A stretch of DNA of 64,000 bases, taken from positions 163,486 to 227,485 of the forward strand of contig CAZOAL010000003.1 of the NCBI GenBank assembly GCA_964577695.1, read 5' to 3'. The notes beneath the pieces were generated by a model. It saw nothing but the letters and a program-made list of their open reading frames with translations. It did not search any database and was not told where the DNA came from. A program made the translations under genes and the position numbers. The stretch comes from an uncultured bacterium (GTDB lineage: Bacteria; Poribacteria; WGA-4E; PCPOR2b). Position 1 is the stretch's first letter, and each line of letters starts with the position of its first letter. Below are positions 1 through 64,000 of the stretch, piece by piece.

Positions 1-789
1 GGCATTGATCGGCGCGACACGGTCTACTGCCCTTTTCGGGATGTGGAAGAGGTTCTCTCGTTTGACGCCGTTGAGGAGTACGGTTTGCCCAGTGAAGATG
101 AGCTAATCTCGTATTACGAGCGGGTTTATCAAAACAGTCAGAGGAATCATCCGAAACAGATTTATACCGGCGGGTATTACAAGACCATCGTTTCTGGGCT
201 GATACAGACCTTCGGCTGGGACATGCTGCTTGAGGCAGCCGCTGACCGTCGGCGATTTGATCGGGTGATTGAAAGCTTCTTTCGACTTTCCCTTCATCAT
301 TACCGCGCTTGGGCAAAGACCTCCGTCGAAATCTTTATCTGCCATGACGATATGGTGTGGACGCAGGGACCGTTCATGCACCCTGATTTTTATAGGGCAT
401 CCATCTTTCCACGTTACCGCAAGCTGTGGGAAGTCCTTCACGAGGCGGGCAAAACCATCCTGTACTGCTCGGACGGGACGTGGACGGAGTTCGTGGATGA
501 CATCGCGCGTGCCGGGGCGGATGGATTTATCTTTGAGCCAACGACGTCGCTGGATTACGTCGTCGAGCGGTACGGCAAAACGCATGCGATACTCGGTAGC
601 AAGGTGGATTGTCGAACGCTGACCTTCAGCACACGGGAGGCGATTCGTTCGGAGATAGACGCCACACTCGCCCTGGCGAAGGATTGCCCGGGATTCATGT
701 TCGCTGTTGGCAATCACATCCCCAGCAATGTACCGGTTGAAAATGCCCTATTCTATTTCGATTATCTTAGGGAACACTGGAATCGTTAA
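1..789 (+). CDS. uroporphyrinogen decarboxylase (URO-D/MtaA-like) family protein, 5'-partial (frame open to window edge)
   Basis: ORF 43..789; frame has no stop back to nt 1; C-terminal URO-D-like motifs (FAVGNHIPSNVPVENALFYFDYL). Confidence 0.5.
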   Translation, partial: GIDRRDTVYCPFRDVEEVLSFDAVEEYGLPSEDELISYYERVYQNSQRNHPKQIYTGGYYKTIVSGLIQTFGWDMLLEAAADRRRFDRVIESFFRLSLHHYRAWAKTSVEIFICHDDMVWTQGPFMHPDFYRASIFPRYRKLWEVLHEAGKTILYCSDGTWTEFVDDIARAGADGFIFEPTTSLDYVVERYGKTHAILGSKVDCRTLTFSTREAIRSEIDATLALAKDCPGFMFAVGNHIPSNVPVENALFYFDYLREHWNR

Positions 790-805
790 TATGGGACGGA
801 AGAAT

Positions 806-1000
806 GGAAGGAGAACGTGAAACGTGAAGCGTGAAACGTGAAAGGAAAGAATGGAAGGAAGGGAAGGAAAGGAAGGATGGAAGAAAGGAAGAATGGAAGG
901 ATGGAAGGTTGTTGTTGGAAGGATGGAAGGATGGAAGGATGGAAGGGAAGAAGTTTTTCACGTTTCACGTTTCACGTTTCACGCATCATTTTCTCTAATC
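806..1000. repeat. heptamer-repeat hairpin element: (CGTGAAA)n arm, GGAAGG/ATGGAAGG tract, (GTTTCAC)n arm
   Basis: read directly: cgtgaaacgtgaagcgtgaaacgtgaaagg 813-842; ggaaggatggaagg units 842-955; gtttcacgtttcacgtttcacg 958-985 (inverted to left arm). Confidence 0.85.
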
Positions 1001-1023
1001 TTCCAAAAGGAGGAGTTTTCAGA

Positions 1024-2189
1024 ATGCGCATCTTTGATGAAAAAGAGATCGGTTATGTCCGAGAAGTTTTGAACTCAGGGCGTTTGGGGTGGTATCGTGC
1101 GGGGAAGCGAAGCGGAGGGGCGGCAGGTTCGAGCAGGCTTTTGCGGAATTTGTCGGTTCCAAGCACACAATCACTCGCAGTTCTGCGATGACCGGACTCG
1201 CCCAGGCAGTGAGTTGTTCAGAGGCTGGGTGGGATACGGAAGTTATCTGCGACCCGGTGGTGCATTTTGGTGGGGTCGCGGCTTTATACGAAAATGCCAC
1301 GCCAGTCTTCGCCGATATTGAACGGGATACGTTGTTGATGGACCCGGATTCGGTCCGACAGAAGATTACGGAAAAAACCAAGGCGTTGATTGTTACCAAT
1401 CTGTGGGGATTGTGCGCCCGTCTTGACGAACTGAAGGGTATCTGTGACGACCACGGTATTTTTATGATTGAGGACTGTGCGCACAATATGTGCAGTTACT
1501 GGAAGGGAAAGCATGCCGGTACGTGGGGGCATATCGGCGTATTCAGCTTCCAGCAGGGGAAACATCTGCCGACCGGCGACGGCGGAATGATGGTGACGGA
1601 CGACGATGAACTCGACCATAAGCTTTACAATGAATGGGCTTTTGGCGGTGAGTCGCCCGCCTTCTTCACCCTCAACTTCCGTATGAATGAAGTTACGGCG
1701 GCGATTGGGCTGGCGCAACTTGAGCGGGTGCGCGGATACGTCGAGACGTACAACGCCTGCCTGAAACACCTCAACGGGGCGATTGAAGGGTGCGAGTGGC
1801 TCCGACCGCGCCACGTCCCCGAAGGTGCCATACAAGCCGGTTATAATTGGTGTTGCTTCTGGGAGGGAGACAAACACAGATTAAGCCATGAGCGATTTAA
1901 GCAGGTCGCGAGGGAAGCCGGAGCGCCGTTGGGATTCGGTTTCACGCAGAAACCGGCTTACCTTTTCGATGTCTTTCAATCTGTCACCGACCACACCCAC
2001 CCCGGCCGTAAACCGTTCAAACGACACGCGCCTTATCCGGGGAGGAAATACGCTCAAGGGGATTGTCCCGTCGCGGAAGATACCATCTGGCGGATTGTCA
2101 GCAGCGGGGCGATGCTGGCGACCGAAGAAGCGGGGAAGCGTGCGGCGGAAAAAATCCGCATCGCCATTGAGGTGATGAACAAGGGGTAA
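1024..2189 (+). pseudogene. DegT/DnrJ/EryC1/StrS-family PLP-dependent sugar aminotransferase interrupted by a 1-nt frameshift near 1100-1125 (genuine or assembly error)
   Basis: N-terminus MRIFDEKEIGYVREVLNSGRLGWYRAG is in the frame of ORF 838..1191; the rest (FEQAFAEF...EDCAHN...) is in ORF 1089..2189; G-run gagggg at 1115-1120. Confidence 0.6.
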
Positions 2190-2261
2190 TGATGGAATGC
2201 AGGAGTCGCATCCCTTCGACGACGTTCGTGGAGAGGATTCCGCAGAAAGAAGGATTTAGCA

Positions 2262-2822
2262 ATGGGTTGGTGGAGGAAGTTCGTAAGTTGGTGGCGGCGT
2301 ATTTTGAGAAAAATCATTTACTGGATTTCATGCACTTTTGGATTGAAACCTCCAGAAGGTAATCCGCCCACAGCCTCACAGGAATTAACCATTAAAAACG
2401 ACTTCCCAAACCTTCAGACCTGGAGTGTTACAGAAGCAAGTACCACCGCTTATAACTGTATCGCCTGGAGCGTAGGTATCACGAATCAATGGGTATGGCC
2501 GGGAAATACGGTTGCAGATTTTGACGCATTTTATGCTTCCCATGGCTGGTCCGTCGCAAATAATTGTAATCGCGAATATAAAAAGAGAAAGGTCACTCTC
2601 TATGCAAACAATTCTGATCCGAATGATTGTACGCATTCTTCACGAGAAACTCACGATTGTGGCTGGGATGAAAGCAAATTGGGCTCTCTTGAATGTATCA
2701 TGCATATCCGAGATGAACTGGAAGGTGGATGCTACGGCACTGTTATCCGCTGCTATGAGAAGCGAGATGACAATGCAAATGTAGACCTGTTTAGGGAAAA
2801 GGTGGCTAATCATGGGCAATGA
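2262..2822 (+). CDS. hypothetical protein with Cys/His motifs (YNCIAWS ... THDCGWDE ... IMHIRDE); possible papain-like/amidase-type hydrolase
   Basis: 186-aa ORF; Trp/Arg-rich N-terminus; spaced Cys...His...Asp residues; overlaps next gene by 11 nt. Confidence 0.45.
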   Translation: MGWWRKFVSWWRRILRKIIYWISCTFGLKPPEGNPPTASQELTIKNDFPNLQTWSVTEASTTAYNCIAWSVGITNQWVWPGNTVADFDAFYASHGWSVANNCNREYKKRKVTLYANNSDPNDCTHSSRETHDCGWDESKLGSLECIMHIRDELEGGCYGTVIRCYEKRDDNANVDLFREKVANHGQ

Positions 2823-3162
2823 TAACAAAAAGGTTAAGGAAAAGTTTGATGCGCTGTTTGCAGAGTGGGAAAAAGCCATACAAGCCGCTAAGATTCGACT
2901 CAGTTCCAGACCACAGGATTACATAAACAACAAACCATATTGTGAGATCGTGAAACTGGGTAGAGAGGTTTTGCCTTTCATTATAGAAAAGCTGGAACAG
3001 GTCGAAGGCTCTTGGAACGGAGGGGGATTTTTCCTCAATCAGGCAGTTGTTGAGATTACCGGGAGCAAAATGGAAGAAATTATTGGCAACGATCGGCGTT
3101 TTGTGAGCGAACAGGAGAAGTCAGCTTTGATTGTGAAATGGTGGCGGTTGCAAAAACAATAA
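2812..3162 (+). CDS. small hypothetical protein (116 aa), translationally coupled partner of 2262..2822 (immunity-like position)
   Basis: ORF begins inside the end of the upstream ORF; no recognisable domain. Confidence 0.4.
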   Translation: MGNDNKKVKEKFDALFAEWEKAIQAAKIRLSSRPQDYINNKPYCEIVKLGREVLPFIIEKLEQVEGSWNGGGFFLNQAVVEITGSKMEEIIGNDRRFVSEQEKSALIVKWWRLQKQ

Positions 3163-3286
3163 CCCACCCATCAATGAGAGGGAAGTTATACCATTTCTGC
3201 GTGAAGCGGAGAGGGGGGTTGTTAATGATTACGATATCGCGAGGGGGAGAACCACATCCGGTTTCCCTAACATAAAGGAGTGAGGA

Positions 3287-4507
3287 TTGAAGTTGCACTT
3301 GTCGAGCACCTTTACGGCGTTCAAGCACCGTAACTTTCAACTATGGTGGTTTGGGCAGATGGTGTCCTTAGTCGGCACCTGGATGCAGACAGTCGCTTTG
3401 GGTTGGCTCGTCTATCAACTTACCAACTCTCCACTGTCTCTTGGGTTTGTCGGTTTTTTTCAGTCATTACCGGTGTTGTTACTTTCACTCTTCGGCGGCG
3501 TGGTTGCTGACAGGACGAACAAGCGGGCGCTGATCGTGTGCACACAAACGGCGGCGATGCTTTTGGCATTCGTTCTCTCTGCGCTCACCTTCAGCGGAAT
3601 GGTGCACATCCAGCATCTCTTCCTTGTGGCTTTTTGTCTTGGCATCGTGCAAGCGTTCGATATGCCAGCACGCCAGGCATTTGTGGTTGAAATGGTCGGG
3701 AAAGAAGATTTGATGAACGCTATCGCACTCAACTCGACAATATTCAACGGTGCACGGATCTTAGGTCCGGCTGTCGCTGGCGCGCTCGTTGCGGTTGTGG
3801 GAGTCGGGTGGTGCTTCTTCTTAAACGGCGTGAGTTTTCTTGCTGTCATTGCGGGGTTACTTTTCATGCGTTTTCCCAAAAGCCGAACCGTCGCGCGCCA
3901 AGAATCCGTCTGGGCAAATCTGGCGGAAGGACTGAAGTACATCGTGCGCTCTCCCACCGTGCTGACGCTGGAAAGCCTCGTTGCGGTGGCAAGCCTTTTT
4001 GGCATGCCTTATTCCAGGCTGATGCCCGTGTTTGCAAAGGACGTTCTACAGGTCGGGGCGCACGGCTACGGTTTTCTCTTTTCCGCGACGGGGAGCGGGG
4101 CGCTCATGGGCGCGCTTTTGCTGGCATCGCTCGGCAACTTCCAACACAAAGGCTGGCTTGTGACTGCTGGAAATCTGCTCTACCCGGTGATGCTGTTAGC
4201 ATTCTCCTTTTCCCGCTGGTTTCCGCTTTCACTGGTTTTCCTTGTCGGAGTTGGTTTTTCAATGATTACCCAAAACGCCACGACGAACACCTTGCTTCAG
4301 ACGACTGTGCCTGACCACTTGAGAGGACGGGTGATGAGCGTCCACGCGATCTTCTTCGGAGGGCTGGCACCTTTTGGGGATGTGTTAGCTGGAACTGTGG
4401 CTTCTTTCTCTAGCGCCCCCGCCGCTGTTGGGTTAGACGCGGCTATCGCTTTAAGCTACTCTCTCTTTGTCCTCTTGCGCCTCCCACAAGTACGCAGGCT
4501 TTCATAG
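3287..4507 (+). CDS. MFS transporter
   Basis: 406 aa, about 12 hydrophobic segments, MFS-type motif GGVVADRTNKR after TM2. Confidence 0.75.
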   Translation: MKLHLSSTFTAFKHRNFQLWWFGQMVSLVGTWMQTVALGWLVYQLTNSPLSLGFVGFFQSLPVLLLSLFGGVVADRTNKRALIVCTQTAAMLLAFVLSALTFSGMVHIQHLFLVAFCLGIVQAFDMPARQAFVVEMVGKEDLMNAIALNSTIFNGARILGPAVAGALVAVVGVGWCFFLNGVSFLAVIAGLLFMRFPKSRTVARQESVWANLAEGLKYIVRSPTVLTLESLVAVASLFGMPYSRLMPVFAKDVLQVGAHGYGFLFSATGSGALMGALLLASLGNFQHKGWLVTAGNLLYPVMLLAFSFSRWFPLSLVFLVGVGFSMITQNATTNTLLQTTVPDHLRGRVMSVHAIFFGGLAPFGDVLAGTVASFSSAPAAVGLDAAIALSYSLFVLLRLPQVRRLS

Positions 4508-4574
4508 TTTTTGCACTGAAAAAGGAAAGAAAGAATGGAAGGAAGGGCATGTTTCAATTTTCTGAAAAAATATG

Positions 4575-4662
4575 TTGACACTTTGGACTCAGGACTCAGG
4601 ATTCAGGATTCAACTACATCTTGCATCTTGCATCTTGCATCTTGCATCTTGTATCTTGTATC
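4575..4662. repeat. tandem heptamers (GGACTCA/GGATTCA)x4 followed by (CTTGCAT)x4(CTTGTAT)x2
   Basis: read directly at 4581-4608 and 4616-4660; lies inside the 5' part of track ORF 4535..6394 but upstream of the likely true start. Confidence 0.85.
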
Positions 4663-4663
4663 A

Positions 4664-6394
4664 ATGAAGTGGCAACAGTTTTCTGAAACATGCCGCTTGC
4701 TCGCCCTCATTCTCACTTTGTGCCTTATGCTCGCTCTGAACTGTTTACATGCCGAGAGCGAACTCCCAATCCCAGTCCAGTTCACAGATGTCACCGCACA
4801 AGCTGGGATACACTTCCGGCATGCGGATGGGCGTAGTGGCCGGAGGTATTTTGTGGAGACAATCGGTTCGGGATGCGCTTTCGTTGATTTTGATAACGAT
4901 GGCGCGCCTGATATCTATCTGGTCAATGCAGCAGATTTGCCGGGATTCCACTCCGAGACCCCGCCGATAAACGCCCTCTACCGAAACAACGGGGATGGGA
5001 CGTTTACTGATGTCACCGACCACGCCGGGGTCGGTCATCCGGGCTACGGCACTGGCGTCACAGCGGCGGATTATAACAATGATGGGTTCGTTGACCTCTA
5101 CGTCACAAATTTTGGGGCCAATGTGCTCTACCGCAACAATGGCGATGGCACCTTCGCTGACGTGACAGACCAGGCAGGAGTGGGGGACCCCCGGTGGAGT
5201 GCGGGTGCCGCTTTTGCCGACTACGATAACGATGGCTTCTTAGACCTCTATGTGACCAACTATTGTGATTTTCGCTTCGATGAACACCGGACTTGTCATG
5301 AACAAGGCGTTGAGGTATACTGTGGTCCTGAGGAATTCTCTGGGGTCCCCGATACGCTGTATCATAACAATGGGGATGGCACCTTTACTGATGTCACTCG
5401 TGAAGCGGGCGTGTATAACCCCAAGGGCAAAGGGATGGGCGTCATCTGGGCAGACTATGATAATGATGGGGATTTGGACATTTTTGTGGCAAACGATACG
5501 ACAGAGAATTTTCTTTATCAAAATAATGGCGATGGCACATTCACTGATGTCGCCTGGATGGCGGGCGTTGAAAGCGATGAACGTGGCACTCCGCAGGGAA
5601 GCATGGGAGTGGACTTTGGTGATTATGATAACGATGGATGGCTCGATCTCGTGGTAACCAATTTTCAACGCCAGCTTAATGCAATCTATCATAATGATGG
5701 GAACGGAGGCTTTACCGATGTCTCCTTTATCGTTGGATTTGGATACAGCCTGCCTTATGTGAGTTGGGGTACAGGTTTCTTTGACTTCAACAACGATGGC
5801 TGGCGGGATGTGTTTATCGCCAACGGCCATATTCAGGATGAGATCGAACGCTACGACAAAAGCACCACCTATCTCCAGCCGAATCAACTGTTACTCAATA
5901 ATAGGCAGGGACGCTTCATCGATGTGTCAGCAACAGCGGGTTCAGGCTTGCAGATACACAAGGCAAGTCGAGGCGTCGCCTTTGGGGATTACGACAATGA
6001 TGGGGACATCGATATTCTCATCAGCAACGCAAACGACACGCCCGATCTGTTGCGTAACGATACGCCCCACACCGGTCACTGGATTCTGATTCAAACGATA
6101 GGGACCAAAAGTAATCGAGATGGCATTGGCGCGAGGATTCAAGTGCGGACAGGCAATCACTCAGGGCAGGTCCGCTTTGCGGACTCCCGGAACGGAGCTC
6201 TGACGCAAATTGCGGAAGTCCGTAGCGGTTCAAGCTATATGTCCCAGAACGACAGGCGCGTCCATTTCGGTTTGGGAACGGCCAAAGTGATAGAGCGTCT
6301 TGAGATACGCTGGCCAAGCGGAGTCGTGGATGTGATGGAGAATGTGCCTGTGGATAGACTACTTTATGTAACGGAGGGGGAACACGGAAATTGA
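4664..6394 (+). CDS. secreted ASPIC/UnbV-type FG-GAP (integrin alpha-like) repeat protein, CRTAC1 family
   Basis: signal peptide MKWQQFSETCRLLALILTLCLMLALNCLHA; repeated NNGDGTFTDVT...DYDNDG FG-GAP units; C-terminal UnbV/ASPIC-like region; start moved to ATG 4664 downstream of the repeat tract. Confidence 0.75.
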   Translation: MKWQQFSETCRLLALILTLCLMLALNCLHAESELPIPVQFTDVTAQAGIHFRHADGRSGRRYFVETIGSGCAFVDFDNDGAPDIYLVNAADLPGFHSETPPINALYRNNGDGTFTDVTDHAGVGHPGYGTGVTAADYNNDGFVDLYVTNFGANVLYRNNGDGTFADVTDQAGVGDPRWSAGAAFADYDNDGFLDLYVTNYCDFRFDEHRTCHEQGVEVYCGPEEFSGVPDTLYHNNGDGTFTDVTREAGVYNPKGKGMGVIWADYDNDGDLDIFVANDTTENFLYQNNGDGTFTDVAWMAGVESDERGTPQGSMGVDFGDYDNDGWLDLVVTNFQRQLNAIYHNDGNGGFTDVSFIVGFGYSLPYVSWGTGFFDFNNDGWRDVFIANGHIQDEIERYDKSTTYLQPNQLLLNNRQGRFIDVSATAGSGLQIHKASRGVAFGDYDNDGDIDILISNANDTPDLLRNDTPHTGHWILIQTIGTKSNRDGIGARIQVRTGNHSGQVRFADSRNGALTQIAEVRSGSSYMSQNDRRVHFGLGTAKVIERLEIRWPSGVVDVMENVPVDRLLYVTEGEHGN

Positions 6395-7869
6395 CGCAAA
6401 CCAGGTGGTTTACGAGTGCGCTGATGGGATTTCTGGCGCTTGGAGTCTGGTGTGTTTCGGCTCAAGTTGCTTTGAATCCCGCTTGCGGGGGCGCAGAGGT
6501 TCCAGAAACCATACAATCGCAACTACAACGTGGCGAGGTTTATATTCTCCAGGGGAAATTTGATGAAGCGGAGGGCGTCTATCGGGCGCTCTTGCAGCAG
6601 GATGCAAAATCGGCTGAAGCGTACCGTGGGCTGGGCCTTGTTTACTGGACTCGTGGGATGGTCGGTGAGGCGCTCCGATATTATCAGGAAGCGCTGAGAT
6701 TAAATCCCGAGATGGTCCAAGCGCTGATGGATGTGGGGGTCATCCTATCTCACCTCGGGCAGCATCTGAAGGCGATCGAACATTGCGAACAGGCGATTCG
6801 CCTTGCACCCGATTCGAGTTGGGTCAGGCTGACGTTCGGCGATATCCTCTGGAATGCCGAACGATATGAGGAGGCAGCCCAACAATACCAAGAGGCTTTG
6901 AATCAGGATTCCCATCTCGTGGCGGCGTATGTTGGACTCGGGCGCGCGTATCTGGCTCAAGCGAAGTTGGAAGCGGCGCTCCAGGCATTCGAGGCAGCGT
7001 TAGCCTTGGATGCGAACGCGCAGGATGCCTACTACCACCGTGGCGTCGTCTATTCCAAACAGGGAAAATACGATTTGGCGATTGCAGATTTTCAAAAAGT
7101 ATTGGAACTCAAATCCGACCACGCGGATGCCTATTTTGAGATGGGGTATGCCTATCAACAGCAGCAGCAGTATGAACAGGCAATTCGCGCCTACCGAGGT
7201 GCGCTCCAAATCAATCCAGACGATGCGGTGGTGCATCACAACCTGGCACGATGCTATATCCGCCAGGGAAACCGAGAAGCTGCCGAACGGGAGCGAAAAA
7301 TCGCCCAGCAGCTCCAGGAATATGCGGATGCGATTGCTCATGCGAAAGCCTATATCACTCAATATCCCGATAAGGCAGAGGGGTACGCCTATTTGGCTTC
7401 CCTGTATCAACAGCGCGGTAAATGGGAGGACGCCATCCAGCAGTACCGTCTCGCATTGACGGTCGATACCCACTTCATGCCCGCCTACAGCAACCTTGCG
7501 GAACTTTATACCCAACGGCGGCAATTCGATCTGGCGGTTAAGGTTTATCAGGAGGCGCTCCGGCAGTCGCCCGACAATGTTCAAATACGTGTTGCGTTGA
7601 GCCTCCTTTATCAAAAGCAAAATCGGGCGAAGGAAGCAGTGGAACAACTGAACATCGCACAGGAATTGGTTGAAACGGCTGCGGCTGCCGGAAAAGCTTC
7701 AGCCGAACAGTTGGAGACACTGGCGTTTGTGTACTATGCAAAGGGGTGGTATGATAAAGCAGAAGCGGTTCTGCGGGAGGTGATGCAGTTCGCTCCGAAT
7801 AATCCAAAGTACCTGCGCCAACTGGATACGATTCGCACAGCACGCCGACGTCAGGAAGGGTTAAAATGA
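6391..7869 (+). CDS. tetratricopeptide (TPR) repeat protein with signal peptide
   Basis: about 12 TPR units ([12 protein letters not shown]..., [13 protein letters not shown]..., [13 protein letters not shown]...); 4-nt overlap with the upstream gene; TTG start or ATG at 6424. Confidence 0.75.
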
Positions 7870-8200
7870 GCAAATGTGCAAATGGAAGGAGAGGAAGAAA
7901 AGGAAGGATGGAAGGAAGGAAGGATGGAAGAAGGGAAGGATGGAGGGATGGAAGAATGGAAGATTGGAAGGATGGAAGATTGGAAGGATGGAAGGATGGA
8001 AGGATGGGAAGGATGGAAGATTGGAAGGATGGAGGGATGGAAGGATGGAAGATTGGAAGGATGGAAGAATGGAAGGATGGAAGGATGGGAAGGATGGAAG
8101 ATTGGAAGGATGGAGGGATGGAAGGATGGAAGGATGGAAAGGAAGAAGTTTTTCACGTTTCGCGTTTCACGTTTCACGTTTCACGTTTTACGCCATAAGC
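7866..8200. repeat. about 290-bp degenerate GGAAGGAT/GGATGGAA tandem tract followed by (GTTTCAC/GTTTCGC)x5
   Basis: read directly; the four overlapping track ORFs here encode WKDGRMEG / HPSILPSF low-complexity repeats and are repeat artefacts. Confidence 0.9.
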
Positions 8201-8225
8201 AATACGCATGGAGGAGGAAGCTATC

Positions 8226-9455
8226 ATGTCTATGAATCACAAAGATAAAACCATCTTACGCGATCTCGCCAAGCAAGTGGCAGAGATTGCTAGTTTACCT
8301 ATTATGACTGAACGGAGGGAGATGTGGAAACGCCACAACCGCCTGGAGCGCGTTCGTCCGATGATACTGGTGTTCCCGGAGGGGGCGTGGCGAGAACTCC
8401 TTCCACCATCTGCGCTGGAATGTGAAGATGAAAATGCGAGAGGAATGGAACGGAATCTGCGAAGCCGATTGTACTATCACGACCATCTCCATGATGATAC
8501 CGTCATTGAAAAAGAGTGGATTGTGCATAAAGTGGTGAGAACAACCGGCTGGGGACTTGAAGCCAGGCATATTCCAAGCACCGTCTCCACAGGCGCGTGG
8601 GGCTTCGATCCGGTCATCAAAACCCCAAAAGATTTGAAGAAACTCAGGTTCCCTGATGTTCTATATGACGCGGATACAACCCAGAGAAACTTTGAAGCAG
8701 CGCAAGCACTCTTCGGAGATATTCTGGATGTCAAACTGAAAGGAGTCAGCCGCGTCTCCTTTCACCTGATGAACCTGTACACCGGGCTCCGAGGTCTGGA
8801 ACAGGTGATGTGGGATATGTATGAAAATCCGGGGATGCTCCACGACGCTATGGCATTCTTGGAAGAGGGGCACCACAGAATCGTCAAGCAGTACGAAGAG
8901 CTGAACCTCTTGAGCCTGAATAACGACAGCTCCTATCATTCATCAGGCGGGGTGGGGTACACAGATGAACTCCCCCAACCGGATTATAATCCTGACCGCA
9001 TCCGCCCCTGTGATATGTGGGCGTCTGCGGAGGCGCAAGAGATGGACCCGGTTTCCCCGGAGATGCACGAAGAATTTATCCTTCAGTATGAGAGACGACT
9101 GCTCGAACCCTTCGGGCTGAATGGATACGCCTGCTGCGATGACCTCACGAGGAAGTTTGATTCTGTGTTCCCAATTCCGAATATCCGACGGATATCCATC
9201 GCTCCGTTTGCCGATGTCGATGCCTGTGCCAAGCAACTTCAGGGGAACTATATCTTCTCATGGAAGCCCAAGCCATCCTACCTTGTCGGGACTTTCGACG
9301 ACGAAAAGGTGCGGGCGTATATCAAGCATACGCTTGACGTGACCCAGAATTGCGTCATCGAAATGATCCTCAAAGACACCCACACCTGTGAAAATCATCC
9401 GGAACGCTTTACCCGGTGGACAGCGATTGCGCGTGACCTTGTGGAGGCCCAATGA
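8226..9455 (+). CDS. uroporphyrinogen decarboxylase (URO-D)-like family protein
   Basis: 410 aa; URO-D/MtaA-like C-terminal half (GYACCDDLT..., IEMILKDTH); RBS ggaggaag at 8211-8218 favours ATG 8226. Confidence 0.45.
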   Translation: MSMNHKDKTILRDLAKQVAEIASLPIMTERREMWKRHNRLERVRPMILVFPEGAWRELLPPSALECEDENARGMERNLRSRLYYHDHLHDDTVIEKEWIVHKVVRTTGWGLEARHIPSTVSTGAWGFDPVIKTPKDLKKLRFPDVLYDADTTQRNFEAAQALFGDILDVKLKGVSRVSFHLMNLYTGLRGLEQVMWDMYENPGMLHDAMAFLEEGHHRIVKQYEELNLLSLNNDSSYHSSGGVGYTDELPQPDYNPDRIRPCDMWASAEAQEMDPVSPEMHEEFILQYERRLLEPFGLNGYACCDDLTRKFDSVFPIPNIRRISIAPFADVDACAKQLQGNYIFSWKPKPSYLVGTFDDEKVRAYIKHTLDVTQNCVIEMILKDTHTCENHPERFTRWTAIARDLVEAQ

Positions 9456-9493
9456 TTAGTGCATCGCGGCATAAGTTTTGACCCCCCCTCGGT

Positions 9494-9580
9494 CCCCCCG
9501 TGGACGGGGGGAAGGAAACGCCCCTCCCCGCCCTTCTCCCTCCCTGTCCACGGGGAGGGCCGGGGTGGGGGGAGGCCGGG
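9494..9580. repeat. GC-rich palindromic (REP-like) hairpins just after the stop codon
   Basis: ccccccgtggacgggggg 9494-9511; ccctccctgtccacggggaggg about 9540-9562. Confidence 0.6.
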
Positions 9581-9689
9581 TGGGGGTAAACATCTGTCGA
9601 GTTATTTCTGCCTTGAAGCACTGGTCAACCACAGTGATGATGAATGTTGTGAGGGGGTTGCACCCCCGAACTCAAACTGTCGGGGGTAC

Positions 9690-9905
9690 AACCCCCTTAG
9701 AACCATACATCAAAATCCGAAATCCCAGATCCTTCCGAAGGTTTCAAACCTACGACTTTTTCAGTTATGGGCAAAAGTGAGGCCCAGACTTCCGAAGTTT
9801 CCACAGATGAGTTGAGCGGAGACGATGCAAAACCATGAAAAACCGATTCATCAAAAATCTGGTCTCAAACTTCGGAAGTCTAAGTGAAAAACTCGTATCA
9901 AACCT
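9690..9905. repeat. MITE-like palindromic element, family A (TIR ...cgactttttcagttatgggcaaaagtga...; internal gacttccgaagttt / aaacttcggaagtct)
   Basis: near-identical copies at 21835-21995 and 53105-53300; a partial hairpin at 19060-19100. Confidence 0.8.
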
Positions 9906-10071
9906 TCGGAAGGTTTCGCACAAAGGTGGGGTCGTTATTTCCGCCGATGCGTACTACCTTTTTACCAAAATGCAGATTTTTATTTACATGGGGCGGAAAA
10001 ATTGGTAAGATTTAATACCTTGCTTCCGCCGTTGGTTGCGGAAGCCAACAAATTTGATGGAGGAATTTTTC

Positions 10072-11043
10072 ATGAGTGGAGATGTGTTGCGTTTTGGAGT
10101 CGTTGGTTTAGGAATGGGGATGTCCCGTTCCAATACGATCGCCACCACGGAAGGTGCCCAACTGGTTGCCGTTGCAGACCTCGTTGAGGGGCGACGCAAA
10201 GCGGCCGCGGAGAAGTTGGGTTGTGATACTTACGACGATGCGATCAAGATGTTTGAACGTGACGAGCTAGACGTCGCAATGATCATGACGCCGAGCGGTT
10301 TGCATGCAAAACTCGGTATTGAGGCTGCCAAGCGCGGCAAGCATGTGATTACCACGAAGCCGATGGACGTGAATCTGGATAACTGCGATGCGCTGATTCG
10401 TGCCTGTGAGGAAAATCATGTAAAACTGCTGGTGGACTTTGGCGAACGTTATGGCGAGTGGAATCGTAAGATTCGTGCGGCGCTGGAGATGGGAGCGCTT
10501 GGAAAACCCATCCTGTGCGAACTGCGCATGAAGTGGTTCCGTGCTGACAGCTATTATGAGGGGTGGCACGGCACCTGGGAGCTCGATGGCGGCGGTTCTG
10601 TGATGAACCAGGGCGTGCATTATATCGATCTCGTGCAGTGGTTCATGGGGCCCGTTGCGCGTGTGCTGGGCGCTCATTACGGTGTGTATGCACATGAGCA
10701 TTGTGAAACGGAAGACCTCACCTCGGCGATTATCGAGTTCAAGAGCGGCGCAATTGGCACTGTGTTGACGACCACGACCTTCCCCGGCGACAGTGTCTCG
10801 ATGGTCCAGATTCACGGCGAGAAAGGGGTAATCGGCATCGACCCCCATGTATGGCAGTTTAAGGAGGGAGAACCAGAAATTAATCTACCCCCTTATCCGA
10901 AGAACGTGATTCAGGACGCCATCCGGGTCATTCGAGATGGAGCGCAACCGGCGGTGGATGGCTACGAGGGCAAGAAGTCCGTCGCGCTCAACCTGGCAAT
11001 CTACGAATCCGCTCGCAAAGGCCAACCGGTTGTGCCCGGTTAA
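10072..11043 (+). CDS. Gfo/Idh/MocA family NAD(P)-dependent oxidoreductase
   Basis: MSGDVLRFGVVGLGMG Rossmann N-terminus; RBS ggagg at 10058. Confidence 0.8.
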   Translation: MSGDVLRFGVVGLGMGMSRSNTIATTEGAQLVAVADLVEGRRKAAAEKLGCDTYDDAIKMFERDELDVAMIMTPSGLHAKLGIEAAKRGKHVITTKPMDVNLDNCDALIRACEENHVKLLVDFGERYGEWNRKIRAALEMGALGKPILCELRMKWFRADSYYEGWHGTWELDGGGSVMNQGVHYIDLVQWFMGPVARVLGAHYGVYAHEHCETEDLTSAIIEFKSGAIGTVLTTTTFPGDSVSMVQIHGEKGVIGIDPHVWQFKEGEPEINLPPYPKNVIQDAIRVIRDGAQPAVDGYEGKKSVALNLAIYESARKGQPVVPG

Positions 11044-11049
11044 AAAAGG

Positions 11050-11200
11050 AGTGGTCATCATTCAGAGTACACCTGTAGTCTAGTACCCTGTCACACAAGA
11101 TTTGACCAGTTCGTAGTGGCGACTTCAGTCGCTCTTTTGAACGTTACTACGAAAAGCCAACTTATTGCAAATTAATTTGACAAGGGGCTAGACTACGACT
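11050..11200. repeat. palindromic repeat element, family C (gtagtctagtaccctg ... cgtagtggcgacttcagtcgc ... ggggctagactacgac)
   Basis: reverse-complement copy of the core at 54660-54682 (gcgactgaagtcgccactacg), with the flanking gggggctaaactacgat palindrome at 54725-54770. Confidence 0.65.
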
Positions 11201-11234
11201 GGATTGACCGATAATTATGAGGAGGGAAAATAGG

Positions 11235-12017
11235 ATGGTCTTGACATCAGATTCGATTCATCATTATCGCGAACAGGGATATTTGGTCGTTGAAGATTTG
11301 TTCGCACCTGACGAGTGTGAGGAGATTAATCGCTATGCAGCGGATGTGGTGATGGGGAGGATACCGCTTCCGGAGCGAACCGGAATCTGGATGGAGCCTG
11401 CTGCGGAGGAGATGGGATTGGTGAAGGCGGACAACCGGTACGACTATCTGTTTAAGATCGGCCATCAGATGCACATAGCCGATCCGGTTTTTCAGCGCTA
11501 TGCTGTGCATCCACGGCTGGCGGACGTACTTGAAGGGCTCATCGGGCCGGACGTCAAGTGCGTGCAGAGTATGTACATCGACAAGCCCCGTGGAATCGGA
11601 ATTGGGCAGCCGTACCATCAGGACGCCTGGTATCTGAAAACTGACCCCGATACACTGATGGCAGTCTGGATTGCCTGCGATGATGCGGATTTAGACAACG
11701 GCTGCCTGCATGTCGTCCCCGGCAGTCAGAACGACCCCATCCATACCCACGAGAAGCCGATTGACCCCGACCAGCGCATCTATGCCGAGGTGCATAGCGC
11801 ACGCTCACGCCCAGAGGTCGCTGTGCCGCTCAAGACAGGCAGTGCCGTGTTCTTCGGTGGGCATGTACTGCACCGGTCGGGCAACAACTGCTCGAATCGG
11901 AAGCGGCGATGTTATGTCCTCCACTATGCCGACGCGAAGTCGAAATGGCTCAATGATCCGAAGGCAAAGAATCCGTTTTTGCTGGTGAGAGGGAAAGAAT
12001 ATCCGGGGTGTCTGTAA
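11235..12017 (+). CDS. phytanoyl-CoA dioxygenase (PhyH) family Fe(II)/2OG oxygenase
   Basis: HQDAWY ... HVVPGSQ ... HYA motif spacing typical of PhyH; RBS gaggaggg before ATG 11235. Confidence 0.8.
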   Translation: MVLTSDSIHHYREQGYLVVEDLFAPDECEEINRYAADVVMGRIPLPERTGIWMEPAAEEMGLVKADNRYDYLFKIGHQMHIADPVFQRYAVHPRLADVLEGLIGPDVKCVQSMYIDKPRGIGIGQPYHQDAWYLKTDPDTLMAVWIACDDADLDNGCLHVVPGSQNDPIHTHEKPIDPDQRIYAEVHSARSRPEVAVPLKTGSAVFFGGHVLHRSGNNCSNRKRRCYVLHYADAKSKWLNDPKAKNPFLLVRGKEYPGCL

Positions 12018-12073
12018 CTCATTGTCAATCATCATCTTGACCATTACAATTTCAGCAAAGAAGGCAGATTACG

Positions 12074-12436
12074 ATGACAGACGAGATGATTACAACGCTT
12101 TCCTTCGATGAACTTCCCCCTGATGATGAATCGGCGTGGGAGCAGTTTGATCGCTTAACCGATGCAGAATGTGAAGAGAGACAAGATAGAGACAATCCGC
12201 CGTTGACAGCGGAACAGCGAAAACAATTCAGGCGGGCTTATTTCGTCAAAGGGGAAATGGTCTGGAAAGATGACAAAACGATTGGGGAATTGTTGAAAGA
12301 GAAGGGAGAGGCCCCGACAATCATTCCTGTGGATTCGGACATTGCCGAATGGTTCAAAGCACAAGGGCAAGACTTTAAAGCCCTCATGAATGCAGCACTC
12401 AGAGATTATGTCTCCGCTCACCAAAACGCCCGTTGA
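12074..12436 (+). CDS. BrnA-like (DUF4415) antitoxin-family protein, with no adjacent toxin gene
   Basis: C-terminal IPVDSDIAEWFKAQGQDFKALMNAALRDYVSAHQ resembles BrnA-family antitoxins. Confidence 0.5.
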   Translation: MTDEMITTLSFDELPPDDESAWEQFDRLTDAECEERQDRDNPPLTAEQRKQFRRAYFVKGEMVWKDDKTIGELLKEKGEAPTIIPVDSDIAEWFKAQGQDFKALMNAALRDYVSAHQNAR

Positions 12437-12452
12437 TTGAAAGGGAATCCTG

Positions 12453-15400
12453 ATGCAACAACTTTCCTTGAAACCCACGCACAAGCCTGTCAGGGCATAT
12501 TATGACGCCTTAGCTCGATTTCACGCCATCGGTGTTGCGCATGAAACCGCCGTGCGCTCTGCCTTTTTTAGCCTGCTCGAATCCTGCGGGCGTCAGTTTG
12601 ATTGGACGCTGGTCCCAGAGTGGCCGATGAAACGAGGCAAGAACCAACGGATTATTGTGGACGGTGCGCTCGTGGATGCGTATCACTTGACGCACGGCTT
12701 CTGGGAAGCGAAGGATAGTCAAGATGACCTGGAACGGGAAATCGACAAGAAGTTTTCTACTGGCTACCCCAGAGATAATATCCTGTTTCAGGCACCTGAA
12801 CGGGCAATCCTCTGGCAGAATGACCGACAGGTTCTGGATGCCGATCTCACCCAAGTCGATCAGTTAATCGAAACGCTCACAGCCCTCTTGGAGTATCGCC
12901 CCCCTGATTATGTCGAATGGGAGAAAGCGGTTGCGGAGTTCAAAGACCGCGTTCCTGACTTGGCAACAGGGCTTGTGAGACTCATCGAAAAGGAACGGCA
13001 AACCAACACGCGCTTTCTCTCAGCCTTCACTGTTTTCACCGAGAAGTGTCGTCAATCGATAAACCCTAACATCTCCTCAGCGGCGGTCGAGGAGATGTTG
13101 ATTCAGCACTTGCTCACCGAACGCATCTTCCGCACGGTCTTTCACAACCCGGATTTCAGGGATAAAAATGTCATCGCTTGCGAAATCGAAACGGTGATTC
13201 GAGCTTTGACTTCCCAATCCTTCAGCAGAGATCAATTCCTCAAGAACCTCGATCGGTTCTATGTCGCGATTGAACGAACCGCCGCCACGATTGACGACTT
13301 CTCTCACAAACAGCATTTCCTCAACACGGTCTACGAACAATTCTTTCAAGGCTACTCCGTCAAGGTCGCTGACACACACGGCATCGTCTACACCCCACAG
13401 CCGATTGTCACGTTCATGGTCAAGAGTGTGGAGGACATCTTGCAAAAAGAGTTTGGCAGGTCGCTTTCTGATAGGGACGTGCATATCATCGATCCGTTCG
13501 TGGGAACGGGTAACTTCATCGTGCACGTCATGCAGGAGATCAGGAAAACCGCGCTCCCTCACAAATATGCCCATGAACTCCACTGTAACGAGGTGATGCT
13601 CCTGCCCTACTACATCGCTTCGATGAACATCGAACACGAATACTTTGAAGCAACGGGACACTATCAGCCCTTTGAAGGCATCTGCTTGGTGGATACGTTT
13701 GATCTGGCAGAGGAACGGCAACTCCCGCTGTTTGTTGAGGAAAACACGGCGCGGGTGGAAAAGCAGAAGCGGACGCCGATGTTTGTGATTATCGGGAATC
13801 CGCCGTACAATACGACACAGGTGAATGAGAATGATAATAACAAGAATCGGAAGTATGAAACGATAGATAAGCGCGTGTCGGAAACATACGCAAAAGATTC
13901 AAAGGCTACTAATGTCAATAAGCTGAGTGATCCCTACGTCAAAGCGATTCGTTGGGCATCAGATCGGATCGGTGAGGAAGGTATCGTCGCATTCGTGACG
14001 AACAATAGTTTTATGGATCAAATTGCCTTTGATGGGATGCGTCAACACTTAGCAAAAGATTTTGATGTGATTTATGTCCTCGACTTGAGCGGCAATGTCA
14101 GGAAGAATCCGAAGCTATCAGGCACCACGCATAACGTGTTTGGCATTCAGGTAGGCGTCAGTATTAACCTTTTCATCAGAAAAAGTCAGGCACCCAAAAA
14201 CGCCGCACAGATCCATTACGCACGGGTGGATGAGTTTTGGCGAAAAGAGGAGAAGTATCGGTATCTGGACGAAAAGCAACACAGAGGCACTATTGATTGG
14301 CAATCTATCCAGCCAGATAAGAAAAAGGCGTGGCTGACGGAAGGTCTACACGATGAGTTTGAAACGCTCATATCCATGGGGAATAAGGCATCGAAATCTG
14401 CGAGGGGAGAGGCTGTCGATGCGATCTTCAAGGTTTACAGTCTCGGCGTTGTTACCAACCGCGATACTTGGGCGTACAACTTCAACCGAGATACCCTCAT
14501 CGGAAACATCAAACGAACCATCGCAACCTACAACGAGCAGGTCTTAAAGTGGATTCACCGATCGAATAAAGATGCGAACGTGGATGACTTTGTGCTGTAT
14601 GACGATAGCAGACTGAGCTGGAGCAGAGACTTAAAAGCGGATCTCAACAGAGGACGGCTGGCGGAATTTTCGGAGGAAAAGGTGAGGCAATCCCTCTACC
14701 GCCCGTTTACTCGCACCACTCTGTTCTTTGATCGAATCTTGAACCAGGATGTTTTTGTCTTTCCTTCCATTTACCCCATGCCTGAAACAGAAGCGGAGAA
14801 TCGGGTGATTTGCCTAAGCGCAGTTGGAAATAACAAGGCATTTCATTGTTTAGTGGTAAATATCATACCAGATTTACACTTGACTGGTGATTCTCAATCC
14901 TTCCCCTTCTACACCTACAACGAGGACGGCACGAACCGCCGCGAAAACATTACCGACTGGTCACTCGCTCAATTCCGCAATCACTATGCCCAATCCGCAA
15001 TCCGCAATCCGCAATCCGCAATCGAAAAATGGGATATATTCCACTACGTCTATGCTGTGCTGCATCACCCCGATTATCGTGAACGGTATCAAGCCAACCT
15101 GAAGCGAGAATTGCCCCGCATTCCCTTTGCGCCCGATTTCTGGGCGTTTGCCAGTGCAGGGGAACGCTTGGCAGAGATTCACGTCCACTATGAGGAGCAG
15201 CCCGAATATCCGCTGAAAATGGTTGAGACTCCCAATCAGCGGCTCGATTGGCGTGTCGAGAAGATGCGGCTTTCCAAAGACAAGACGCAACTTCGCTACA
15301 ACGATTTCTTGACGCTGGACGGGGTTCCATCGGAAGCGTTTGACTATCGGCTCGGCAATCGCTCGGCGTTGGATTGGGTGATAGACCAGTATCAGGTCAA

Positions 15401-15554
15401 GACCGACTCACGAAGCGGTATCGTCAATGACCCCAATCGACAGGATGACCCCGAATACATTGTCCGTTTGATTGGACAGGTGATCACCGTGAGTCTGGAA
15501 ACGGTGAAGATTGTGAAGGCTTTGCCAGAGCTGGGGATACCATCGGAAGGGTAA
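12453..15554 (+). CDS. single-polypeptide Type IIL/IIG restriction-modification enzyme (MmeI-like): N-terminal PD-ExK nuclease, gamma-class N6-adenine methyltransferase, C-terminal target-recognition domain
   Basis: PD-ExK signature in IVDGALVDAYHLTHGFWEAKD; methyltransferase motif IV VIIGNPPYN; 1033 aa. Confidence 0.75.
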   Translation: MQQLSLKPTHKPVRAYYDALARFHAIGVAHETAVRSAFFSLLESCGRQFDWTLVPEWPMKRGKNQRIIVDGALVDAYHLTHGFWEAKDSQDDLEREIDKKFSTGYPRDNILFQAPERAILWQNDRQVLDADLTQVDQLIETLTALLEYRPPDYVEWEKAVAEFKDRVPDLATGLVRLIEKERQTNTRFLSAFTVFTEKCRQSINPNISSAAVEEMLIQHLLTERIFRTVFHNPDFRDKNVIACEIETVIRALTSQSFSRDQFLKNLDRFYVAIERTAATIDDFSHKQHFLNTVYEQFFQGYSVKVADTHGIVYTPQPIVTFMVKSVEDILQKEFGRSLSDRDVHIIDPFVGTGNFIVHVMQEIRKTALPHKYAHELHCNEVMLLPYYIASMNIEHEYFEATGHYQPFEGICLVDTFDLAEERQLPLFVEENTARVEKQKRTPMFVIIGNPPYNTTQVNENDNNKNRKYETIDKRVSETYAKDSKATNVNKLSDPYVKAIRWASDRIGEEGIVAFVTNNSFMDQIAFDGMRQHLAKDFDVIYVLDLSGNVRKNPKLSGTTHNVFGIQVGVSINLFIRKSQAPKNAAQIHYARVDEFWRKEEKYRYLDEKQHRGTIDWQSIQPDKKKAWLTEGLHDEFETLISMGNKASKSARGEAVDAIFKVYSLGVVTNRDTWAYNFNRDTLIGNIKRTIATYNEQVLKWIHRSNKDANVDDFVLYDDSRLSWSRDLKADLNRGRLAEFSEEKVRQSLYRPFTRTTLFFDRILNQDVFVFPSIYPMPETEAENRVICLSAVGNNKAFHCLVVNIIPDLHLTGDSQSFPFYTYNEDGTNRRENITDWSLAQFRNHYAQSAIRNPQSAIEKWDIFHYVYAVLHHPDYRERYQANLKRELPRIPFAPDFWAFASAGERLAEIHVHYEEQPEYPLKMVETPNQRLDWRVEKMRLSKDKTQLRYNDFLTLDGVPSEAFDYRLGNRSALDWVIDQYQVKTDSRSGIVNDPNRQDDPEYIVRLIGQVITVSLETVKIVKALPELGIPSEG
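14988..15022 (+). repeat. (CAATCCG)x~4.7 heptamer tandem repeat inside the RM coding sequence
   Basis: cccaatccgcaatccgcaatccgcaatccgcaatcg, encoding QSAIRNPQSAIRNPQSAIE; the 7-bp unit is not a multiple of 3. Confidence 0.9.
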
Positions 15555-15628
15555 GAAAGCAGAGCGGGCAAAACCATCAGACGAACAGCTTGAACTGCTC
15601 TGATAGATTGGATAGAAAGGAAAAAAAG

Positions 15629-15904
15629 ATGAAAACCATTGCCATTGAACAGGCAAAATTAAAGATAAAAGAATCACTTGCATCAAACGACACCCTAATC
15701 GACCAGCGCGAATTAGCGAAAATGCTAGGCATCAATATAAAAGCCGTGGCGCGCGCGTATCACGAGCTGGTCGAGGAAGGCATTGTTCACGAAGAAACCT
15801 ACTTTCTTTGGAAAAACCCGGTCATGCGTCAGCGTCTTTTTGAAGCGATGCAAAGCCAAGAATATATTCCATTTGAGGTGGTTCGTGAAAGACTTGGTAT
15901 TTAA
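15629..15904 (+). CDS. Phd/YefM-position antitoxin
   Basis: MKTIAIEQAKLKIKE N-terminus; immediately upstream of and overlapping the YoeB gene; RBS aaagg at 15615. Confidence 0.6.
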   Translation: MKTIAIEQAKLKIKESLASNDTLIDQRELAKMLGINIKAVARAYHELVEEGIVHEETYFLWKNPVMRQRLFEAMQSQEYIPFEVVRERLGI

Positions 15905-16145
15905 GCCACAAGCGCTTCAAGATTTAGAATGGTGGATTAAGCAAAATCGAAAAGTGGCATTACGAATTTTGTCTCTGTTGCGAGAAATTCAGCAAACCCC
16001 CTTTCATGGCAGAGGTAAGCCTGAGCTTCTGAGGCACCAATATGCCGGTTGCTGGTCCAGACGTATCGATCAAGTCAATCGTATTGTTTATCAGGTTGAA
16101 ACGGATAAAATTATTGTTCATGCCTGCAAAGGTCACTACCAATGA
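15885..16145 (+). CDS. yoeB: YoeB/Txe-family type II toxin (ribosome-dependent mRNA interferase)
   Basis: ...REIQQTPFHGRGKPELLRHQYAGCWSRRIDQVNRIVYQVETDKIIVHACKGHY matches YoeB along its length; GTG start at 15885, 20-nt overlap with the antitoxin. Confidence 0.8.
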   Translation: MKDLVFKPQALQDLEWWIKQNRKVALRILSLLREIQQTPFHGRGKPELLRHQYAGCWSRRIDQVNRIVYQVETDKIIVHACKGHYQ

Positions 16146-16320
16146 AAACCGCCGCCATTTATGCCCGCGACTCACCTGGGCGTGACCGAGACCAGACCTC
16201 CACCATCGATGAAGCGCACATCGACATAGACCGTGCCATCTAGCAGATTTCACCAGAAATAGACAGTCATCGGAGATTTACAATACGGAACAGGAGTCAC
16301 ACGCAGAAGGGAGACAACAG

Positions 16321-16941
16321 ATGCGAGATTTGATCATTCTGGGACTCGGGGCGCACGGCCCGGAGATGGCGGAAATGGTGGAGGCGGTCAACCGCGTAAA
16401 AGAGACATGGCACCTGCGTGGCTTCATCTCCCCGGATGGACATCAGGTTGGGGAGTCTGTCAACGGTTACCCCGTCCTTGGCACGATGGAGGTGTTAAAG
16501 GATTACCCAGATGCTGATGTGGTGCCTCACAACGAGGGGACCGAGCGCCTGAACGTCCCCCGCCATCGGCTAGTGTCACTCATCCATCCCAGCGCCGTTG
16601 TGTCCCGCACGGCGCACATTGGCGTTGGCTGTGTCATTTATCCGCACTGTTACGTCGGTCTCAATGCACGGATAAATGATTTCGTCTTTTGCCTGAGTGG
16701 GTGTATCATCAATCACGATGATGTCATCGAAGAGCGGGTAATCTTCGCGAGTGGGGTCACGCTGGCGGGCGTCGTGCATGTGGAGTCCGACTGCTACCTG
16801 GGTCAGGGGTGTCAGGTCAGGCAACACTTGAGAATCGGTCGGAACAGCCTGATTGGTATGGGCGCGGTGGTGGTCACGGATGTTCCACCGAACAGCGTCA
16901 TGGTCGGCAATCCGGCTCGGAAACTGAGAGAGCGGGGATGA
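16321..16941 (+). CDS. PglD/NeuD-family sugar O-acyltransferase (left-handed beta-helix, hexapeptide repeats)
   Basis: Rossmann-like N-terminus MRDLIILGLGAHG followed by hexapeptide repeats (IGVGCVIYPHCYVGLNARIND...). Confidence 0.7.
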   Translation: MRDLIILGLGAHGPEMAEMVEAVNRVKETWHLRGFISPDGHQVGESVNGYPVLGTMEVLKDYPDADVVPHNEGTERLNVPRHRLVSLIHPSAVVSRTAHIGVGCVIYPHCYVGLNARINDFVFCLSGCIINHDDVIEERVIFASGVTLAGVVHVESDCYLGQGCQVRQHLRIGRNSLIGMGAVVVTDVPPNSVMVGNPARKLRERG

Positions 16942-17254
16942 GCGGACGCCGCGACTGGCTCGGCGTGGATTGACACATCCACGCCACGACTGCCGCTGGA
17001 TTTGTCAATCCAGCGAGAGCAGGAAAAATGTTAGCTACTGAAGTCATCGGACATAATTATTTGAGGCTTGGTCATAATTACCGGCAGATCCCGTTTGGCT
17101 ATGACTTTGCCGTGGGAGCAACCTCCCGGTCGCGAGGCGATGAATCGAGTCCGGCAGGACTCTCCCACAGAATTATGACCAACCCTCAATTATTTTGATA
17201 TTCGCCCCCATTCTGGATGCTTGAGACACTGCTTCCCCGACAAATTAAAAATTG

Positions 17255-17300
17255 AAGATTGAAGATTGAAACATCCGCAATCGACAATTGACAATCGACA
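17255..17300. repeat. tandem heptamers (GATTGAA)x3 then CAATCGACA/ATTGACA units
   Basis: aattgaagattgaagattgaaacatccgcaatcgacaattgacaatcgacaaagg. Confidence 0.8.
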
Positions 17301-17313
17301 AAGGAGATTTTAC

Positions 17314-18084
17314 TTGTCTGAACAACCGATTATCGAGGTCCATCGTCTGACCAAACATTTTGGCGACGTGACGGCGGTCAATGCCCTTTCCTTCACGGTG
17401 GATAAGGGGGAGATTCTAGGGCTACTTGGCCCCAACGGTGCCGGGAAGACCACGACGATTCAGATGCTTCTCGGCTTGACGACGCCCACGTCAGGGGACA
17501 TCCGTATTTTTGGACTCAATGTGCGGAAGCATCGTCTTGCGATTCTACAACGTGTCAACTTTTCCTCCGCTTATGTCTCCCTGCCCAGCAACCTGACAGG
17601 GCGGGAAAACCTGACCGTCTTTGCGCGACTTTACGGCATCCGTAAACCACAGCAGAAAATCGATGCGTTGTTAAATCTATTCGAGATTCCGCAAGCCCGC
17701 GACCGCGTGTCGGGTGCGCTCTCGTCGGGGCAGTTGACCCGCCTGAATCTCTGCAAAGCGTTCTTGAATGACCCGGAGGTGCTGTTCCTTGACGAGCCAA
17801 CCGCCAGCCTCGACCCGGACATCGCCGATAAGGTCCGCTCAACCTTGCGTCAGATTCAGCGGGAACGCGGCGTGACCATACTCTATACCTCCCACAACAT
17901 GCGGGAAATCGAACTGATGTGTGACCGGGTGATTTTTCTCTCGCGTGGAAATATCGTCGCCGAGGGCACCCCCAAAGAAATTCTCGAACGCGCCCGGACA
18001 CAGTCGTTAGAAGAGGTGTTTATCTCAATTGCACGAGATGGGGAACTGAAAGACCTATCAGCAAGAAAAGTGGAGGACAACTGA
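17314..18084 (+). CDS. ABC transporter ATP-binding protein
   Basis: Walker A GPNGAGKTT, signature LSSGQ, Walker B LFLDEP; TTG start 7 nt after RBS aaggag. Confidence 0.85.
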   Translation: MSEQPIIEVHRLTKHFGDVTAVNALSFTVDKGEILGLLGPNGAGKTTTIQMLLGLTTPTSGDIRIFGLNVRKHRLAILQRVNFSSAYVSLPSNLTGRENLTVFARLYGIRKPQQKIDALLNLFEIPQARDRVSGALSSGQLTRLNLCKAFLNDPEVLFLDEPTASLDPDIADKVRSTLRQIQRERGVTILYTSHNMREIELMCDRVIFLSRGNIVAEGTPKEILERARTQSLEEVFISIARDGELKDLSARKVEDN

Positions 18085-18863
18085 TGTGGATGCGAGTGAG
18101 CGGCTTAATTTTGCGCCATCTTTATCTCTATCGGCGGAGTTTGGCACGAGCGGGTGAAATCTTCTTCTGGCCCGTCATGGATCTCCTCGTCTGGGGGTTC
18201 GTCACCGCCTATATGGAACGGCTGAACGTCACGGCCCTTTTCTTGCTCGGTTCGCTGATTTTCTGGGACATTCTCTACCGCTCCCAACAGGCGATTACCT
18301 TTTCTATCACAGAGGAGATCTGGGTCAAAAACATCCTCAACATCTTCATCGCTCCTGTCAGCATTTATGAACTGATGCTTTCGACCTGCCTGCTCGGCGT
18401 GATTAAGGCACTCATTACCGCCGTTGTGTTGGGAGGGCTTGCCTATCTCCTCTACGCCTTCAACCTGTTGGCTGTCGGTATGGCAATCCTCCCCTTTATG
18501 GTCAGCCTTCTTCTGTTTGGCTGGGCGGTCGGGATGGTCACAACAGCGCTCATCCTCCGTTTGGGGCAGGCAGCAGAAGCCCTGGTCTGGGGAGTCCCCT
18601 TCCTGATACAACCCTTCTCGGCGGTCTTTTACCCGGTGGATGTGCTTCCGAAAGTGTTACAGGTGATCGCACACGGTTTGCCCTCAACGTACATCTTTGA
18701 AGGGATGCGAACAGCCCTGCGAACGGGTAGTGTGGATGTTTCCATGCTTATGACAGCGTTTGCCCTCAACGTCGTATACCTGGCTGCCGGTGCAACATTT
18801 TTTGGATGGATGTTCCAGCAGGTGCGGAAAAAAGGCTATCTGAGCCGACTGGGAATGGAATGA
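18084..18863 (+). CDS. ABC-2 type transporter permease
   Basis: six TM segments; ATGA overlap with the ATPase gene. Confidence 0.8.
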   Translation: MWMRVSGLILRHLYLYRRSLARAGEIFFWPVMDLLVWGFVTAYMERLNVTALFLLGSLIFWDILYRSQQAITFSITEEIWVKNILNIFIAPVSIYELMLSTCLLGVIKALITAVVLGGLAYLLYAFNLLAVGMAILPFMVSLLLFGWAVGMVTTALILRLGQAAEALVWGVPFLIQPFSAVFYPVDVLPKVLQVIAHGLPSTYIFEGMRTALRTGSVDVSMLMTAFALNVVYLAAGATFFGWMFQQVRKKGYLSRLGME

Positions 18864-19138
18864 TGAGCGGAAAGGGGAATGTTTTAGAAACCTCTTTACA
18901 CGCTTTGGGGTTGGAAGATTGGAAGAATGGAAGGATGGGTGGCAGGGCTTCATCTTCCATTCGTGCAGGTTTCCTGCTCTCATATCAAGTGCAAACTCAT
19001 TTTTTCAGGAATTTGAAACATGCCACTATTAGTCAACCAAATTTAATCTGAGGGATAGACTTCCGAAGTTTCCGAAACTTCGGAAGTCTGCGAGTCCATC
19101 AATTTAAATTTGGTGAAGCACTCTAAGGAGAAAAAATA

Positions 19139-20392
19139 ATGAAGGTCAATCCACAACAATTTCTTGATGATGGCTATCTCATTTTACGAGAGGTTATTTC
19201 TCCACAACGGTTAGACGAACTGCGCGCCAGTTTTGAAGTCCTTGTTGAACGGCAGAAAGCAATTTGGGTACGTGAGCGCAAGCCCAACGACCCGCCGGGC
19301 GGCGCATGGGAAACTTCAGCCCAGCCACGGTTGGGGGCTTTCAATACTCTTATTGATGAGACAACTGCCAACACAGTTGAATGTTGGTTACACGAAAATA
19401 CGTTGGGTGTCAGTCGCCAACTGTTGAGCGTGCCGGATGCGGCGTCGGTCGCGGGGATGATGTTGATGTGCAGCCCCACGCGCGATCACGGCCCCGCCAA
19501 TTGGCACCGCGATGTCCATCCCATTGACATGGCACCACTCGGTGGCTTGCAGATGGACCTGCTGGAGAAAGGGCCCAAGTATGTACAGTGGAACATCCCA
19601 CTCTATGACGATGATGTGCTGTGGGTGGTGCCCGGCAGCCATCGCCGCCTCAATACCGACGTAGAAAACCGACAACTGCTTGAAAATCCGCGCACCCCCT
19701 TGCCGGGGAGCATCCCGGTTCACCTCAAAGCTGGCGATGGTGTGGTGTATATCAACTACCTCCTGCACTGGGGCAGCAACTACAGCACCAAACTGCGACG
19801 CACCCTTCACGGCGGTCACTCAATTTTCCCTTACTTCCCTGACCTGAGCTTCACGAGGTTCCTTTCGCCTTCGGCGCGGGAGACCTTTGCGTGCTGGGCT
19901 CAGAAAAGCGCAAAGATGCAAGACCTTACAGAGGCAGCGCTCCGCGCTGTTATCAACAAAGATGTCAACACTTACCATGCAGCGGTCGAATCGCTCCAGC
20001 CCGGCGCGGGCGAGAAGGGCAAACTGGCACTGGCAATCTATCTCTCCAAGGCGGCCTATCACATCCACATCTTGAAACGCCCCGACTTTGACAGCCCCGC
20101 AAGTCGAAGACTCTCGGAACGGAGCGGGATTCAAAGCAACTTGCCCGCGGATGTTCGCAGACGCGCGACCAACTCGCACTCAATCACGCTCAACTGGGGG
20201 CCAGCGTTCGCCGTTCGCTTCTCGCAGGCAGAGGCTGACATTTTATGGCAGCGTTTCAAGACGCTTGACGCGAAACTTCAGGCGGAGACGGAGCAGTTTG
20301 TTCCCGGCTTCCAGTCCGGGCCGATGCGATACTTCTTCGAGGAGATGCCAGACGATTTCGATGTCGAAGACTTTATCGCCAGTTGGGATTAA
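19139..20392 (+). CDS. phytanoyl-CoA dioxygenase (PhyH) family protein with C-terminal extension
   Basis: N-terminus MKVNPQQFLDDGYLILREVI...; HRDVHP ... H motif spacing; RBS aaggag. Confidence 0.7.
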   Translation: MKVNPQQFLDDGYLILREVISPQRLDELRASFEVLVERQKAIWVRERKPNDPPGGAWETSAQPRLGAFNTLIDETTANTVECWLHENTLGVSRQLLSVPDAASVAGMMLMCSPTRDHGPANWHRDVHPIDMAPLGGLQMDLLEKGPKYVQWNIPLYDDDVLWVVPGSHRRLNTDVENRQLLENPRTPLPGSIPVHLKAGDGVVYINYLLHWGSNYSTKLRRTLHGGHSIFPYFPDLSFTRFLSPSARETFACWAQKSAKMQDLTEAALRAVINKDVNTYHAAVESLQPGAGEKGKLALAIYLSKAAYHIHILKRPDFDSPASRRLSERSGIQSNLPADVRRRATNSHSITLNWGPAFAVRFSQAEADILWQRFKTLDAKLQAETEQFVPGFQSGPMRYFFEEMPDDFDVEDFIASWD

Positions 20393-20395
20393 GTG

Positions 20396-20500
20396 AGGGC
20401 TAGTCATCATTCCCAGGGGAGGCAGTCGTAGCCTAAGATTCTATCTTGGCCCCTTGCGCAAGGGGCCAAGATAGAATCTTGGGCTACAATTCAACCGCCG
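20396..20500. repeat. gene-end motif gtgagggctagtcatcattcccaggggaggcagtcgtagcc plus family-B core palindrome (gtagcctaagattctatcttggcc..ggccaagatagaatcttgggctac)
   Basis: same motif follows the stops at 42976 and, in diverged form, 11043. Confidence 0.8.
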
Positions 20501-20682
20501 GATAATTATGACCAAGCCTCGATTAAGTGTGGGGCTGGTCCATTTCTGGAAAAATGAGTTGACACGCAGCATCAGCCGGAAGGAAAGGAAGGAAGAAAGG
20601 GGGGAAACCCTTCCCTTCCTTCCTTTCCGTTCACTCTGCTCTTCTTACCCAATTGTCAACATCTTTCTGAAACACCTGTCCA

Positions 20683-21810
20683 TCACACCGCATAAGCCAC
20701 TGAGCCATCTTCGCGCAACAAGGTCTGACCGGTGTTCATGGGTTGGTACGGAGTCTGAGCGATCAGGTTGTCGTCGAGCTCCACACCCAACCCCGGCGCT
20801 TCGGGAATCGGAATAAAGCCCCCCTCGCGTCGGTATGAGGTTTTATAAACCGCGTTGTGAGGGGCTTCGTCGCTTTTGGTGTACTCTTGGGTGATGAAGT
20901 TCGGGATGCTGGCGTCGAGGTGCAGCGAGGCAGCCGTAATCAACGGACTCAGGAAATTGTGAGTCACGACGGCGCTGTGGTAGGATTCGGCGATGGCGGC
21001 GATTTTTTTGCAGTGGGTCAGGCCGCCAGCCAAAGCCACATCCGGGCGCACGTACTGAGGACCACCCGCAGCCAGCAACTCGCGGAACTCCCAGATCGTC
21101 GTCAGGCGTTCGCCGATGCCCAGAGGAACGGTGATGCGCCTGGCAATCTCCGCCTGGGACACAATGCTGTCGATCTGGATGGGGTCCTCCAGGAAGTAGA
21201 GATTAAAAGGTGCCAAAGCCTCAGCCAGGACGATGGCGTTCATAGGAGTGAGTTTGCGGTGGACTTCGACGATTAGGTCCAGGTCGGGGCCGCCGCCCTC
21301 GCGTGCCGCCGCGACCAGGTCACGGGCCGTCTTGACAAGGCGATCCAGGGCCATATTCTGGTATCCACCGACCACCGGGTCGAACTTGAGGGCAGTGAAA
21401 CCCTCCTCCACCGTCGCTTTGGCAGTCTGGAACATTGCCTCCGGGGTGGAGCCGCCAGCCATAAGGTGCAGGCGGATTTTGTCGCGGCAATTGCCTCCTA
21501 ACAGCTCCCACACTGGGACGCCGAAGTGCTTGCCTTTGATGTCCCACAGTGCGATGTCAACGGCACTGATGGCACCACAGAGGGCCGACCCCCGAAAAGG
21601 CCCCATGCGATAGAGGTACTGCCAGTGGTGTTCAATGCGCAAGGGATTCTGGCCGATCAGGTACTTCTCGAAAGTCCCAACGATTCTTTCCACCGCTTCG
21701 GGGTAGCCCCAGCAGGCGGTCTGGCCAATGCCGCTGATACCATTATCGGTATGGATGCGGACCACATAGCCATTGCCAATAAAGAGGGATTCGATTCTGT
21801 CAATTTTCAT
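20683..21810 (-). CDS. mandelate racemase/muconate lactonizing enzyme (enolase superfamily) sugar-acid dehydratase, galactonate/mannonate dehydratase-like
   Basis: N-terminus MKIDRIESLFIG...ISAVDIALWDIKGK...; 375 aa; RBS aaaggag. Confidence 0.75.
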   Translation of the reverse strand: MKIDRIESLFIGNGYVVRIHTDNGISGIGQTACWGYPEAVERIVGTFEKYLIGQNPLRIEHHWQYLYRMGPFRGSALCGAISAVDIALWDIKGKHFGVPVWELLGGNCRDKIRLHLMAGGSTPEAMFQTAKATVEEGFTALKFDPVVGGYQNMALDRLVKTARDLVAAAREGGGPDLDLIVEVHRKLTPMNAIVLAEALAPFNLYFLEDPIQIDSIVSQAEIARRITVPLGIGERLTTIWEFRELLAAGGPQYVRPDVALAGGLTHCKKIAAIAESYHSAVVTHNFLSPLITAASLHLDASIPNFITQEYTKSDEAPHNAVYKTSYRREGGFIPIPEAPGLGVELDDNLIAQTPYQPMNTGQTLLREDGSVAYAV

Positions 21811-21834
21811 GGTGAACTCCTTTCAAAACTGTGA

Positions 21835-21995
21835 ATGACACGACTGTTTCAGTTATGGGCAAAAGTGATGCGCAGACTTCCGAAGTTTCAACATCTGAGT
21901 TGAGCTGAGACGATGTGAAACCATAAAAAACAGATTCAGCAAAAATCGGGTCTCAAACTTCGGAAGTCTCAGTGAAAAACTCGTATGAATAAGGA
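21835..21995. repeat. MITE-like element family A, copy 2
   Basis: aligns base-for-base with 9740-9900. Confidence 0.8.
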
Positions 21996-22104
21996 TTAAC
22001 AGAAAAATCTCGTGGAGATTCATTATCTCATACTTTCATCAACGGGTCAATACGGAAAAAAGCTGATATGCGTGTTTTTAATTGATTTCGGACTTTCCAG
22101 GTTT

Positions 22105-22160
22105 TGAATCCGTCCAGTTTGCGTGTTGCGTATCGCGTATTTCGTACTTCTACGCAACAC
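22105..22160. repeat. inverted repeat tttgcgtgttgcgtatcgcgtatttcgta / tacgcaacacgcaatacgagag
   Basis: read directly. Confidence 0.7.
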
Positions 22161-22327
22161 GCAATACGAGAGTTCGTGTTGGTCAGTTATACGAGTTTTT
22201 CGCTTGGTTCCCTCGCCCCTTGTGGGAGAGGGAGAAAGACGAACCTTCGGTTGGACTCGATTGGGCGATAACCGACAAACTCGTATCAGTTATTGGGAAA
22301 TTCTTTACGAATTAACGGAGGAAGATA

Positions 22328-23254
22328 ATGGCAACGTTGCAAAAGGACGGTTCAGTGTTGCAAATTGAAACGGATAGCTATCACGCCGCCATGCAGACAC
22401 AAGGCTATGTCAGCGGCACGATGGCAGGCAGTTTCATGGACAAACGCACCGGTGCTCGCGATTTGGGGTTCGGCTTGTGTATCATCGATTTTTTACTGGA
22501 GCCGGGAGCTGACGATGAAACGACACCGCCAGCGTTGCGCTACCACTGGGGAGACGCGGTACATGGCCAGATTCCCAAGCGTTATGTGGAACTTCCGCAG
22601 ATTTGCACGCAGGCGAAGCAGCTCCCCTTTGAAGTTGTGGAAGGCGAAGGCTTTGTCGCCGTGCGGCAGTGGTTCAGATGGGATACCGCTCGTCCGCCTT
22701 ACAAAGCAGGCTCGCGTTGGGAGCAATGGCTCGTTTTCCCCGACGGCGTCCGTTGGTTCTTCGCTTACGACAAAGTGACCAGTGCCAACACAGTCGATAA
22801 CCTCGTGTTGCGGATGGATATGCCAGGGCACCTCAAGCACCAACGCGGTGACACATTTGAGGGGGTTTACTTGAGTTATCACGGGGACATCCCATCGGGT
22901 GCGTTTGCTGATGATTTTCCACCCGATGGGCGTTACTTTTATCGGCGCGGTGGCGATGGCAGTGTGCCGCAACGGTTCATCCGCGCTTATCAGTTGCGCA
23001 ACGGCGTTTGGCTGGCAGGGATGGCGTTAGAACCATCGGCCGTTTATGAGGCATGGTGCCACCAGCGCGGCTATGTTTGCTTCATTCAGGAAATCGGTGG
23101 GCGACGTGTACACGCAGGTGAAAGTTTTGGTGCTGTTCACCTCATTGGCTTCTTCGATGACCTTGCTGAGATGGAGCGCGTGTTTGACGCTCACAAAGGC
23201 GCAACGGCTTTGCGAGTGGAGGGTGGTCGGTGGCGGTTGGAAAGTGAAACGTAA
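22328..23254 (+). CDS. hypothetical protein
   Basis: 308-aa ORF, RBS ggaggaag; no recognisable motif. Confidence 0.5.
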   Translation: MATLQKDGSVLQIETDSYHAAMQTQGYVSGTMAGSFMDKRTGARDLGFGLCIIDFLLEPGADDETTPPALRYHWGDAVHGQIPKRYVELPQICTQAKQLPFEVVEGEGFVAVRQWFRWDTARPPYKAGSRWEQWLVFPDGVRWFFAYDKVTSANTVDNLVLRMDMPGHLKHQRGDTFEGVYLSYHGDIPSGAFADDFPPDGRYFYRRGGDGSVPQRFIRAYQLRNGVWLAGMALEPSAVYEAWCHQRGYVCFIQEIGGRRVHAGESFGAVHLIGFFDDLAEMERVFDAHKGATALRVEGGRWRLESET

Positions 23255-23403
23255 TGGAAGGAGGGGAGGGATGGAAGAAAGCAACCTGCCAAGTTCCCTC
23301 TCCCTCCGTGGGAATTGCTTCGCGATATTTGATGTGCAGGGCTTCCACCATAAGGTCAAGTCCACAGAGCTCAGTCACCGAGCGTGCGTTGAAGCTTGGC
23401 GTT

Positions 23404-23874
23404 TCAATGCTTCCGCTTCTTCTGTTGTAATTCCTCTGCTCGTTTTGCTACGATTTGCGCCAGTGTGGTAAAAACTCGGAAATCACCTTTGAGGATGTCG
23501 ATCACATGCTGTCTAAGGACTGTGGCGTATTGCGAGAGAATTCTCTCTAGCTTTCGGGGAGCGAATGCTTCTTGGAATTTCTGTTCAACTCTTGATGATG
23601 GCGATCTGAGCTCAATCAGGTCGTCTAAGTAAAAGCCATTCATTGCATCCGCATATTCCGGGCGTCGGTTATTGACAAGCTGAGAGAGAAAAACAAACAC
23701 CCGATACTCCCTTGGCTCAAAGCGGATGGTGATGGATGTCGTTTGGTTTCGGTACTCAATTTCCGTTCCGAAAGGGTCCCGTTCAGTCGCCACGACCTTG
23801 AAACCAAACTCATCTATCAGAAATTGGAATACATCGTCACACAGTTTTTCAAACCTCTTATTCATATCATTCAT
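23404..23874 (-). CDS. hypothetical protein (156 aa), ATGA-coupled to the upstream 51-aa ORF (immunity/antitoxin-like position)
   Basis: ORF; lower-GC region. Confidence 0.5.
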   Translation of the reverse strand: MNDMNKRFEKLCDDVFQFLIDEFGFKVVATERDPFGTEIEYRNQTTSITIRFEPREYRVFVFLSQLVNNRRPEYADAMNGFYLDDLIELRSPSSRVEQKFQEAFAPRKLERILSQYATVLRQHVIDILKGDFRVFTTLAQIVAKRAEELQQKKRKH

Positions 23875-24026
23875 GGGTGTACCACAGGGTAACCGACCTT
23901 TTCGATCTCCCTGCGCTCCATTTCATAGTAAGGACTGCGGAAAGGTCTTTTGGAATCGGGACCAAGATCTATAATCACCCTTCCCTTTTTCATCTGTTCA
24001 CGTATCCATTTTTTGTTGTTATTCAT
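23871..24026 (-). CDS. small ORF (51 aa) MNNNKKWIREQMKKGRVIIDLGPDSKRPFRSPYYEMERREIEKVGYPVVHP, below the 60-aa ORF-track cutoff
   Basis: translated by hand from the complement; its stop TGA overlaps the ATG of 23404..23874 (cccATGAatg). Confidence 0.4.
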   Translation of the reverse strand: MNNNKKWIREQMKKGRVIIDLGPDSKRPFRSPYYEMERREIEKVGYPVVHP

Positions 24027-24317
24027 CCAATTTTCTGGAATCTCTGATCTGGGTCTATAGTACCTCGCTCCAATCTGTTTCGCTTATGGAATGACACGGG
24101 CTTTCATGTTCTCACCAATCACTACCTTACCGATTCCCCTGTTGGCAGTCTGTTTTCGTTGACCTGAACTTCTTCGCTGAATCAAATTTCCTGGATGGGC
24201 CAATCTATCCAACACCTCCCAAAACCGCACCTGCCCCATACGCGGCATCCACATTCCTAAGTCTTTTCTACCTCTATCTTGTTAAATTCAGAAAACCGGC
24301 GCCAGGCGTGAGGGAAA

Positions 24318-24593
24318 CTACCGATGGAGAAGCACCGAGACCACCCAGTTCCACCCCGCGGAACTGTAGAACGTATACATCTCTAGTGAGAATTCGTCTC
24401 CGAATTTTTCCGCAAAACGCGAGAGCAGGTCTTCCCGCCAACGTCGGCAGTGATTTCGTGTGATCTCAGGTGTTGCCGCCTGTACCATGCGGGAAGCACC
24501 TTTCCCAGCCCATAAACTCAATATGGTATTCCTCTTCAGATACCACACCTGAGGCGCATTGCCATAGGCAAACTGAACACGGCGAATATCCAT
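24318..24593 (-). CDS. hypothetical small protein (91 aa), possibly a gene remnant
   Basis: ORF 18 nt downstream of 24612..25607; followed by about 290 nt of non-coding or decayed sequence. Confidence 0.3.
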   Translation of the reverse strand: MDIRRVQFAYGNAPQVWYLKRNTILSLWAGKGASRMVQAATPEITRNHCRRWREDLLSRFAEKFGDEFSLEMYTFYSSAGWNWVVSVLLHR

Positions 24594-24611
24594 CGGGTAA
24601 GTTCAGCGCAA

Positions 24612-25607
24612 TTAAGGTTCATTTATGATAGTCCAAGCTCGTTGTTTAGCGTACGTATATGCTTCTTGGATGCCAATGAACACAAGTTCTCCTGTATGAG
24701 CTTCAAGCTCAGGATTGATCCCTAGGGTGCATGACCCATCTGGCATGATCCAACCATCATTTGGTATATTAATCCAGTAAACTCCTTCCCAAGACACACT
24801 CTTATCCGGTATTCCAATCCGATAACCAAATGCCTTAGTGAAGTCTGGGTTCGCATCAATAACAACATGCGTAATTGGTTGCTGTCTGCGGCTCAACAAC
24901 TTGTTATATGCTTGTCGATACTCCACAAACTTATCGCGCGATGCCGTATCCCAAGCCTTTCTGACGAGTTCGTCTAAGGCAGCAATTGCTGCCGGGGTGG
25001 TCATTCTTGAAATACATCGTGCCCCTTCTGTCCCCATGTCATCCTTCTTGGTCAGCAAGATGTACGTTACCAGGGCAGTTGCGGCTTCTGAGGTGTTTTC
25101 AATAGCAACCACGTTTATGCCTCGGAGAGCAACCCCATGCTCAAGGTTGCTGTGAAAACCACTCGCAGCACCAATGTGAACTAAACAATTGTAAGCTTTT
25201 CTGGCGCGACTGCTCGCAAACCACCCGGATCTAAGAGCACGGTAGAAATTTTCAATTAGAGAGCTTGGTACTTTTCTTTTCCATTTATCCACTTTCCATT
25301 CATGAGTTAATGGATCGTATCCTGAAGAAACGCTTATGTTCCAAAGACGTAGACGTGCAACTTCACGGTGTGCTGCTTCAAAGGTATCGCACCTGGTATA
25401 CTCTTTCAAGCTACGTGGATCTGCCATAAAGTCTTCTACAAGCACAACATGGGCCCTCCTACTATCCTGGACAATAGCACAGGGTTCCCAAGGAATATCA
25501 CCGTCCAACGGCTCATCAAACCAAATCGATATAACGTAGCCCCATTTTCCGCTGGCAAGTTCTCTTTGGTAGTTTGACAACCATTGGCTTTTAATTTGGC
25601 TAATCAT
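24612..25607 (-). CDS. hypothetical protein (331 aa) of unknown function
   Basis: strong RBS aaggagg before ATG; lower-GC region; no recognisable family. Confidence 0.6.
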   Translation of the reverse strand: MISQIKSQWLSNYQRELASGKWGYVISIWFDEPLDGDIPWEPCAIVQDSRRAHVVLVEDFMADPRSLKEYTRCDTFEAAHREVARLRLWNISVSSGYDPLTHEWKVDKWKRKVPSSLIENFYRALRSGWFASSRARKAYNCLVHIGAASGFHSNLEHGVALRGINVVAIENTSEAATALVTYILLTKKDDMGTEGARCISRMTTPAAIAALDELVRKAWDTASRDKFVEYRQAYNKLLSRRQQPITHVVIDANPDFTKAFGYRIGIPDKSVSWEGVYWINIPNDGWIMPDGSCTLGINPELEAHTGELVFIGIQEAYTYAKQRAWTIINEP

Positions 25608-26035
25608 CGAGTTGCCTCCTTACTTGGCGCAAACTTATAGATGTCAGACCGAGAACGCAGATTAAAGTGAAATGGACCACAGTTCGTGTCCACTTCCCAA
25701 TGCGCGACCTCGAGGTGTCCTTCAAGCAAATGTATCTTCGTAATCTGCGGCGATTTGTTAAATTGACCGGAAAACTTAACATTCTTTGGATTGGGTTCAA
25801 TTCATGGAGTGTCGCACCGCCAATTCTGTCACCTCGCAAAAACGTCTGGTCGAGCCATAAGATTCGACGAAATCTCCAGATGTTGGGATTAAGGAAAACC
25901 AGAGGCAGAAGCCTCCACTCCCACGAACACGGAAGGGCTTTCACGTCACATCTGGCGTTTTCAGCCATGAAAACCCAGCGATTTCGCCAAAACCCTCCCG
26001 TTTTCCTTTGGGCGATTGCCCGCTCTTCCAGAGGG

Positions 26036-26407
26036 TTAGGGTGGTGGAGGGAGAAGATTTTGCACGAAATCCTTTATCGGCTGATAGGCGAGGTTGATGA
26101 GATCTTCGACTTCTGGTGGTGTGAATCGGTACAGCTCATATCTTGCTTGACGGCTTGCCCAGTACAGATCTAAATACTCACTTGCGATAGGCAATCCAAA
26201 TCGCATCACAGCATCATTGCAAGCCCGATGAGAAGTGAAGTGCTGATGATGGCGGTTATCAAAGTATGCTTCAATCCAATGTAATGCTGCGTAAAAAGCG
26301 GCCGTGACAATCCACTCTCGATTCACCGACACCGTTCTGTCTAGCGATTGAAAGAAGGTTTCGTTACGTTGCGCCTGTGTTTCATGTTGCACTTGGCTCG
26401 GCATCAC
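26036..26407 (-). CDS. hypothetical protein (123 aa), helical, HEPN-like candidate
   Basis: ATGA overlap with the upstream gene; AAFYAALHWIEAYF...SHRACNDAV...RQARYE helical pattern. Confidence 0.45.
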   Translation of the reverse strand: MMPSQVQHETQAQRNETFFQSLDRTVSVNREWIVTAAFYAALHWIEAYFDNRHHQHFTSHRACNDAVMRFGLPIASEYLDLYWASRQARYELYRFTPPEVEDLINLAYQPIKDFVQNLLPPPP

Positions 26408-26757
26408 TTCTCCTTTTCATAAAGGACAATCGCCTCTTCGGGAAGGTGTTCTCTTTTGCTGGTAATCATAAAATCAAATAAAAGTCCCGGGTCAGACTTT
26501 CGTACCACTTTGATAAAGCGCTCAATGATTGCCTTACCCAAATCTCGGTTGTCCCGAGCTGTAACTGTCCAGAGGTCAACATAGCCAGCATACGGAATAG
26601 CCCCGATGGTAACAACACCATCGAGTTGACTGACCTTCTGGGCAAATGCCTGACACACTTCTTCGTACTCACCGAGTTCTTTTCGGACCCAGAGTTTTTC
26701 TTTAGCCCATTTTAGCATTTCTTCTTCCGTTTGAACCGTTGCTGGAACGCTCATCGT
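26404..26757 (-). CDS. hypothetical protein (117 aa, MSVPATVQ...), upstream partner of 26036..26407
   Basis: RBS aaggaggg 7 nt before ATG 26757, so the track ORF is trimmed; GVVTIGAIPYAGYVDLW is a weak minimal-nucleotidyltransferase-like motif. Confidence 0.45.
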   Translation of the reverse strand, partial: TMSVPATVQTEEEMLKWAKEKLWVRKELGEYEEVCQAFAQKVSQLDGVVTIGAIPYAGYVDLWTVTARDNRDLGKAIIERFIKVVRKSDPGLLFDFMITSKREHLPEEAIVLYEKEK

Positions 26758-26981
26758 AAATCCCTCCTTCTGAAGTTGATAGGACCACAGCATTATAGCA
26801 CAAGGCACTTTGAGGCGCAAGCGAATCTTTTGATATACAAAAACTGGTGTCCACCTACTTATCTCATGATTCAACCGGCTCTGCCGCTTTTGAATCCGTG
26901 CCCTGGTCGGTCAGGACCGTCAATTTGCCGTGGCCAGCCTTCCAGCCAAAAGTCAGCCATGGCGTTGAGTTCATTCACGTT

Positions 26982-27842
26982 TCACGTTCCTAATTCAGAC
27001 AAAACCCGTCGCAGATAAGCCACATCTTCCTTCGCCCACTGCTCTAAATTGGGTGGGGAGGTGTCCGCATACCCGACCTGGCGGATAATCGATTCATCGA
27101 AGTTATACTCCGTGTGAACTGATAAAGGGCCGTCAAAGCCGAGTTTTCGCAGGGCGCTCAAGCAGCGATGCCAATTGACACATCCCGCCCCAACCTTCAC
27201 GAAGCAGGGGATATAAGGTAGGATATGACCGGCGGGTTGGGGGGCATAGAGAGCGTCCTTGATGCCCACGACGGACAGGTAATCGCGGAGCATCGACAGC
27301 CCCATGGCATCATCCTCCCCATCAAGCAAAAGGTGGCCGAAGTCAGGGTAGGCACCGACATGGCGGGGGTCAAACCCTTTGATGAGGTGCATCAACCCCG
27401 CGCAGTTAGACCCGATACAGGGGCCGCTATGGATTTGATAGCAGGTTTGCACCCCGTATTTTTCGCTCAACTTCACGAACCCTTCGAGGTCAGCGCGCGC
27501 GCCGTCCAGGACCTTCCAGTAATCGTCGCCCTCGTTGAATTTCCAGAACCCGATCTTGAGGCGAGGGACCCCCGCCTCCGCGCAAGCGGCATATAACGTT
27601 TCGGCGTCGGGGGCCTTCGGAGCGGTCATCGTCACCGCTGCTGTCGCCAACGGGCAAACGAGGCCCTGAGTCTGCCAAACCTTCACCGCCTTGGGCAACG
27701 CCTCGATTACGTTCTCAACGTGAATGGGGTGCCCCGGACGGATGCAGATGTCGATGCCATCGAAGCCAAGCGCAATCGCTTTCTCGCCAAGCCGCTCAAT
27801 GGTGAGATGTGAAAAGAATTTAGAATTGATAATGAGTTGCAT
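26982..27842 (-). CDS. sugar phosphate isomerase/epimerase (xylose isomerase-like TIM barrel)
   Basis: 286 aa; family-typical N-terminus ...LGFDGIDICIRPGHP... Confidence 0.7.
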   Translation of the reverse strand: MQLIINSKFFSHLTIERLGEKAIALGFDGIDICIRPGHPIHVENVIEALPKAVKVWQTQGLVCPLATAAVTMTAPKAPDAETLYAACAEAGVPRLKIGFWKFNEGDDYWKVLDGARADLEGFVKLSEKYGVQTCYQIHSGPCIGSNCAGLMHLIKGFDPRHVGAYPDFGHLLLDGEDDAMGLSMLRDYLSVVGIKDALYAPQPAGHILPYIPCFVKVGAGCVNWHRCLSALRKLGFDGPLSVHTEYNFDESIIRQVGYADTSPPNLEQWAKEDVAYLRRVLSELGT

Positions 27843-27844
27843 AT

Positions 27845-27880
27845 CAGGCGTGAAACGTGAAACGTGAAACGTGAAATGTG
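27845..27880. repeat. (GTGAAAC)x3-4 heptamer repeat
   Basis: gtgaaacgtgaaacgtgaaacgtgaaatgtgagg. Confidence 0.85.
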
Positions 27881-27912
27881 AGGATTTGAACCCATGAACT
27901 GATGAACACCCT

Positions 27913-28770
27913 CTACCCGGTGTTTATACTTCCTTCGATTTGACGCAAATAATCCGCAATCTGCCGATACGCCGAGTTCAGCCGCTGCATCATTTCAAGG
28001 CTCCCGCCTTTATCCGGGTGATAATTCAATGCCAGTTGACGGTAGCGAGTTTTCAATTCATCAAAGTCAGCCTGATGAGTAAAGCCCAAAAGTTGGAAGT
28101 TGTTTCGCAAGGCTTCAGGCACGTTAAGTGGCTGATGCTCTGTTTCTTGCCGTTCCACTCGCTCGATCTCTTGCAGACGGAGGGCTTCCAGATGCCTCTC
28201 CAGTGTCATTGAGGACATCAATCGAATTCTATCCACCTCAAAAAACAGTTCCCCGACGCACTTCGCATGAATTTCATCCGGCGTCCCATCCGTCTTCTGA
28301 GCCATCACCCGCTCAAATGCCGCGATTCGCTCCCGTTTATTTTGAGATACAGTCCGTTCATAATATGCCCGAACCAGCTCCTGGTACAGTTGCCATTTGG
28401 GGTGTTGCAAACCGATCGTCGCCCAATTCCGCAACCGACAGCCGATGAACGCATCAAGTGCCTCGCGTGCGACATAAGCGGAAATCTCCTCCTGGATGAC
28501 CTCCATATCCTCTCGATTGAAATCTTGAAAAATCGAGAAATCTAGTTTATGTCGATAGAAATCCTTCAGCCGCTCCAGGTCACACGCTGCAACAAAAGGT
28601 TGGGGCGGTTTGATAAACCCACGCTCCCAGGTGCGAAGTTGTTTCTGGAATCGTTGGACCTCCTTGAAAGAAATACGGGCTGCGACATCATGCGCGTGTT
28701 GCTCAAAAACGTGCCGCAATCGCTCCGAAATAAACGCCAGTTCATCAACGAATAAATAAGTTTTAGACAT
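27913..28770 (-). CDS. J-domain (DnaJ-like) protein, J domain at the C-terminus
   Basis: ELKTRYRQLALNYHPDKGG with HPD tripeptide. Confidence 0.7.
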   Translation of the reverse strand: MSKTYLFVDELAFISERLRHVFEQHAHDVAARISFKEVQRFQKQLRTWERGFIKPPQPFVAACDLERLKDFYRHKLDFSIFQDFNREDMEVIQEEISAYVAREALDAFIGCRLRNWATIGLQHPKWQLYQELVRAYYERTVSQNKRERIAAFERVMAQKTDGTPDEIHAKCVGELFFEVDRIRLMSSMTLERHLEALRLQEIERVERQETEHQPLNVPEALRNNFQLLGFTHQADFDELKTRYRQLALNYHPDKGGSLEMMQRLNSAYRQIADYLRQIEGSINTG

Positions 28771-28796
28771 ATGACTTTTTCACCGTTCGTTCAAAC

Positions 28797-28866
28797 CCCG
28801 GTTGTCCTTTGGACACCGGGTGTTTGAAATTGACACACCCGGTGTCTAAAGACAACCGGGGTGTAA
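28797..28866. promoter_or_regulatory. operator-like 25-bp inverted repeat (cggttgtcctttggacaccgggtgt N11 acacccggtgtctaaagacaaccg) upstream of the J-protein gene
   Basis: read directly; 27-95 nt upstream of the minus-strand start at 28770. Confidence 0.5.
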
Positions 28867-28954
28867 TATTTTTAATTTTAGACGTGCTGATATGGAAAAA
28901 GTATAGCCATTTCGACAATTTTTTACTTTTTTGCTGATGCCGTGCTTCCCTGTT

Positions 28955-28984
28955 TTGCCTTGACTTTTAATCATGCCTTTGCTA
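28955..28984 (+). promoter_or_regulatory. sigma70-like promoter TTGACT-N17-TAAAAT
   Basis: ttgacttttaatcatgcctttgctaaaatag. Confidence 0.45.
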
Positions 28985-29223
28985 AAATAGCGTGGATCTA
29001 ACGGCAAGTGAGATCGTCAACGGTTGGTGACCTGATGACGCGTTACATTCACCTACTGGAAGGCGAAAGGGATGTTTTCATAGCGAACCCATAAACACAC
29101 GATAGAGACAACGAGGAATGAGGGGAGAGGTTACAAAGGCTGAAAGTGATATTGTGAAGAAGATGCTTACCAAGCAAGGAAATCTGTGTTATCATTTTGA
29201 TTATCTAAACGAAGGAGATTTTT

Positions 29224-30801
29224 ATGGATGAGAAAAAGTTATGGACGGCGAAGGCAGCGGGAATGAAAAGAACGCTTTCAGAGATTCCCGAGCCGTCTGC
29301 GTATAGTCCTGTGACAGATGCCCTTCAAAGGGTGACGCAATTAGGCGAACCAGAAATTGCCGCGATTCTCAAGAATTTTAGCTCAATGCCACAGTCAACG
29401 CTGGTTTTCGCGAACCCGGTTTTACATCATGCAATGGTCCACTGTGATAATACAGATATAACCTTGGATATCCGGAGTTTTGCCATTCGCGGCCTCATCC
29501 GAGAAAGTGAAATTGTCGCGGGCGACTTTAGCCCGGCGTATCTCACTTTTGTTGGTTTATTTGGTCGAAAACCAGAGGTCACTCCGGCAGGGGTCGATGA
29601 AGAAGCGATGCTTGACGCCTCCATCAATCGGAAGTTTTACAGGTCGATGGGAATCATCAGAGAAAGCCTCATGGGGCATGAGCCAATGATACAGCAGGTT
29701 GCTGAATTTGTCAAAAAGTTTCCAGATTCGGGACCTGAAATGACCATCCAGTATTTCTCAACGCTCCGAAAAGCGCATCTGGTGAAAAATCGAATACCGG
29801 AGCGGGGATTGAACGATGAGCGGCACCCCGGCGCACTGCTTGTAGAGATGATTAGAACTCATATCGAAAATGTGGCGTTCGGAACGATGTCTGTTTATAT
29901 GCGTCATCTGTTACGAGACAATCCGACCTTAACGGCTGAAGCGCTCGTTCACCAGACAGACGATTTCATCTCTCAAGAAGAGGAGGCAGGAAACATGGCG
30001 TTTCGAGCGTGCTATAGCCTGCTACTCGGTCATCATGTCAATACGGTTGAAAGTAAAATTTTAGAGCGAATGGGGATGATACAACTGCATCATGGTTCCG
30101 CTGGAGCCAACATGGTTGCGCGGTATCTGGCAACTTTACACACCGGGTCGGTTTCAGATTTTTTAAGTGCCTCTCAGATGACTTTAGATGGCAACCGACA
30201 TTTTGGGGCGATTCATGACATGACCCACTTTATGAATGAACTTGAGCCACTAACTCCGGAAAAGCGCGATAAAGCCATTCAGGATAAAGTGCTCAGTGGG
30301 GGATTGCCGACGTTTGGTCACCCGGAAATCGCTGCTGCTGGACGGGCGGACGAAATCCAACAAGACCCACGCCCCGCGATTTACCTCGCCCCGCTCTTTC
30401 GAGCGATAGATAAAGGTCAGATTACGCTAACCGATAAACAGAGAGAACGACTCGCTATCGTTCAGCGCATCTATCAAATCGCTTTTGTTGAGGGAGTCGT
30501 TAAACCGGGAAGGGAACACGAACCCCCACTCCGTCTGACGCCGAATACAGACTTCGGAGGCTGGTCTGTCCAGGAAGCCCTGGGCGTTTATGAAACTGAC
30601 AGGACCCTCCTCACTTATATCTTTAGAGGGTTTGGATGGATGCTGGATGTCCGAGAGCAACTCCAACAAAAAATTATTCGCCCTGTCATTCCACCTGACC
30701 CACGTATTATTCCGACGCCTGGCGCTGACCGAGTGATACCTCAAGTGGTGGTTACTGTTCATAATCGACTTGTTGAGGGGGATGCCTTTACGGTGCATTG
30801 A
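29224..30801 (+). CDS. divergent citrate synthase-like (citrate synthase/citryl-CoA lyase superfamily) protein
   Basis: HHGSAGANMVARYLATLHTGSVSDFLSASQMTLDGNRHFGAIHDMTHF parallels the citrate synthase HADHEGGNVSAHT...LSDPYLSF...GPLHG block; FGHPEIAAAGRADEIQQDPR parallels GYGH..K.DPR; adjacent to icd and mdh. Confidence 0.5.
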   Translation: MDEKKLWTAKAAGMKRTLSEIPEPSAYSPVTDALQRVTQLGEPEIAAILKNFSSMPQSTLVFANPVLHHAMVHCDNTDITLDIRSFAIRGLIRESEIVAGDFSPAYLTFVGLFGRKPEVTPAGVDEEAMLDASINRKFYRSMGIIRESLMGHEPMIQQVAEFVKKFPDSGPEMTIQYFSTLRKAHLVKNRIPERGLNDERHPGALLVEMIRTHIENVAFGTMSVYMRHLLRDNPTLTAEALVHQTDDFISQEEEAGNMAFRACYSLLLGHHVNTVESKILERMGMIQLHHGSAGANMVARYLATLHTGSVSDFLSASQMTLDGNRHFGAIHDMTHFMNELEPLTPEKRDKAIQDKVLSGGLPTFGHPEIAAAGRADEIQQDPRPAIYLAPLFRAIDKGQITLTDKQRERLAIVQRIYQIAFVEGVVKPGREHEPPLRLTPNTDFGGWSVQEALGVYETDRTLLTYIFRGFGWMLDVREQLQQKIIRPVIPPDPRIIPTPGADRVIPQVVVTVHNRLVEGDAFTVH

Positions 30802-30805
30802 ACCG

Positions 30806-30900
30806 CATGAAACGTATTGCGTATTGCGTATTGCGTACTGCGTATTGCGTGAGTCGTGATACCTGAACCTAACACCTAACACCTAACACCTGACACCTAA
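30806..30900. repeat. (GCGTATT)x5 followed by (CACCTAA)x5 heptamer tracts
   Basis: cgtattgcgtattgcgtattgcgtactgcgtattgcg ... cctaacacctaacacctaacacctgacacctaac. Confidence 0.9.
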
Positions 30901-30916
30901 CGAACGAGGAATAAAA

Positions 30917-32167
30917 ATGATCGAATTTGATAAACTCATAGTGCCCGGAGTCGGCGAAAGAATTGGTAGAGAAAACGGTCGATTGGTTTTTCCCAATCGT
31001 CCGATTATTCCTGTGATTGAGGGCGATGGCATTGGCAGAGACATCATGCGTGCCACTCGCCGGGTGATCGATGCCGCCGTTGAAACCGCCTACGGTGGAG
31101 CCAAACGAATCGCGTGGTTTGATATTTATGCCGGCGAGAAAGCCAACGAAATGTATGGGGAATGGTTGCCCCAGGACACCTTCAAAGCCATTCAGTATTT
31201 TCGGGTTGCCCTGAAGGGGCCCTTGACAACGCCTGTCGGCGGCGGATTTCGTAGCTTAAATGTGACCCTCCGTCAAGAACTAGACCTGTATGCGTGCGTT
31301 CGCCCGGTGCGCCATTTTCAAGGGGTGCCTTCCCCCGTGACGCACCCGGAAAAAATGGATGTCGTCATTTTCCGGGAAAATACCGAAGACGTTTATGCAG
31401 GAATCGAATGGGCGCAGGGAACGCCGGAAGCGAAGAAAGTGATTGAATTTCTCCGCACGCAGATGGGAGCGGACATCCGTGAAGACTCAGGGATCGGTAT
31501 TAAGCCGATCAGCATTTTCGGGACGAAGCGCCTGGTGCGAATGGCGCTCCAATACGCCATCGATCATCACCGCCGGAGTGTCACGCTCGTTCACAAGGGC
31601 AACATTATGAAATTCACGGAAGGTGCTTTCCGTGATTGGGGCTATGAAGTTGCGAAGGAAGAATTCGGGGGTCAGACGGTCACAGAAGATGCGGTTTATA
31701 GCCAATACAATGGGAGAATCCCTGAAGGAAAGATTGTTATTAAAGATCGGATCGCGGATAGCATGTTACAGCAGATCTTGACACGAACGGACGACTACGA
31801 CGTCATTGCAACACCTAACCTGAACGGTGACTACCTCTCCGATGCCTGCGCCGCGCAGGTGGGTGGAATCGGGATGGCACCGGGTGGCAACATCGGTGAT
31901 GAACAGGCGCTGTTTGAAGCCACCCATGGGACTGCGCCCAAGTACACCGATCAAGACGTGTCCAATCCCAGTTCACTCATCCTTTCGGCGGTGATGATGC
32001 TCGAACACATCGGTTGGCAGGGTGCCGCAGATCTCGTGACTCAGGGGCTTGGGCAGGCAATTCTACAAAAGCGTGTGACTTATGACCTCGAACGTTTGAT
32101 GGAAGGCGCGACGAAACTTCACACCTCGGAGTTTGGAACCGCAATTATTGAGAATTTTAAATCATAA
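30917..32167 (+). CDS. icd: NADP-dependent isocitrate dehydrogenase
   Basis: collinear with E. coli Icd from the N-terminus ([15 protein letters not shown]...). Confidence 0.85.
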
Positions 32168-32226
32168 TGCGTAATACGTAATGCGTAAAAATCCTACTTA
32201 TTACGCATTACGTATTACGTATTACG
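32166..32226. terminator. heptamer-built hairpin (aatgcgtaatacgtaatgcgtaa / ttacgcattacgtattacgtattacgcatt) after icd
   Basis: perfect inverted heptamer arrays directly after the stop. Confidence 0.55.
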
Positions 32227-32242
32227 CATTCAGGAGAAACAA

Positions 32243-33169
32243 ATGGCTAGGAAAAAAATCAGCGTCATCGGCGCTGGAAACGTTGGCGCGACTGCCGCAT
32301 TTCTTATCGCTCAAAAGCAAGTTGGCGATGTCGTGATGGTGGATATTATCGATGGGATTCCACAGGGGAAGAGTTTGGACATGGCACAAGCATCCCCTAT
32401 TGAGCTCTTTGACGCAAGCGTTACAGGCTCGCTGGATTATGAAGCGACTGCTGGCTCTGACCTCGTCATCATTACGTCTGGCTCTCCCCGCAAGCCGGGC
32501 ATGACCCGCGAAGACCTCTTGCAGACCAATGCGAAAATCGTTGGCATCGTCACGGAAAGCGTGGTGAAGCACTCGCCGAATTGTATCATCGTGATGTTGA
32601 CAAACCCGCTGGACATCATGACCTATCATGCGTGGAAGGTGTCGGGTTTCCCACCCAATCGCGTCCTTGGACAAGCTGGCGTCCTGGATTCAGCGCGGTT
32701 CCGTTATTTTATCGCTCTGGAACTTGGCGTCTCTGTCGAAGACGTTCAGGCACTTGTGATGGGGGGACACGGGGATACGATGGTGCCCCTGCCGCGTTAT
32801 ACAACGGTTGCCGGGGTTCCAATCACACAACTCATGTCCCCTGAGCGAATCACAGCGCTTGCCGAGCGGACACGCGACGGCGGCGCTGAAATCGTCAACC
32901 TGCTGAAAACCAGCGGTTACTACGCCGCCGGTGCCGCGCTCGCTCAAATGGCAGAAGCTATCATCCGAGACAAGAAGCGGATTATCCCTTGCTCGGCTTA
33001 CCTCACCGGACAGTACGGCATCAATGACCTGTACAGCGGCGTCCCGATTAAATTGGGGGCGGGCGGCGTTGAGCAGGTTATCGAAATCGAACTGACAGAC
33101 GATGAACTTCAGGCGTTGCAAACGTCGGCTCAGACGTATCGGGAAGGGATTCAACTGCTGGGGTATTGA
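32243..33169 (+). CDS. mdh: malate dehydrogenase (LDH-like MDH family)
   Basis: KISVIGAGNVGATAAFL Rossmann N-terminus; 308 aa; family conservation throughout. Confidence 0.85.
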   Translation: MARKKISVIGAGNVGATAAFLIAQKQVGDVVMVDIIDGIPQGKSLDMAQASPIELFDASVTGSLDYEATAGSDLVIITSGSPRKPGMTREDLLQTNAKIVGIVTESVVKHSPNCIIVMLTNPLDIMTYHAWKVSGFPPNRVLGQAGVLDSARFRYFIALELGVSVEDVQALVMGGHGDTMVPLPRYTTVAGVPITQLMSPERITALAERTRDGGAEIVNLLKTSGYYAAGAALAQMAEAIIRDKKRIIPCSAYLTGQYGINDLYSGVPIKLGAGGVEQVIEIELTDDELQALQTSAQTYREGIQLLGY

Positions 33170-33333
33170 TGCCGATTATAGTAAACGATCATGGGAATTA
33201 GTTCGTCTATTCAGAAGTTAGGCGCAATGCCAGTTATAGTGGAGGAGTTCTTTCTCTATCCTTACTAGCGAAGGTCAAGTGAGCAATATGATTTGGAACC
33301 GACAGACTAATCGGGAAGGTGAGTCGAGAATTC

Positions 33334-34107
33334 ATGGCAGAGCGAAAAAAGAAAGGGCGTCAGATCGTTGTTCACCTTTTGGCGTTTCTGGTACTCTTGT
33401 GTTTGTGGCAGTCGTTCGCATTGGCGTTCTTTCGGGGTTCAGAAATTTTCCCTGCCCCGTATGCTGTACTGAGAGCGTTGTTTGTGGAGATTCCTCCAAA
33501 AAGCCTTGTCAGTGATTGTGTGGCAAGCCTGAGTCGCGTGGGCGTTGGGTTGCTGGCAGCGATGATTCTGGGCATTGGGTTGGGCGTGCTCTTAGGGATG
33601 TTGCCGCGTGTGGGTCTGTATTTGACGACGCTTATCGAGTTCTTTCGTCCCATTCCGCCCATTGCTTGGATTCCGCTTGCTATCCTGTGGTTCGGCATTG
33701 GGGAGGTGTCGTCTTATTTCATCATATTCATGGCGGCGTTCTTTCCCATTTTCACGAACTCGTTTGCAGGAGCGCGTTCCCTCAGTCCCATCCACACAAC
33801 CGTCGCACGCAGTTTGAAGGTTCGCTGGACACTGTTCCTTCAGCACGTCCTGTTGCCGTCTGCGCTGCCGCAGATTGTGACAGGCGTGCGCGTCGGGTTA
33901 GGCATCGCTTGGATGGCAGTCATCGCATCTGAGATGGTGGCGGCTCAATCAGGCTTGGGTTACATGATTCAACTTAATCGCCTGCTGCTGTTAAGTGACC
34001 GTGTGGTCGCGGGGATGGTCATTATTGGTCTGGTTGGTTATGTAATGAACCAACTGGCACTACTGATTGGCGAGGTGCTAACGCCATGGACACGGCTCAA
34101 CAACTAA
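33334..34107 (+). CDS. ABC transporter permease, NitT/TauT (SsuC-like) family
   Basis: six TM segments; EAA-like loop; GTG 33319 is an alternative start. Confidence 0.75.
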   Translation: MAERKKKGRQIVVHLLAFLVLLCLWQSFALAFFRGSEIFPAPYAVLRALFVEIPPKSLVSDCVASLSRVGVGLLAAMILGIGLGVLLGMLPRVGLYLTTLIEFFRPIPPIAWIPLAILWFGIGEVSSYFIIFMAAFFPIFTNSFAGARSLSPIHTTVARSLKVRWTLFLQHVLLPSALPQIVTGVRVGLGIAWMAVIASEMVAAQSGLGYMIQLNRLLLLSDRVVAGMVIIGLVGYVMNQLALLIGEVLTPWTRLNN

Positions 34108-34925
34108 TCGGTCTTGGGGCACAGGCGGTTGACGCACGGATGGTGGTTTCGGAAGTGAGCAAGGTCTTCCAAAATGGAACTGCCGTGCTTCCCGTGCTGG
34201 AAAGTCTTTCGTTTACGGTGCAAGATGGCGAAGTGTTGGCAGTCGTCGGACCCAGCGGTTGTGGCAAGACAACGCTGCTTCACGTTCTCGGTGGACTACA
34301 ACCCCCCACCGCTGGAAGCATCGTCCTGGATGGAGAGCCATTGACAGAACCGTCTCGGAAAATTTCCTATGTGTTTCAGGAAGATAGCCTCTTCCCCTGG
34401 AAGACGGTGATGGGCAATATATTATTTGCGCTAGAGGCTCAAGACATCGGAAAGAAGGAAGCCGTGCCGCGAGCGCGAAAGTATATTGAGATGGTTGGGC
34501 TGACAGGGTTCGAGCACTACTATCCTGCTCAACTTTCCGGCGGGATGAAACAGCGTGTGGCTCTGGCGCGGGCACTTGCCACCGAACCCGAAATCTTGCT
34601 GATGGACGAACCGCTCGCAGCCCTTGATCCCGAGCGCCGTGAGAAGTTGCAGGAGGAGATCTCGGATATTCAGCATCACCTTGCTCGCACGATTGTCTTA
34701 GTCAGTCACGATGTTGACGAAATTGTATTTCTGGCAAACCGTGTCATTGTACTCTCGGGACGCCCTGCGACAATACGGGAGGAGGTTACTGTTAACCTTC
34801 CCTTCCCACGCACGGCAAGCGTCCGAGCCACCGATGAATTCATGCACATCAAAGCACATATTTGGAAGGTGCTGAGAGGCATCAATTCGACTGAGAATGG
34901 TTCACTAATGAAGGAGAATGAATAA
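34086..34925 (+). CDS. ABC transporter ATP-binding protein, NitT/TauT family
   Basis: Walker A GPSGCGKTT, LSGGMKQR, LLMDEP. Confidence 0.85.
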   Translation: MDTAQQLIGLGAQAVDARMVVSEVSKVFQNGTAVLPVLESLSFTVQDGEVLAVVGPSGCGKTTLLHVLGGLQPPTAGSIVLDGEPLTEPSRKISYVFQEDSLFPWKTVMGNILFALEAQDIGKKEAVPRARKYIEMVGLTGFEHYYPAQLSGGMKQRVALARALATEPEILLMDEPLAALDPERREKLQEEISDIQHHLARTIVLVSHDVDEIVFLANRVIVLSGRPATIREEVTVNLPFPRTASVRATDEFMHIKAHIWKVLRGINSTENGSLMKENE

Positions 34926-34926
34926 T

Positions 34927-35949
34927 ATGAATAAACGAAAGATAGGCTTACTTGTTGCCGTTATTGCGATACTAGCGGTTGCCGCTGTCGGTGTTTATGT
35001 GCTACGCCCCCAAGGCAATCTAACTAACAACACGAATCCAGAACAACAGCCGACGTTGCGCGTGGCGTGGATGACTTCATGGGCAACGGCGGGGCAGGTG
35101 GTAGAGGCACTGATTCATACTGATATATTGAAGCGGCACGGCGTTAAGGCGGAGTTCAAGAGTTTCCTATTCGGACCGCCGATGAACGAAGCGGCACTGG
35201 CGGGCAACGTGGACGTGACCATTGTGGGGGATATGCCTGCCATTAGCCTGCTGGGGCGGTCCGGCAAGTGGTCGGTCGTCTCGCGCACGATTTATTTCCC
35301 CTATGCGCTTATGGTGCGCAGTGACGTTGAGGCGAACGATATCGCTGACCTGAAGGGCAAAACAATTGGCGTGCCGTTCGGCTCTGGTCCGCAACCGACG
35401 CTTTACCGCTGGCTGGAGGAAATGGGCTTGAAGATTGAATCGGATGTAAAGGTCATCAATATATTACCGAATGAAATAGGGGAAGCAATCAAATCCAAAC
35501 GTGTGGATGCGGTCATGACGTGGGAGCCGACAATGACAGTTCTTGAAAAGGATAAGAGCGCGCGGGTGCTGAAGGAGGCAAAAGGTGTAGGCTTTATGTG
35601 CATGTCCAACGAGTTCATTGAGAAACATCCCGACGTTGTCCGCCGCTTTGTCGCCGCGTGGAAAGAAGCCCTGTTTTACACCGCACAACACCGCAAGGAG
35701 ACGGATGAGTGGTTTGCAACGGACTCGCGCTTTCCGCTTGACTTGCTCGCCAGCATTCGCATCGTGGATGACAATCTGAAGATGACGAACCTTGAGGGTG
35801 TGGATGTGCGTCTTACTGATGAAGACATTATGATGAACCAACAGAAGGCCGATTTTGCACTTGAGCAGAAATTAATAGCCGGCCCCCTTGATGTAAGGAA
35901 ACAAATACGACAAGAGTTCGCAACAGAAGGTAACCGGAGGAAACTATGA
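34927..35949 (+). CDS. ABC transporter substrate-binding protein (NMT1/THI5/SsuA-like)
   Basis: signal/anchor IGLLVAVIAILAVAAVGV; RBS aaggag 10 nt before ATG 34927. Confidence 0.7.
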   Translation: MNKRKIGLLVAVIAILAVAAVGVYVLRPQGNLTNNTNPEQQPTLRVAWMTSWATAGQVVEALIHTDILKRHGVKAEFKSFLFGPPMNEAALAGNVDVTIVGDMPAISLLGRSGKWSVVSRTIYFPYALMVRSDVEANDIADLKGKTIGVPFGSGPQPTLYRWLEEMGLKIESDVKVINILPNEIGEAIKSKRVDAVMTWEPTMTVLEKDKSARVLKEAKGVGFMCMSNEFIEKHPDVVRRFVAAWKEALFYTAQHRKETDEWFATDSRFPLDLLASIRIVDDNLKMTNLEGVDVRLTDEDIMMNQQKADFALEQKLIAGPLDVRKQIRQEFATEGNRRKL

Positions 35950-36626
35950 GTGATCATCAATCGGATTCCGATGAAAACCAGTGGCCTATGTACGTACTGT
36001 TAGGGAGTATTTTAGGGGGGCTGATAGTATTTGGCGTGATGTTGATGGTGTCTTGCCCTGGATTGATGTCACAGGAGCCGCCTGAAGGCACCGTAAAAAT
36101 TCATCAACTCCTCTATGAATCCACTTCAATCCTCGGTGTCTCCGTTGCGATCGTGGTGGCTGGTTTAGCAGTTGCAGCTCCTTTGTATATTTTTCTATGG
36201 CAATCCTTGACTGACTCCATTTTTCATGTCTTCCTGACCCTGTCCGACCAATATGAACGGGCAAGTGTAGCAGATAAGGAAAAACTAAAGAAATTAAAAC
36301 AGGAGGCTTTCGACACTTTGCAAGATTTGCAAAACCGTATAAAGCCAATGCGATTGATGTTCGGTTTTTCACTAATCTGGGCAATTTGCCTTTTGGTTTT
36401 GCTTGCTACTGTCATAGTCTTGCCTCGGCAAGAATATGCTTACGTAGTAGCGACAGGCGCTGTCCTTCTTTCTCTTGGGCTCGCGACTTTGTTTTTATCT
36501 CTGGTGCTTCGTGTTCAACGTCTAGGCCCTGTACCTCAAAAGTTCACTTTGCAGATAGCTCTGGCGAAAATTTTGGATGAAAGAGACCACGAGCAGAACA
36601 GGAATAATAACTATGATGAAGATTGA
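35946..36626 (+). CDS. hypothetical membrane protein (226 aa)
   Basis: about four TM segments; ATGA-coupled to the substrate-binding-protein gene. Confidence 0.5.
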   Translation: MSDHQSDSDENQWPMYVLLGSILGGLIVFGVMLMVSCPGLMSQEPPEGTVKIHQLLYESTSILGVSVAIVVAGLAVAAPLYIFLWQSLTDSIFHVFLTLSDQYERASVADKEKLKKLKQEAFDTLQDLQNRIKPMRLMFGFSLIWAICLLVLLATVIVLPRQEYAYVVATGAVLLSLGLATLFLSLVLRVQRLGPVPQKFTLQIALAKILDERDHEQNRNNNYDED

Positions 36627-38040
36627 CCTCATATATCCTGCATCAACTTCTGGTAGCGAAAACTACTCCAGTGAGCCACCGCTGGGACCAATTGCGCTAT
36701 ATTCATCGCTGCCTGAAGAATGGCGTCGTCATGTGCGCTTTCTGGATAGCACCGTAATGACGCAGACGGAGATTGACGAGGGAGTCAACGAGCGCAAAGC
36801 AGATGTTGTTGCCATCAGTTGCACGATGTTCAATTACGCCAACGCAGTGCGTTTGGCAGAAGTTGCCAAACGGAATGGCTCGTGGGTGGTCTTGGGCGGC
36901 ATCCACATCACCTACCTGCGTGACGCGATTTTGGCGAAGATGCAGCAAGGCGAACGGGCAATTGATTTCTTGGTTACAGGCTACGGCGAACCCACCTTCT
37001 ACCCACTACTGCGGGCGTTGGCGATGGGCGGTTCGGTGACGGACATTCCCAACCTGAGTTACATAGAGAACGGACACATCGTCGTCAACCCGTCCGCCTA
37101 TAATCGACACGGTAGCGACCCGCTGGCTGAATCAATTGATTACCGCCCGATTGATTTTCGACGATACAGTGAGAAGTTCCAACGATACGGCAATCTAAGT
37201 TCCGTCAGTGTTGCCGCGTCCATGTTCACTCAACGTGGTTGCGCATACGCTGGCTCGCGCAAATGCACCTTCTGCTCTATTGAGCAAATCAACCCCCGCC
37301 GCCCGCCGAACCTAATTGAGCAGGACATTATAACGCTAATCACAGAGCACCACGCCGACCACATTCGTATCAGCGATGGTGACTTCACGGTGGACATCCG
37401 TCACATGAAGCGTGTCGCCGATGCCGCCGAACACGCCTTTGCCAAGACGGGACGTCGCCCCACCTTCTACTGCTTCGCCCGCGCCGATGAGATTGATGAG
37501 GCGCGAATTGAAGCACTCAAACGGCTGAACGTCGTCTCAGTGTTCATCGGATACGAGTCAGGCAGCGATGAAATGTTGCGGTCTATGCACAAATACACTA
37601 CTAAAGAGCAAAACTTACGTTCCACCGAGTTGCTGAAACAACATGGAATAGACGTAATTTGTGCGGGCATCGTTTTGGGCGCGGAGGGCGAGACAGAAGC
37701 GACGCTTCAGGAAACTCTTCAGTTCGTCCGTGAGTTGAAATCCATTGGCAACACCCATGCTTTAGTTGCTACACCTCTCATCCCCCTGCCAGGCTCGCCA
37801 TCCTTCACCCGCCTGTTGCAAGTGCTAGCAAAAGACGCTCCCGGCAAGTATCAAGAAGTCATCACCGCCGATGACTTCGACATTGAAGAACTCATAGAGA
37901 TCTGGAACAGGTACATGTGCAACGTACCCTTGTCCCGTCTGTTACGGGCTTCTGACGAAATCGCTACTCTATTCCGCATTGGTATTCGCTTTCTCAACTT
38001 CTCGCACGAGGGAAGCGTCACGCTGTCCAACAAAAAATAG
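36619..38040 (+). CDS. B12-binding domain radical SAM protein
   Basis: N-terminal cobalamin-binding-like domain (VVAISC...VVLGGIH); Cys cluster CAYAGSRKCTFCS with Cx8Cx2C spacing. Confidence 0.6.
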   Translation, partial: KIDLIYPASTSGSENYSSEPPLGPIALYSSLPEEWRRHVRFLDSTVMTQTEIDEGVNERKADVVAISCTMFNYANAVRLAEVAKRNGSWVVLGGIHITYLRDAILAKMQQGERAIDFLVTGYGEPTFYPLLRALAMGGSVTDIPNLSYIENGHIVVNPSAYNRHGSDPLAESIDYRPIDFRRYSEKFQRYGNLSSVSVAASMFTQRGCAYAGSRKCTFCSIEQINPRRPPNLIEQDIITLITEHHADHIRISDGDFTVDIRHMKRVADAAEHAFAKTGRRPTFYCFARADEIDEARIEALKRLNVVSVFIGYESGSDEMLRSMHKYTTKEQNLRSTELLKQHGIDVICAGIVLGAEGETEATLQETLQFVRELKSIGNTHALVATPLIPLPGSPSFTRLLQVLAKDAPGKYQEVITADDFDIEELIEIWNRYMCNVPLSRLLRASDEIATLFRIGIRFLNFSHEGSVTLSNKK

Positions 38041-38102
38041 CGCATTGGCTGCTGCACTATGCTCCACAGAAAACCTCACCTTTAGGTTGCGGCTTCGTCT
38101 AA

Positions 38103-38429
<327 letters not shown>

Positions 38430-38465
38430 ACAAAGATTCAGGATACAAGATACAGAATACAGCAT
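38430..38465. repeat. degenerate heptamer tract (gattcag gatacaa gatacag aatacag)
   Basis: read directly. Confidence 0.7.
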
Positions 38466-38506
38466 GTTTCAAATGTCTGAGACTTGTGATAGAATAAGGG
38501 ACAGAG

Positions 38507-38764
38507 GTGATGACGATGCCGACATTGACATTGACCGATGAACAGGTGATTGAATTGGTTAAGCAATTGCCGCCAGAGCGCAAGCGGGTGGCGTTGCTGG
38601 CGGAGGATGCCTGTGCCCGACGGGAGGCACGTCTGGACTATGCCGAGGCACAGTTGCGGCGGCTGTGCGCCGAACGTGGACGGAATTGGGATGCGATGAG
38701 CGAGGACGAGCGCGAGGCGTTCATTGACGACCTGGTGCATGAGGACAGACCATGTGCTATGTAG
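38507..38764 (+). CDS. putative antitoxin partner of the PIN-domain protein (85 aa)
   Basis: small acidic helical protein overlapping the PIN gene by 13 nt. Confidence 0.5.
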   Translation: MMTMPTLTLTDEQVIELVKQLPPERKRVALLAEDACARREARLDYAEAQLRRLCAERGRNWDAMSEDEREAFIDDLVHEDRPCAM

Positions 38765-39165
38765 CCGTGTTCGACACCAACATCCTGTTATCGGGAGTGG
38801 GCTGGCGGGGCAATCCTTATCGCTGCCTTGAGTTGGCACGGGCTGGCATGGTGGAAGGAGTCCTCTGTCAGGAGTTGCTAGACGAGTTGACGGAGAAACT
38901 CCAAACCAGGTTGAAGTTTTCCACTGCTCAAGTCACTGACACTGTTGTCGATTTACTGACCTTCCTGCGGATGGTGACTATCACGAACACCCTAAAGGTT
39001 GTCGCCGCTGACCCCGACGATGACAAAGTGTTGGAGTGTGCGGTGGTCGGCGGAGCAACTCACATCGTCACAGGTGACCGGCACCATCTGCTGCCACTGG
39101 GCAATTATCAAGGCATTTCCATCGTCAGTGCTGCCGATTTTCTCATGCTGGTGCCTGTGCCGTGA
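38752..39165 (+). CDS. PIN-domain ribonuclease (VapC-like toxin)
   Basis: VFDTNILL N-terminal motif; acidic cluster AADPDDDKVLECA; C-terminal IVTGD. Confidence 0.7.
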   Translation: MCYVAVFDTNILLSGVGWRGNPYRCLELARAGMVEGVLCQELLDELTEKLQTRLKFSTAQVTDTVVDLLTFLRMVTITNTLKVVAADPDDDKVLECAVVGGATHIVTGDRHHLLPLGNYQGISIVSAADFLMLVPVP

Positions 39166-39247
39166 TGAAGTGGGGAATTTTACGGAAGTACCAAGGCGAC
39201 GGCAAAAAAGATTGGGGTCAAGTTCAGAGGAAGGTAGTTTTGTAGAG

Positions 39248-40165
39248 ATGAACCAGCGCAAATATCCTGAACCAGACACATTAGTGGCCCTCCTCAAAGA
39301 AAAACGGGATTTAAGCATTCTCGAAGAAGAGGGGTGGTATCGCATTCCTGTCAAAAGTGCGCCCAAATTGCTAGAGCGGGTCAAATATCTGGCGTTCTAT
39401 CAACCGAAGACCTTTGGCGAAGAGAAGTGGCGGGTGCAATATTACGGACGCATCAAACGGATCGACGAAGTGAAACGCATTGAGCTACTACCGCATGAAT
39501 CGTCTCATCCCCGGCGCGATGAACGCTATCATCGGATTGAAATCTCCGACCTTCAGGCATTACCGAAACCAATCGTGAGCTATCGGGGGAGAAGAATCGT
39601 GTTTATCCCGACCACTTTTGAGAAACTGCGCGCTGCGGAAGAACTCAATGATCTGTTTCACGATAGCCCTTTGGAAGATGACCTGTGGCTACAGTTGAAA
39701 AAAGTACAGATTGAGGCGGAAAGACAATATTATGTACAAGAGGGAGGAAGGCGTTATTGTTTGGACTTTGCCCTGCTGTGTCGGGAGGGGAAAATCGATG
39801 TCGAATGCGATGGAGACCAATGGCATCATAATCGAAAAATCGCCCCGATAGACAATAAGCGGGATAATTTCCTCCATCGGAAAGGCTGGCATGTGCTTCG
39901 TTATTCAACGGTACAACTCCAGAAGATGCAGACCAGTTTGAATGAGATCAAAGAGACGATTTATCAGTGTGGCGGGATAGTTCCCACAGGCAAGCCGACG
40001 CCAATGCTGACGGATGGGCCCACTTTGGAGCAGGTCGAGCAACTGGCGGCGCAACTGCCGGCCCAAGAGCAATTGCGGATGGTTGCGCACCTCAGCCAAC
40101 AGTTGAGTGAGCGGGTGGTATCGGAGAAAGTTGAGGAATACGAGCCGCAAGATGATGTTCAGTAA
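39248..40165 (+). CDS. protein with C-terminal DUF559 (Vsr-like PD-(D/E)xK) endonuclease domain
   Basis: YCLDFALLCREGKIDVECDGDQWHHN...RDNFLHRKGWHVLRYS matches the DUF559 core. Confidence 0.65.
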   Translation: MNQRKYPEPDTLVALLKEKRDLSILEEEGWYRIPVKSAPKLLERVKYLAFYQPKTFGEEKWRVQYYGRIKRIDEVKRIELLPHESSHPRRDERYHRIEISDLQALPKPIVSYRGRRIVFIPTTFEKLRAAEELNDLFHDSPLEDDLWLQLKKVQIEAERQYYVQEGGRRYCLDFALLCREGKIDVECDGDQWHHNRKIAPIDNKRDNFLHRKGWHVLRYSTVQLQKMQTSLNEIKETIYQCGGIVPTGKPTPMLTDGPTLEQVEQLAAQLPAQEQLRMVAHLSQQLSERVVSEKVEEYEPQDDVQ

Positions 40166-40306
40166 GCAGAAGTTAGCCCAAAAGTGGAACCTGTCGCTGC
40201 CTGATAGGAGAGATGACAACCTTCAGATTACGGAGCGCAAGGCACTGGAAGGCTACATTCAATGCTTACAGGAAGGATGTAATGTGCCATTGCAAGGGGG
40301 AAAACC

Positions 40307-40699
40307 ATGGAAATACAAGTGATGTCCGTTATGCCGGAGAGGATGGTAAAACTGCTGACCGGCTTGACGGTTAGCGATTGGATTGCTGTTGTGGGGTTAA
40401 TCTTCACCATGGGGGGTGCATTGTATGCCTGGTGGCGGTGGTGGTGGTGCAGTGCCAAAGGTGAACTGAAGCGAATCTACCGGCGCGCTGCCAGGAAAGC
40501 AACGCAGAAAAATAGCAAGCTTGTGCCAATCGTATGTGCCATAGTTGATGAAGCCGATTTTTGGAAAGGGGCATGGTCCCCGCGTGTTTCTGAAACGGAT
40601 GAACGCGAGAGTTTTCGTGAACAATTGAAACGACGGTGCCCTGCTTTGGATGTGACTAAATTAGGGCGTGTTGACGAACTCGGGCAAATGCGCTCGTAG
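40307..40699 (+). CDS. hypothetical membrane protein; C-terminal codons are supplied by repeat element B
   Basis: one TM segment and WRWWWC; the ORF runs into the MITE-like element at 40655. Confidence 0.3.
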   Translation: MEIQVMSVMPERMVKLLTGLTVSDWIAVVGLIFTMGGALYAWWRWWWCSAKGELKRIYRRAARKATQKNSKLVPIVCAIVDEADFWKGAWSPRVSETDERESFREQLKRRCPALDVTKLGRVDELGQMRS

Positions 40700-40795
40700 C
40701 CCAAGTTTCTAACTTGGTGCCTCGTCCCCAACCAAGATAGAATCTTGGGCTACAGTTGGATTGCGAAACAGTTCGTCAACACGCCCTCAACCAGC
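40655..40795. repeat. MITE-like palindromic element family B, full copy (TIR gggcgtgttgacgaact; core gtagcccaag[at]ttctaacttgg / ccaagatagaatcttgggctac)
   Basis: full copies at 46075-46215 and 60655-60795; core-only copies at 20430-20500 and 43010-43075. Confidence 0.85.
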
Positions 40796-42976
40796 ATCAT
40801 TGACTCCGACATAAAGGGCATCCTCTACCTGCGCTGTCTGCGCGGCGACCTCAGTCTGGGGCGGATGTTCGTCGAGGCGGGGCGCATCGTCGGAGGTAGC
40901 GAGGCGTTCCAGCAGACCTACGCCAACCGCGATCTGACCCTTGAGCGGAAACTGGAGTTCTTCTTCCGTGAACTGAGCCGAGCGGGGGACGTCTGGGTGG
41001 TGATGGACAACTTTGAAGACCTGCTTGCCCCCGACGACACCATCGCTGACCCGGAGCTGCGCCAGTTCATCGAAACCGCTGTGGACACCTCGCACACCGT
41101 GCGCCTCATTGCCACCACCCGCGCCATCCCGCGCTTTCGCGGCAGTCAGCAGGTTAAGCCGATAGACCTGCGCGAGGGCTTGCCGGAAGACCAGGCAATT
41201 GCGTATCTGCGAACGGATGGAGCGGACTACGGCCTGGCGGATGCCGACGAGGGGTTGCTGCGCGCCTTCGTCAACCGCGTCCACCGCATCCCGAAGGCGC
41301 TGGAGTCGGTCATCGGCTACCTCTCGGAGAAATATCCTGTGGTGCAGTTGTCCGACCTGATGGCGAACGACGCCCTGTTTGCGGACTTTGACCGCCACGA
41401 CGCGGAGAACGGCTTGAAGCGGCTCATCGCCGAACAGTTTGCCGACCAGACGCCGGACGCGCAGTTGGTGCTGTGCGCCCTGTCTATCTTCCCCAAGCCC
41501 GCCCCGCTCACCGCGCTGCGCTATCTGCTCCCCGCCCTCGACTGGGCGAGCGTCCTGCCCCGTCTCGAACGCAACAGACTGGTTGGCAGACAGGTTGACC
41601 GCTATGACCTGCACCCGATTGTGCGGGAGTATGCTTATGCGCAGATACCTGAATACATGCAGGATTCAAGGTTCAGGTCAGAGCGGAGCGGAGACTCCCC
41701 GATGGGATCGGGACAGGCCGATCTATCGGAGATTCAGGATTCAGGTGAGACAGTGTCTGCACCTTCCACCAACGGCGTGCCATTCACTCGCTCTGCGTTG
41801 CACACGCGGGCGGCGGATTTCTTCCGTGAACTCCGCAAGCCGCAACAGGAGTGGAAGACCATCGCTGACCTTGAGCCGCAGTTGGACGAGTTCCACCATC
41901 GCGTCCGAGCGGGGCAGTATGACGCCGCGGCGCGAGTGCTCAATGACATTGACTTCGACTACCTGCAACTCTGGGGGCACGCCCGAACGGTCATTGAGTT
42001 GCGCCAGCAGTTGGAGGGGAAGTTGACGGACACCGATCTGGCACGCGTCAACGTGGGCCATTTGGGGTTTGTTTATCAGGACACGGGGCGGGTGCGCGAA
42101 GCCATCCCCTGCCTGGAACGTGCCTTACAAAGCGCTCGGGATGAAGACAATCAGGGTGGGATCGGCGTATGGCTGGGCAATCTGGGGAATGCCTACGCCG
42201 ATCTGGGGGAGACGCGCCAGGCTATCGAGTATTACGAGCAGGTGCTGGAGATTGCCAGAGCGATTGGCGACCGACGGGGGGAAGGGAATTGCTTGGGCAA
42301 TCTGGGGATTGCCTACGCCGATTTAGGTGAGAGGCACCAGGCGATTAGGTATTACAAGCAGGCGCTGGCGATTAAACGCGAGATTGGTGACCGAGTAGGG
42401 GAAGGCAAACAGTTGGACAACCTCGGAGCAGCGTACTTGAGGTCAGGCGAGTTCGATTCGGCAATCGGACACTACACGCAAGCAGCGCGTGTGTCGGAAG
42501 AGGTGGGTGACAAAGAAAACCAGTCTTATGCCCTGGGTGGCCTGGGCGCTGTCCACCATCACCGTGTCAACCTCGCCGACGCCCGCCGCTGTTACGCAGA
42601 CGCCCTCGCCCTTGATATGCCGAGGACCGACTACAGTTGCGCCGTCAAGTTAGGTGTCCTCTGCCTGGAAGAGGGCAAGGCAGAGGATGCGCAGGACTAC
42701 TTCGCCCGCGGCATCGCCCTCTGCCGCGCCCTGCTGGAAAAGACGCCGCGTCTTTACGACGCGCTCTACGAACTTGCCCTCGCGCAACTGGGGGGCGGGC
42801 AGCCTGACGGTGCCCTCGTCACCTATCGGCAGGCGTTGGAGGTCTGCGCGGCGAAGGGTGTGGTGCAGAATGCGCTTCAGGACCTGCGGCTGCTGGGACG
42901 GGCGGTGTTGCCGGTGGCAGGGTTGGCGGAGGCGGTGGCGTTGTTGGAGAAGGCTACGGAAGGGGGGGTTAAGTGA
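40745..42976 (+). pseudogene. STAND-type (NB-ARC-like) NTPase-TPR protein lacking its N-terminal P-loop; probably 5'-truncated
   Basis: Walker-B-like VWVVMDNFEDLL and IATTRA present but no GxxxxGK[ST]; ORF starts inside repeat B; C-terminal TPR units (NLGNAYADLGETRQAIEYYEQVLEIAR... x5). Confidence 0.55.
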
Positions 42977-42977
42977 G

Positions 42978-43078
42978 GGGTGGTCATCATTCCAAGGGGA
43001 GGCAATCGTAGCCCAAGATTCTATCTTGGCCTTCCGGCACAAGAGCCAAGTTAGAAACTTGGGCTACAGAAGGGTTTT
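42978..43078. repeat. gene-end motif (gtgaggggtggtcatcattccaaggggaggcaatcgtagcc) plus family-B core palindrome
   Basis: compare 20396-20500. Confidence 0.8.
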
Positions 43079-43190
43079 GGCCGAATGTTGAATATGTGCT
43101 CGGAGTGGTGACGATTCGCCAACGAACACGGAAAGGATATGTCCAAACCGCGTTCCTCGTTGATGGTCTTTCTAAAGGAGGTAAGTTGTT

Positions 43191-43493
43191 ATGGAAAAAA
43201 CCTTAAAGTTCTCGTACTATCCGCCCAGCGATGCGCTGAATATTCACTTTGGCGAGCCGCGCCCGTGTATCTCAAAGGAGATCGCCGATGAGATTTATCT
43301 GAGGCTCGATTCAGAGACGCGCGAGGTCGTTGGTTTAACCATCCTGCATTTTCGCCAGCGATTTACGGGAGCGAAAAATAAGCCCTTGTCTTTCGACATA
43401 CCGGTTCTGGCTCACATTCAATTGCTGATGCGCGAGGCGCAAGCGCTCGGGCTCATTACGCGCCGCGATGTGAGAGGTGCTGAATGTCACTGA
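43191..43493 (+). CDS. DUF2283 domain protein
   Basis: YYPPSDALNIHF...EVVGLTILHF matches the DUF2283 pattern (YDPEADALYIRL...GIEIL). Confidence 0.6.
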   Translation: MEKTLKFSYYPPSDALNIHFGEPRPCISKEIADEIYLRLDSETREVVGLTILHFRQRFTGAKNKPLSFDIPVLAHIQLLMREAQALGLITRRDVRGAECH

Positions 43494-43592
43494 GCAACAT
43501 TCACCTGAACCCTGCGCTTACCGATCGCGACCTGGATTGGGTTTTGGGATGGTTGCACGACCCGCGCACGATAGCGAGAGCAGATTGGCCCG

Positions 43593-44033
43593 ATGCGTTC
43601 ATTGCCTTTGACCATCTTCGCCGACCTGCGGGAGGCGGGAATTGAGTTTGCAGCGCACGACCTGTTGAAACGAGAGGAACGGCGCAGTCCTTACGACCTG
43701 ATGGTGTTGAGACGCAAAGGGGATGTCAAGTTCAGCACCTATTTTCTTCATCTGGCGCGCAGTTTTCCGTTGCGCCACGACTTCTACATCACGCGCCTGT
43801 ATGCCGTGTCGCGGCGGATGTGGCAGGACGTTGTCATTCTGCGCCCCGAGGTGTGGGCGGAACTGGATGGCGAGACGCAGGCTACCGCATTGGAAGACAC
43901 GCTCAATATCTTTCCTACAGCAGCGGAAGTGCAACTGCGTGGGGCACCCTATATCGCGGTGGACTACGCCCTGTGGAAAGACAGGGTGAAAGCGCGACAG
44001 CAAGCGCCAAAGGAGGAAATTTCTGATGAGTAA
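43593..44033 (+). CDS. hypothetical protein (146 aa)
   Basis: ORF only. Confidence 0.4.
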   Translation: MRSLPLTIFADLREAGIEFAAHDLLKREERRSPYDLMVLRRKGDVKFSTYFLHLARSFPLRHDFYITRLYAVSRRMWQDVVILRPEVWAELDGETQATALEDTLNIFPTAAEVQLRGAPYIAVDYALWKDRVKARQQAPKEEISDE

Positions 44034-44274
44034 AAAGTGGACAGAGATGAGCGATGAAGGGTTTGTCCAAATGCTGGACAACCTGTCGAAGCCAGAGTAT
44101 GGGGAACTGACGGACACCGAATTTTTCGGTGCTCTGGCAGCGATGGACGCGGCGGACGAAATCTACCTGACGGGGCACATTGAAAACGGTCAACTGGTCT
44201 TTGACGAACCCGCGCCGCTGCTCGTTAAGGGCAATGTGATTCAACTGGGGCCCAAGCGCATTGTGATTGAGTAA
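44026..44274 (+). CDS. hypothetical small protein (82 aa), ATGA-coupled to 43593..44033
   Basis: start overlaps the upstream stop. Confidence 0.4.
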   Translation: MSKKWTEMSDEGFVQMLDNLSKPEYGELTDTEFFGALAAMDAADEIYLTGHIENGQLVFDEPAPLLVKGNVIQLGPKRIVIE

Positions 44275-44395
44275 GGAAATCTGAATCGGGTGAACAATTC
44301 GCATCAACCATACACATGGACGAGGTTTATTGTTTGACAGTAATCACACCTTGATAGGATTTCTTGAACCATAACCGAAATGGAGTCCTTGAACC

Positions 44396-44932
44396 ATGAC
44401 GACAAAGATGGATTTTACAATAGGTAGTATATCGGATCGAGAGAACCTTGTCGCTTCACTGTGGTACAATAATGTGCTCTGGTGTGAAATCTCTCAAGAG
44501 GAGAGCACTCCCGTCCTTGAGATGTATCCCCATCCAACGGGAAAACCGTGGACATTTCCGTTTGAAGAGGCGTTGGTATGTCTCCAACACGCCGCACGCA
44601 AGCTGTTAGGCATGGACGCGCCGGTGCCACAGCCAACCATGACAACTCAGATGGAAATTAAGATAGCCAGCCTGCCTGATAGAGAGAATCTTGTTGCTGA
44701 AGTGTGGGACGATAAGGTACAATGGTGCGAAATCTCTCAAGAGGAAAGCGACCCCATCCTTGAGATTTATCCCCATCCAACGGGCAAATTTCCGTTTGCA
44801 GAGGCATTCGCATGTCCCCAACACGCGGCACGCAAGCTGGTAGGCCCGGATGAGCCGGTGCCAGAACCGTCGTCATTCGTCGTGAAACAGGTAGCCCAAA
44901 AGGCAGCGAATCCGGATGTTCGGGCAGAATAA
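44396..44932 (+). CDS. hypothetical protein made of two tandem ~85-aa repeats
   Basis: repeat 1 ISDRENLVASLWYNNVLWCEISQEESTPVLEMYPHPTGK...LQHAARKL; repeat 2 LPDRENLVAEVWDDKVQWCEISQEESDPILEIYPHPTGK...PQHAARKL. Confidence 0.55.
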   Translation: MTTKMDFTIGSISDRENLVASLWYNNVLWCEISQEESTPVLEMYPHPTGKPWTFPFEEALVCLQHAARKLLGMDAPVPQPTMTTQMEIKIASLPDRENLVAEVWDDKVQWCEISQEESDPILEIYPHPTGKFPFAEAFACPQHAARKLVGPDEPVPEPSSFVVKQVAQKAANPDVRAE

Positions 44933-44982
44933 CAGGCAATCTTGCCAGCGTTTCACCTTCCGTTAAAGTAAGGAATTTATCC

Positions 44983-45459
44983 ATGCAGATCAAAGACACT
45001 TATACAGTTTCCGCTCCTCATGAAAAGGTATGGGAGTATTTCACAGCCCCTGAATTTTTACAGCAATGTATCCCCGGTTGTGATGAACTGATACCGCTCG
45101 GTGACGATACGTTTGAAGCCATTCTCAGTGTGGGAATTTCTTCGATTAAAGGGGTATACAAAGGCAAGGTCAAGCTGGAAAATAAACAGCCACCTTCAGC
45201 GTATCGACTGGTCGTCCACGGCGAAAGTAAGATCGGGTTCGTCAATGGCGCTTGTCATTTTACGCTGGAAGCGACACAACCTGATCAGACAGCGGTCACT
45301 CTTGACGGGGAATTAATGGTTGGCGGAAAACTCGCCCGCGTGGGTCAACGCATCATCGGCGCGGCAGCCAAGCTGATGATTGGCCAATTCTTCAAGGGGG
45401 TTGCGAAGTTGGCCCAATCTGAAATGGAACCTTCACCAGAAAAGGTGGAAGATTGCTGA
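44983..45459 (+). CDS. SRPBCC-family protein, carbon monoxide dehydrogenase subunit G (CoxG)-like
   Basis: MQIKDTYTVSAPHEKVWEYFTAPEFLQQCIPGCD... matches the CoxG N-terminal pattern. Confidence 0.7.
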   Translation: MQIKDTYTVSAPHEKVWEYFTAPEFLQQCIPGCDELIPLGDDTFEAILSVGISSIKGVYKGKVKLENKQPPSAYRLVVHGESKIGFVNGACHFTLEATQPDQTAVTLDGELMVGGKLARVGQRIIGAAAKLMIGQFFKGVAKLAQSEMEPSPEKVEDC

Positions 45460-45675
45460 TACAGGTGTCGCGTGCTGAAACGAGTAGAGAAAGGGTCAGT
45501 GGAAATCCATTCAAGGGAAAAACGCCGCAGCAAATCGATGAGATGTTCCTTTCGTAGAACATGCGGCTCGCTTGTTCCAACTCCCCATCGAACGAGCGAG
45601 CCGTGCTCGTCCGAGAATCGGACACGTTCTACGGGGCGATCGTCCCCCAAATGTGACATTGGCGAAATAATAGGG

Positions 45676-45906
45676 ATGGGCGATAAGATGCTTACATTTG
45701 AACTTACAAAAGATGCAAACGAGGTCGAGATTCACGGGAATGAGGAAGGATTTCGAGAACTCATTGAGGCGTTATCAATGGTTATCAATACCTCTGGACA
45801 TGATCATTTGATGACGCCTGCATGGGGTGGCTGTGAACTGACCGAAGAAAAACAAGGTAAGGTGAACAGGTTAATCAATAAAGTCACGATTCGTTTATGG
45901 CACTAA
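45676..45906 (+). CDS. small hypothetical protein (76 aa, MGDKMLTFELTKD...GHDHLMTPAWGG...)
   Basis: 3' part of track ORF 45472..45906, starting at the first plausible ATG. Confidence 0.35.
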   Translation: MGDKMLTFELTKDANEVEIHGNEEGFRELIEALSMVINTSGHDHLMTPAWGGCELTEEKQGKVNRLINKVTIRLWH

Positions 45907-45954
45907 TCAGCGCTTCATTGGATTCAGTGGCAAAATGGATTTCACACTTAACTT

Positions 45955-46075
45955 TGAATAAATTTCTTTGACTTTTCACCCTCACCCCCGGCCCCTCCCC
46001 ATCAAGGGAGAGGGGAGCAACACAGTTCCCTCCCCTCGTGGGAGAGGGTTAGGGTGAGGGGGATTCAGAACAAAA
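45955..46075. repeat. GC-rich REP-like palindromes (tcaccctcacccccggcccctccccatcaagggagaggggagc ... ccctcccctcgtgggagagggttagggtgaggggg)
   Basis: read directly; related to the intragenic elements at 52733-52800 and 55350-55420. Confidence 0.7.
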
Positions 46076-46215
46076 AAGTTGAAAGAACTAGGGCGTGTTG
46101 ACGAACTATTTTTCGATCCCGTCGTAGCCCAAGATTCTATCTTGGTTTAGTGCTTGGGGCCAAGTTAGAAACTTAGGCTACAAGCGCATTTCCCCGAGTT
46201 CGTCAACAGAGCCTA
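46075..46215. repeat. MITE-like element family B, full copy; exact reverse complement of the 60655-60795 copy
   Basis: direct comparison. Confidence 0.85.
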
Positions 46216-46238
46216 ATTATAACGAAGGAGAAAGTTAA

Positions 46239-47213
46239 ATGAATATTCCCCCCAAAGAATTTATCCGCGTGATGCCGGGCGTCCTCCGCTCCTTTACGGC
46301 GGAGGTTTTCCAGAAAGCAGGCACGTCAGCAGAAGATGGCGCGTTTCTCGCCGAGTTGCTTGTCCTCACCGATTTGCGCGGCGTGTTTAGTCACGGGACG
46401 CGTCAGGTGCCGGGCTATGTGCAAATGATGCTTGACGGCAAAGTGAACCCGCGCCCCAATGTGCGCCTTGTCGATGAGACCCCGACAACCGCGATTTTCG
46501 ACGGGGATGGCGGCATGGGCCATTTCCCCGCTTACCGCGCCGCAAAAACGGCGGTGCAGAAAGCGAAAGCGATGGGTCTCGGCGCAGCAACGAGTCGAAA
46601 CCACTTTCACTTTGGAGGCGCGGGCAAGTATTCGCGGCTTGCGCTGGAAGCCGATTGCGTTGGATTCGCGGTTTCGGCCCATCGATTCCATCCCCATCCG
46701 GAGAGTTCGGTTTTGACGGCCTCCGGGGCGTCGCCCATGAGTTTCGCCATTCCCACGGGGACTCAACCCCCCATCGTGATGGACGGGGGAAACTGGGTTG
46801 ACCACAACGAACCGCTGGAACAGGCGTTTGCGCGCGGCCCAGCGACCTTTTTCAAAATCCTGGGCTTGGGTGCCGTTTGTCACGCGCTTGGTGGGTTTAT
46901 GGCGGGTATCTGGCTATTCGATAAACCGCCAGGACCCGGCATCTGGGAAGGCGCCAATCAAGGGGCGTTCATCCTTGCCATTGACATCGCCCGATTTATG
47001 CCCATCGCAGATTTCAAGAAAGGGGTTGATCGCCATATCAGCGAAATCCGCCAGATGAAACCTGCCCCCGGTTATGATCGCGCAAATCTGCCCGGCGCTC
47101 TGGAATGGGAACGCGAACGCGAATGGGCGAAGATTGGCATCCCAATCGGGAAGGACCATCAAGCGCAACTGACATCGGTTGGAAATAAACTGGGTGTTCC
47201 TGTGCCATTCTAA
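46239..47213 (+). CDS. Ldh_2 family (malate/L-lactate dehydrogenase-like) oxidoreductase
   Basis: N-terminal pattern ...AEVFQKAGTSAEDGAFLAELLVLTDLRGVFSHGT... typical of Ldh_2/AllD-like enzymes. Confidence 0.7.
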   Translation: MNIPPKEFIRVMPGVLRSFTAEVFQKAGTSAEDGAFLAELLVLTDLRGVFSHGTRQVPGYVQMMLDGKVNPRPNVRLVDETPTTAIFDGDGGMGHFPAYRAAKTAVQKAKAMGLGAATSRNHFHFGGAGKYSRLALEADCVGFAVSAHRFHPHPESSVLTASGASPMSFAIPTGTQPPIVMDGGNWVDHNEPLEQAFARGPATFFKILGLGAVCHALGGFMAGIWLFDKPPGPGIWEGANQGAFILAIDIARFMPIADFKKGVDRHISEIRQMKPAPGYDRANLPGALEWEREREWAKIGIPIGKDHQAQLTSVGNKLGVPVPF

Positions 47214-47254
47214 TTCGCCAATGTCACATTTCACGAGAAGTGAGTCGTCACGCG

Positions 47255-47430
47255 GGATGAGGTGAGTGGTAGGAGTGACGGAGTGATAGGAGTGGTAGGA
47301 GTGGTAGGAGTGATAGGAGTGGTAGGAGATTATCCCTGTGTCTGTCCTCCTCATAAAGCCCCAATGCCCCTAACACCCCTAACACTCCCATGCTCCGTTG
47401 CCCCTAACACCCCTAACACGTCCATGCTCA
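47255..47430. repeat. (GTGGTAGGA/GTGATAGGA)n tract and (CCCCTAACAC)n tract
   Basis: read directly. Confidence 0.85.
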
Positions 47431-47537
47431 GAAGCACTCACTTGTCGAACCAGGGGTCCAATTTGAATCCGATAATGTGACATTGGCGAGGTACTACTCC
47501 CCGAGCGGGGATTTTCTTAAACCGAGGGGCGCATGTT

Positions 47538-47915
47538 TTGTCCCTCCCTGAAACCAAAATGACAAAAGCATTTAAAAAAACTTTAATTGCGTTTTTGCTC
47601 TTTATTTTGCTTCTTATCAGTATCCTTCTCCTCGTTATCCGACAGTGGTCACGATACGGTTCTTTATCTGAGACCATGCGGATGGTTAATTTTAGCGAGC
47701 TCCTGCTTGCGCTCTTAGGGGCGTCAATCTTAATCCTTATCAGCATTGCATTGACCTTTTGGCTTGCCCATGCCTGGTCGATTGAACAACCATCGCTTGG
47801 TGAGCGGATTATTCGCCTGGCGATGGTTGTGAGCATTTTGCTCATCCTGGTCTTCGGTGGCCTGGGAGGTGGCATCATCGTTTTGCGGACGCTCTGGACG
47901 ATTGGGTACTTTTAG
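47538..47915 (+). CDS. small membrane protein (125 aa, three TM segments)
   Basis: hydrophobic segments; ORF. Confidence 0.45.
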   Translation: MSLPETKMTKAFKKTLIAFLLFILLLISILLLVIRQWSRYGSLSETMRMVNFSELLLALLGASILILISIALTFWLAHAWSIEQPSLGERIIRLAMVVSILLILVFGGLGGGIIVLRTLWTIGYF

Positions 47916-48135
47916 GACTTTCCAATTTTAAAAGTCTTCCCAACCGTAGGAATTATCTTGCATTCAGGATTAGGATATGCTAAAATACATTTCCGCTTTA
48001 CTTTGTATGTCAAACTGAACTCACTATATTCGTATTGTAACAGTCGATGGAAGGTATCGACCATATTTGGGGGTGTAAAAGATTCAGAACAGAGGTAGCC
48101 GTTTTCAGAAAAGGGTTCGGCAGCAACAGAATCGA

Positions 48136-48630
48136 GTGAATGAGAGGATTCGAGTCAAACAGGTTTTTGTGATTGATTCAAATAACAAGCAGCTTGGGGT
48201 GATGTACACTCGCGAAGCGTTAGAGCGCGCTCGAGAAGAAGGACTCGATTTAGTGGAAGTTTCCCCTAATGCAGAACCACCTGTTTGCAAGATGATGGAT
48301 TATGGTAAGTTTCAATATGAGAAAAGCAAAAGGGCAAAAGAAGCCAAGAAGAAACAGACCAAAGTCATCCTGAAAGAAATTCAATTTAAATCCGATACTG
48401 CTGAACATGATTATCAATTCAAAATGCGTCATGTCCGTGAGTTTTTGTCGAATGGCTGGAAAGTCAGAACCACTGTTAGATTCAGAGGACGTGAGATGAT
48501 GCACACCGATCTGGGGCGACAACTGCTACAACGACTTGCCGCAGATGTCGATGATATTGCTCAGGTTGAGCAAGCCCCTCAGATGGAAACCAGATCTATG
48601 ATTATGATCTTATCACTAAAATCGTCGTAG
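48136..48630 (+). CDS. infC: translation initiation factor IF-3
   Basis: [58 protein letters not shown] is collinear with IF-3; GTG start, or a rarer upstream start. Confidence 0.85.
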
Positions 48631-48634
48631 GAGC

Positions 48635-48835
48635 ATGAAAATGCCGAAAATAAAAACTCATAAGGGAGCAGCCAAACGCTTCAAGGTTACAGGCACAGGG
48701 AAGATTCGCCGGCACCACGCTTATGCCAACCATTTATTTTTGTCGAAGACGCCGAAACGCAAGCGGAATCTCAGGAAAAGTGCCATTGTGGATGCAACAA
48801 ATGCAAAAAGACTGCGGCGCTTGCTTCCTAAATAG
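48635..48835 (+). CDS. rpmI: 50S ribosomal protein L35
   Basis: [24 protein letters not shown]. Confidence 0.9.
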
Positions 48836-48864
48836 AACCACCACCTTTCCCGAAGGAGTCAAGA

Positions 48865-49212
48865 ATGTCAAGAGTTAAAACAGGTAATGTCCGTAGAAAA
48901 CGCCGCCAAAGGCTTATGAAGCAATCGAAGGGCTATCGGGGTGGGCGTAACAATTTGAAGCAATCCGCCGTGGAGGGTGTAGAAAAAGGCTGGAATTATG
49001 CTTATAGGGATCGGCGGGTTCGCAAACGGGAATTCCGAAGGCTCTGGATTGTTCGTATCAATGCGGCTGCAAGAAGCCATGGCCTATCCTACAGTCGCTT
49101 TATGGATGGATTGAAAAAAGCAGGGATTGAGCTAAACCGCAAGGTCCTTGCCGACATCGCCGTTTATGACGAAGCAGGGTTTGCTCAAATCGCCGCACTT
49201 GCGAAAGGTTAA
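48865..49212 (+). CDS. rplT: 50S ribosomal protein L20
   Basis: [27 protein letters not shown]... Confidence 0.9.
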
Positions 49213-49689
49213 AACTGAGATTCAAATTTCTGTCCCTTTGCCGTTTTGGGGAACAATCCGCGCAATGCGAGCTCTGATTCAAGATGCAAGTTGAGCGAAG
49301 CGAAATCCCGATCCATCGGGAATTCAGAATTCATCCGGGTTCCGGTAAAAAGCGCGAAAGTATTGGAAAAATTAAATTTGCGTAAAGGCTGTGAAAGGAC
49401 AAAGTAAGCTGTTGGGTTATTCCAAACAGAGAGGATGCGTCACTGGCTGAAAGCGCGTCTTTGGAACCAGCCGCCGAATTTCATCCGGGAGCCGCCAAGT
49501 TGAACGCCAATTCGCAAGTAGATTTGTGCCGGAGGTTTCGCCGTTATCGAAACAACCAATGAAGAGGGTAGATGTTTTACAAAAAAACGCGAGAAAGCCC
49601 CGATCTTTAGATCTGGGGATGAATCGCGCCGTCTTTAGGGGATTGTGTTTTAAGCACTTGCGAATATTTGACTAATATAGTATAATATT

Positions 49690-49850
49690 CGCATTCGCAT
49701 TGGGACGACAATGCGTGGCTAACGCCTAGAAGCCCCCGAATTTATTCGTGGGGAGTCGTCACCTGCCAACCAGGGTGGTACCGCGGCAGTATTTGACGCC
49801 TGTGACTTTCGTCCCTAATGGACAAAGTGACAGGCGTTTTTATTTGCACC
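49690..49850 (+). ncRNA. T-box riboswitch leader upstream of pheS
   Basis: T-box consensus ccagggtggtaccgcg at 49770-49786, followed by a terminator hairpin gacgcctgtgac...gtgacaggcg + TTTTT (49795-49846); promoter-like ttgact...tataat at 49668-49690. Confidence 0.6.
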
Positions 49851-49875
49851 TAACACCTACTTCCCGGAGGTAAAC

Positions 49876-50892
49876 ATGCAGGAACAATTAAAACAGATTG
49901 AGACCGAAGCCCTTACAGAACTCAAATCGGTGACGCATCGGCGTGAACTTGAATCGCTTCGGATTAAGTATTTCGGACGCAAAGGTGCCCTCACAGTGGT
50001 GATGAAAGGGATGGGGCAACTCTCCAAAGAAGACCGTCCGGTTGTCGGCAAGTTCGCCAATGAAGTGAGGGCCACCCTGACAGACGCTTTTGATCAAGCG
50101 GGTAAAATCCTCAATCAACGAGAGCGTGAGGGACGGCTTACCGCAGAGGCTGTGGATATTACCCTCCCGGGGCGGCGTCCGCGAATTGGGAAAAAGCACC
50201 CGATCACACAAACCTTTGACCGCATTCAGGAAATCTTCGGCAACATGGGCTTCCAGGTCGCTGAAGGTCCCGAGATTGAACATGAATATTACAACTTTGA
50301 TGCGCTGAACACGCCCGCAGACCACCCCGCTCGTGATGCACATGCGACTTTCTACATTGCGGATGGAATTGTGTTGCGGACACACACCTCTCCGGTTCAG
50401 ATTCGTGTCATGGAAAAACAGAAACCACCTGTGCGAATCATTGTGCCGGGGAGGGTGTACCGATGCGACTCCGATCCATCTCACACGCCGATGTTCCACC
50501 AGGTCGAAGGATTGCTCGTTGATCATCACGTCACTTTCAGCGAGTTGAAAGGCGTACTCTACTCCTTTGTGAAACAGATGTTCGGGGAGAGGACCCGCCT
50601 GCGATTCCGGCCTCACTTCTTCCCCTTCACGGAGCCGAGCGCGGAGGTTGATATTTCTTGCACGGTTTGCGGTGGCAAAGGGTGTCGCCTCTGTTCAGAA
50701 ACAGGATGGCTCGAAATCCTGGGTGCTGGTTCCGTCGATCCGAATGTTTTCCGTTACGTCAACTACAATCCGGAACAAGTCACTGGTTTTGCATTTGGGA
50801 TGGGAGTGGATCGAATCGTGTCGCTACGATTCGGCATCCCCGATCTAAGAATCCTCTTTGAAAATGATATGCGATTCGCACGGCAGTTCTAA
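49876..50892 (+). CDS. pheS: phenylalanine--tRNA ligase alpha subunit
   Basis: class II aaRS motifs; FHQVEG; length 338 aa. Confidence 0.9.
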   Translation: MQEQLKQIETEALTELKSVTHRRELESLRIKYFGRKGALTVVMKGMGQLSKEDRPVVGKFANEVRATLTDAFDQAGKILNQREREGRLTAEAVDITLPGRRPRIGKKHPITQTFDRIQEIFGNMGFQVAEGPEIEHEYYNFDALNTPADHPARDAHATFYIADGIVLRTHTSPVQIRVMEKQKPPVRIIVPGRVYRCDSDPSHTPMFHQVEGLLVDHHVTFSELKGVLYSFVKQMFGERTRLRFRPHFFPFTEPSAEVDISCTVCGGKGCRLCSETGWLEILGAGSVDPNVFRYVNYNPEQVTGFAFGMGVDRIVSLRFGIPDLRILFENDMRFARQF

Positions 50893-50992
50893 TGTGTGAA
50901 ACGTGAAACGTGAAGAGGAACATGCAAACACCTAACACCTAACACCTAATACCTAACACCTTCCACGCATCACGTTTCACGACTTAAAAGGA
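50893..50992. repeat. heptamer hairpin element: (GTGAAAC)x3 ... (CACCTAA)x4 ... CGTTTCACG
   Basis: read directly. Confidence 0.85.
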
Positions 50993-50993
50993 G

Positions 50994-51875
50994 ATGACCG
51001 TTATGTTCACAGGAAAACTATCCCCGAAAAAACGCACAGCGGCTGTCACTTCTCGACGCCTTTCTCGCCGCTCATTTATCAAAGGCGCGGCAGGGGTCAC
51101 CGCCTCGGCGCTCATCGCTGATCGGTTTGTGCCTTCAAGCGAGGCTTTTAGGGAATATCTCCCCTATGACCCCGCACGAGACGCTCACTATGGATTCCGT
51201 TATGGATGGATCCAACACCATCGCCCTTCGCTGGATTCAACGGGCGAAAAATTCGTCTTTGTCCGACTCAAATATCCGGGAGGGGACTGGTACACGAACA
51301 TTATCGATTACTACCGTTGGCCCTCCGACCTCAAATTTACAGAAATTTTGGCGCAAGAAACATCGATTGACGTTGAGCGTCATGAAAACCCGCAGTATGT
51401 CTCGCTTGATGACCCAGAACTTTTCGCTTATCCTTTCCTGTTCATGACAGGACATATCGGTGTCAGTTTTTCGGATGATGATGTGCGAAAATTGCGCGAA
51501 TATCTGGAACGTGGTGGCTTCCTCCATGTGGAGGATTGCGATATTCGACTCGATTACGGTGGGCGTATGCGTCCTGCAATACACCGCCTCATGAAGCAGG
51601 TCTTTCCTGATAAGAAGTTTGAGCGACTCGACCTGAGTCACCAGATCTATCACACCCTCTACAACCACAATGAATATATGGGGGGCGACAAGCTGATTCC
51701 TCCTTACGATTTTGATGAGGCAATCCTGTTCGATGATCGAATCGCTGTCTACTTTTGCCCAAGCGATCTCAACTGCGCGTGGGAAGGGAGGCCGTGTGAA
51801 CCGGCAGGTGAGGAACAACGTCGATGGGCTTATGAGCAAGGGATGAATGTGGTAGCTTATGCGTTGAGCCGCTAA
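50994..51875 (+). CDS. Tat-signal protein, DUF4159-like
   Basis: twin-arginine motif SRRSFIKGAAGVTASAL; conserved FVRLKYPGGDW...FMTGH..SF.DDDVRKLREYLERGGFL block. Confidence 0.6.
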   Translation: MTVMFTGKLSPKKRTAAVTSRRLSRRSFIKGAAGVTASALIADRFVPSSEAFREYLPYDPARDAHYGFRYGWIQHHRPSLDSTGEKFVFVRLKYPGGDWYTNIIDYYRWPSDLKFTEILAQETSIDVERHENPQYVSLDDPELFAYPFLFMTGHIGVSFSDDDVRKLREYLERGGFLHVEDCDIRLDYGGRMRPAIHRLMKQVFPDKKFERLDLSHQIYHTLYNHNEYMGGDKLIPPYDFDEAILFDDRIAVYFCPSDLNCAWEGRPCEPAGEEQRRWAYEQGMNVVAYALSR

Positions 51876-51879
51876 CCAT

Positions 51880-51925
51880 GGAACTTGGAAGGAAGGAAGG
51901 AAGGAAGGGAAGGATGGAAGGCAGG
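51880..51925. repeat. (GGAAGGA)n tract
   Basis: ggaaggaaggaaggaaggaagggaaggatggaagg. Confidence 0.8.
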
Positions 51926-52065
51926 TTTCAAATTTCCTGAAAAATTACTTTACACTGAATCACAAAGATTGTAAAGAGGCTCATAAATATGCCGAAATTT
52001 CTAAACTTCCCGTAATTGGAACAACACGCTGACGGAGGCGTTTTCTGTCTCTGCAAACGTTTATC

Positions 52066-53103
52066 ATGAACGATACAATCACCGCCATCAAGGGAATCAA
52101 AGTTGGACATGCGACGAATCCAGTGGCACGCACCGGGTGTACGGTTATCCTCTGCGAGTCCGGGGCTGTCGCCGGAGTCGATGTCCGCGGCTCTGCGCCC
52201 GGCACACGAGAGACAGATGCCATCCGACCAGGAGGACTGGTTCAGTGTGCACATGCAGTTTTGCTCACGGGTGGAAGCGCGTTCGGATTGGACGCCGCCG
52301 GAGGGGTCATGCAGTACCTCGAAGAGCGAGGTATCGGATTTCCTGCTGGGCCAGTCCGTGTGCCGATTGTTCCGGCGGCGGTCATTTTCGATCTGGGAGT
52401 CGGCGATGCAAGGGTGCGCCCAGACTCGGAAATGGGCTATCGTGCCTGTGTAAGTGCGACAAACCAGCCGGTCAAGATGGGGCAGATTGGGGCTGGAGCT
52501 GGCGCAACCCTCGGAAAGGCGCTGGGGTGCATTCCATCAAACGGCGGCGTTGGATCGGCGTGTCGAAGGTTGAAGTCAGGGCTGATCGTCGGGGCGATTG
52601 TCGTCGTCAACGCGCTTGGGAACGTCGTCGATCCAATGACCGGAGCAATCGTGGCGGGTGCCCGGGATAAAGGGACGGGTGAGTTTGTGGATATTGTGGC
52701 GCGTTCATCCGATGCCACGCTGCCTTTCCCTCCCCCTCACCCCTTACCTCTCTCCCCAGCCCGCTTCGCTTCGAGAGGGGCAGGGAGTGAGGGGAGGGGA
52801 GGGGTCAGGAACGAGAGTGGAACGTTGGGAACGAACACAACCATCGGTATCGTCGCGACCAATGCCGAGCTCTCCCCTACAGCGGTGACGAAGGTGGCAC
52901 AGATGGCGCATGACGGCCTGGCGAGAGCGATTCGCCCAGCTCACACGATGTTCGATGGAGACACGATTTTCGCGCTCTCTCTGGGAACGGAAACGGCTTC
53001 GAGTCCCGATTCTATCGGGATCGCGGAAGTGAATACCATCGGAATCGTTGCGGCGGAGGTCATGGCGGAAGCAATCTTGCAGGCTGTGAAACGTGACGCG
53101 TAA
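52066..53103 (+). CDS. P1/S58 (DmpA-type) family aminopeptidase, carrying an in-frame insertion of a GC-rich palindromic element
   Basis: N-terminal GIKVGHATNPVARTGCTVIL pattern; low-complexity insert LPFPPPHPLPLSPARFASRGAGSEGRGG encoded by the 52733-52800 repeat. Confidence 0.7.
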   Translation: MNDTITAIKGIKVGHATNPVARTGCTVILCESGAVAGVDVRGSAPGTRETDAIRPGGLVQCAHAVLLTGGSAFGLDAAGGVMQYLEERGIGFPAGPVRVPIVPAAVIFDLGVGDARVRPDSEMGYRACVSATNQPVKMGQIGAGAGATLGKALGCIPSNGGVGSACRRLKSGLIVGAIVVVNALGNVVDPMTGAIVAGARDKGTGEFVDIVARSSDATLPFPPPHPLPLSPARFASRGAGSEGRGGVRNESGTLGTNTTIGIVATNAELSPTAVTKVAQMAHDGLARAIRPAHTMFDGDTIFALSLGTETASSPDSIGIAEVNTIGIVAAEVMAEAILQAVKRDA

Positions 53104-53104
53104 T

Positions 53105-53300
53105 ACCAATTCGCGTTTCAAAAAGTTTCCTACTTCGTTATACGAGTTTTTCGCTTAGACTTCCGAAGTTTGACACCCAACCTGCGCGGGACGGTTCCTT
53201 CAAGGTTTCGCATTGTACCGGCTCACCTCGTCTGTTAAAACTTCGGAAGTCTGGGTCTCACTTTTGCTGATAACCGAAAAAGTCGTATCGTTACACTCAG
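53105..53300. repeat. MITE-like element family A, copy 3
   Basis: gttatacgagtttttcgcttagacttccgaagttt ... aaacttcggaagtct ... rc matches the 9700-9900 copy. Confidence 0.8.
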
Positions 53301-53439
53301 TGCAAGCTCTGAACCCTTCGACAAGTTCAGGGCAGGCCGTAGTGAAAGGACACGTTCTGACAGATCGCGCGACAGCGCTACAGATTGTGCTCGTAACGCG
53401 AATGGTTCATTTCGTAAATATCTCCCTTACGGTTTCTCG

Positions 53440-53520
53440 GAATTGGTGAGTGGTGAATGGTGAATGGTGAGTGGCATCGGTCACAACTCACCGCTCACCC
53501 ACTCACCATTCATTGAGCTG
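53440..53520. repeat. inverted repeat of GTGAGTG/GTGAATG heptamers (ggtgagtggtgaatggtgaatggtgagtgg ... ctcaccgctcacccactcaccattca)
   Basis: read directly. Confidence 0.8.
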
Positions 53521-54573
53521 TTACTTCTTCTGCTCCGGAAACGGCGCGCGAATATCGTAACGTCCCGCCTTCAGCACGGGGAGGGTGCCATCTGCCACCA
53601 TCAAATCCAGCGGGGATTCTCTGGTTTTGAGCGGCATCGTGACCACATTTTTGATGCGCAACGACTCGTAGATTGCCATCATGATCTCCATGGTATATCG
53701 CGCCTGCCGCCCGCTACTTCGGTGCTCAGGAATCTTCCCCTCCATCCAATCAATCAATTCTTGAAATTGATCCCTTTCCTCCGGGCGGGGCTTGATCTCC
53801 TGCCAGCCGCTCACTTTGTCATTTTGAAGCAGCACGAGGCCCCCTTCTCCGGTTTTGATTTGGCCCTCCGTCCCGTAGATGCGCGGCATCGGGACTTTCG
53901 GTTCGGGCAGGTCGCCTTCATAGATTCCGCGCGCGCCGCCTTCAAAGCAGACCAGTCCCATGCACAAATCCTCACAGGGGCTGCGACGTTCCCACCGGTC
54001 GGTGGTGCGAGACGTTTGCCCAATTACCCACAGCGTTTCGGGGTCCGATAAAATGTACCGCCAGCCATCGATGGCGTGTGTGCCTGTGTTGAGCAATCCA
54101 GCGTTGGGCTTGGCTCGGTGATGGACCAACGTCGGTTGTCCGATTGCGCCGTCAGCGACCAGCCTGTGAATCTCCGTGCTTGTGGCACTGAACCGCCCAT
54201 TATGTCCGATGACCAGCTTGGCACCATTCTTTTCGCACACATCGATCATGTCATCCGCTTGACCCAAAGACGCCGCCATCGGCTTTTCGCCGAGGATGCC
54301 TTTGACCCCCGCGTTTGCAGCAGCGACAGTGATCTCCGCGCGGACGCCTTGCCATGTTGTGATGCTAACAATGTCGAGCTCCTCTTTTGCTAACATCTGA
54401 TTATAGTCGGTGTACACGGCAGGAATGGAAAATTCTCCGGCGAGTCTTTTCGCTGATTCCTCACCGATATCCATTGCCGCGACCAGTTCCGTTGCCGGAT
54501 TTCGGGCATAAGCCCTCGAATGGGAGTGTCCCATCCCGCCACAGCCAATAATGCCAACTCGATATGTAGCCAT
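53521..54573 (-). CDS. Gfo/Idh/MocA family oxidoreductase
   Basis: MATYRVGIIGCGGMGHSHSRAY Rossmann N-terminus; start trimmed to that Met. Confidence 0.8.
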   Translation of the reverse strand: MATYRVGIIGCGGMGHSHSRAYARNPATELVAAMDIGEESAKRLAGEFSIPAVYTDYNQMLAKEELDIVSITTWQGVRAEITVAAANAGVKGILGEKPMAASLGQADDMIDVCEKNGAKLVIGHNGRFSATSTEIHRLVADGAIGQPTLVHHRAKPNAGLLNTGTHAIDGWRYILSDPETLWVIGQTSRTTDRWERRSPCEDLCMGLVCFEGGARGIYEGDLPEPKVPMPRIYGTEGQIKTGEGGLVLLQNDKVSGWQEIKPRPEERDQFQELIDWMEGKIPEHRSSGRQARYTMEIMMAIYESLRIKNVVTMPLKTRESPLDLMVADGTLPVLKAGRYDIRAPFPEQKK

Positions 54574-54639
54574 CAGTTTGCCTCCTCTTTTTAGCGATTT
54601 TTTTCGCAGATATACCATTTTTACCTGGTTCTAAAGCAT

Positions 54640-54790
54640 TAAATTCGTAGTCGTTCCAAACAGCGACTGAAGTCGCCACTACGGGGAATGCTTTATTTTT
54701 AGAGCAAAATGTGACAATCTGTAGTTTAGCCCCCCCGATCCCTCGGGGGGGCTAAACTACGATAGGTCGCATCTGCTAAAAGTTTAATTT
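54640..54790. repeat. palindromic repeat family C, copy 2 (gcgactgaagtcgccactacg; gggggctaaactacgat palindrome)
   Basis: reverse complement of 11110-11135. Confidence 0.65.
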
Positions 54791-54980
54791 ATAACCGTGT
54801 ACAGTGTAACTCGTGAAGAAGAAAAGACGTTGGAACAAATGTACCACTATGTGAAAAAACCCAGACTCAGACAACGGGCTCTCATGGTCTTGCTTTCTAC
54901 AAAAGGATATTGTCAAAAAGAGATTGCCCCCATTGTCCGGGTCAGAAAGCCCCTTCCGTCTCCGTGCGGCAGGGGCTTTT

Positions 54981-56003
54981 TTATGTCCCTGACGGGATTT
55001 GAAACGTCTCCACACAGGCTTTGATATAAGATTTGATGGCTTTGCCATAATCCGCATCCCGGATGGCGAAGTCGATGAAGGCGCGATAATAGTCCTCATG
55101 GTTGCCAAGGTCATACCGCGTTTCAGATGCCGCCAGTTGCACCGCGCGAACCGGATATCCCTGGTGGATGAGATGTTGAATCGCAGGGGTGACAGGAATT
55201 TCTCCATCCGGCGTCAGAGGAACTTTCCGGATGGCTTCAAAGATTTCGGGACCGAAGATGTAACGCGCATTTACAGCCAGCGAGCTGGGAGCGTCTGCGG
55301 CGGAAGGCTTCTCAACGATGTCGGAAATTTCCACATCACTGCCCTCTCCATCCTTGCCCCCCCCCCTCACCCCCTGCCCCTCTCCCCAGCCCGCTTCGCT
55401 TCGAGAGGGGTGAGGGGGTGCCGGTCCCGATCTTGGATCGGGACTCCCGGAACGGGGCTTGACAACACCGTAGCGGTGAATCTGTTCGCGGGCAACCTTT
55501 CTCACGCCGACCGTACATACGGACTGACGGGTGATATGGGAGTTGACCATACGAATTATATAATTGGGGTCGAGTTCTGAATAGATAATCGTATCACCGT
55601 AGGCGACGATAAACGGTTCAGCCCCCACGAACGTTTCGGCGGCAGCGATCGCGGCACCCGTACCTTGCGGTTTCAGGATGCCGGGCGGTCCCTGTTGACG
55701 GGTGTAAAAAAAGGAAATCCCTCTCGCTTGATAATCGAACGTTCCAAGCCGATCTAATTGTCCGACTTGAGTCAAGTAGGCGATGAGCTCCGTCTGATTA
55801 TCAAACTGGTTCTCGATAATCGTCTTGCTGCGAGAGGTGATGAAGAGAATATCGCGAACGCCAGCAGAGATCATCTCTTCCACAACGTACTGAATGGTGG
55901 GATAACGACCCACCGGAAGCATCTCCTTCGGGAGTGCGCGTGTGGTTGGTAAGAGTCTCGTCCCGAAACCGGAGACAGGGATGACAGCCTTACGTATCGT
56001 CAT
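54981..56003 (-). CDS. galU: UTP--glucose-1-phosphate uridylyltransferase-like sugar nucleotidyltransferase, with an in-frame palindromic-element insertion
   Basis: KAVIPVSGFGTRLLPTTRALPKEMLPV N-terminus; about 45 residues longer than typical GalU, with insert ...PAPPHPSRSEAGWGEGQGVRGGG... encoded by 55350-55420. Confidence 0.65.
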   Translation of the reverse strand: MTIRKAVIPVSGFGTRLLPTTRALPKEMLPVGRYPTIQYVVEEMISAGVRDILFITSRSKTIIENQFDNQTELIAYLTQVGQLDRLGTFDYQARGISFFYTRQQGPPGILKPQGTGAAIAAAETFVGAEPFIVAYGDTIIYSELDPNYIIRMVNSHITRQSVCTVGVRKVAREQIHRYGVVKPRSGSPDPRSGPAPPHPSRSEAGWGEGQGVRGGGKDGEGSDVEISDIVEKPSAADAPSSLAVNARYIFGPEIFEAIRKVPLTPDGEIPVTPAIQHLIHQGYPVRAVQLAASETRYDLGNHEDYYRAFIDFAIRDADYGKAIKSYIKACVETFQIPSGT

Positions 56004-56054
56004 GTATCCTCCTTGCGATGCAAAAACCCTAAATTCAAAAATGAACTACTACCT

Positions 56055-56423
56055 TCATTTGAGTCCGAGACTGCGTTTGAGACAAGTATCAACTTTTCCC
56101 ATGAGTGTATCTGACATCTTTCCAACTTTACGTGATACCAATGAGGCAGGCACTGTCATCACAAAGTCCAATCGCACAATAGAAGTGGCCCTTAGTCCAG
56201 TACCGCCGAAATCTGGATGACTCGCGTGGATTTCTAATTCATTCGCTGTCAGGTTTGTTAGATGTTGTGAGGTGATTGCAGCAAGCATCAGATCATCAGG
56301 GAACCTTCGCGACACTGTATGATCGGAGACAATCAATGCTGGTCGTAACTTTTGCTGCGTACCTGCGGCAGTTAGAAATGGGTAGTCAATCAGGACAACA
56401 TCACCCCGTTCGTAAATTGGCAT
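56055..56423 (-). CDS. MazF/PemK-family type II toxin endoribonuclease
   Basis: RGDVVLIDYPF...KLRPALIVS N-terminal pattern. Confidence 0.7.
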   Translation of the reverse strand: MPIYERGDVVLIDYPFLTAAGTQQKLRPALIVSDHTVSRRFPDDLMLAAITSQHLTNLTANELEIHASHPDFGGTGLRATSIVRLDFVMTVPASLVSRKVGKMSDTLMGKVDTCLKRSLGLK

Positions 56424-56664
56424 CGTAAATATCCTCCTCGGGGCTATCCCAGATCTTTGCGAGTGCCATTTGTTGCAATCTTAAATCGGATTCTGTCACA
56501 CTGGTTTGTTCTGTGAAAGTGTCGATGAGTTTGAGGACCAACACCCCTTCGTCAGCAGCAAGCAGTTTGAATTTCATGCCCTCTATAAGGTTGAGCTGGC
56601 GCAAAACTTCCTCTGGCAAGACCAGATGCCCACCAACCATTTGAGCGTATGGTGTTTCTGCCAT
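56401..56664 (-). CDS. AbrB/MazE-fold antitoxin
   Basis: MAETPYAQMVGGHLVLPEEVLRQL; 23-nt overlap with the toxin. Confidence 0.6.
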   Translation of the reverse strand: MAETPYAQMVGGHLVLPEEVLRQLNLIEGMKFKLLAADEGVLVLKLIDTFTEQTSVTESDLRLQQMALAKIWDSPEEDIYDANLRTG

Positions 56665-56799
56665 GTTCCAATCCTCCTTTTTAATTTGTTCTTGTGCTCT
56701 GCGTGGGCGCATTTCTAGCGCAAGTACCTGCGTGAATCCGCGTAAGCCAAATTTGGCGGTTACTTCATCTGTTAATGATGTACGCTTTCTCTGTCATTG

Positions 56800-58665
56800 T
56801 TACAGAAAATACCGCTCCTTACGCTTCGCAATTTCGTATTTCTTGTAAGCCTCTTGCGCGGTGCCGACCTCAGAAACTTGAGCGACAGGCACATCCCACC
56901 ACGATTCATAGCCGGGGACTCGTTGATCGAAATCGACATCGATCTTGATGACTGTCGTGCGATCCGAACCCTTCGCGTCTCCGAGCGCCGCTTTCAGGCT
57001 CGTTACCGTCGTTGCTTCGATGACATGGGCCCCAAGGCTCGCGGCATTGGCAGCCAAGTCAACAGGTAATATTTCCCCATCCAGTTGTCCTGTTGCGGAA
57101 CTACGGTAGCGAAAGTGTGTCGCAAAGCCTTGAGCGCCAGTTGACTCAGAAAGCCCGCTAATGCTGCTGTGACCGTTGTTATTGACCAATACGATGATGA
57201 GCTTGTACCCCTCCTGGACGGAGGTCATGATCTCTTGGCCCATCATCAGGTAGGAACCATCGCCGACCATCACATACACCTCACGGCTTGGGTCAGCCAT
57301 CTTGATGCCCAATCCGCCTGCGACTTCGTAGCCCATACACGAATAACCGTACTCAAGATGGAACTGCTTGGGATTGCGGGACCGCCAGAGCTTATGCAGG
57401 TCGCCGGGCATGCTGCCTGCCGCGCACACCATGACATCCTGCGGGTCCGAAAACTCATTCACTACGCCGATGACCTCGCTTTGACTCGGCAGAGGGCCGT
57501 GACCGAGATGGTAAAGCCGATTCACTTCAGCCTCCCACCCGTCACGAAATGTGTCAATCTGTGCGCTGTAGTCCGAATCGACATGATAGCCACTCACGGC
57601 TTCTCCCAACTCCTCAAGCGTGACGCGGGCATCCGCAACGAGTGGCAATGCGGCGTGCTTGGCGGCGTCAAACTCGGCGACGTTAATGTTGATGAAACGC
57701 ACATCCGGATTCTGGAACGCTGTTTTGGAAGCCGTTGTGAAGTCGCTCAACCGTGTTCCGATAGCGATGACGAGGTCGGCTTCACGGGCGATGATGTTGG
57801 CACCAAACGTGCCGGTGACACCCATCGCGCCTAAGCACCGGGGGTGGTCGTAACGAAGCGAGCCCTTGCCTGCAAACGTTTCGGCGACCGGAATGCCGGT
57901 CTGTTCGGCGAAACGCGCTAGGTGATCGGTCGCTTCGCTGTAGATGACGCCGCCCCCCGCGATAATCAGTGGTTTCTTGCTCCCGCGTATCCATTCCGCC
58001 GCGCGTGTGAGCAGATTCACATCCGCCCGTGGACGCGGAATCGTATAGACGCGCTTCTCGAACAGCGCGGCCGGGTAATCGAACGCTTCAGCTTGCACAT
58101 CCTGCGGCAATGCCAACGTGACGGTGCCGGTTTCGGCCTGCGAGGTCAGCACTCGCATTGCCTCCGGTAGTGAGGTGATGATCTGTTCAGGTCGGTTGAT
58201 GCGGTCCCAGTAGCGTGAAACTGGCTTGAAGCAATCGTTCACCGAGATGTCCTGTGAGCCCGGCGATTCCAGTTGTTGCAGGACCGGCGCGACGAGGCGA
58301 GTTGAGAAAATATCCCCCGGCAGTAAGAGCACCGGTATCCGGTTAATCGTCGCCCCGGCAGCGCCGGTGATCATGTTCGTTGCCCCCGGCCCAATCGATG
58401 TCGTGCATGCGAATGTGCGCAGGCGGTTGTTCATCTTGGCAAACGCGGCGGCGGTATGCACCATCGCTTGCTCATTGCGCGTTTGATAGAAGCGAAACGA
58501 GTCAGAATATTGATGCAATGCCTGACCGATTCCAGCGACATTGCCGTGTCCAAAGATGCCAAACATGCCGGCGAAGAACTGATGTTCAACCCCATCGCGT
58601 GCTACATACTGGTTCTTGAGAAATTCGACAACGGCTTGACCCATTGTCAATCTTCGAGTTTTCAT
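56800..58665 (-). CDS. iolD: 3D-(3,5/4)-trihydroxycyclohexane-1,2-dione acylhydrolase (ThDP-dependent)
   Basis: collinear with Bacillus IolD from the N-terminus (LTMGQAVVEFLKNQYV...IFGHGNV.GIGQAL...NEQ.M.H.A). Confidence 0.75.
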   Translation of the reverse strand: MKTRRLTMGQAVVEFLKNQYVARDGVEHQFFAGMFGIFGHGNVAGIGQALHQYSDSFRFYQTRNEQAMVHTAAAFAKMNNRLRTFACTTSIGPGATNMITGAAGATINRIPVLLLPGDIFSTRLVAPVLQQLESPGSQDISVNDCFKPVSRYWDRINRPEQIITSLPEAMRVLTSQAETGTVTLALPQDVQAEAFDYPAALFEKRVYTIPRPRADVNLLTRAAEWIRGSKKPLIIAGGGVIYSEATDHLARFAEQTGIPVAETFAGKGSLRYDHPRCLGAMGVTGTFGANIIAREADLVIAIGTRLSDFTTASKTAFQNPDVRFININVAEFDAAKHAALPLVADARVTLEELGEAVSGYHVDSDYSAQIDTFRDGWEAEVNRLYHLGHGPLPSQSEVIGVVNEFSDPQDVMVCAAGSMPGDLHKLWRSRNPKQFHLEYGYSCMGYEVAGGLGIKMADPSREVYVMVGDGSYLMMGQEIMTSVQEGYKLIIVLVNNNGHSSISGLSESTGAQGFATHFRYRSSATGQLDGEILPVDLAANAASLGAHVIEATTVTSLKAALGDAKGSDRTTVIKIDVDFDQRVPGYESWWDVPVAQVSEVGTAQEAYKKYEIAKRKERYFL

Positions 58666-58679
58666 AGTTACCTCCTTAC

Positions 58680-58961
58680 TTATAGTGCTTCGTTTCCGTA
58701 TGAGTTTTCAAACGGTGCAGAGGCAGCGTGGATTCGCGCTTGCTCTACAGCGGTTCCCGATGCTTTCTGCGCGAGATACCCCTCTATCTCCCGTTCGATT
58801 TTTTCAATCAGGAATCGGGTGCTATCTACACACATCTCGCGAATGTCGGGGTGAATCTCAGTCTCATCAAGCGTTTTATATCTTTCCAAGACTCGCTGAA
58901 ACCTTTGAACCCAATCACGAGAGACTTGTAATTCAAAATCATCTTTAATCTTCGTTGCCAT
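58680..58961 (-). CDS. hypothetical protein, downstream partner of the nucleotidyltransferase gene
   Basis: MATKIKDDFEL...; overlaps the upstream gene by 17 nt. Confidence 0.4.
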   Translation of the reverse strand: MATKIKDDFELQVSRDWVQRFQRVLERYKTLDETEIHPDIREMCVDSTRFLIEKIEREIEGYLAQKASGTAVEQARIHAASAPFENSYGNEAL

Positions 58962-59385
58962 GACAAGATACCTCCACAATACCACGCGGGCGTTTCCGCT
59001 GAGTGTGGCATAAAAAAGTCATAAAATCTGTATACAATTCCAGTGGATACTCATACAACACCAAATAGCCCTGGTCCACATCATAGTGCATCCTAGCCTC
59101 GAAGGGGACGAAAAAGCGTTGGTCTTCGGGGTCAATTGCGGCAAGTCGGTGCCGTGGATCCACGACAATCGAGTAATCCAAATCTCCCGGTTCCGGTTTG
59201 GCGGAGACAAAGCTGCCCCACAGCAAAACCCGTTTAATCGTCGGATACTTTCTCGCGCTTTCGACGATGAGGCGTAGCAGATTGCCACCCCGTTCTCGTG
59301 TTGGCTTAACGGACTGTTTTCCCCATTTAGAGAATAGGAAAAAAACAACCCTAAACCTATAAGTATATCCCGCCACGCGGGACAA
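58945..59385 (-). CDS. minimal nucleotidyltransferase (MNT-like) domain protein
   Basis: VLLWGSFVSAKPEPGDLDYSIVV resembles the GS-X9-13-D-x-D motif. Confidence 0.5.
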   Translation of the reverse strand: MSRVAGYTYRFRVVFFLFSKWGKQSVKPTRERGGNLLRLIVESARKYPTIKRVLLWGSFVSAKPEPGDLDYSIVVDPRHRLAAIDPEDQRFFVPFEARMHYDVDQGYLVLYEYPLELYTDFMTFLCHTQRKRPRGIVEVSCHGNED

Positions 59386-59397
59386 CGTGACCTCTTA

Positions 59398-60618
59398 TCA
59401 GGGTTCAAACGCGTCTTGTTCCTTAATGGCATTTTCTTCATAGGCGCGAATTATTTCGACGTTCTTTCTTTCGATTTCGTTGAGCAAGCCTTCGCTGAAG
59501 TTCGGGTTAGGTTTGTACCAATTAAAACTGGAGAAGTAGTTTTGCAGCCACTTATTCTCAAACACTTTACCGCGGCGGGCATAGATCTCGTCGCGCAACT
59601 TGCTCGCGTCTTCAAGAAACAGGCCATCAAGCAAACTTTCAGAAATGGACTTGGTGCTCAGCTCATCGTGAATTCTGCGCTCGAGCTTGACAATCGTCGC
59701 GATATTCTTGATTTCAATCGGGGATAGTTCCGGCTCGCGGAAATCCTTCATCGGTTCGTACCAGGGATGCATATTGAAGTATGTTTGAATCCATTCCGTG
59801 CGGAAGCGACACCCTCGTAATGCATAGACTTCATTTCGCAGTATGCGCAGTTCGTAAAGTCCTAGCCCGTGCAGCATGTCTTCGGTGATAAGTTTGTTTT
59901 GAAACATGTCCATGTCGCCAGGTAACAGGCTGAATTTGCTTTGCTTCTTTTCTACCGCACGAATTGTCGTCAGGTTCTTGCGTTCGGTTTCAGTGAGCTG
60001 CTTGGGGTCGTATTTCTCGCTCGGTTTGTACCAGTAACGTTCCTCGAAATATCGCTGGATCCACGGCTCGTCGTCAAAGCGTTTGCCGTGAATGGCTTCG
60101 ATCTCTGCACGCAAAATGCGATACTCTGCTCGCGAGTGCTCACCCAACTGCCCCTCAGTGATGAAGCGGTCACGATAAAATCGCATGTCACCCAGCTCAA
60201 TGTGTTCATGTTCCCTGGCTTCGGCTTCGCGGATGATGTCAAGGTTTTTGCGTTCGGTGTCGTTTAGCATCGCGTTTTGAAACTTAGGGTCTGGTTTGTA
60301 CCACGGACGATGCTCGAGGAACCCCTGCTGGATGTCCCGCTTTTTAAATACCCGCCCGTGACGACCAAAGACGATAGCACGTAGTACTTGCAGCCTGTCG
60401 AGCGGTTCGCCATATTCATCCCCATCGGAGTCAAAGTTCTTAACTTGCTCCGGGCCGATCTCATCTTTGGTGAAATCAAACTTCTCCCACTCTTCCACAA
60501 ACTTTAGGTCCACAAAGCCGATGAGAGGCTCCTGGGCATTAAGACGGGATGGCCGAACCACGAGCAGCACAGTGAGAATCAAGAAAATACGAAAAGTGAA
60601 GTGATATAAGGTTGACAC
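59398..60618 (-). CDS. secreted YARHG-domain repeat protein (four repeats)
   Basis: four repeats of ...YAxRGxxF...W.Q.YF...WYKP...ERKN..IIR; RBS aaggagg 6 nt before GTG 60618; signal/TM LILTVLLVV. Confidence 0.65.
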   Translation of the reverse strand: MSTLYHFTFRIFLILTVLLVVRPSRLNAQEPLIGFVDLKFVEEWEKFDFTKDEIGPEQVKNFDSDGDEYGEPLDRLQVLRAIVFGRHGRVFKKRDIQQGFLEHRPWYKPDPKFQNAMLNDTERKNLDIIREAEAREHEHIELGDMRFYRDRFITEGQLGEHSRAEYRILRAEIEAIHGKRFDDEPWIQRYFEERYWYKPSEKYDPKQLTETERKNLTTIRAVEKKQSKFSLLPGDMDMFQNKLITEDMLHGLGLYELRILRNEVYALRGCRFRTEWIQTYFNMHPWYEPMKDFREPELSPIEIKNIATIVKLERRIHDELSTKSISESLLDGLFLEDASKLRDEIYARRGKVFENKWLQNYFSSFNWYKPNPNFSEGLLNEIERKNVEIIRAYEENAIKEQDAFEP

Positions 60619-60654
60619 GGCAATCCTCCTTTGGTAAGGAATAGGAAAAATCAA

Positions 60655-60795
60655 GTCTAACACGGTATTAGGGCGTGTTGACGAACTCGGGGAAATGCGC
60701 TTGTAGCCTAAGTTTCTAACTTGGCCCCAAGCACTAAACCAAGATAGAATCTTGGGCTACGACGGGATCGAAAAATAGTTCGTCAACACGCCCTA
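60655..60795. repeat. MITE-like element family B, full copy (inverse of the 46075-46215 copy)
   Basis: direct comparison. Confidence 0.85.
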
Positions 60796-60844
60796 GTCTC
60801 CCTGTCTCCTTGTCCCCTATCTTTCCCTCCTTCCATTCCATCCC

Positions 60845-61879
60845 TTACCATCCGCCTCTTTCGGCAACGAAATCCTCGACCTCACGCATCGTCGGCATAA
60901 AGTTCGCGCAGCCGTGCCGGGTCACGACAATCGCTCCGGTCGCGTTGCCGAGGCGAGCGGATTTCTCCCACCCCCAGCCTTTCAGGCATCCGTAGATAAA
61001 ACCGCTGGCAAAGGCATCCCCAGCCCCAAGCGTATTGTAAACCTCCACGGGGAACGGATCGGCGTTGATCACTTCTCCGCTGGGCAGATAAACGGTTGCC
61101 CCTTCAATCCCACGCTTCATCACTAATGCTTCCGGCCCACCGCCCAGAATCGTCTCAATGGCGTCTGCTACATCACCTTTGATAGTCGGAGCGGAGAGCT
61201 GGGAGTGCTCGATGGAGAGCTGGGAGAGGTCGGTGAGGGTCGCGGCTTTGACCTCCGCTTCTGTGCCGACGGCGATGTCAACCAGCCGTAACGCGGATCT
61301 GATTACCACGCCGAAGGCGCGGGGGTCGTGCCATTGGTCTGCGCGAAAATCCAGGTCTAAAAACACTTTCGTCTCCGTCCCGTGAGTCTTCGACCCGACA
61401 CCTCTCGCACTCTCAGCCGCGAAGAGCGTCGCGCTACGGCTCGGTTCTTTGCTGAGCCCCGTTCCCGAAATCAGCAGGGCATCGCTATCGGCGATGGGGG
61501 CAGCGAGCACATCGTCGATCGTGAGTTCGATGTCAGCACAGTTGTCACGGTAGTAGACCAGTGGAAACCGATCCGGCGGCTCAATTCCAAGCACGACTGC
61601 ACTGGTTCTATGTCCAGGTTTGCGAGGGATGAATTTTGTCTCTATGCCCTCATCATTCAGGAATTTGAGAATGAAATCGCCGACCGGGTCTTGACCCAAA
61701 GCGGTGAGCAGTGCGGCTCGGAGCCCAAGCCGCCGCGTCCCGACGCTGATGTTTGTCGGGCAGCCCCCCACATACGCTGCAAAGTTGGTGATTTCAGTAA
61801 AGGGGGCACCGATATCGTTGGAATAGAGATCGATGGAACTGCGCCCCATCGACAGAATATCATAAATTCGTTTGCTCAT
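60845..61879 (-). CDS. iolC: 5-dehydro-2-deoxygluconokinase (PfkB family)
   Basis: N-terminus parallels IolC (ILSMGRSSIDLY...YVGGCPTNISVGTRRLGL); near iolD. Confidence 0.65.
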   Translation of the reverse strand: MSKRIYDILSMGRSSIDLYSNDIGAPFTEITNFAAYVGGCPTNISVGTRRLGLRAALLTALGQDPVGDFILKFLNDEGIETKFIPRKPGHRTSAVVLGIEPPDRFPLVYYRDNCADIELTIDDVLAAPIADSDALLISGTGLSKEPSRSATLFAAESARGVGSKTHGTETKVFLDLDFRADQWHDPRAFGVVIRSALRLVDIAVGTEAEVKAATLTDLSQLSIEHSQLSAPTIKGDVADAIETILGGGPEALVMKRGIEGATVYLPSGEVINADPFPVEVYNTLGAGDAFASGFIYGCLKGWGWEKSARLGNATGAIVVTRHGCANFMPTMREVEDFVAERGGW

Positions 61880-62096
61880 TGTCTCTCCATGTTTTGGATT
61901 CTGCGATCAGGAATATGATTCTCTACCTTCTCCTGCGTGACCTTGGCCAATCGACGCTATGTTCTTCAGGGGTGTTCCGTTGCTAGTACCTGAGCGATGT
62001 CGAACGTACTTGCACGACCTTCCCAAGCCGCTTGGGTTATGAGTTACTCCATAAATTTCATTGTATCATCATTGAGTCATCTCGTCAATCAAATTC

Positions 62097-62621
62097 TTAG
62101 GTGATGTCGGGGCCAATCGCCTCGCGCACCGCCGCCACCACGTCAACGATATCCTCATCCTTCTCCTGCAAGCGGTTATGCGAATAGGGCCCCTTGATAC
62201 ACACCTCCGCCTTAATCGCGCTGAACCCAAATCCCACCGCATCCTTTGCCTTCGCTACGAGGCTTTCCCTGTACTCCGCCAACGTGTTGCCCGCCGGGAG
62301 AAGGCTGGCATACGGGGTCAGCTCGGGCTGTTTAGCGCCTCCCAATAGCTTCCAGATCGGTTTCCCCTCGGCTTTTCCGCGAATATCCCACAGTGCCATA
62401 TCAAGCGCACCCATGGCACAGATACCAAGCCCTCGCCGTCCGTTCATCGCAGAGCCGATGTACAGTTTTTCCCACAACGCCTCCACCTGTAGTGGGTCTT
62501 GACCGATGAGCATCTCCTTAAGCCCCAAGCCCATGCAGTGCGTTCCGGGTGCCTCGATCAACGCCTTTACCGCCCAGGGATTGGTGTCTGTTTCACCGAT
62601 ACCGACGAGCCCTTCGGTCAA
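62097..62621 (-). pseudogene. internal fragment of an enolase-superfamily (MR/MLE) dehydratase gene
   Basis: aligns to residues ~40-210 of the 20683..21810 protein (GIGET...ALWDIRGK...LLGG); it lacks the N-terminal about 40 aa and the whole C-terminal barrel; 5' side abuts the heptamer tract. Confidence 0.6.
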
Positions 62622-62720
62622 TTGTCAATTGTCAATTGTCAATTGTCAATTGTCGATTGTCAATTGTCGATTGTCGATCCCCTCCTTCCCTTCCTTCCCT
62701 TCCTTCCCTTTCTTCCTCTT
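62610..62720. repeat. (CAATTGT)x4(CGATTGT) tract followed by (CCTTCCCTT)n
   Basis: read directly. Confidence 0.9.
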
Positions 62721-62754
62721 AATGGGCAAATTCAAACCTAAATTGGTATAATGC

Positions 62755-64000
62755 CTATTTTACGCCTGACTTCAGTACATTGAGATAACCATCCGTGGTA
62801 CAGACGATAATCTCCGCAAAGCCATCCCCATCGATGTCAGCCAGGATGGGCGTATCCGGCTCGGCTGATAAATGCGCGCGCCACAGGGTATGATTGGGGG
62901 CGTCGTGGTCTAAGGCGATAATCTCGTTTGAGCCGAGCGGGTACAAAAATTCGTCACGTCCATCGGAATCGATATCGCCGCTGGCAAAGTGTCCGCCGCT
63001 CATGCTGCCGTGACTCCGCAATCCATCAACCCCCCATTTGACCTCGCCCGTTTTGCCATCGTAACAGGCGATGCGTCCATCAAGATGGTAAAACGCAATG
63101 TCGGGGATACCATCGCCATCACAATCGCCAACCCCCTGTAGCCCACGCGCACCGACGGAGTTATCCAGGGCTTTTTCCCAGAGAATCTCCATCGTTGGCG
63201 TAACGACTGTCAGACCGCCAATCGCAAACGAATTGGAAGCCAGCAGAAACTCGGTTTGACCATCGCCGTTGTAATCTGCCGGTATCGGCGTAAAATAGGA
63301 CTGCCAGCGGTGAAAGACCTCGTGCCAGATGTTAATCGGCTTGCGAAGGGGTTCGCCGGTGTTTCCATCTAAGACATAGTAGATATAGGCGTAACTCCCA
63401 TAGATTTCGTGGTAGCCATCCCCATCGGCATCGTAACACGCCCATTGGTTGGGATATGGCCAGGCCTGTCCCTTGTCATCTTGCCACGAACTCTTATGCC
63501 AGCGGACCTCGCCGGTTCGCCCGTCAAGGCAGAGCATTTCTGGCTGCGTACTTGCCTGAATCGTCATCAGGATGTCCCATCCCTCCTCCCGAAAACGCCC
63601 GACGCTGAACGTTTCCGTCAGGCGCGGGCCGATTTCCGCAAGCGCCGACTTCCAATAGATCGAGCCATCAGCGCGGAGGGCGTAGATTGTCGTGTGGGGT
63701 TCATCGCCGGCGTCGCAGCAGATGAGCTCCTTTTTTCCATCACCGTCGAGATCGACTGCGGGGAGGGCCGCATGCCCGGTTTTCCATGTGACCCACACCG
63801 GCTGGGCGTACCCGCGAAACTTCCATCGAGCTGTCGGGCGAGACTTTTGGTCGCGTGGTGGGTCAAGGAGTTCGATGAAGCCAGCGGCATCTTCGACGAT
63901 AATCTCGTTGTGACCATCTCCGTCCACATCCGCAATGGTCGGAGTGGTCCGAAAGTTCCCGGCTTGATAATGGGATTGGAGTTGCGCCGATGCGCCGTCG
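62755..64000 (-). CDS. FG-GAP/VCBS-type beta-propeller repeat protein, 5'-partial (continues past the window end)
   Basis: repeated D.DGDG....G motifs (DIDGDGF, DIDSDGR, DCDGDGIPD, DADGDGY); the frame stays open to nt 64000. Confidence 0.65.
   Translation of the reverse strand, partial: DGASAQLQSHYQAGNFRTTPTIADVDGDGHNEIIVEDAAGFIELLDPPRDQKSRPTARWKFRGYAQPVWVTWKTGHAALPAVDLDGDGKKELICCDAGDEPHTTIYALRADGSIYWKSALAEIGPRLTETFSVGRFREEGWDILMTIQASTQPEMLCLDGRTGEVRWHKSSWQDDKGQAWPYPNQWACYDADGDGYHEIYGSYAYIYYVLDGNTGEPLRKPINIWHEVFHRWQSYFTPIPADYNGDGQTEFLLASNSFAIGGLTVVTPTMEILWEKALDNSVGARGLQGVGDCDGDGIPDIAFYHLDGRIACYDGKTGEVKWGVDGLRSHGSMSGGHFASGDIDSDGRDEFLYPLGSNEIIALDHDAPNHTLWRAHLSAEPDTPILADIDGDGFAEIIVCTTDGYLNVLKSGVK

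What the first reader, a model, noticed from the sequence alone, without database searches (positions are those of the whole stretch)
806..1000. Pervasive heptamer/octamer tandem-repeat hairpin elements between genes
More than 20 intergenic sites carry short tandem repeats of 7-8 bp with differing units. The units seen include GTGAAAC, GGAAGGAT, CTTGCAT, GGACTCA, GATTGAA, GCGTATT, CACCTAA, AATACGT, CAATTGT, GTGGTAGGA and TGAATGG. Examples are at 806-1000, 4575-4662, 7866-8200, 17255-17300, 27845-27880, 30806-30900, 32166-32226, 47255-47430, 50893-50992, 51880-51925, 53440-53520 and 62610-62720. Many are built as a left arm of (GTGAAAC)n, a variable repeat loop, and a right arm of (GTTTCAC)n, which gives long perfect stem-loops. 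This resembles the STRR heptamer repeats of cyanobacteria, but the units here are far more diverse and are structured as hairpins. Their function is unknown. They could act as terminators, recombination hot spots, or a mobile repeat system.
Basis: seen in the sequence. Interest (0 to 1): 0.65.

Follow-up and report, generated by a model that had tools for sequence, protein, structure and literature searches.

The report
Intergenic heptamer repeat arrays and hairpins
The spacers between genes of this uncultivated, Poribacteria-like bacterium are full of fast-changing tandem repeats of 7-9 bases, a known but unexplained kind of bacterial DNA; some pair up into long hairpins whose GTGAAAC arms lie in the same fixed order in distant phyla.

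Summary
All 12 listed sites and all 11 units are found by Tandem Repeats Finder. Perfect arrays of at least 3 copies number 9, 3 and 1 at periods 7, 8 and 9, against 0 in shuffles. They fill about 18 spacers, roughly 10% of intergenic bases. Only two sites have GTGAAAC/GTTTCAC arms, and about five fold into strong hairpins.

The organism is not a cyanobacterium; its nearest named relatives are Candidatus Poribacteria MAGs. The arrays recur identically in other assemblies, change copy number in a 91-94% relative, and are absent from the same spacers in 82-83% relatives. They are therefore young, in-place slippage products of the STRR / long-SSR kind (Mazel 1990, from memory; Mrazek 2007, as cited in two papers read here).

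Three points go beyond what I found in the papers searched:
- (GTGAAAC)n arrays occur in many phyla. When they are paired, the order is 5'-(GTGAAAC)n...(GTTTCAC)n-3' in 24 cases and the reverse in 1. Of the 16 pairs with both neighbouring genes called, 15 lie between co-directional genes.
- GGAAGG-type purine arrays in the window always lie on the sense strand, just after a stop codon.
- In Chloroflexia the armed element is dispersed, with unrelated flanks.

Function remains inferred. An operon-internal RNA hairpin is the most likely role; canonical terminators are not supported.

The parts
814..843 (+). Left arm, (AACGTGA)x4.3, which is (GTGAAAC)n. It starts 24 nt after the stop codon of the upstream URO-D-like gene.
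   Evidence: TRF. It pairs with 956-983 in the RNA fold.
842..946 (+). Purine-rich loop array, (AAGGATGG)x12.5, of the GGAAGGAT type. It lies on the sense strand.
   Evidence: TRF. It is unpaired in the fold.
956..983 (+). Right arm, (TTTCACG)x4.0, which is (GTTTCAC)n. It is followed by the variant CACGCATCA.
   Evidence: TRF and perfect array. Region 916-988 is 93% identical to 8111-8183 (family D11).
4517..4548 (+). Short GGAAGG purine tract 10 nt after the MFS transporter stop codon. The motif GCATGTTTCAATTTTCTGA follows it.
   Evidence: (families D4/D5).
4585..4662 (+). Two adjacent arrays, (GGACTCA)x4.0 and (CATCTTG)x6.6. They end 1 nt before the ATG at 4664.
   Evidence: TRF. The start at 4664 matches the gene call on L252. 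The fold is weak (z -3.2).
7864..8139 (+). (AAATGAGC)x2.6 followed by (ATGGAAGG)x31.8, the longest array. It lies on the sense strand and starts at the TPR gene's stop codon.
   Evidence: TRF. The array is identical in the JGI contig L252.
8151..8192 (+). Right arm, (TTTCACG)x6.0, with no left partner. It ends 33 nt before the ATG at 8226.
   Evidence: TRF. The start at 8226 is confirmed by the gene call on L251.
14991..15023 (+). (CAATCCG)x4.7, the only heptamer array inside a real gene. It is in frame and encodes AQSAIRNPQSAIE within the Type ISP restriction-modification specificity domain.
17251..17301 (+). (ATTGAAG)x2.9 followed by (CAATCGA)x3.4. The two arrays are only partly complementary.
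   Evidence: TRF. The fold is weak (z -2.4).
18912..18938 (+). (TGGAAGAA)x3.4 purine array on the sense strand, 48 nt after a stop codon.
   Evidence: TRF.
20575..20635 (.). A GGAAGG-type tract followed by its complement CCTTCC. Together they form a hairpin between convergent genes.
   Evidence: TRF. The fold is -36.8 kcal/mol, z -4.5. This is the only array flagged as terminator-like.
23253..23284 (+). Degenerate GGAAGG-type purine tract beginning at the stop codon of gene 22328-23254.
   Evidence: (family D4).
26974..26988 (+). (TTCACGT)x2.1, a short GTTTCAC-type array at the right edge of its spacer.
   Evidence: TRF.
27849..27881 (+). (CGTGAAA)x4.7. On the sense (-) strand it reads (GTTTCAC)n and lies 6 nt upstream of the start of gene 26982-27842.
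   Evidence: TRF.
30813..30901 (+). (CGTATTG)x5.4 and (ACCTAAC)x5.0. Together they fill the gltA-icd spacer.
   Evidence: TRF. The 91%-identical relative L006 has 4 and about 9 copies. The 82-83% relatives have none.
32165..32230 (+). (TAATGCG)x3.4 and (ATTACGC)x4.4, inverted arms in the icd-mdh spacer. Variant units are mirrored between the arms.
   Evidence: TRF. The fold has a 24-bp stem, -32.4 kcal/mol, z -8.3. The hairpin is absent from L006 and from more distant relatives.
38435..38462 (+). (GATACAG)x4.0, a degenerate array. The motif GCATGTTTCAAATGTCTGA follows it.
   Evidence: TRF.
47264..47429 (+). (GAGTGGTAG)x7.3, a 9-mer array, followed by a 34-nt unit x1.9 that contains CCCCTAACA repeats.
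   Evidence: TRF.
50896..50981 (+). An armed composite between pheS and a DUF4159 gene. It consists of (GTGAAAC)x2.7, then (AACACCT)x5.0, then the right-arm remnant CACGCATCACGTTTCACG.
   Evidence: TRF. The fold is -23.1 kcal/mol, z -4.65. The 94% relative L123 keeps the loop array and the right arm but lacks the left arm.
51887..51925 (+). (GGAA)x9.5 / GGAAGGAT purine array on the sense strand, 11 nt after a stop codon.
   Evidence: TRF. L123 has a GGAAGG array of different length at the same place.
53444..53507 (+). (TGGTGAA)x4.4 and (ACTCACCC)x2.9, imperfect inverted arms between convergent genes.
   Evidence: TRF. The fold is -39 kcal/mol, z -5.5.
60791..60846 (-). (CCCTGTCT)x4.0 plus a CCTTCC tract. 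On the sense (-) strand the tract reads GGAAGG and begins at the stop codon of gene 60845-61879.
   Evidence: TRF (family D19).
62617..62716 (-). (GTCAATT)x8.4 and (TCCCTTCCT)x4.3. On the sense (-) strand this reads (AGGAAGGGA)n after a stop codon, then (AATTGAC)n running up to the next gene's start.
   Evidence: TRF. The AATTGAC array creates TTGACA hexamers phased every 7 nt.

Best explanation
These are STRR-type long simple-sequence repeats: arrays of 7-nt units, less often 8-9 nt.

Shown:
- The arrays arise and change length in place.
- They persist almost only in non-coding spacers, which they fill from the upstream stop codon to the next gene's ribosome-binding site.
- They turn over quickly between close relatives.
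- Some arrays have been copied in inverted orientation, with variant units mirrored between the arms, giving 24-30-bp stems.
- GTGAAAC-type pairs almost always have the order 5'-(GTGAAAC)n ... (GTTTCAC)n-3' and sit between co-directional genes.

Inferred:
- Length changes come from slipped-strand mispairing at replication.
- Exclusion from genes reflects frameshifts, because 7 is not a multiple of 3.
- The arrays are transcribed with their neighbouring genes.
- Paired arrays act as operon-internal RNA stem-loops in the manner of REP/BIME elements. They could protect the upstream message's 3' end, or partly stop or slow RNA polymerase with their U-rich 3' arm. I put this functional step at about 0.3.
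- Many solitary arrays have little or no function.
- GGAAGG purine arrays are tolerated only on the sense strand because the complement (CCUUCC) would mimic the anti-Shine-Dalgarno sequence and mask ribosome-binding sites.
For: - Period. The spectrum peaks sharply at 7 in the window and in 115 loci from other phyla, with 294 arrays at period 7 against 24, 36 and 34 at periods 6, 8 and 9.
- Location. Arrays are intergenic and make up 10% of spacer bases. Only one heptamer array lies in a real gene, and it is in frame.
- Turnover. Copy numbers are identical in near-identical contigs (L001, L002, L133, L252). The 91-94% relatives differ, with CGTATTG at 4 against 5 copies and CACCTAA at about 9 or 6-7 against 5. 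The same spacers in 82-83% relatives have no arrays: 0 arrays in 21 kb each, against 3.6 per 10 kb in the window.
- Origin of arms. In 32165-32230 the variant order GCG/ACG/GCG is mirrored in the other arm, as an inverted duplication plus one slipped unit would give (sequence).
- Hairpins. Five sites fold with z from -4.5 to -8.3.
- Polarity. The order GTGAAAC then GTTTCAC is found 21 times against 1 in genome loci and 3 against 0 in viral-collection loci, covering at least 16 genomes. Of the 16 pairs with both neighbouring genes called, 15 are between co-directional genes, 1 between convergent and none between divergent genes.
- Purine arrays. They lie on the sense strand at 8 of 8 window sites, or 6 against 0 at the TRF threshold.
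- Literature. Heptanucleotide over-representation and the slippage idea are cited to Mrazek 2007 in PMC4679880 and PMC4692102. Heptamers next to start codons have modest reporter effects in Nostoc (bioRxiv 10.1101/2022.06.06.494920).
Against: - There is no transcript data, so every RNA-level step is inferred.
- Hairpins are not conserved even at 91-94% identity. L123 lacks the left arm and L006 lacks the icd-mdh hairpin. This argues against an important function.
- A simple slippage model does not explain why period 7 beats periods 5 and 6.
- The same stem forms in either arm order, so plain hairpin selection does not explain the fixed order. The U-rich 3' arm argument is my own rationalisation.
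- Other units do not show a clear A-rich-first rule (about 5 against 5).
- The sense-strand rule for purine arrays does not hold in other phyla (16 against 12).
- Gene calls outside the window are crude longest-ORF calls.
Confidence: 0.6

Rival explanations
1. The armed composites are non-autonomous mobile elements of the MITE or REPIN type. The (GTGAAAC)n/(GTTTCAC)n arrays would serve as terminal inverted repeats, which would fix the arm order by definition and allow spread between phyla.
For: - In Chloroflexia, L034, L084 and L036 share arms plus a palindromic interior of about 260 nt at about 70-78% identity. The flanks of L034 and L084 are not homologous, and L036 is a second copy in the same MAG as L084.
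- In the window, 916-988 and 8111-8183 share 93% identity, including the unique junction GAAGAAGTTTTTCACG (family D11).
- The fixed arm order of 24 against 1.
- The variant unit GTGATGC accompanies GTGAAAC in the window, in Desulfococcaceae HSG8 and in Chloroflexia.
Against: - No target-site duplication is visible at L084 or in the window.
- Interiors are unrelated between most copies. The only cross-locus matches were between L034, L084 and L036 and between L089 and L022.
- Solitary arms are commoner than pairs.
- In L123 the loop array and right arm persist while the left arm and its neighbouring gene are replaced. This looks like piecewise local evolution rather than insertion or excision of a unit.
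- No transposase was identified.
Confidence: 0.15
2. The arrays are cooperative binding sites for a protein. One possibility is a ribbon-helix-helix DNA binder that polymerises on contiguous 7-8-bp repeats, as the omega repressor does on WATCACW heptads and MetJ on 8-bp metboxes (from my own knowledge). The other is an RNA binder with a footprint of about 7 nt, such as a cold-shock protein, S1 or CsrA, as MacGregor proposed for TAACTGA repeats.
For: - The strict 7-bp register.
- An arm-order rule reminiscent of the orientation-dependent binding of omega (from memory).
- The variants CATCACG and TATCACG in other phyla resemble WATCACW.
- Arrays abut start codons.
- GGAAGGAT arrays carry a GGA every 4 nt, as CsrA sponges do (from memory).
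Against: - There are at least 12 unrelated units in one 64-kb window and 115 unit classes in the other loci, so no single binder could read them all.
- GTGAAAC shows no strand bias relative to transcription (23 against 22), which argues against a sequence-specific RNA binder.
- Arrays are lost and replaced between close relatives.
- No candidate protein was identified.
Confidence: 0.12
3. The arrays are contingency or tuning loci. Copy-number changes near promoters, ribosome-binding sites or inside genes would switch or tune expression (phase variation).
For: - Copy numbers do change between close relatives.
- Several arrays end 1-40 nt before start codons.
- (CAATCCG)x4.7 lies in frame inside a Type ISP restriction-modification gene, a classic class of phase-variable gene.
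- The (AATTGAC)n array supplies phased TTGACA boxes.
Against: - The flanking genes are mostly housekeeping genes (gltA, icd, mdh, pheS), not surface or defence genes.
- Copy numbers are identical in all near-identical contigs recovered.
- No within-population length variation was seen, although the sampling is thin.
Confidence: 0.08
4. The hairpins are ordinary Rho-independent transcription terminators.
For: Long stems. The 3' arm of GTGAAAC-type hairpins is U-rich. The hairpin at 20597-20617 between convergent genes is flagged as terminator-like.
Against: - Terminator-like sites are not enriched over shuffles: 22, 29 and 13 found against 19.7, 21.6 and 21.7 expected.
- The heptamer hairpins have loops of 9-319 nt and no trailing T run.
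- Of the 16 armed pairs with both neighbouring genes called, 15 lie between co-directional genes with short spacers, and only 1 between convergent genes.
Confidence: 0.04
5. The repeats are assembly artefacts.
For: Short-read assemblies do break at them. The Logan contig L251 ends inside the right arm.
Against: The same arrays, copy for copy, appear in JGI, Logan and ENA contigs. Related but different arrays occur in a 91-94% relative from another sample. Like arrays occur in closed long-read genomes of other phyla.
Confidence: 0.01

Closest known systems
STRR (short tandemly repeated repetitive) heptamers of heterocystous cyanobacteria (Mazel et al. 1990, from memory; mentioned in PMC4692102)
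   Same: Tandem 7-nt units, intergenic, several different units per genome, many dispersed arrays, function unknown.
   Different: The host is not a cyanobacterium. None of STRR1-3 (CCCCAGT, TTGGTCA, CAACAGT) occurs in tandem here. Octamer purine arrays and inverted-arm hairpins are prominent here.
Long simple sequence repeats of 5-11-nt units, with heptanucleotides most abundant (Mrazek, Guo & Shah 2007, as summarised in PMC4679880 and PMC4692102)
   Same: The same class: heptamer excess in intergenic DNA of phylogenetically scattered, non-host-adapted bacteria. Polymerase slippage is the proposed origin.
   Different: As summarised in those two papers, that survey named the genomes richest in 5-11-nt repeats as Burkholderia, cyanobacteria, actinobacteria and Xanthomonas. 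I found no description of an arm-order rule.
TAACTGA direct repeats of marine Beggiatoaceae, Cyanobacteria and Bacteroidetes (MacGregor 2015, PMC4679880)
   Same: One heptamer shared across distant phyla, sitting within a few nucleotides of start codons, next to housekeeping genes. Horizontal spread is suspected but no mechanism is evident.
   Different: That paper reports 169 direct sets and only one indirect repeat. Here inverted pairs are common and have a fixed order. The unit is different, and many units coexist.
GGGAATC / GGGGAYT heptamer repeats of Xanthomonas and Nostoc (Rehm et al. 2015, PMC4692102)
   Same: [quoted passage not shown] Some occur as inverted pairs that could form stem-loops.
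   Different: Those units are G-rich and form quadruplexes. The units here are not G-tract units, and neither occurs in tandem in the window.
REP/BIME elements and REPINs of proteobacteria (from my own knowledge)
   Same: Works alike: extragenic palindromes, often between co-directional genes within operons, that form RNA stem-loops.
   Different: REPs are single imperfect palindromes of about 20-40 nt with a GTAG end, not tandem 7-nt arrays. The window has a separate REPIN-like family of that kind (20425-20496 and four more), which is distinct from the arrays.

Membership tests
Heptanucleotide long SSRs (STRR-like arrays, broad sense) | Head-to-tail copies of a 5-11-nt unit, longer than chance allows, with period 7 dominant | tested here: met
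   Perfect arrays of at least 3 copies number 9, 3 and 1 at periods 7, 8 and 9, against 0 in 30 shuffles. TRF output.
Heptanucleotide long SSRs (STRR-like arrays, broad sense) | Mostly in non-coding DNA | tested here: met
   All heptamer arrays but one lie in spacers. Start codons at 4664 and 8226 were confirmed against independent gene calls.
Heptanucleotide long SSRs (STRR-like arrays, broad sense) | Copy number varies between related genomes | tested here: met
   L006 and L123 compared with the window, and absence from the 82-83% relatives.
Cyanobacterial STRR in the strict sense | Cyanobacterial host and the units STRR1-3 | tested here: not met
   The nearest named relatives are Candidatus Poribacteria MAGs. 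There are no tandem copies of CCCCAGT, TTGGTCA or CAACAGT.
TAACTGA repeat network (MacGregor 2015) | Tandem TAACTGA | tested here: not met
   5 single occurrences against about 7.8 expected by chance, and none in tandem.
Rho-independent terminators | G+C-rich stem, loop of 3-8 nt, then a T run | tested here: not met
   Only 20597-20617 is flagged. Counts are not above shuffles. Heptamer hairpins have loops of 9-319 nt and no T run.
REP/BIME or REPIN | Dispersed copies of one imperfect palindrome of about 20-40 nt, with a GTAG-type end | tested here: not met
   The arrays are tandem 7-nt units of many sequences. A different family in the window does fit this definition (families D13/D17).
MITE | Terminal inverted repeats, target-site duplication, and homologous copies at unrelated sites | tested here: inconclusive
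   Homologous copies with unrelated flanks were seen in Chloroflexia, and one duplicated junction in the window (D11). No target-site duplication was seen, and most interiors are unrelated.
CRISPR array | Direct repeats of 24-48 nt separated by unique spacers | tested here: not met
   Periods are 7-9 with no spacers.
Known structured RNA families (Rfam) | A match at gathering score | tested here: not met
   No matches in the window. No tRNA or tmRNA genes.
Phase-variable contingency loci | Length heterogeneity within a population that switches a gene on or off | not testable with these tools
   Only consensus contigs are available, and near-identical contigs carry identical copy numbers.

The most novel reading that the evidence does not exclude
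(GTGAAAC)n ... (GTTTCAC)n is a distinct, polarity-constrained intercistronic element shared by many bacterial phyla, including Chloroflexota, Desulfobacterota, Verrucomicrobiota, Bacteroidota and Poribacteria-like lineages. The stop-codon-bearing purine arm follows the upstream gene. The pyrimidine arm, which has no start or stop codon, precedes the next gene's ribosome-binding site. The design would be kept either by a conserved factor that reads the heptad in one orientation or by horizontal spread of a MITE-like unit. It would then be a widespread operon-internal regulatory or mobile device, not just slippage debris.
Probability: 0.2. Interest if true: 0.75.

Novelty: new variant of a known kind. 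Interest (0 to 1): 0.52.

Why it matters
Heptamer arrays have been known in bacteria since 1990 (from memory), and the papers read here describe them as over-represented. Those papers still give no agreed origin for the 7-nt step and no established function.

This window shows the phenomenon at high density: about one spacer in three, and 10% of intergenic DNA. The lineage is outside the groups those papers name as rich in such repeats. Sister genomes lack the arrays, which makes a clean contrast for finding whatever gene or repair defect causes them.

The fixed arm order of GTGAAAC pairs (24 against 1 across at least 16 genomes) is a simple rule. Neither neutral slippage nor hairpin stability predicts it, so it gives experiments something specific to test, for example by swapping the arms. 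The strict sense-strand orientation of GGAAGG arrays is a similar handle.

On the practical side, these arrays break short-read assemblies and create spurious ORFs, such as 7874-8248.

Tried and rejected
- Rfam at gathering thresholds and a tRNA scan found nothing.
- The literature library has no paper containing tandem GTGAAAC or GTTTCAC strings in a bacterial context. The three hits are miRNA primer sequences.
- I tried to test whether GTGAAAC is unusually common by scanning the viral collection with composition-matched controls. (GTGAAAC)3 gave 15 hits, (GAGTAAC)3 gave 2 and (GAGAATC)3 gave 100. Most of those 100 hits come from contigs of a single metagenome (3300045988). That collection is therefore useless as a control. 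I make no claim that GTGAAAC is over-represented among heptamers in general.
- A shared cross-phylum vocabulary of units is not supported. The window's other units recur almost only in its own species. CG-containing units are modestly enriched (50% against 32%), as are ACGT-containing units (7% against 2.7%).
- Strand bias of GTGAAAC relative to transcription: none (23 against 22).
- Fold-back self-priming of the purine strand as the cause of the arm order: DNA folding gives -4.5 kcal/mol for (GTGAAAC)6 and -3.8 for (GTTTCAC)6, no real difference. The energy model handles G.A mismatches poorly, so this is inconclusive.
- An 'A-rich arm first' rule for all units: about 5 against 5 outside the GTGAAAC class.
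- Solitary arrays lie nearer the border predicted from the arm order (48 against 22). Part of this may be an ORF-extension artefact of my crude gene calls, so I treat it as weak.
- A frameshift in the DegT gene after the 806-1000 element: the 1024-1188 reading frame has no DegT match, so this is not supported.
- Coding repeats: periods 7 and 8 are not multiples of 3, and copy number differs between relatives. ORFs such as 7874-8248 are therefore taken as spurious.
Full report

Yes.

A count of perfect periodic runs of at least three copies gives 9 arrays at period 7, 3 at period 8 and 1 at period 9. Periods 6 and 10-15 have none. Thirty dinucleotide-preserving shuffles gave 0 for each of periods 7-9.

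I built a longest-ORF gene map and corrected some start codons. Two of the corrected starts, 4664 and 8226, match independent gene calls. On this map the window has 63 genes and 9877 intergenic bases. Thirteen of the 45 spacers of at least 50 nt carry an array at score >=33, and arrays cover 992 nt, or 10% of spacer DNA.

**2. How many are hairpins?**

Fewer than the finding implies.
- Both GTGAAAC-type arms are present only at 806-1000 and 50893-50992.
- Site 7866-8200 has only the right arm, and 27849-27881 is a single arm.
- Three further sites pair through other units: 32165-32230 (TAATGCG/ATTACGC), 53444-53507 (TGGTGAA/ACTCACCC) and 20575-20635 (GGAAGG/CCTTCC).

RNA folding supports these five:

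| Site | Energy (kcal/mol) | z-score |
|---|---|---|
| 806-1000 (stem of about 30 bp around a purine loop of about 110 nt) | -49.1 | -7.1 |
| 32160-32235 | -32.4 | -8.3 |
| 53438-53512 | -39.0 | -5.5 |
| 20570-20640 | -36.8 | -4.5 |
| 50890-50985 | -23.1 | -4.65 |

The double arrays at 4580-4665, 17245-17305, 30806-30905 and 62612-62720 fold weakly (z -3.2, -2.4, -2.2 and -1.95).

**3. Whose genome is it, and are the arrays artefacts?**

The window encodes citrate synthase, isocitrate dehydrogenase, malate dehydrogenase and pheS, among other genes. The isocitrate dehydrogenase is identical to a protein on a 260,099-bp NCBI contig. Its closest named relatives, at 81-82% amino-acid identity, are Candidatus Poribacteria MAGs. 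The organism is therefore not a cyanobacterium.

The arrays recur copy for copy in other assemblies:
- a JGI contig, L252, 99.987% identical over 7731 nt including the 32-copy octamer array;
- Logan contigs L001 and L251;
- an ENA contig, L133, with one SNP.

Some of these may come from the same sample, so this shows independence of the assembler rather than of the population.

**4. How do the arrays evolve?**

A relative at 91% DNA identity from another sample (L006, L123) gives the clearest picture.
- In the gltA-icd spacer it has the same two arrays with different copy numbers: CGTATTG at 4 against 5, and CACCTAA at about 9 against 5.
- Its spacer after icd is entirely different.
- Upstream of the DUF4159 gene it keeps (CACCTAA)n, at 6-7 copies against 5, and the right-arm remnant CACGCATCACGTTTCACG. 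The left arm and the neighbouring pheS are replaced by other sequence.
- Downstream it has a GGAAGG array of different length, interrupted by a G+C-rich palindrome.

A 70% relative (L132) has a hairpin built from a different unit (GTATTGC/GCAATAC) at the same place.

Relatives at 82-83% have ordinary, non-repetitive spacers at gltA-icd-mdh and no arrays of period 7-9 in 21 kb each. These are the closed 5-Mb genomes behind L003-L005 and the Poribacteria MAG GCA_022567695.1. The window has 3.6 such arrays per 10 kb.

In the 32165-32230 hairpin the order of variant units (GCG, ACG, GCG) is mirrored in the other arm with one extra unit. This is what an inverted duplication followed by one slippage step would give (sequence).

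The arrays are therefore young, lineage-specific, built in place and quickly remodelled.

**5. Wider distribution**

The hosts include:
- many Chloroflexota;
- Desulfococcaceae HSG8;
- Nitrospirota, Verrucomicrobiota, Gemmatimonadota, Acidobacteriota and Bacteroidota;
- several Proteobacteria;
- a closed Candidatus Poribacteria chromosome.

TRF on these 880 kb again shows a sharp peak at period 7: 294 arrays, against 24, 36 and 34 at periods 6, 8 and 9. About 200 of the arrays belong to 115 other unit classes. Diverse units in one genome are therefore the rule, not a peculiarity of this window.

Inverted-arm composites occur with many units.

I could not calibrate whether GTGAAAC is commoner than other heptamers. 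The only collection left for controls gave erratic counts.

**6. A polarity rule**

An element of the form (X)n...(reverse complement of X)n reads the same on both strands. The two possible arm orders are therefore truly different objects.

For the GTGAAAC class, pairs within 400 bp have the order 5'-(GTGAAAC)n...(GTTTCAC)n-3' in 21 cases and the reverse in 1. Gaps range from 9 to 319 bp. The viral-collection loci add 3 against 0. By genome the count is at least 16 against 1. My own binomial estimates are about 3e-4 by genome and about 1.5e-6 by element.

Of the 16 pairs whose two neighbouring genes I could call, 15 lie between co-directional genes, 1 between convergent genes and none between divergent genes. 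The arms usually start within a few nucleotides of the upstream stop codon and end 10-30 nt before the next start.

Read in the direction of transcription, the arm after the stop codon is GUGAAAC, which carries UGA in every frame and a GUG. The arm before the ribosome-binding site is GUUUCAC, which has no start or stop codon.

GTGAAAC arrays taken singly show no strand preference relative to transcription (23 against 22).

The variant unit GTGATGC (GCATCAC) accompanies GTGAAAC in the window (983-990, 50964-50972), in Desulfococcaceae HSG8 and in Chloroflexia.

I found no description of this rule in the papers I could search.

**7. Purine arrays**

GGAAGG/GGAAGGAT-type arrays at 788-946, 4517, 7882, 18912, 23253, 51881, 60820 and 62675 all have the purine strand on the sense strand of the flanking genes. 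They begin about 0-50 nt after a stop codon. This is 8 of 8 sites, or 6 against 0 at the TRF threshold. The only antisense copy is the second arm of the hairpin at 20575-20635.

The rule does not hold for purine-rich units in the other phyla (16 against 12).

My inference is that a CCUUCC array in a message would mimic the 3' end of 16S rRNA and mask ribosome-binding sites, so only the sense orientation survives.

**8. What they probably are and do**

The identity is well supported. These are STRR-type long simple-sequence repeats, a class described in cyanobacteria, Xanthomonas, Burkholderia and Beggiatoaceae. Heptanucleotides are the most abundant unit length in that class, and polymerase slippage is the proposed cause (PMC4679880 and PMC4692102, both citing Mrazek 2007).

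Function is not established anywhere. MacGregor proposed translational control for TAACTGA repeats next to start codons (PMC4679880). A Nostoc reporter study found modest effects and postulated an unidentified binding protein (bioRxiv 10.1101/2022.06.06.494920).

For the paired arrays here, the position between co-directional genes and the long stems suggest operon-internal RNA stem-loops of the REP/BIME kind. The U-rich 3' arm is a possible reason for the fixed order. This is inference, at perhaps 0.3.

Canonical terminators are not supported. Terminator-like sites are not enriched (22, 29 and 13 found against 19.7, 21.6 and 21.7 in shuffles), and only 20597-20617 is flagged.

The poor conservation of hairpins between 91-94% relatives argues that any function is dispensable.

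**9. Rivals**

*Mobile element.* A MITE-like element has some support. In Chloroflexia, L034, L084 and L036 carry arms plus a homologous palindromic interior of about 260 nt. The flanks of L034 and L084 are not homologous, and L036 is a second copy in the same MAG as L084. In the window, 916-988 and 8111-8183 share 93% identity including a unique junction (family D11). Against this, no target-site duplications are visible, most interiors are unrelated, and L123 shows piecewise change rather than whole-unit gain or loss.

*Protein-binding arrays.* Binding of the kind seen with the omega repressor or MetJ, or by a cold-shock protein, S1 or CsrA, would explain a strict register and an orientation rule. 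It cannot explain a dozen unrelated units in 64 kb.

*Phase variation.* This is conceivable for (CAATCCG)x4.7 inside the Type ISP restriction-modification gene. It is unlikely for arrays next to housekeeping genes.

**10. Verdict**

I class it as a new variant of a known kind.

The added value lies in four things: the new host lineage with array-free sisters, the arm-order rule for GTGAAAC pairs across phyla, the sense-strand rule for GGAAGG arrays, and the dispersed armed element in Chloroflexia.

Limits:
- Gene calls outside the window are crude.
- There was no usable control for unit frequency.
- There are no transcript or population data.

Noticed in passing
window 20425-20496, 40693-40762, 43005-43076, 46121-46190, 60700-60769: Five copies of a palindromic dispersed element of about 70 nt: GTAGCCCAAGATTCTATCTTGG ... 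CCAAGATAGAATCTTGGGCTAC. With its GTAG/CTAC ends it looks like a REP doublet (REPIN). It is a separate repeat family from the heptamer arrays (families D13/D17). No RAYT-type transposase was looked for.
   Followed up: partly
window 12453-15554 (array at 14991-15023): A 1033-aa Type ISP restriction-modification ORF has coupler, N6 methylase and C-terminal specificity domains, and no nuclease or helicase domain was detected. It carries an in-frame (CAATCCG)x4.7 array inside the specificity domain. A change of one unit would shift the frame, so it may be a phase switch. The ORF is flanked by a BrnA antitoxin gene (12074-12436) and a YoeB toxin gene (15783-16145).
   Followed up: partly
window 32886-33169 and 38146-38429: The last 284 nt of the malate dehydrogenase gene are duplicated 5.3 kb downstream at 97% identity. 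The copy also matches the mdh 3' ends of relatives at 79% (family D6).
   Followed up: no
window 4547-4565 (+), 19005-19023 (-), 38462-38480 (+), and about 51921-51940 (+): A recurring intergenic motif, GCATGTTTCAAWTTTCTGA, contains the inverted half-sites TTTCA-N6-TGAAA. There are 3 matches with at most 1 mismatch against 0.08 expected, and a looser fourth copy. It usually lies just after a GGAAGG array and before a possible TTGACA/TTTACA box. It could be a transcription-factor site.
   Followed up: partly
window 62617-62675 (- strand): The (AATTGAC)x8.4 array directly upstream of the truncated-looking mandelate-racemase-like gene 62097-62621 generates perfect TTGACA hexamers every 7 nt. These give repeated promoter-like hits. 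The gene's Pfam match starts at profile position 36, as if its N-terminus were missing.
   Followed up: no
window 7866-8248: The 32-copy GGAAGGAT array is open in all three forward frames and creates spurious ORFs of 110-124 aa. JGI's annotation of the same DNA calls a 117-aa gene there (L252). Each unit also carries an AUG preceded, 8 nt upstream, by the Shine-Dalgarno-like sequence of the previous unit.
   Followed up: no
window 9730-9901 / 21818-21989, and 40660-40787 / 60667-60794: Two further pairs of dispersed direct repeats of 172 and 128 nt at 85% identity. The second pair includes a REPIN-like element (families D7 and D12).
   Followed up: no
L034 7599-8000, L084 7441-7760, L036 3635-3923 (Chloroflexota MAGs): A composite element with a (GTGAAAC)n arm, a palindromic interior of about 260 nt and a (GTTTCAC)n arm. 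The interior contains the widespread GTCATCCTGAGCG..GAAGGATC hairpin. L034 and L084 have non-homologous flanks, and L036 is a second copy in the same MAG as L084. L034 also has several extra copies of the inner palindrome.
   Followed up: partly
L145 (IMGVR_UViG_3300048819_000301), 1083-8184: A contig classed as viral carries seven GTGAAAC-class arrays in 10.8 kb, including two pairs in the usual arm order. It may be a misclassified bacterial fragment or a prophage from an array-rich host.
   Followed up: no
L047 5421-5685 (Desulfococcaceae bacterium HSG8): A 265-nt array in which CACGTTT and CACGTAT units alternate in blocks. TATCACG resembles the WATCACW heptad bound by the plasmid omega repressor; that resemblance is from memory and was not tested.
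   Followed up: no

What the first reader, a model, noticed from the sequence alone, without database searches (positions are those of the whole stretch)
9690..9905. MITE-like palindromic element family A in three or more copies
Near-identical elements of about 160-200 bp occur at 9690-9905, 21835-21995 and 53105-53300, all in gene 3' flanks, plus a mini-hairpin at 19060-19100. Each has terminal inverted repeats (gttatacgagtttttcgctt / atacgagtttttcac) and an internal palindrome (gacttccgaagttt / aaacttcggaagtct). They carry no ORF, so they look like non-autonomous mobile elements or structured ncRNAs.
Basis: seen in the sequence. Interest (0 to 1): 0.55.

Follow-up and report, generated by a model that had tools for sequence, protein, structure and literature searches.

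The report
New MITE family in Poribacteria
The repeats are real: they are copies of a small, non-coding "jumping" DNA element (a MITE, 147 bp) in the chromosome of an uncultivated Poribacteria bacterium. It is an ordinary kind of element but an undescribed family, and it has an unusually conserved internal palindrome that also occurs on its own in the host and in some phages.

Summary
There are three 147-bp copies: 9751-9897 (+), 21839-21985 (+) and 53141-53287 (-), 72-87% identical. There is also a 33-nt mini-hairpin at 19057-19089, and a fourth element (22190-22285) with the same termini but a different interior.

Each full copy has imperfect terminal inverted repeats (TACGACTTTTTCAG / GTGAAAAACTCGTA). 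Inside lies a 15-bp inverted repeat (AGACTTCCGAAGTTT) whose arms start 81-82 nt apart.

A metagenome scan gave 18 more insertions at unrelated sites. Of 18 elements with both flanks, 13 are bracketed by perfect 6-7-bp direct repeats that differ from copy to copy (target T-N4/5-A; permuted flanks average 0.7). Removing copy 1 and one repeat restores a perfect 13-bp-stem palindrome.

There is no Rfam match, no conserved fold in the centre, no open reading frame and no fixed position or orientation relative to genes. This makes it a non-autonomous transposon, not a riboswitch or sRNA.

The host is Candidatus Poribacteria (PheS 80% identical to MAGs). The family is absent from 185,579 reference genomes and from 17 other Poribacteria loci. 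No transposase partner was found.

One oddity remains. The internal arm is better conserved (96%) than the terminal repeats (89%) or the centre (65%), and near-identical 15-mers recur in high-GC phage contigs.

It is a new member of a known kind, of modest interest.

The parts
9751..9897 (+). Family A copy 1 (147 bp). Left terminal repeat is TACGACTTTTTCAG and right is GTGAAAAACTCGTA. The internal 15-bp arms lie at 9786-9800 and 9867-9881.
   Evidence: nhmmer E = 1.4e-44
9744..9750 (.). Left copy of the 7-bp target-site duplication TCAAACC of copy 1. The right copy is at 9898-9904.
   Evidence: 7/7 match
9898..9904 (.). Right copy of the target-site duplication TCAAACC of copy 1.
9731..9913 (.). 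Older palindrome split by copy 1. Its arms are CCTTCCGAAGGTT (9731-9743) and AACCTTCGGAAGG (9901-9913). Removing the element plus one duplication gives a perfect 13-bp stem with a 3-nt loop.
   Evidence: reconstructed site -14.7 kcal/mol, z = -7.0
21839..21985 (+). Family A copy 2 (147 bp). The left end is slightly decayed (CACGACTGTTTCAG). The flanking repeats are TGAATGA (21832-21838) and TGAATAA (21986-21992), a 6/7 match. It lies 29 nt upstream of the start codon of the minus-strand MR_MLE-family gene 20683-21810.
53141..53287 (-). Family A copy 3 (147 bp, a different subfamily). It is flanked by TCGTTA at 53135-53140 and 53288-53293 on the + strand. It lies between the convergent genes 52066-53103 (+) and 53521-54618 (-). 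The same insertion is present in metagenome contig L011.
22190..22285 (+). 96-bp element with the same termini (TACGAGTTTTTCGCTT ... GATAACCGACAAACTCGTA) but an unrelated interior. It is flanked by a perfect 7-bp duplication TCAGTTA (22183-22189 and 22286-22292) and lies 42 nt upstream of the gene at 22328.
19057..19089 (.). Stand-alone 33-nt mini-hairpin AGACTTCCGAAGTTT-CCG-AAACTTCGGAAGTCT. It has the same arms as the internal repeat of family A but no terminal repeats. It lies 50 nt upstream of the gene at 19139.

Best explanation
Family A is a miniature inverted-repeat transposable element (MITE) in a Candidatus Poribacteria chromosome. It is 147 bp long and non-coding.

Layout:
- Imperfect terminal inverted repeats of 14-19 bp: (A)TACGACTTTTTCAGTTAT on the left and GTGAAAAACTCGTA(T) on the right.
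- A 15-bp internal inverted repeat, AGACTTCCGAAGTTT / AAACTTCGGAAGTCT, with arms starting 81-82 nt apart.
- A freely diverging centre of about 66 nt.

Shown here:
- Copies sit at many unrelated, mostly intergenic sites, in both orientations.
- Copies are bracketed by direct repeats of 6 or 7 bp that differ from copy to copy and fit a T-N4/5-A target.
- An unrelated interior carried between the same termini (22190-22285) also has a perfect 7-bp duplication. This suggests that the termini, rather than the interior, determine mobility.

Inferred, not shown:
- The element is moved in trans by a DDE-type transposase, encoded elsewhere in the genome, that binds the termini and makes a 6-7-bp staggered cut in the target.
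- The internal palindrome is kept either because transposition needs it (a second binding site, or synapsis of the ends through a fold-back) or because it is a functional hairpin or protein-binding module that the element carries.
For: Repeat family is real.
- The 15-mer occurs 8 times against 0.13 expected.
- The HMM finds the three window copies at E about 1e-43.
- 19 further contigs in metagenomes carry it; 18 are at different sites.

Target-site duplications.
- 13 of 18 elements have perfect 6- or 7-bp direct repeats abutting TACGA...TCGTA. Permuted flanks give a mean of 0.73 and a maximum of 5 in 10,000 trials.
- The repeats differ between copies: TCAATCA, TTAATCA, TTAATGA, TTGATTA, TGATTTA, TGCCTCA, TCAAACC, TCAGTTA and others.
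- Where the last base of the repeat is not A (copy 1 TCAAACC, L002 TCCGGT) it is still duplicated. That base therefore belongs to the target, not to the element.

Insertion is reversible on paper. Deleting copy 1 plus one TCAAACC restores a perfect 13-bp-stem palindrome.

Terminal and internal stems. 98% of cells pair, and the fit collapses to 45% when the register is slid by 1.

Conservation profile is that of a transposon: left terminal repeat 89%, left internal arm 96%, centre 65%.

Recent activity. L017 and L019 are 99% identical but lie at different sites.

Repeat behaviour in assembly. Short-read assemblies of the same organism break inside copies 1 and 2.

No coding capacity. The flanking genes are ordinary metabolic genes and differ from site to site.
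Against: - No autonomous partner was found. About 50 window ORFs and 10 ORFs next to metagenome copies show no transposase, RAYT or TnpB domain. No pair of matching termini lies more than 200 bp apart in any sequence held.
- No true empty site from a sister strain was recovered.
- TSD length is not uniform (6 or 7 bp). Two of 18 copies have no recognisable duplication (L001, whose left end is truncated, and L017); three more (copy 2, L006, L010) have imperfect ones.
- The metagenome copies were selected with an exact 24-nt pattern in the right arm and right terminus. Conservation and pairing on that side are therefore fixed by ascertainment.
- The internal arm being more conserved than the termini is not what a minimal terminal-repeat-only model predicts.
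Confidence: 0.85

Rival explanations
1. A conserved structured RNA (riboswitch, leader or sRNA family). The repeats would be paralogous copies of a cis-regulatory or small RNA gene kept for their fold, not mobile DNA.
For: - Each copy folds into a long nested hairpin that is much more stable than shuffled sequence: -73 and -76 kcal/mol, z about -6.
- One terminal pair covaries A-T to G-C, with G-T intermediates.
- Several copies lie within 30-50 nt of start codons.
- A sigma-70-like promoter match at 22050-22022 would place copy 2 in a 5' leader.
Against: - No Rfam family matches at gathering or at E <= 1.
- Both strands fold equally well, as any inverted repeat does.
- RNAalifold finds no conserved structure in the 66-nt centre, and the covariation term is -0.2.
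- 18 of 29 pairs are invariant, so they say nothing about RNA. The single covarying pair is confined to one subfamily.
- Copies occur in both orientations and in 5', 3', tandem, divergent and convergent contexts next to unrelated genes.
- Copy-specific target duplications have no place in this model.
Confidence: 0.03
2. A REP/BIME-like or IS200/IS605-derived palindromic element (PATE). It would be moved as a single-stranded DNA hairpin by a tyrosine HUH transposase (RAYT/TnpA), with the hairpins rather than the termini being recognised.
For: - The element is dominated by hairpins.
- The 33-nt mini-hairpin with the same arms exists alone at 19057-19089 and at L013:1171-1203.
- The genome is full of other small palindromes, for example 28790-28870 and 22120-22165.
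- The internal arm is the best conserved part of the element.
Against: - From established knowledge of these families, HUH Y1 transposases insert without target duplication. Here 13 of 18 copies have 6-7-bp duplications.
- A different interior between the same termini also carries a perfect duplication (22190-22285). This suggests that the termini are the mobile determinant.
- No Y1 transposase or RAYT domain appears in the window ORFs scanned.
- This reading remains possible for the stand-alone mini-hairpins only.
Confidence: 0.05
3. A composite element. A MITE whose cargo is an independently functional palindromic module (AGACTTC-S-GAAGTYT), either a binding site for a dimeric DNA-binding protein or a 3'-end/processing hairpin. 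The element would matter mainly because it spreads that site. This reading is compatible with the best explanation and adds a function to it.
For: - The left arm is 96% conserved against 89% for the terminal repeat and 65% for the centre.
- Arm spacing is fixed at 81-82 nt in all copies.
- Each 15-mer is itself a 7-1-7 palindrome.
- The same 33-nt hairpin occurs alone in the host lineage.
- It occurs many times in real phage contigs, with the half-site seen 8-27 times per locus against 1-2 expected. There it lies 1-33 nt after stop codons, or is clustered upstream of genes.
Against: - There is no expression or binding data.
- No regulator has been identified.
- Four copies (L004, L008, L012, L018) have the left arm core replaced by an unrelated hairpin, so pairing of the two arms is dispensable for persistence.
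- Arm conservation can equally reflect a requirement for transposition, or ascertainment through the search pattern.
- The phages have 59-63% GC against 50-52% here, so a direct host-phage link is doubtful.
Confidence: 0.15

Closest known systems
Bacterial MITEs in general (for example RUP of Streptococcus pneumoniae, Nezha of cyanobacteria, Chunjie of Geobacter). The comparison is from my own knowledge of the literature.
   Same: - Size of 100-300 bp and non-coding.
- Terminal inverted repeats and copy-specific target-site duplications.
- Many copies in intergenic DNA.
- Subfamilies with conserved ends and a variable centre.
- Presumed mobilisation in trans by an IS transposase.
   Different: - No sequence similarity to anything in the plasmid or phage collections, or in Rfam.
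- A 6-7-bp duplication rather than the TA of IS630-driven MITEs.
- The parent IS is unknown.
- An internal 15-bp inverted repeat is more conserved than the termini.
Correia elements (CREE/NEMIS) of Neisseria. From my own knowledge.
   Same: - About 100-155-bp intergenic elements with inverted-repeat ends.
- Often next to gene starts or ends.
- Fold into long hairpins when transcribed.
- No known transposase in the genome.
   Different: - Correia elements duplicate TA. These duplicate 6-7 bp.
- The termini are unrelated in sequence.
- There is no evidence here for promoter, IHF or RNase III functions.
REP/BIME elements with RAYT transposases, and IS1397/ISKpn1, which insert into REP loops. From my own knowledge.
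   Same: - The stand-alone 33-nt hairpins resemble REPs in size and intergenic position.
- Copy 1 is inserted in the loop of such a palindrome, as IS1397 does in E. coli.
   Different: - Family A has terminal repeats and target duplications, which REPs lack.
- Only 1 of 18 insertions is in a palindrome, so hairpin loops are not its specific target.
- No RAYT was seen.
Rickettsia palindromic elements (RPE). From my own knowledge.
   Same: These are small palindromic repeats that can sit in frame inside genes. The 33-nt hairpin in L013 appears to add 11 residues to a lipoprotein signal peptide.
   Different: This is a single case, and the start codon is not verified. The family A copies themselves lie outside the long ORFs, although some abut or overlap predicted ORF ends by a few bases.

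Membership tests
Bacterial MITE (non-autonomous class II transposable element) | Small size (under about 500 bp) and no coding capacity | tested here: met
   Length is 147-151 bp in 15 copies and 156-179 bp in three copies with a nested hairpin. No frame stays open through the element in all copies.
Bacterial MITE (non-autonomous class II transposable element) | Terminal inverted repeats | tested here: met
   Left TACGACTTTTTCAG against the reverse complement of the right end, TACGAGTTTTTCAC (12/14). The terminal helix has 98% of cells paired across 15 copies, falling to 45% when the register is slid by 1.
Bacterial MITE (non-autonomous class II transposable element) | Target-site duplications that differ between copies | tested here: met
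   13 of 18 have perfect 6- or 7-bp direct repeats. Permuted flanks give a mean of 0.73 and a maximum of 5. The reconstructed empty site of copy 1 is a perfect palindrome.
Bacterial MITE (non-autonomous class II transposable element) | Multiple copies at unrelated genomic sites | tested here: met
   3 copies plus 1 related element in the window and 18 further sites in metagenome contigs, with different flanking genes.
Bacterial MITE (non-autonomous class II transposable element) | A cognate autonomous IS with the same termini that encodes the transposase | tested here: inconclusive
   None was found in the 64-kb window, in 22 contigs of the lineage, or in 17 other Poribacteria loci.
Correia (CREE/NEMIS) elements | TA target duplication | tested here: not met
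   The duplications are 6-7 bp of varied sequence.
Correia (CREE/NEMIS) elements | Characteristic 26-bp termini, an IHF site, and occurrence in Neisseria | not tested
   No reference sequence was available in the tools. The host here is Poribacteria and the termini differ from the Correia consensus as I recall it.
REP/BIME elements mobilised by RAYT, or IS200/IS605-derived PATEs | Insertion without target duplication, and hairpins rather than terminal inverted repeats at the ends | tested here: not met
   Duplications are present in 13 of 18 copies and terminal inverted repeats are present.
REP/BIME elements mobilised by RAYT, or IS200/IS605-derived PATEs | An associated Y1 (HUH) transposase gene | tested here: inconclusive
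   None was seen among about 50 window ORFs. The whole genome was not available.
Curated structured RNA family (riboswitch, leader or sRNA; Rfam) | Match to a covariance model | tested here: not met
   There were 0 matches at gathering score over the whole window. Only two chance-level hits appeared outside the element at E <= 1.
Curated structured RNA family (riboswitch, leader or sRNA; Rfam) | A conserved fold supported by compensatory changes | tested here: not met
   There is no consensus structure in the 66-nt centre and the covariation term is -0.2. Only 1 of 29 pairs has changes on both sides, and 18 never vary.

The most novel reading that the evidence does not exclude
The 15-bp palindrome AGACTTC-S-GAAGT(C/T)T may be a portable functional site rather than just part of a transposon. 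It could be an operator-like binding site for a dimeric protein, or a 3'-end/processing hairpin. On this reading it is shared between this Poribacteria lineage and unrelated high-GC phages, and family A is the vehicle that spreads pairs of such sites, 81-82 nt apart, next to host genes.

This would explain three things:
- The arm is more conserved than the element's own termini.
- The arm spacing is fixed while the centre drifts.
- The same 33-mer occurs alone in the host and 7-9 times in each of the two longest related phage contigs.
Probability: 0.12. Interest if true: 0.55.

Novelty: new member of a known kind. Interest (0 to 1): 0.3.

Why it matters
- It gives an exact definition (ends, target duplication, target preference, subfamilies) of a previously undescribed MITE family in Poribacteria, an uncultivated phylum. 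Full-text search found no paper that mentions MITEs in this phylum.
- Such repeats break short-read assemblies of this organism. They can be masked or used as strain markers.
- Copies that sit 29-42 nt upstream of start codons may alter expression of neighbouring genes.
- The link between the element's internal palindrome and intergenic hairpins in phages is a small open question that could lead to a regulator or processing signal. On present evidence it is only a curiosity.

Tried and rejected
1. Scan of 185,579 reference genomes for the right arm plus terminus found 0 hits, so the family is not in any species representative.
2. nhmmer and a fuzzy terminal-repeat search over 17 Poribacteria genome loci (356 kb) found no family member. 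The hairpin core CTTCSGAAG is at chance level there.
3. Search for the transposase.
   - Pfam scans of about 50 window ORFs and 10 ORFs beside metagenome copies gave only housekeeping, metabolic, restriction-modification and toxin-antitoxin genes.
   - No matching termini lie more than 200 bp apart.
4. Empty-site search by exact-protein look-ups of flanking genes gave either no record or contigs from the same organism that end inside the element.
5. blastn of the element against the plasmid and phage collections found no match.
6. Literature search for Poribacteria plus MITE or palindromic repeats, for the terminal and arm sequences, and for the sample accessions found nothing relevant.
7. A viral-contig scan with the left terminus gave one chance hit inside a giant-virus gene.
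8. I tested the idea that L010 and the window element at 22190 occupy the same site upstream of orthologous 308-aa genes. The proteins are unrelated.
9. I considered reading the terminal TA...TA as an IS630-type TA duplication. I rejected it because a further 6-7 bp are duplicated directly outside it.
10. I considered a model in which A and T are the element's end bases and the duplication is 5 bp. It is disfavoured because in copy 1 and L002 the last duplicated base is not A, yet it is still repeated.

Full report
**1. Observation.**

- The 15-mer AGACTTCCGAAGTTT occurs eight times without mismatch, as four inverted pairs: 9786/9867, 19057/19075, 21874/21955 and 53157/53238. A dinucleotide-preserving shuffle expects 0.13.
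- The repeat finder links 9730-9901 with 21818-21989 (85%), and 21834-21993 with 53133-53292 in inverted orientation.
- A three-way alignment shows that similarity starts and stops sharply. The exact limits are 9751-9897 (+), 21839-21985 (+) and 53141-53287 (-), each 147 bp.
- A fourth element at 22190-22285 has the same termini but an unrelated interior.

**2. Anatomy.**

From the outside in, each copy has these parts.
- (a) Imperfect terminal inverted repeats: TACGACTTTTTCAG(TTAT) on the left and GTGAAAAACTCGTA on the right (12/14). A C/G asymmetry at position 6 is present in 14 of the 15 aligned copies.
- (b) A 17-nt spacer, on the left side only.
- (c) A 15-bp internal inverted repeat whose arms start 81-82 nt apart in every copy.
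- (d) A centre of about 66 nt.

Across 15 copies, the left terminal repeat is 89% conserved, the left internal arm 96%, the spacer 73% and the centre 65%. The right side was fixed by the search pattern and cannot be judged. Both strands fold into a long nested hairpin (-73 and -76 kcal/mol, z about -6), as any such inverted repeat must.

**3. Related copies elsewhere.**

- The pattern CTTCGGAAGTCT-N3-8-AAAAACTCGTAT has no match in 185,579 reference genomes.
- It matches 19 metagenome contigs. One of them (L011) is the same insertion as copy 3. The other 18 lie at different sites next to unrelated genes: an ATP synthase subunit, radical SAM, xylose-isomerase-like, SCO1 and lectin-domain proteins, among others.
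- The copies fall into about four subfamilies. Two copies at different sites (L017, L019) are 99% identical.
- Short-read assemblies of the same organism (Logan SRR6155503 and SRR6155504) end inside copies 1 and 2, as expected for a dispersed repeat.

**4. Mobility.**

- If the element is taken as TACGA...TCGTA, 13 of 18 elements are flanked by perfect direct repeats of 7 bp (8 cases) or 6 bp (5 cases). Three more have a 5/6, 5/7 or 6/7 match.
- Pairing left flanks with the right flanks of other copies gives a mean of 0.73 perfect cases and a maximum of 5 in 10,000 permutations.
- The repeats differ from copy to copy: TCAATCA, TTAATCA, TTAATGA, TTGATTA, TGATTTA, TGCCTCA, TCAAACC, TCAGTTA, and also TCCGGT, TTCTAA, TCAAAA, TCATCA and TAACGA.
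- They begin with T in 18 of 18 copies. The base before the left end is A in 15 of 18. The target is therefore roughly T-N4/5-A.
- Copy 1 gives independent proof. Removing it together with one TCAAACC joins CCTTCCGAAGGTT and AACCTTCGGAAGG into a perfect 13-bp stem with a 3-nt loop (-14.7 kcal/mol, z = -7). So the element landed in the tip of an older palindrome.
- The 96-bp element at 22190-22285 shares only the termini, yet it has a perfect 7-bp duplication. This suggests that the termini are what the transposition machinery recognises.

**5. Not an RNA family.**

- Rfam gives no match at gathering score over the whole window. Only two chance-level hits outside the element appear at E <= 1.
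- RNAalifold on 15 copies predicts only the two inverted-repeat stems plus a 2-bp helix and nothing in the centre, with a covariation term of -0.2.
- Counting pairs shows that 18 of 29 never vary, and one (A-T to G-C with G-T intermediates) changes on both sides within one subfamily. Invariance is uninformative. A change at both termini is also what recognition by a single transposase would demand.
- Copies occur in both orientations and in every kind of intergenic context.
- No reading frame is open through all copies.

**6. Host and partner.**

- The window encodes ordinary chromosomal genes, including PheS, IF3, L20, isocitrate and malate dehydrogenases, and many GFO/IDH/MocA and PhyH enzymes.
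- PheS is 80-81% identical to Candidatus Poribacteria MAGs. The next-best non-Poribacteria hits are below 60%.
- The family is absent from the PheS neighbourhoods of 17 other Poribacteria genomes. It therefore appears restricted to this lineage.
- No transposase, RAYT or TnpB was found in the window or beside the metagenome copies. The autonomous partner, and hence the IS family, remain unknown.
- Mobilisation by a DDE transposase making a 6-7-bp staggered cut is an inference from the terminal repeats and the duplications.

**7. The internal palindrome.**

- Each arm is itself a 7-1-7 palindrome (ACTTC-S-GAAGT at its core).
- The two arms without the centre exist alone as a 33-nt hairpin at 19057-19089 and in contig L013.
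- In four metagenome copies the core of the left arm (TTCCGAAG) is replaced by an unrelated hairpin (CCCGATC...GATCGGGG) between the same AGAC and TTTC borders.
- A scan of viral contigs for the mini-hairpin unexpectedly found it in five contigs. There are 9 and 7 copies in two related contigs of 30 and 20 kb.
- PHROGs scans of the 30-kb contig show a real phage: large terminase, portal, major head, Mu Gam-like and HNH proteins.
- GC content across these viral loci is 59-63%, against 52% here.
- In the phages the hairpins lie in short gaps 1-33 nt after stop codons, or cluster upstream of a large gene. The 7-mer half-site is 8-27 times per locus against 1-2 expected.
- One contig (L104) has arm - about 70 nt - arm modules with the same layout as the core of family A, but the centre is not convincingly similar.
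- I cannot tell whether this reflects a shared protein-binding or processing signal, a tiny mobile hairpin, or something else. I record it as the most novel reading not excluded.

**8. Comparison and verdict.**

By every testable criterion (size, no coding capacity, terminal inverted repeats, copy-specific target duplications, dispersed copies) this is a bacterial MITE.
- It is not a Correia-type element, because its duplication is not TA.
- It is not a REP/RAYT or IS200/IS605-type element, because it makes duplications and has terminal repeats.
- It has no sequence relative in the plasmid, phage or Rfam collections, and no paper in the library describes MITEs in Poribacteria.

It is therefore a new member of a known kind. 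Interest is modest at 0.3. The conserved, phage-shared internal palindrome is the only unusual aspect.

Noticed in passing
window 40660-40787 (+), 46087-46217 (-), 60667-60797 (+); diverged relatives at 20350-20526 and 42930-43031: A second MITE-like family ('B', about 130 bp) with the same architecture. Its terminal inverted repeats are (T)TAGGGCGTGTTGACGAACT ... AGTTCGTCAACACGCCCTA(G) and its internal palindrome is GTAGCCYAAGWTTCTAWCTTGG / CCAAGWTAGAAWCTTGGGCTAC. Two copies are 98% identical. The ends look compatible with a TA duplication.
   Followed up: partly
L105, L108, L110 (IMGVR_UViG_3300006641_000114); L106, L109 (3300025872_000400); L111 (3300006917_000353); L107; L104: The 33-nt hairpin AGACTTCCGAAGTCT-NNN-AGACTTCGGAAGTCT occurs up to 9 times per 30 kb in high-GC (59-63%) viral contigs, one of which carries terminase, portal, head and Mu Gam-like genes. 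It lies 1-33 nt after stop codons or in clusters upstream of genes. The half-site AGACTTC is over-represented 10- to 20-fold. Its function is unknown.
   Followed up: partly
L013 1171-1203, within ORF 1144-1557: The identical 33-nt hairpin appears to lie in frame in the n-region of a lipoprotein signal peptide (MTMKLTYNG-RLPKSQRLRKS-GKILAMLLLGAALVIGAGC), adding 11 mostly basic residues. This is reminiscent of Rickettsia palindromic elements. The start codon is not verified.
   Followed up: partly
L004, L008 (942-1097), L012 (100-276), L018 (1345-1523): These family A variants have the 8-nt core of the left internal arm (TTCCGAAG) replaced by an unrelated hairpin (CCCGATC..GATCGGGG, 18 or 38 nt) between the same AGAC/TTTC borders. 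The two arms therefore no longer pair. The swap mechanism is unknown.
   Followed up: partly
window 842-957 and 7854-8160; 811-843, 956-995, 8151-8194, 27843-27885, 50895-50931; 30867-30912 and 50916-50975; 62617-62686; 53440-53470: There are dense short tandem arrays in intergenic DNA. They include an 8-mer GGAAGGAT array of about 300 bp flanked by heptamer CGTGAAA arrays, and further heptamer arrays (ACCTAAC, GTCAATT, TGGTGAA). The same CGTGAAA arrays flank elements in metagenome contigs L006, L013 and L018.
   Followed up: no
window 32886-33169 and 38146-38429: A 284-bp direct repeat, 97% identical and 5.3 kb apart. The first copy is the 3' end of the malate/lactate dehydrogenase gene 32243-33169, so the second looks like a partial gene duplicate.
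   Followed up: no
window 28790-28870; 22120-22165; 9638-9712; 9500-9600: Further unrelated palindromic or GC-rich repeat elements lie in intergenic regions, for example CAAACCCCGGTTGTCC...GGACAACCGGGGTG. The intergenic region that holds copy 1 (9456-10071) is made almost entirely of such repeats.
   Followed up: no
window 22050-22022 (- strand): A sigma-70-like promoter match (TTGACC-17-GATAAT with an upstream TG) lies upstream of copy 2. If it is used, copy 2 would be transcribed as part of the 5' leader of the MR_MLE-family gene 20683-21810. The number of such matches is no higher than in shuffled sequence.
   Followed up: no
window 12074-15554; 56055-56712: Defence and addiction genes are present: a Type ISP restriction-modification enzyme (12453-15554), preceded by a BrnA-antitoxin-like ORF that was annotated in L102, and a MazF/PemK toxin (56055-56423) with a small upstream ORF.
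   Followed up: no

What the first reader, a model, noticed from the sequence alone, without database searches (positions are those of the whole stretch)
12074..16145. Defense island: BrnA-like gene, MmeI-like Type IIL RM enzyme and YefM/YoeB
A 1033-aa single-chain RM enzyme (PD-ExK nuclease + NPPY N6A methyltransferase + TRD) is flanked by two TA-type genes. The upstream one is a toxin-less BrnA-like antitoxin gene 17 nt before the RM gene, and the downstream one is a complete YefM/YoeB pair. An antitoxin-like DNA-binding protein placed directly before an RM gene could be acting as a controller (C-protein analogue).
Basis: partly seen in the sequence, partly recalled or inferred. Interest (0 to 1): 0.55.

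Follow-up and report, generated by a model that had tools for sequence, protein, structure and literature searches.

The report
DrdV-type restriction enzyme between toxin-antitoxin modules
An intact single-protein restriction-modification enzyme of a known, structurally solved family (DrdV-like Type IIL) sits between the stump of one toxin-antitoxin module and a complete, unusual second one; the arrangement comes from recombination, and nothing indicates that the small upstream gene controls the enzyme.

Summary
All four genes are at the stated coordinates. The 1033-aa protein is a full-length homologue of the Type IIL enzyme DrdV (PDB 7LO5, E=2e-207). All five DrdV nuclease active-site residues, the SAM-binding motif and NPPY are conserved, and there is no ATPase motor.

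The upstream BrnA gene is intact, but it is the stump of a brnT-brnA operon. The last 20 brnT codons survive at 12049-12111, and a 91%-identical BrnA elsewhere sits in a normal brnTA pair. None of 80 loci with homologues of the RM enzyme has BrnA upstream, and no other small gene recurs there. The idea that BrnA acts as a controller (C-protein analogue) therefore has no support.

The downstream pair is a complete TA module with a true YoeB toxin. Its antitoxin is not YefM: it combines a GntR-type winged helix with a YefM-like C-terminal tail, and this combination is rare.

- The RM gene is a recombination mosaic, with a divergent centre (second half of the MTase domain plus most of the TRD) between near-identical flanks.
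- It carries a perfect heptanucleotide repeat, (CAATCCG)x4.7, in frame inside the TRD, which meets a published criterion for potential phase variation.

Overall this is ordinary: a new member of a known kind.

The parts
12022..12050 (+). Sigma-70-like promoter match TTGTCA-17-TACAAT, sitting on the junction where brnT homology begins. It is a candidate promoter for a brnA-RM transcript.
   Evidence: Best match (10 of 12) in 11000-17300. It is a consensus match only; function is inferred.
12049..12111 (+). 3' stump of brnT: the last 20 codons plus the stop, ISAKKADYDDRRDDYNAFLR*. It overlaps the brnA start as in intact brnTA operons.
   Evidence: Homology of L091, L095 and L096 to the window starts at exactly 12049. 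The translation matches the BrnT C-terminus.
12074..12436 (+). brnA: an intact BrnA/DUF4415-family antitoxin gene with no toxin partner.
   Evidence: Pfam PF14384 E=3.5e-10. It is 91% identical to P0121, which sits in a brnT-brnA pair. In 8 of 9 homologue loci with upstream DNA, BrnT is upstream of BrnA.
12453..15554 (+). Type IIL restriction-modification enzyme, DrdV family, 1033 aa. Domains: PD-ExK nuclease (about aa 1-160), helical connector/coupler (aa 163-282), gamma-class N6A MTase (from aa 287), TRD (aa 657-1006).
   Evidence: PDB 7lo5 E=2.3e-207 over residues 27-1025. Pfam domains. PADLOC REase_MTase_IIG PDLC03621 matches full length, E=2.8e-191. Catalytic residues are conserved.
13742..15241 (+). 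Divergent allelic segment of the RM gene (second half of the MTase domain plus most of the TRD) between near-identical flanks.
   Evidence: Against L092, identity is 93-97% at 13292-13741, 60-82% at 13742-15241 and 93-100% at 15242-16167.
14991..15023 (+). Perfect heptanucleotide tandem repeat (CAATCCG)x4.7 in frame inside the TRD. It encodes part of a 7-aa loop insertion (AQSAIRNPQSAIEKW).
   Evidence: TRF: period 7, 100% matches. The insertion is absent from L001, L010, L092 and most of the 80 homologues. A change of +/-1 or 2 units truncates the protein to 871-887 aa.
15629..15904 (+). Antitoxin of the YoeB module, 91 aa: a GntR-type winged-helix domain (about aa 1-54) plus a YefM-like toxin-binding tail (aa 55-91).
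   Evidence: Pfam HTH_24 and GntR. PDB 6sbs E=1e-5 over residues 3-65. The tail aligns with E. coli YefM 49-70. The AF2 model is all-helical and its fold hits are wHTH. yoeB follows in 4 of 4 homologue loci.
15885..16145 (+). yoeB toxin gene, 86 aa from GTG 15885, overlapping the antitoxin gene by 20 nt.
   Evidence: PF06769 E=1.7e-27, TIGR02116. PDB 2a6q E=7e-19. E47, R66, H84 and Y85 align with E. coli YoeB E46, R65, H83 and Y84.

Best explanation
The region is a 4.1-kb patch of three independently acquired modules, placed between a PhyH-family dioxygenase gene and a NeuD-like acetyltransferase gene.

1. A decayed brnTA toxin-antitoxin operon. Only the last 20 codons of brnT and an intact brnA remain.

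2. An intact Type IIL restriction-modification gene of the DrdV family.
   - By analogy with DrdV (inferred, not shown here), one polypeptide binds an asymmetric site through its MTase-TRD cleft and slowly methylates one adenine on one strand.
   - It cuts at a fixed distance downstream only when several enzyme molecules bound to unmethylated sites assemble, so that their N-terminal PD-ExK domains pair in trans.
   - Self/non-self discrimination is therefore kinetic and built into the enzyme, so no controller protein is needed.

3. A complete two-gene TA module. A YoeB ribosome-dependent mRNA interferase is neutralised by a chimeric antitoxin that has a GntR-type winged-helix DNA-binding domain and a YefM-like C-terminal tail.

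The brnA-RM adjacency is a by-product of recombination. Only 16 nt separate the two genes, and a promoter-like site lies on the upstream junction, so the RM gene is probably read from a transcript that starts at or before brnA (inferred). That would be passive co-transcription, not regulation.

The RM gene itself is a population-level mosaic. Its centre (the second half of the MTase domain plus most of the TRD) has been exchanged between alleles through conserved flanks, which is the usual way such enzymes change specificity.
For: RM identity and integrity:
-, with DrdV residues and mechanism from bioRxiv 10.1101/2021.01.06.425610.
- The window residues E31, D70, E85, K87 and K100 match the DrdV active site.
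- LlaGI and LlaBIII align only from residue 190 onwards, so the motor is absent.

brnTA decay:
- BrnA homologues at 91% and 68% identity lie in brnT-brnA pairs.
- Homology of three independent loci to the window starts at exactly 12049, inside brnT. Homology to L091 stops at 12444, 8 nt after the brnA stop.
- The BrnT C-terminus is readable at 12049-12111.
- There is no BrnT elsewhere in the 64-kb window.

No conserved partner for the RM gene:
- tblastn with BrnA, the antitoxin and YoeB finds nothing in 80 RM-homologue loci with up to 4 kb of flank on each side.
- Upstream ORFs are heterogeneous. A Pfam tally of 60 of them finds no BrnA and no family in more than 2 loci.
- The closest RM relative, L001 (89% nt), has different flanks on both sides.

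TA module:
- YoeB.
- Antitoxin fold.
- Tail.
- yoeB overlaps downstream in 4 of 4 homologue loci, whose upstream neighbours vary.

Mosaicism: identity profiles.

GC content is 0.47-0.50 in 12-16 kb against 0.52-0.56 in the flanking bins.
Against: - No activity, methylome or transcript data exist. Enzyme function is inferred from conserved residues and a homologue that one search aligns over nearly its whole length (694 bits).
- Only part of the DrdV dimer-interface charge cluster is conserved: by my reading of the alignment, R252/D253 are kept, while D224, D231 and K251 are not. Assembly-dependent cleavage may therefore differ in detail.
- The 7-aa repeat-encoded insertion in the TRD could affect activity.
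- brnA is still an intact ORF with dN/dS about 0.4, so some retained function cannot be excluded. One example would be neutralising a BrnT encoded elsewhere.
- RM 3' end + antitoxin + yoeB travel together at 97% identity in L092-L094. That linkage is not purely accidental within this population.
- The promoter call is a consensus match in an organism whose promoters are uncharacterised.
Confidence: 0.8

Rival explanations
1. BrnA has been co-opted as a controller (C-protein analogue). It would bind upstream of brnA-RM and time or limit RM expression.
For: - The topology mimics C-R operons: a small DNA-binding-type protein gene lies 16 nt upstream of, and probably co-transcribed with, the nuclease-bearing gene. 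C genes are co-transcribed with REase genes (PMC2175313, abstract seen).
- brnA is intact although its toxin is gone.
Against: - The adjacency is unique to this window among 80 genome loci plus L001 and L010.
- The same brnA (94.7% nt identity) sits in an ordinary brnTA operon elsewhere.
- The 5' part of the operon, where the native operator would be expected, has been deleted.
- No significant inverted repeat lies in 11900-12600.
- BrnA is not an Xre-type HTH like known C proteins.
- A fused R+M polypeptide has no separate R gene to delay.
Confidence: 0.06
2. The RM gene is phase-variable. Slippage of the (CAATCCG)n tract by +/-1 or 2 units switches the enzyme, methylation included, OFF by frameshift, producing mixed populations.
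For: - A perfect 4.7-unit tract lies inside the ORF. It meets the threshold of at least 3 units used to call mod genes potentially phase-variable (PMC5909438).
- A change of +/-1 or 2 units truncates the protein to 871-887 aa, removing about 150 residues of the TRD.
- The present allele differs from relatives by exactly 3 units (21 nt), the smallest frame-preserving expansion.
- It is the only array of at least 2.5 units lying deep inside a gene, out of about 20 period-7 arrays in the window.
- Degenerate heptamer arrays occupy the same loop in L055 and L073.
Against: - No length variants were observed. Close relatives simply lack the tract.
- Period-7 arrays are a genome-wide feature here, so this one may be a neutral spill-over into a tolerant loop.
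- Four to five units is short for high switching rates.
- Homologues that are inactivated carry point nonsense mutations or unrelated indels, not repeat-linked frameshifts.
Confidence: 0.12
3. The wHTH-antitoxin/YoeB module is functionally tied to the RM gene as an addiction module that stabilises the RM cassette.
For: L092-L094 carry a different RM allele (60-82% identity in the centre) followed, after the same 75-nt spacer, by the same antitoxin and yoeB at 97-100% identity.
Against: - Three other antitoxin-yoeB loci (L102-L104) have unrelated upstream genes.
- None of 80 RM-homologue loci has this YoeB or antitoxin within 4 kb.
- The shared block may simply be inherited linkage within one population.
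Confidence: 0.15
4. The enzyme is inactive, or acts only as a methyltransferase (a decaying RM gene).
For: - 7 of 80 homologues are visibly inactivated: 5 carry in-frame stops and 2 carry a frameshift or deletion.
- An insertion sits in the TRD.
Against: - The ORF is uninterrupted and aligns with DrdV from residue 27 to 1025.
- All five nuclease residues, the SAM motif and NPPY are conserved.
- The insertion lies in a loop that carries 7-14-aa insertions in several intact homologues.
Confidence: 0.1

Closest known systems
DrdV (Type IIL RM enzyme, PDB 7LO5/7LVV; bioRxiv 10.1101/2021.01.06.425610)
   Same: Same length class (1033 vs 1029 aa) and the same domain order: nuclease, helical connector, MTase, TRD. 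It aligns over residues 27-1025 at E=2e-207. The nuclease residues E, D, E-x-K, K and the NPPY motif are conserved. There is no ATPase.
   Different: The sequence is diverged, so the recognition sequence is probably not DrdV's CATGNAC and cannot be predicted here. The dimer-interface charge cluster is only partly conserved. A repeat-encoded 7-aa insertion sits in the TRD.
Type ISP enzymes LlaGI / LlaBIII (PDB 5FFJ, 4XQK)
   Same: The coupler, MTase and TRD are clearly homologous (E=1e-152 to 1e-157; Pfam ISP_coupler and Type_ISP_C).
   Different: The window protein has no RecA-like ATPase/translocase module and no Mrr-like nuclease. Homology starts only at residue 190. The mechanism is therefore not translocation and collision.
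MmeI (founding Type IIL enzyme)
   Same: Same enzyme type and overall logic: an N-terminal PD-ExK nuclease, a gamma-class MTase and a TRD in one chain, with single-strand methylation.
   Different: No MmeI-specific Pfam domain reaches threshold (only MmeI_Mtase, at 21.9 bits against a cut-off of 27). It belongs to a different sequence family.
C-protein-controlled Type II RM systems (e.g. PvuII; PMC2175313)
   Same: A small gene lies immediately upstream of, and probably co-transcribed with, the nuclease-bearing gene.
   Different: The upstream protein is a BrnA/DUF4415 antitoxin, not an Xre-type HTH. There are no C-box-like repeats and no conserved association. R and M are fused, so delayed expression of a separate R gene is not needed.
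BrnTA type II TA system (Pfam PF04365/PF14384)
   Same: brnA is full length and closely related to brnA genes that sit in brnT-brnA operons with the same 38-nt overlap.
   Different: brnT is reduced to its last 20 codons and its promoter-proximal part is gone, so this is an orphan antitoxin.
YefM-YoeB (E. coli; PDB 2A6Q)
   Same: The toxin is a bona fide YoeB with the catalytic E, R, H and Y in place. The antitoxin gene is upstream and overlapping. The antitoxin C-terminal tail resembles YefM 49-70.
   Different: The antitoxin's N-terminal domain is a GntR-type winged helix and not the Phd/YefM fold. Full-length relatives are rare: about 5 clusters among 1.84 billion representatives. The same tail is also found on RHH-type and YefM-like N-domains.

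Membership tests
Type IIL RM enzymes, DrdV family | One polypeptide with N-terminal PD-ExK nuclease, helical connector, gamma-class N6A MTase and C-terminal TRD, in that order | tested here: met
   Aligns end to end with DrdV. Pfam ISP_coupler 163-282, N6_Mtase 287-475, Type_ISP_C 657-1006. PADLOC REase_MTase_IIG matches full length.
Type IIL RM enzymes, DrdV family | Nuclease active-site residues (DrdV E25, D64, E79, K81, K94) and the MTase NPPY / SAM motifs | tested here: met
   Window E31, D70, E85, K87 and K100; NPPY at 449; DPFVGTGNF at 347.
Type IIL RM enzymes, DrdV family | No ATP-dependent translocase domain | tested here: met
   The protein is 1033 aa, and LlaGI/LlaBIII align only from residue 190. 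No helicase Pfam hit.
Type IIL RM enzymes, DrdV family | Methylates one adenine on one strand of an asymmetric site and cleaves at a fixed distance when several sites are bound | not testable with these tools
   Needs methylome data or biochemistry.
MmeI family | MmeI-specific domains (Pfam MmeI_N, MmeI_hel, MmeI_Mtase, MmeI_TRD, MmeI_C) | tested here: not met
   Only MmeI_Mtase appears, below threshold (21.9 bits vs 27). The N-terminal 166 aa give no Pfam hit.
Type ISP RM enzymes | RecA-like ATPase motor between the nuclease and the coupler | tested here: not met
   Absent.
C-protein (controller) regulated RM | Xre-type HTH controller protein | tested here: not met
   The upstream protein matches only BrnA_antitoxin.
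C-protein (controller) regulated RM | Conserved association of the controller gene with the RM gene across relatives | tested here: not met
   0 of 80 loci have BrnA, and no upstream family occurs in more than 2 loci.
C-protein (controller) regulated RM | Operator (C-box-like inverted repeats) upstream of the controller gene | tested here: not met
   The only inverted repeat found in 11900-12600 has 12-nt arms at 83% complementarity, separated by 68 nt. Binding was not testable.
BrnTA type II TA | BrnT toxin gene immediately upstream of, and overlapping, brnA | tested here: not met
   Only a 20-codon stump remains. No BrnT elsewhere in the window.
YefM-YoeB type II TA | YoeB/Txe toxin with catalytic Glu, Arg, His and Tyr | tested here: met
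   PF06769, TIGR02116, PDB 2a6q. The catalytic-residue positions in E. coli YoeB come from my own knowledge of that literature.
YefM-YoeB type II TA | Antitoxin with a Phd/YefM N-terminal fold | tested here: not met
   No PhdYeFM hit at E<=5. The hits are GntR/HTH_24 and PDB 6sbs. The AF2 model is all-helical and its fold hits are wHTH.
Phase-variable RM/methyltransferase genes | Intragenic simple-sequence repeat of at least 3 units whose unit length is not a multiple of 3 (criterion of PMC5909438) | tested here: met
   (CAATCCG)x4.7, perfect, inside the ORF.
Phase-variable RM/methyltransferase genes | Observed tract-length variation with ON/OFF alleles | tested here: inconclusive
   No relative carries the tract. 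The source reads are not available.

The most novel reading that the evidence does not exclude
The perfect in-frame heptanucleotide tract (CAATCCG)n in the TRD could be a contingency switch that turns a Type IIL restriction-modification enzyme, and with it a genome-wide 6mA pattern, ON and OFF in an uncultured environmental (Poribacteria-like) bacterium. Heptamer arrays recur in the same loop in distant homologues (L055, L073), which would then reflect repeated selection for such a switch. A secondary novelty is the winged-helix/YefM-tail chimeric antitoxin as a rare, undescribed partner of YoeB.
Probability: 0.12. Interest if true: 0.55.

Novelty: new member of a known kind. Interest (0 to 1): 0.28.

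Why it matters
- As found, it matters little. It adds one more intact DrdV-family Type IIL enzyme with an unknown recognition site to a very large family: more than 8000 database relatives, often with two copies in one genome.
- It is a clean small example of how RM and TA genes are shuffled as separate cassettes. The breakpoints can be mapped to within about 10 nt at the brnA-RM junctions and to roughly 150 nt inside the RM gene, and the gene's centre has been swapped between conserved flanks.
- The example warns against reading regulation into the adjacency of small DNA-binding genes and RM genes.
- Two side observations could repay a cheap follow-up. One is the intragenic heptamer repeat in the RM gene, in a genome full of intergenic heptamer arrays. 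The other is a YoeB antitoxin built from a GntR-type winged helix plus a YefM tail, a tail that also occurs on RHH-type and YefM-like N-domains.

Tried and rejected
- **Exact-sequence look-up of the window's PhyH protein**, to find the source genome or an island-free allele: nothing on record. The island boundaries and an empty site could not be defined.
- **The 33-aa ORF at 16142-16243** (MKTAAIYARDS...) looked to me like the N-terminus of a serine recombinase. It has no Pfam hit at E<=5 and no PDB hit at E<=10, so I dropped the claim.
- **dN/dS of brnA**: 0.43 against L091, similar to the 0.39-0.53 seen between other copies. There are too few substitutions to say whether the orphan is under relaxed selection.
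- **Repeat-linked frameshifts in inactivated RM homologues**: none. The lesions are single nonsense codons, one short C-run indel and one deletion.
- **The heptamer unit elsewhere**: absent from all 104 fetched loci and from the rest of the window.
- **Metagenome scan with BrnA**: only 7 loci. It supports the BrnT pairing but is too small for statistics.
- **Rfam and tRNA scans of the window**: nothing. There is no tRNA integration site.
- **Foldseek on the antitoxin model**: only weak E-values (0.25 or higher), although every top hit is a winged-helix domain. I treat this as supportive only.
- **Flanking direct repeats** as target-site duplications: nothing convincing.

Full report
**Observation**

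The + strand between 12074 and 16145 carries four genes between a PhyH-family dioxygenase gene (11217-12017) and a NeuD-like acetyltransferase gene (16321-16941):
- a 120-aa BrnA-family gene at 12074-12436 (Pfam PF14384, E=3.5e-10);
- a 1033-aa ORF at 12453-15554;
- a 91-aa ORF at 15629-15904;
- a YoeB gene ending at 16145 (PF06769 E=1.7e-27; TIGR02116 E=2e-25).

The brnA-RM spacer is 16 nt. GC content is 0.47-0.50 in 12-16 kb and 0.52-0.56 in the adjacent bins.

**The RM enzyme**

- Pfam finds ISP_coupler (163-282), N6_Mtase and Eco57I (287-545) and Type_ISP_C (657-1006). MmeI_Mtase is below threshold, and the first 166 residues give no hit.
- Among solved structures the best match is 7lo5/7lvv, the Type IIL enzyme DrdV (1029 aa), aligned over residues 27-1025 at E=2.3e-207.
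[quoted passage not shown] Their motor and nuclease modules are therefore absent here.
- The DrdV paper (bioRxiv 10.1101/2021.01.06.425610) names the nuclease active site as D64, E79 and K81 with K94 and E25, and the flipped adenine as contacted by N448 and Y451 of NPPY. In the ungapped N-terminal block these map to window E31, D70, E85, K87 and K100. NPPY is at 449 and the SAM motif DPFVGTGNF at 347.
- PADLOC's REBASE-derived Type IIG model PDLC03621 matches the full length at E=2.8e-191.

The enzyme is Type IIL, as proposed, but of the DrdV/ISP-related family and not the MmeI family. The family is very large: 8000 candidates all scored E<=1e-20, with the best hits 69-74% identical. Four contigs each carry two copies.

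**BrnA**

- Its closest relatives are short proteins, some named as Candidatus Poribacteria BrnA by NCBI.
- The 68%-identical P0129 lies in a brnT-brnA pair with overlapping genes in 7 of the 8 contigs shown; the eighth begins only 68 nt before brnA. The 91%-identical P0121 lies in the same kind of pair.
- Homology of L091 (94.7% nt), L096 and L095 to the window begins at exactly 12049 in all three, inside the 3' end of brnT. For L091 it ends at 12444, 8 nt after the brnA stop.
- The frame at 12049-12111 reads ISAKKADYDDRRDDYNAFLR*, the BrnT C-terminus.
- brnA is thus the surviving half of a brnTA operon whose 5' 80% has been replaced. No other BrnT is detectable in the window.
- A sigma-70-like match (TTGTCA-17-TACAAT, 10 of 12, the best in 11000-17300) lies at 12022-12050, on that junction. 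With only 16 nt between brnA and the RM ATG, co-transcription is likely, but this is inferred.

**Test of the controller idea**

I fetched 80 genome loci encoding RM homologues at 53-70% identity, from Poribacteria, Caldilineaceae, cyanobacteria, Acidobacteriota and others.
- tblastn with BrnA, the antitoxin and YoeB found none of them in the flanks held for these loci (up to 4 kb on each side). BrnT-type genes lie near two of them: L058 downstream and L081 divergent.
- Upstream ORFs are heterogeneous and mostly spurious.
- In a Pfam scan of the 60 most plausible ones, no BrnA appeared and no family occurred in more than two loci. The two families seen twice were DUF2283 and Uma2.
- The nearest RM relative, L001 (89% nt), has unrelated flanks on both sides. 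L010 (73%) has only an unclassified 63-aa ORF 190 nt upstream.
- C proteins are autogenous activators co-transcribed with a separate REase gene (PMC2175313). A fused R+M enzyme that discriminates kinetically, as DrdV does, has no such requirement.

I put the controller hypothesis at about 0.06.

**The downstream TA module**

- YoeB aligns with E. coli YoeB (2a6q, E=7e-19). E47, R66, H84 and Y85 fall at the positions of the catalytic E46, R65, H83 and Y84; the residue roles are from my own knowledge of that literature.
- GTG 15885, preceded by GAGGTG, gives an 86-aa product that starts like E. coli YoeB and overlaps the antitoxin gene by 20 nt.
- The antitoxin has no Phd/YefM match even at E<=5. 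It matches HTH_24 (above threshold), GntR, and the YtrA-like GntR regulator 6sbs (E=1e-5, residues 3-65).
- An AF2 model (pLDDT 81) is all-helical. Its fold hits are winged-helix domains, at weak E-values.
- Residues 55-76 align with E. coli YefM 49-70 (pairwise E=2e-4; YefM sequence from memory).
- An exhaustive HMMER search of 1.84 billion representatives found 12 hits. About five are full-length relatives. Two share only the tail, one with an RHH-like N-terminus and one with a weak PhdYeFM match.
- In all four homologue loci with downstream DNA, yoeB follows and overlaps the antitoxin gene. The upstream genes vary.

The pair is therefore a complete TA module, but its antitoxin is a domain chimera and not YefM.

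**Mosaic structure of the RM gene**

- L092-L094 match the window at 96.8% over 15138-16167 (RM 3' end, antitoxin, yoeB) but at 73-78% upstream of that.
- A 150-nt identity profile against L092 gives 93-97% for 13292-13741, 60-82% for 13742-15241 and 93-100% for 15242-16167.
- L001 is 98-100% identical at 14350-14949 but 71-79% at 13000-13299 and 14950-15249.
- The second half of the MTase domain and most of the TRD have therefore been exchanged between alleles through conserved flanks. This is the pattern described for mod-gene alleles (PMC5909438), and it implies alleles of different specificity (inferred).
- L096 carries brnT, an interrupted brnA, an integrase, a vapBC-like pair and a 45-codon stump of this RM gene. 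This shows how freely these cassettes are reshuffled.

**The intragenic repeat**

- TRF finds a perfect (CAATCCG)x4.7 at 14991-15023.
- It encodes part of a 7-aa insertion (HYAQSAIRNPQSAIEKW against HYQDETIGKW in L001), in a TRD loop that carries insertions in a few intact homologues. In L055 and L073 the insertion at the same position is a degenerate heptamer array.
- The extra 21 nt equal exactly three units. A change of +/-1 or 2 units would truncate the protein to 871-887 aa.
- The window holds about 20 period-7 arrays. Almost all lie in short intergenic spacers or at the extreme 5' ends of over-called ORFs. The RM tract is the exception.
- It meets the criterion of at least 3 units used to call mod genes potentially phase-variable.
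- However, no length variants were seen, and the inactivated homologues (7 of 80) carry unrelated lesions.

I rate real phase variation at about 0.12.

**Verdict**

It is wrong or unsupported on the family name, on 'YefM' and on the controller idea. The locus is a recombination patchwork of a known Type IIL enzyme, an orphan antitoxin and an unusual but conventional YoeB module. It is a new member of a known kind, of low to moderate interest.

The source organism is not in the searchable collections. A Poribacteria-like origin is inferred only from the best named homologues. Several of the closest contigs come from groundwater metagenomes.

Noticed in passing
window 14991-15023: A perfect heptanucleotide repeat (CAATCCG)x4.7 lies in frame inside the RM gene's TRD. 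It is three units longer than the repeat-free length in relatives. A change of +/-1 or 2 units would truncate the enzyme.
   Followed up: partly
whole window, e.g. 814-983, 4585-4662, 8151-8192, 17251-17301, 27849-27881, 30813-30901, 32165-32230, 50896-50961, 62617-62675: About 20 tandem arrays of period 7 with differing units lie in 64 kb, nearly all in short intergenic spacers just before or after genes. They are reminiscent of cyanobacterial STRR sequences and of the intergenic TAACTGA repeats of Beggiatoaceae (PMC4679880, title and abstract only). There are also long period-8 arrays (ATGGAAGG x32 at 7882-8139; 847-946).
   Followed up: partly
window 9480-9590; L092 1830-1891: GC-rich palindromes of the type CCCCCCGTsGACGGGGGG fill part of a 580-nt non-coding gap in the window. 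The same kind of element is inserted in frame, adding about 20 aa, in a second TRD loop (RIPFAP|FWAF) of the RM allele in L092. L001, L043 and L081 carry other palindromic in-frame insertions in TRD loops.
   Followed up: partly
window 9730-9915 and 19061-19087: The palindrome CTTCGGAAG / TTCCGAAG(G/T)TTTC recurs four times in one intergenic region and three times (TRF period 9) in another. There is no Rfam match.
   Followed up: no
window 16142-16243: A 33-aa ORF (MKTAAIYARDSPGRDRDQTSTIDEAHIDIDRAI) overlaps the yoeB stop. By eye it resembles a serine-recombinase N-terminus, but it has no Pfam or PDB support. Homology to L092-L094 ends at 16167, inside it.
   Followed up: yes
L096 (Ga0209640_10027651) 1-2800; L091 2-406: A contig carries brnT, a brnA interrupted after codon 83, an RHH gene, a small tyrosine-recombinase-like gene, a vapBC-like pair and a 45-codon stump of the same RM gene. 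The same recombinase gene precedes brnTA in L091. This suggests a mobile or cassette-shuffling context.
   Followed up: partly
L001 2-388: The closest RM relative (89% nt) is 5'-truncated: it starts at ...WEAKD and so lacks the catalytic Asp. It directly follows a gene fragment resembling a phage tail-fibre intramolecular chaperone (SDRRLKKRIEP...). The classification is by eye only. The contig may be a prophage context or an assembly chimera.
   Followed up: no
L012/L024, L013/L020, L015/L025, L023/L038: Several MAG chromosomes or contigs (Caldilineaceae, Poribacteria) carry two DrdV-family genes each. 7 of 80 homologues are inactivated by a single nonsense codon, a frameshift or a deletion.
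   Followed up: partly
L022 and L025, directly upstream of the RM gene: Two Poribacteria loci have a 94%-identical DUF2283 gene ending 23 nt before, or overlapping, the RM start. Together with Uma2 (also in two loci), this is the only upstream family seen more than once.
   Followed up: no
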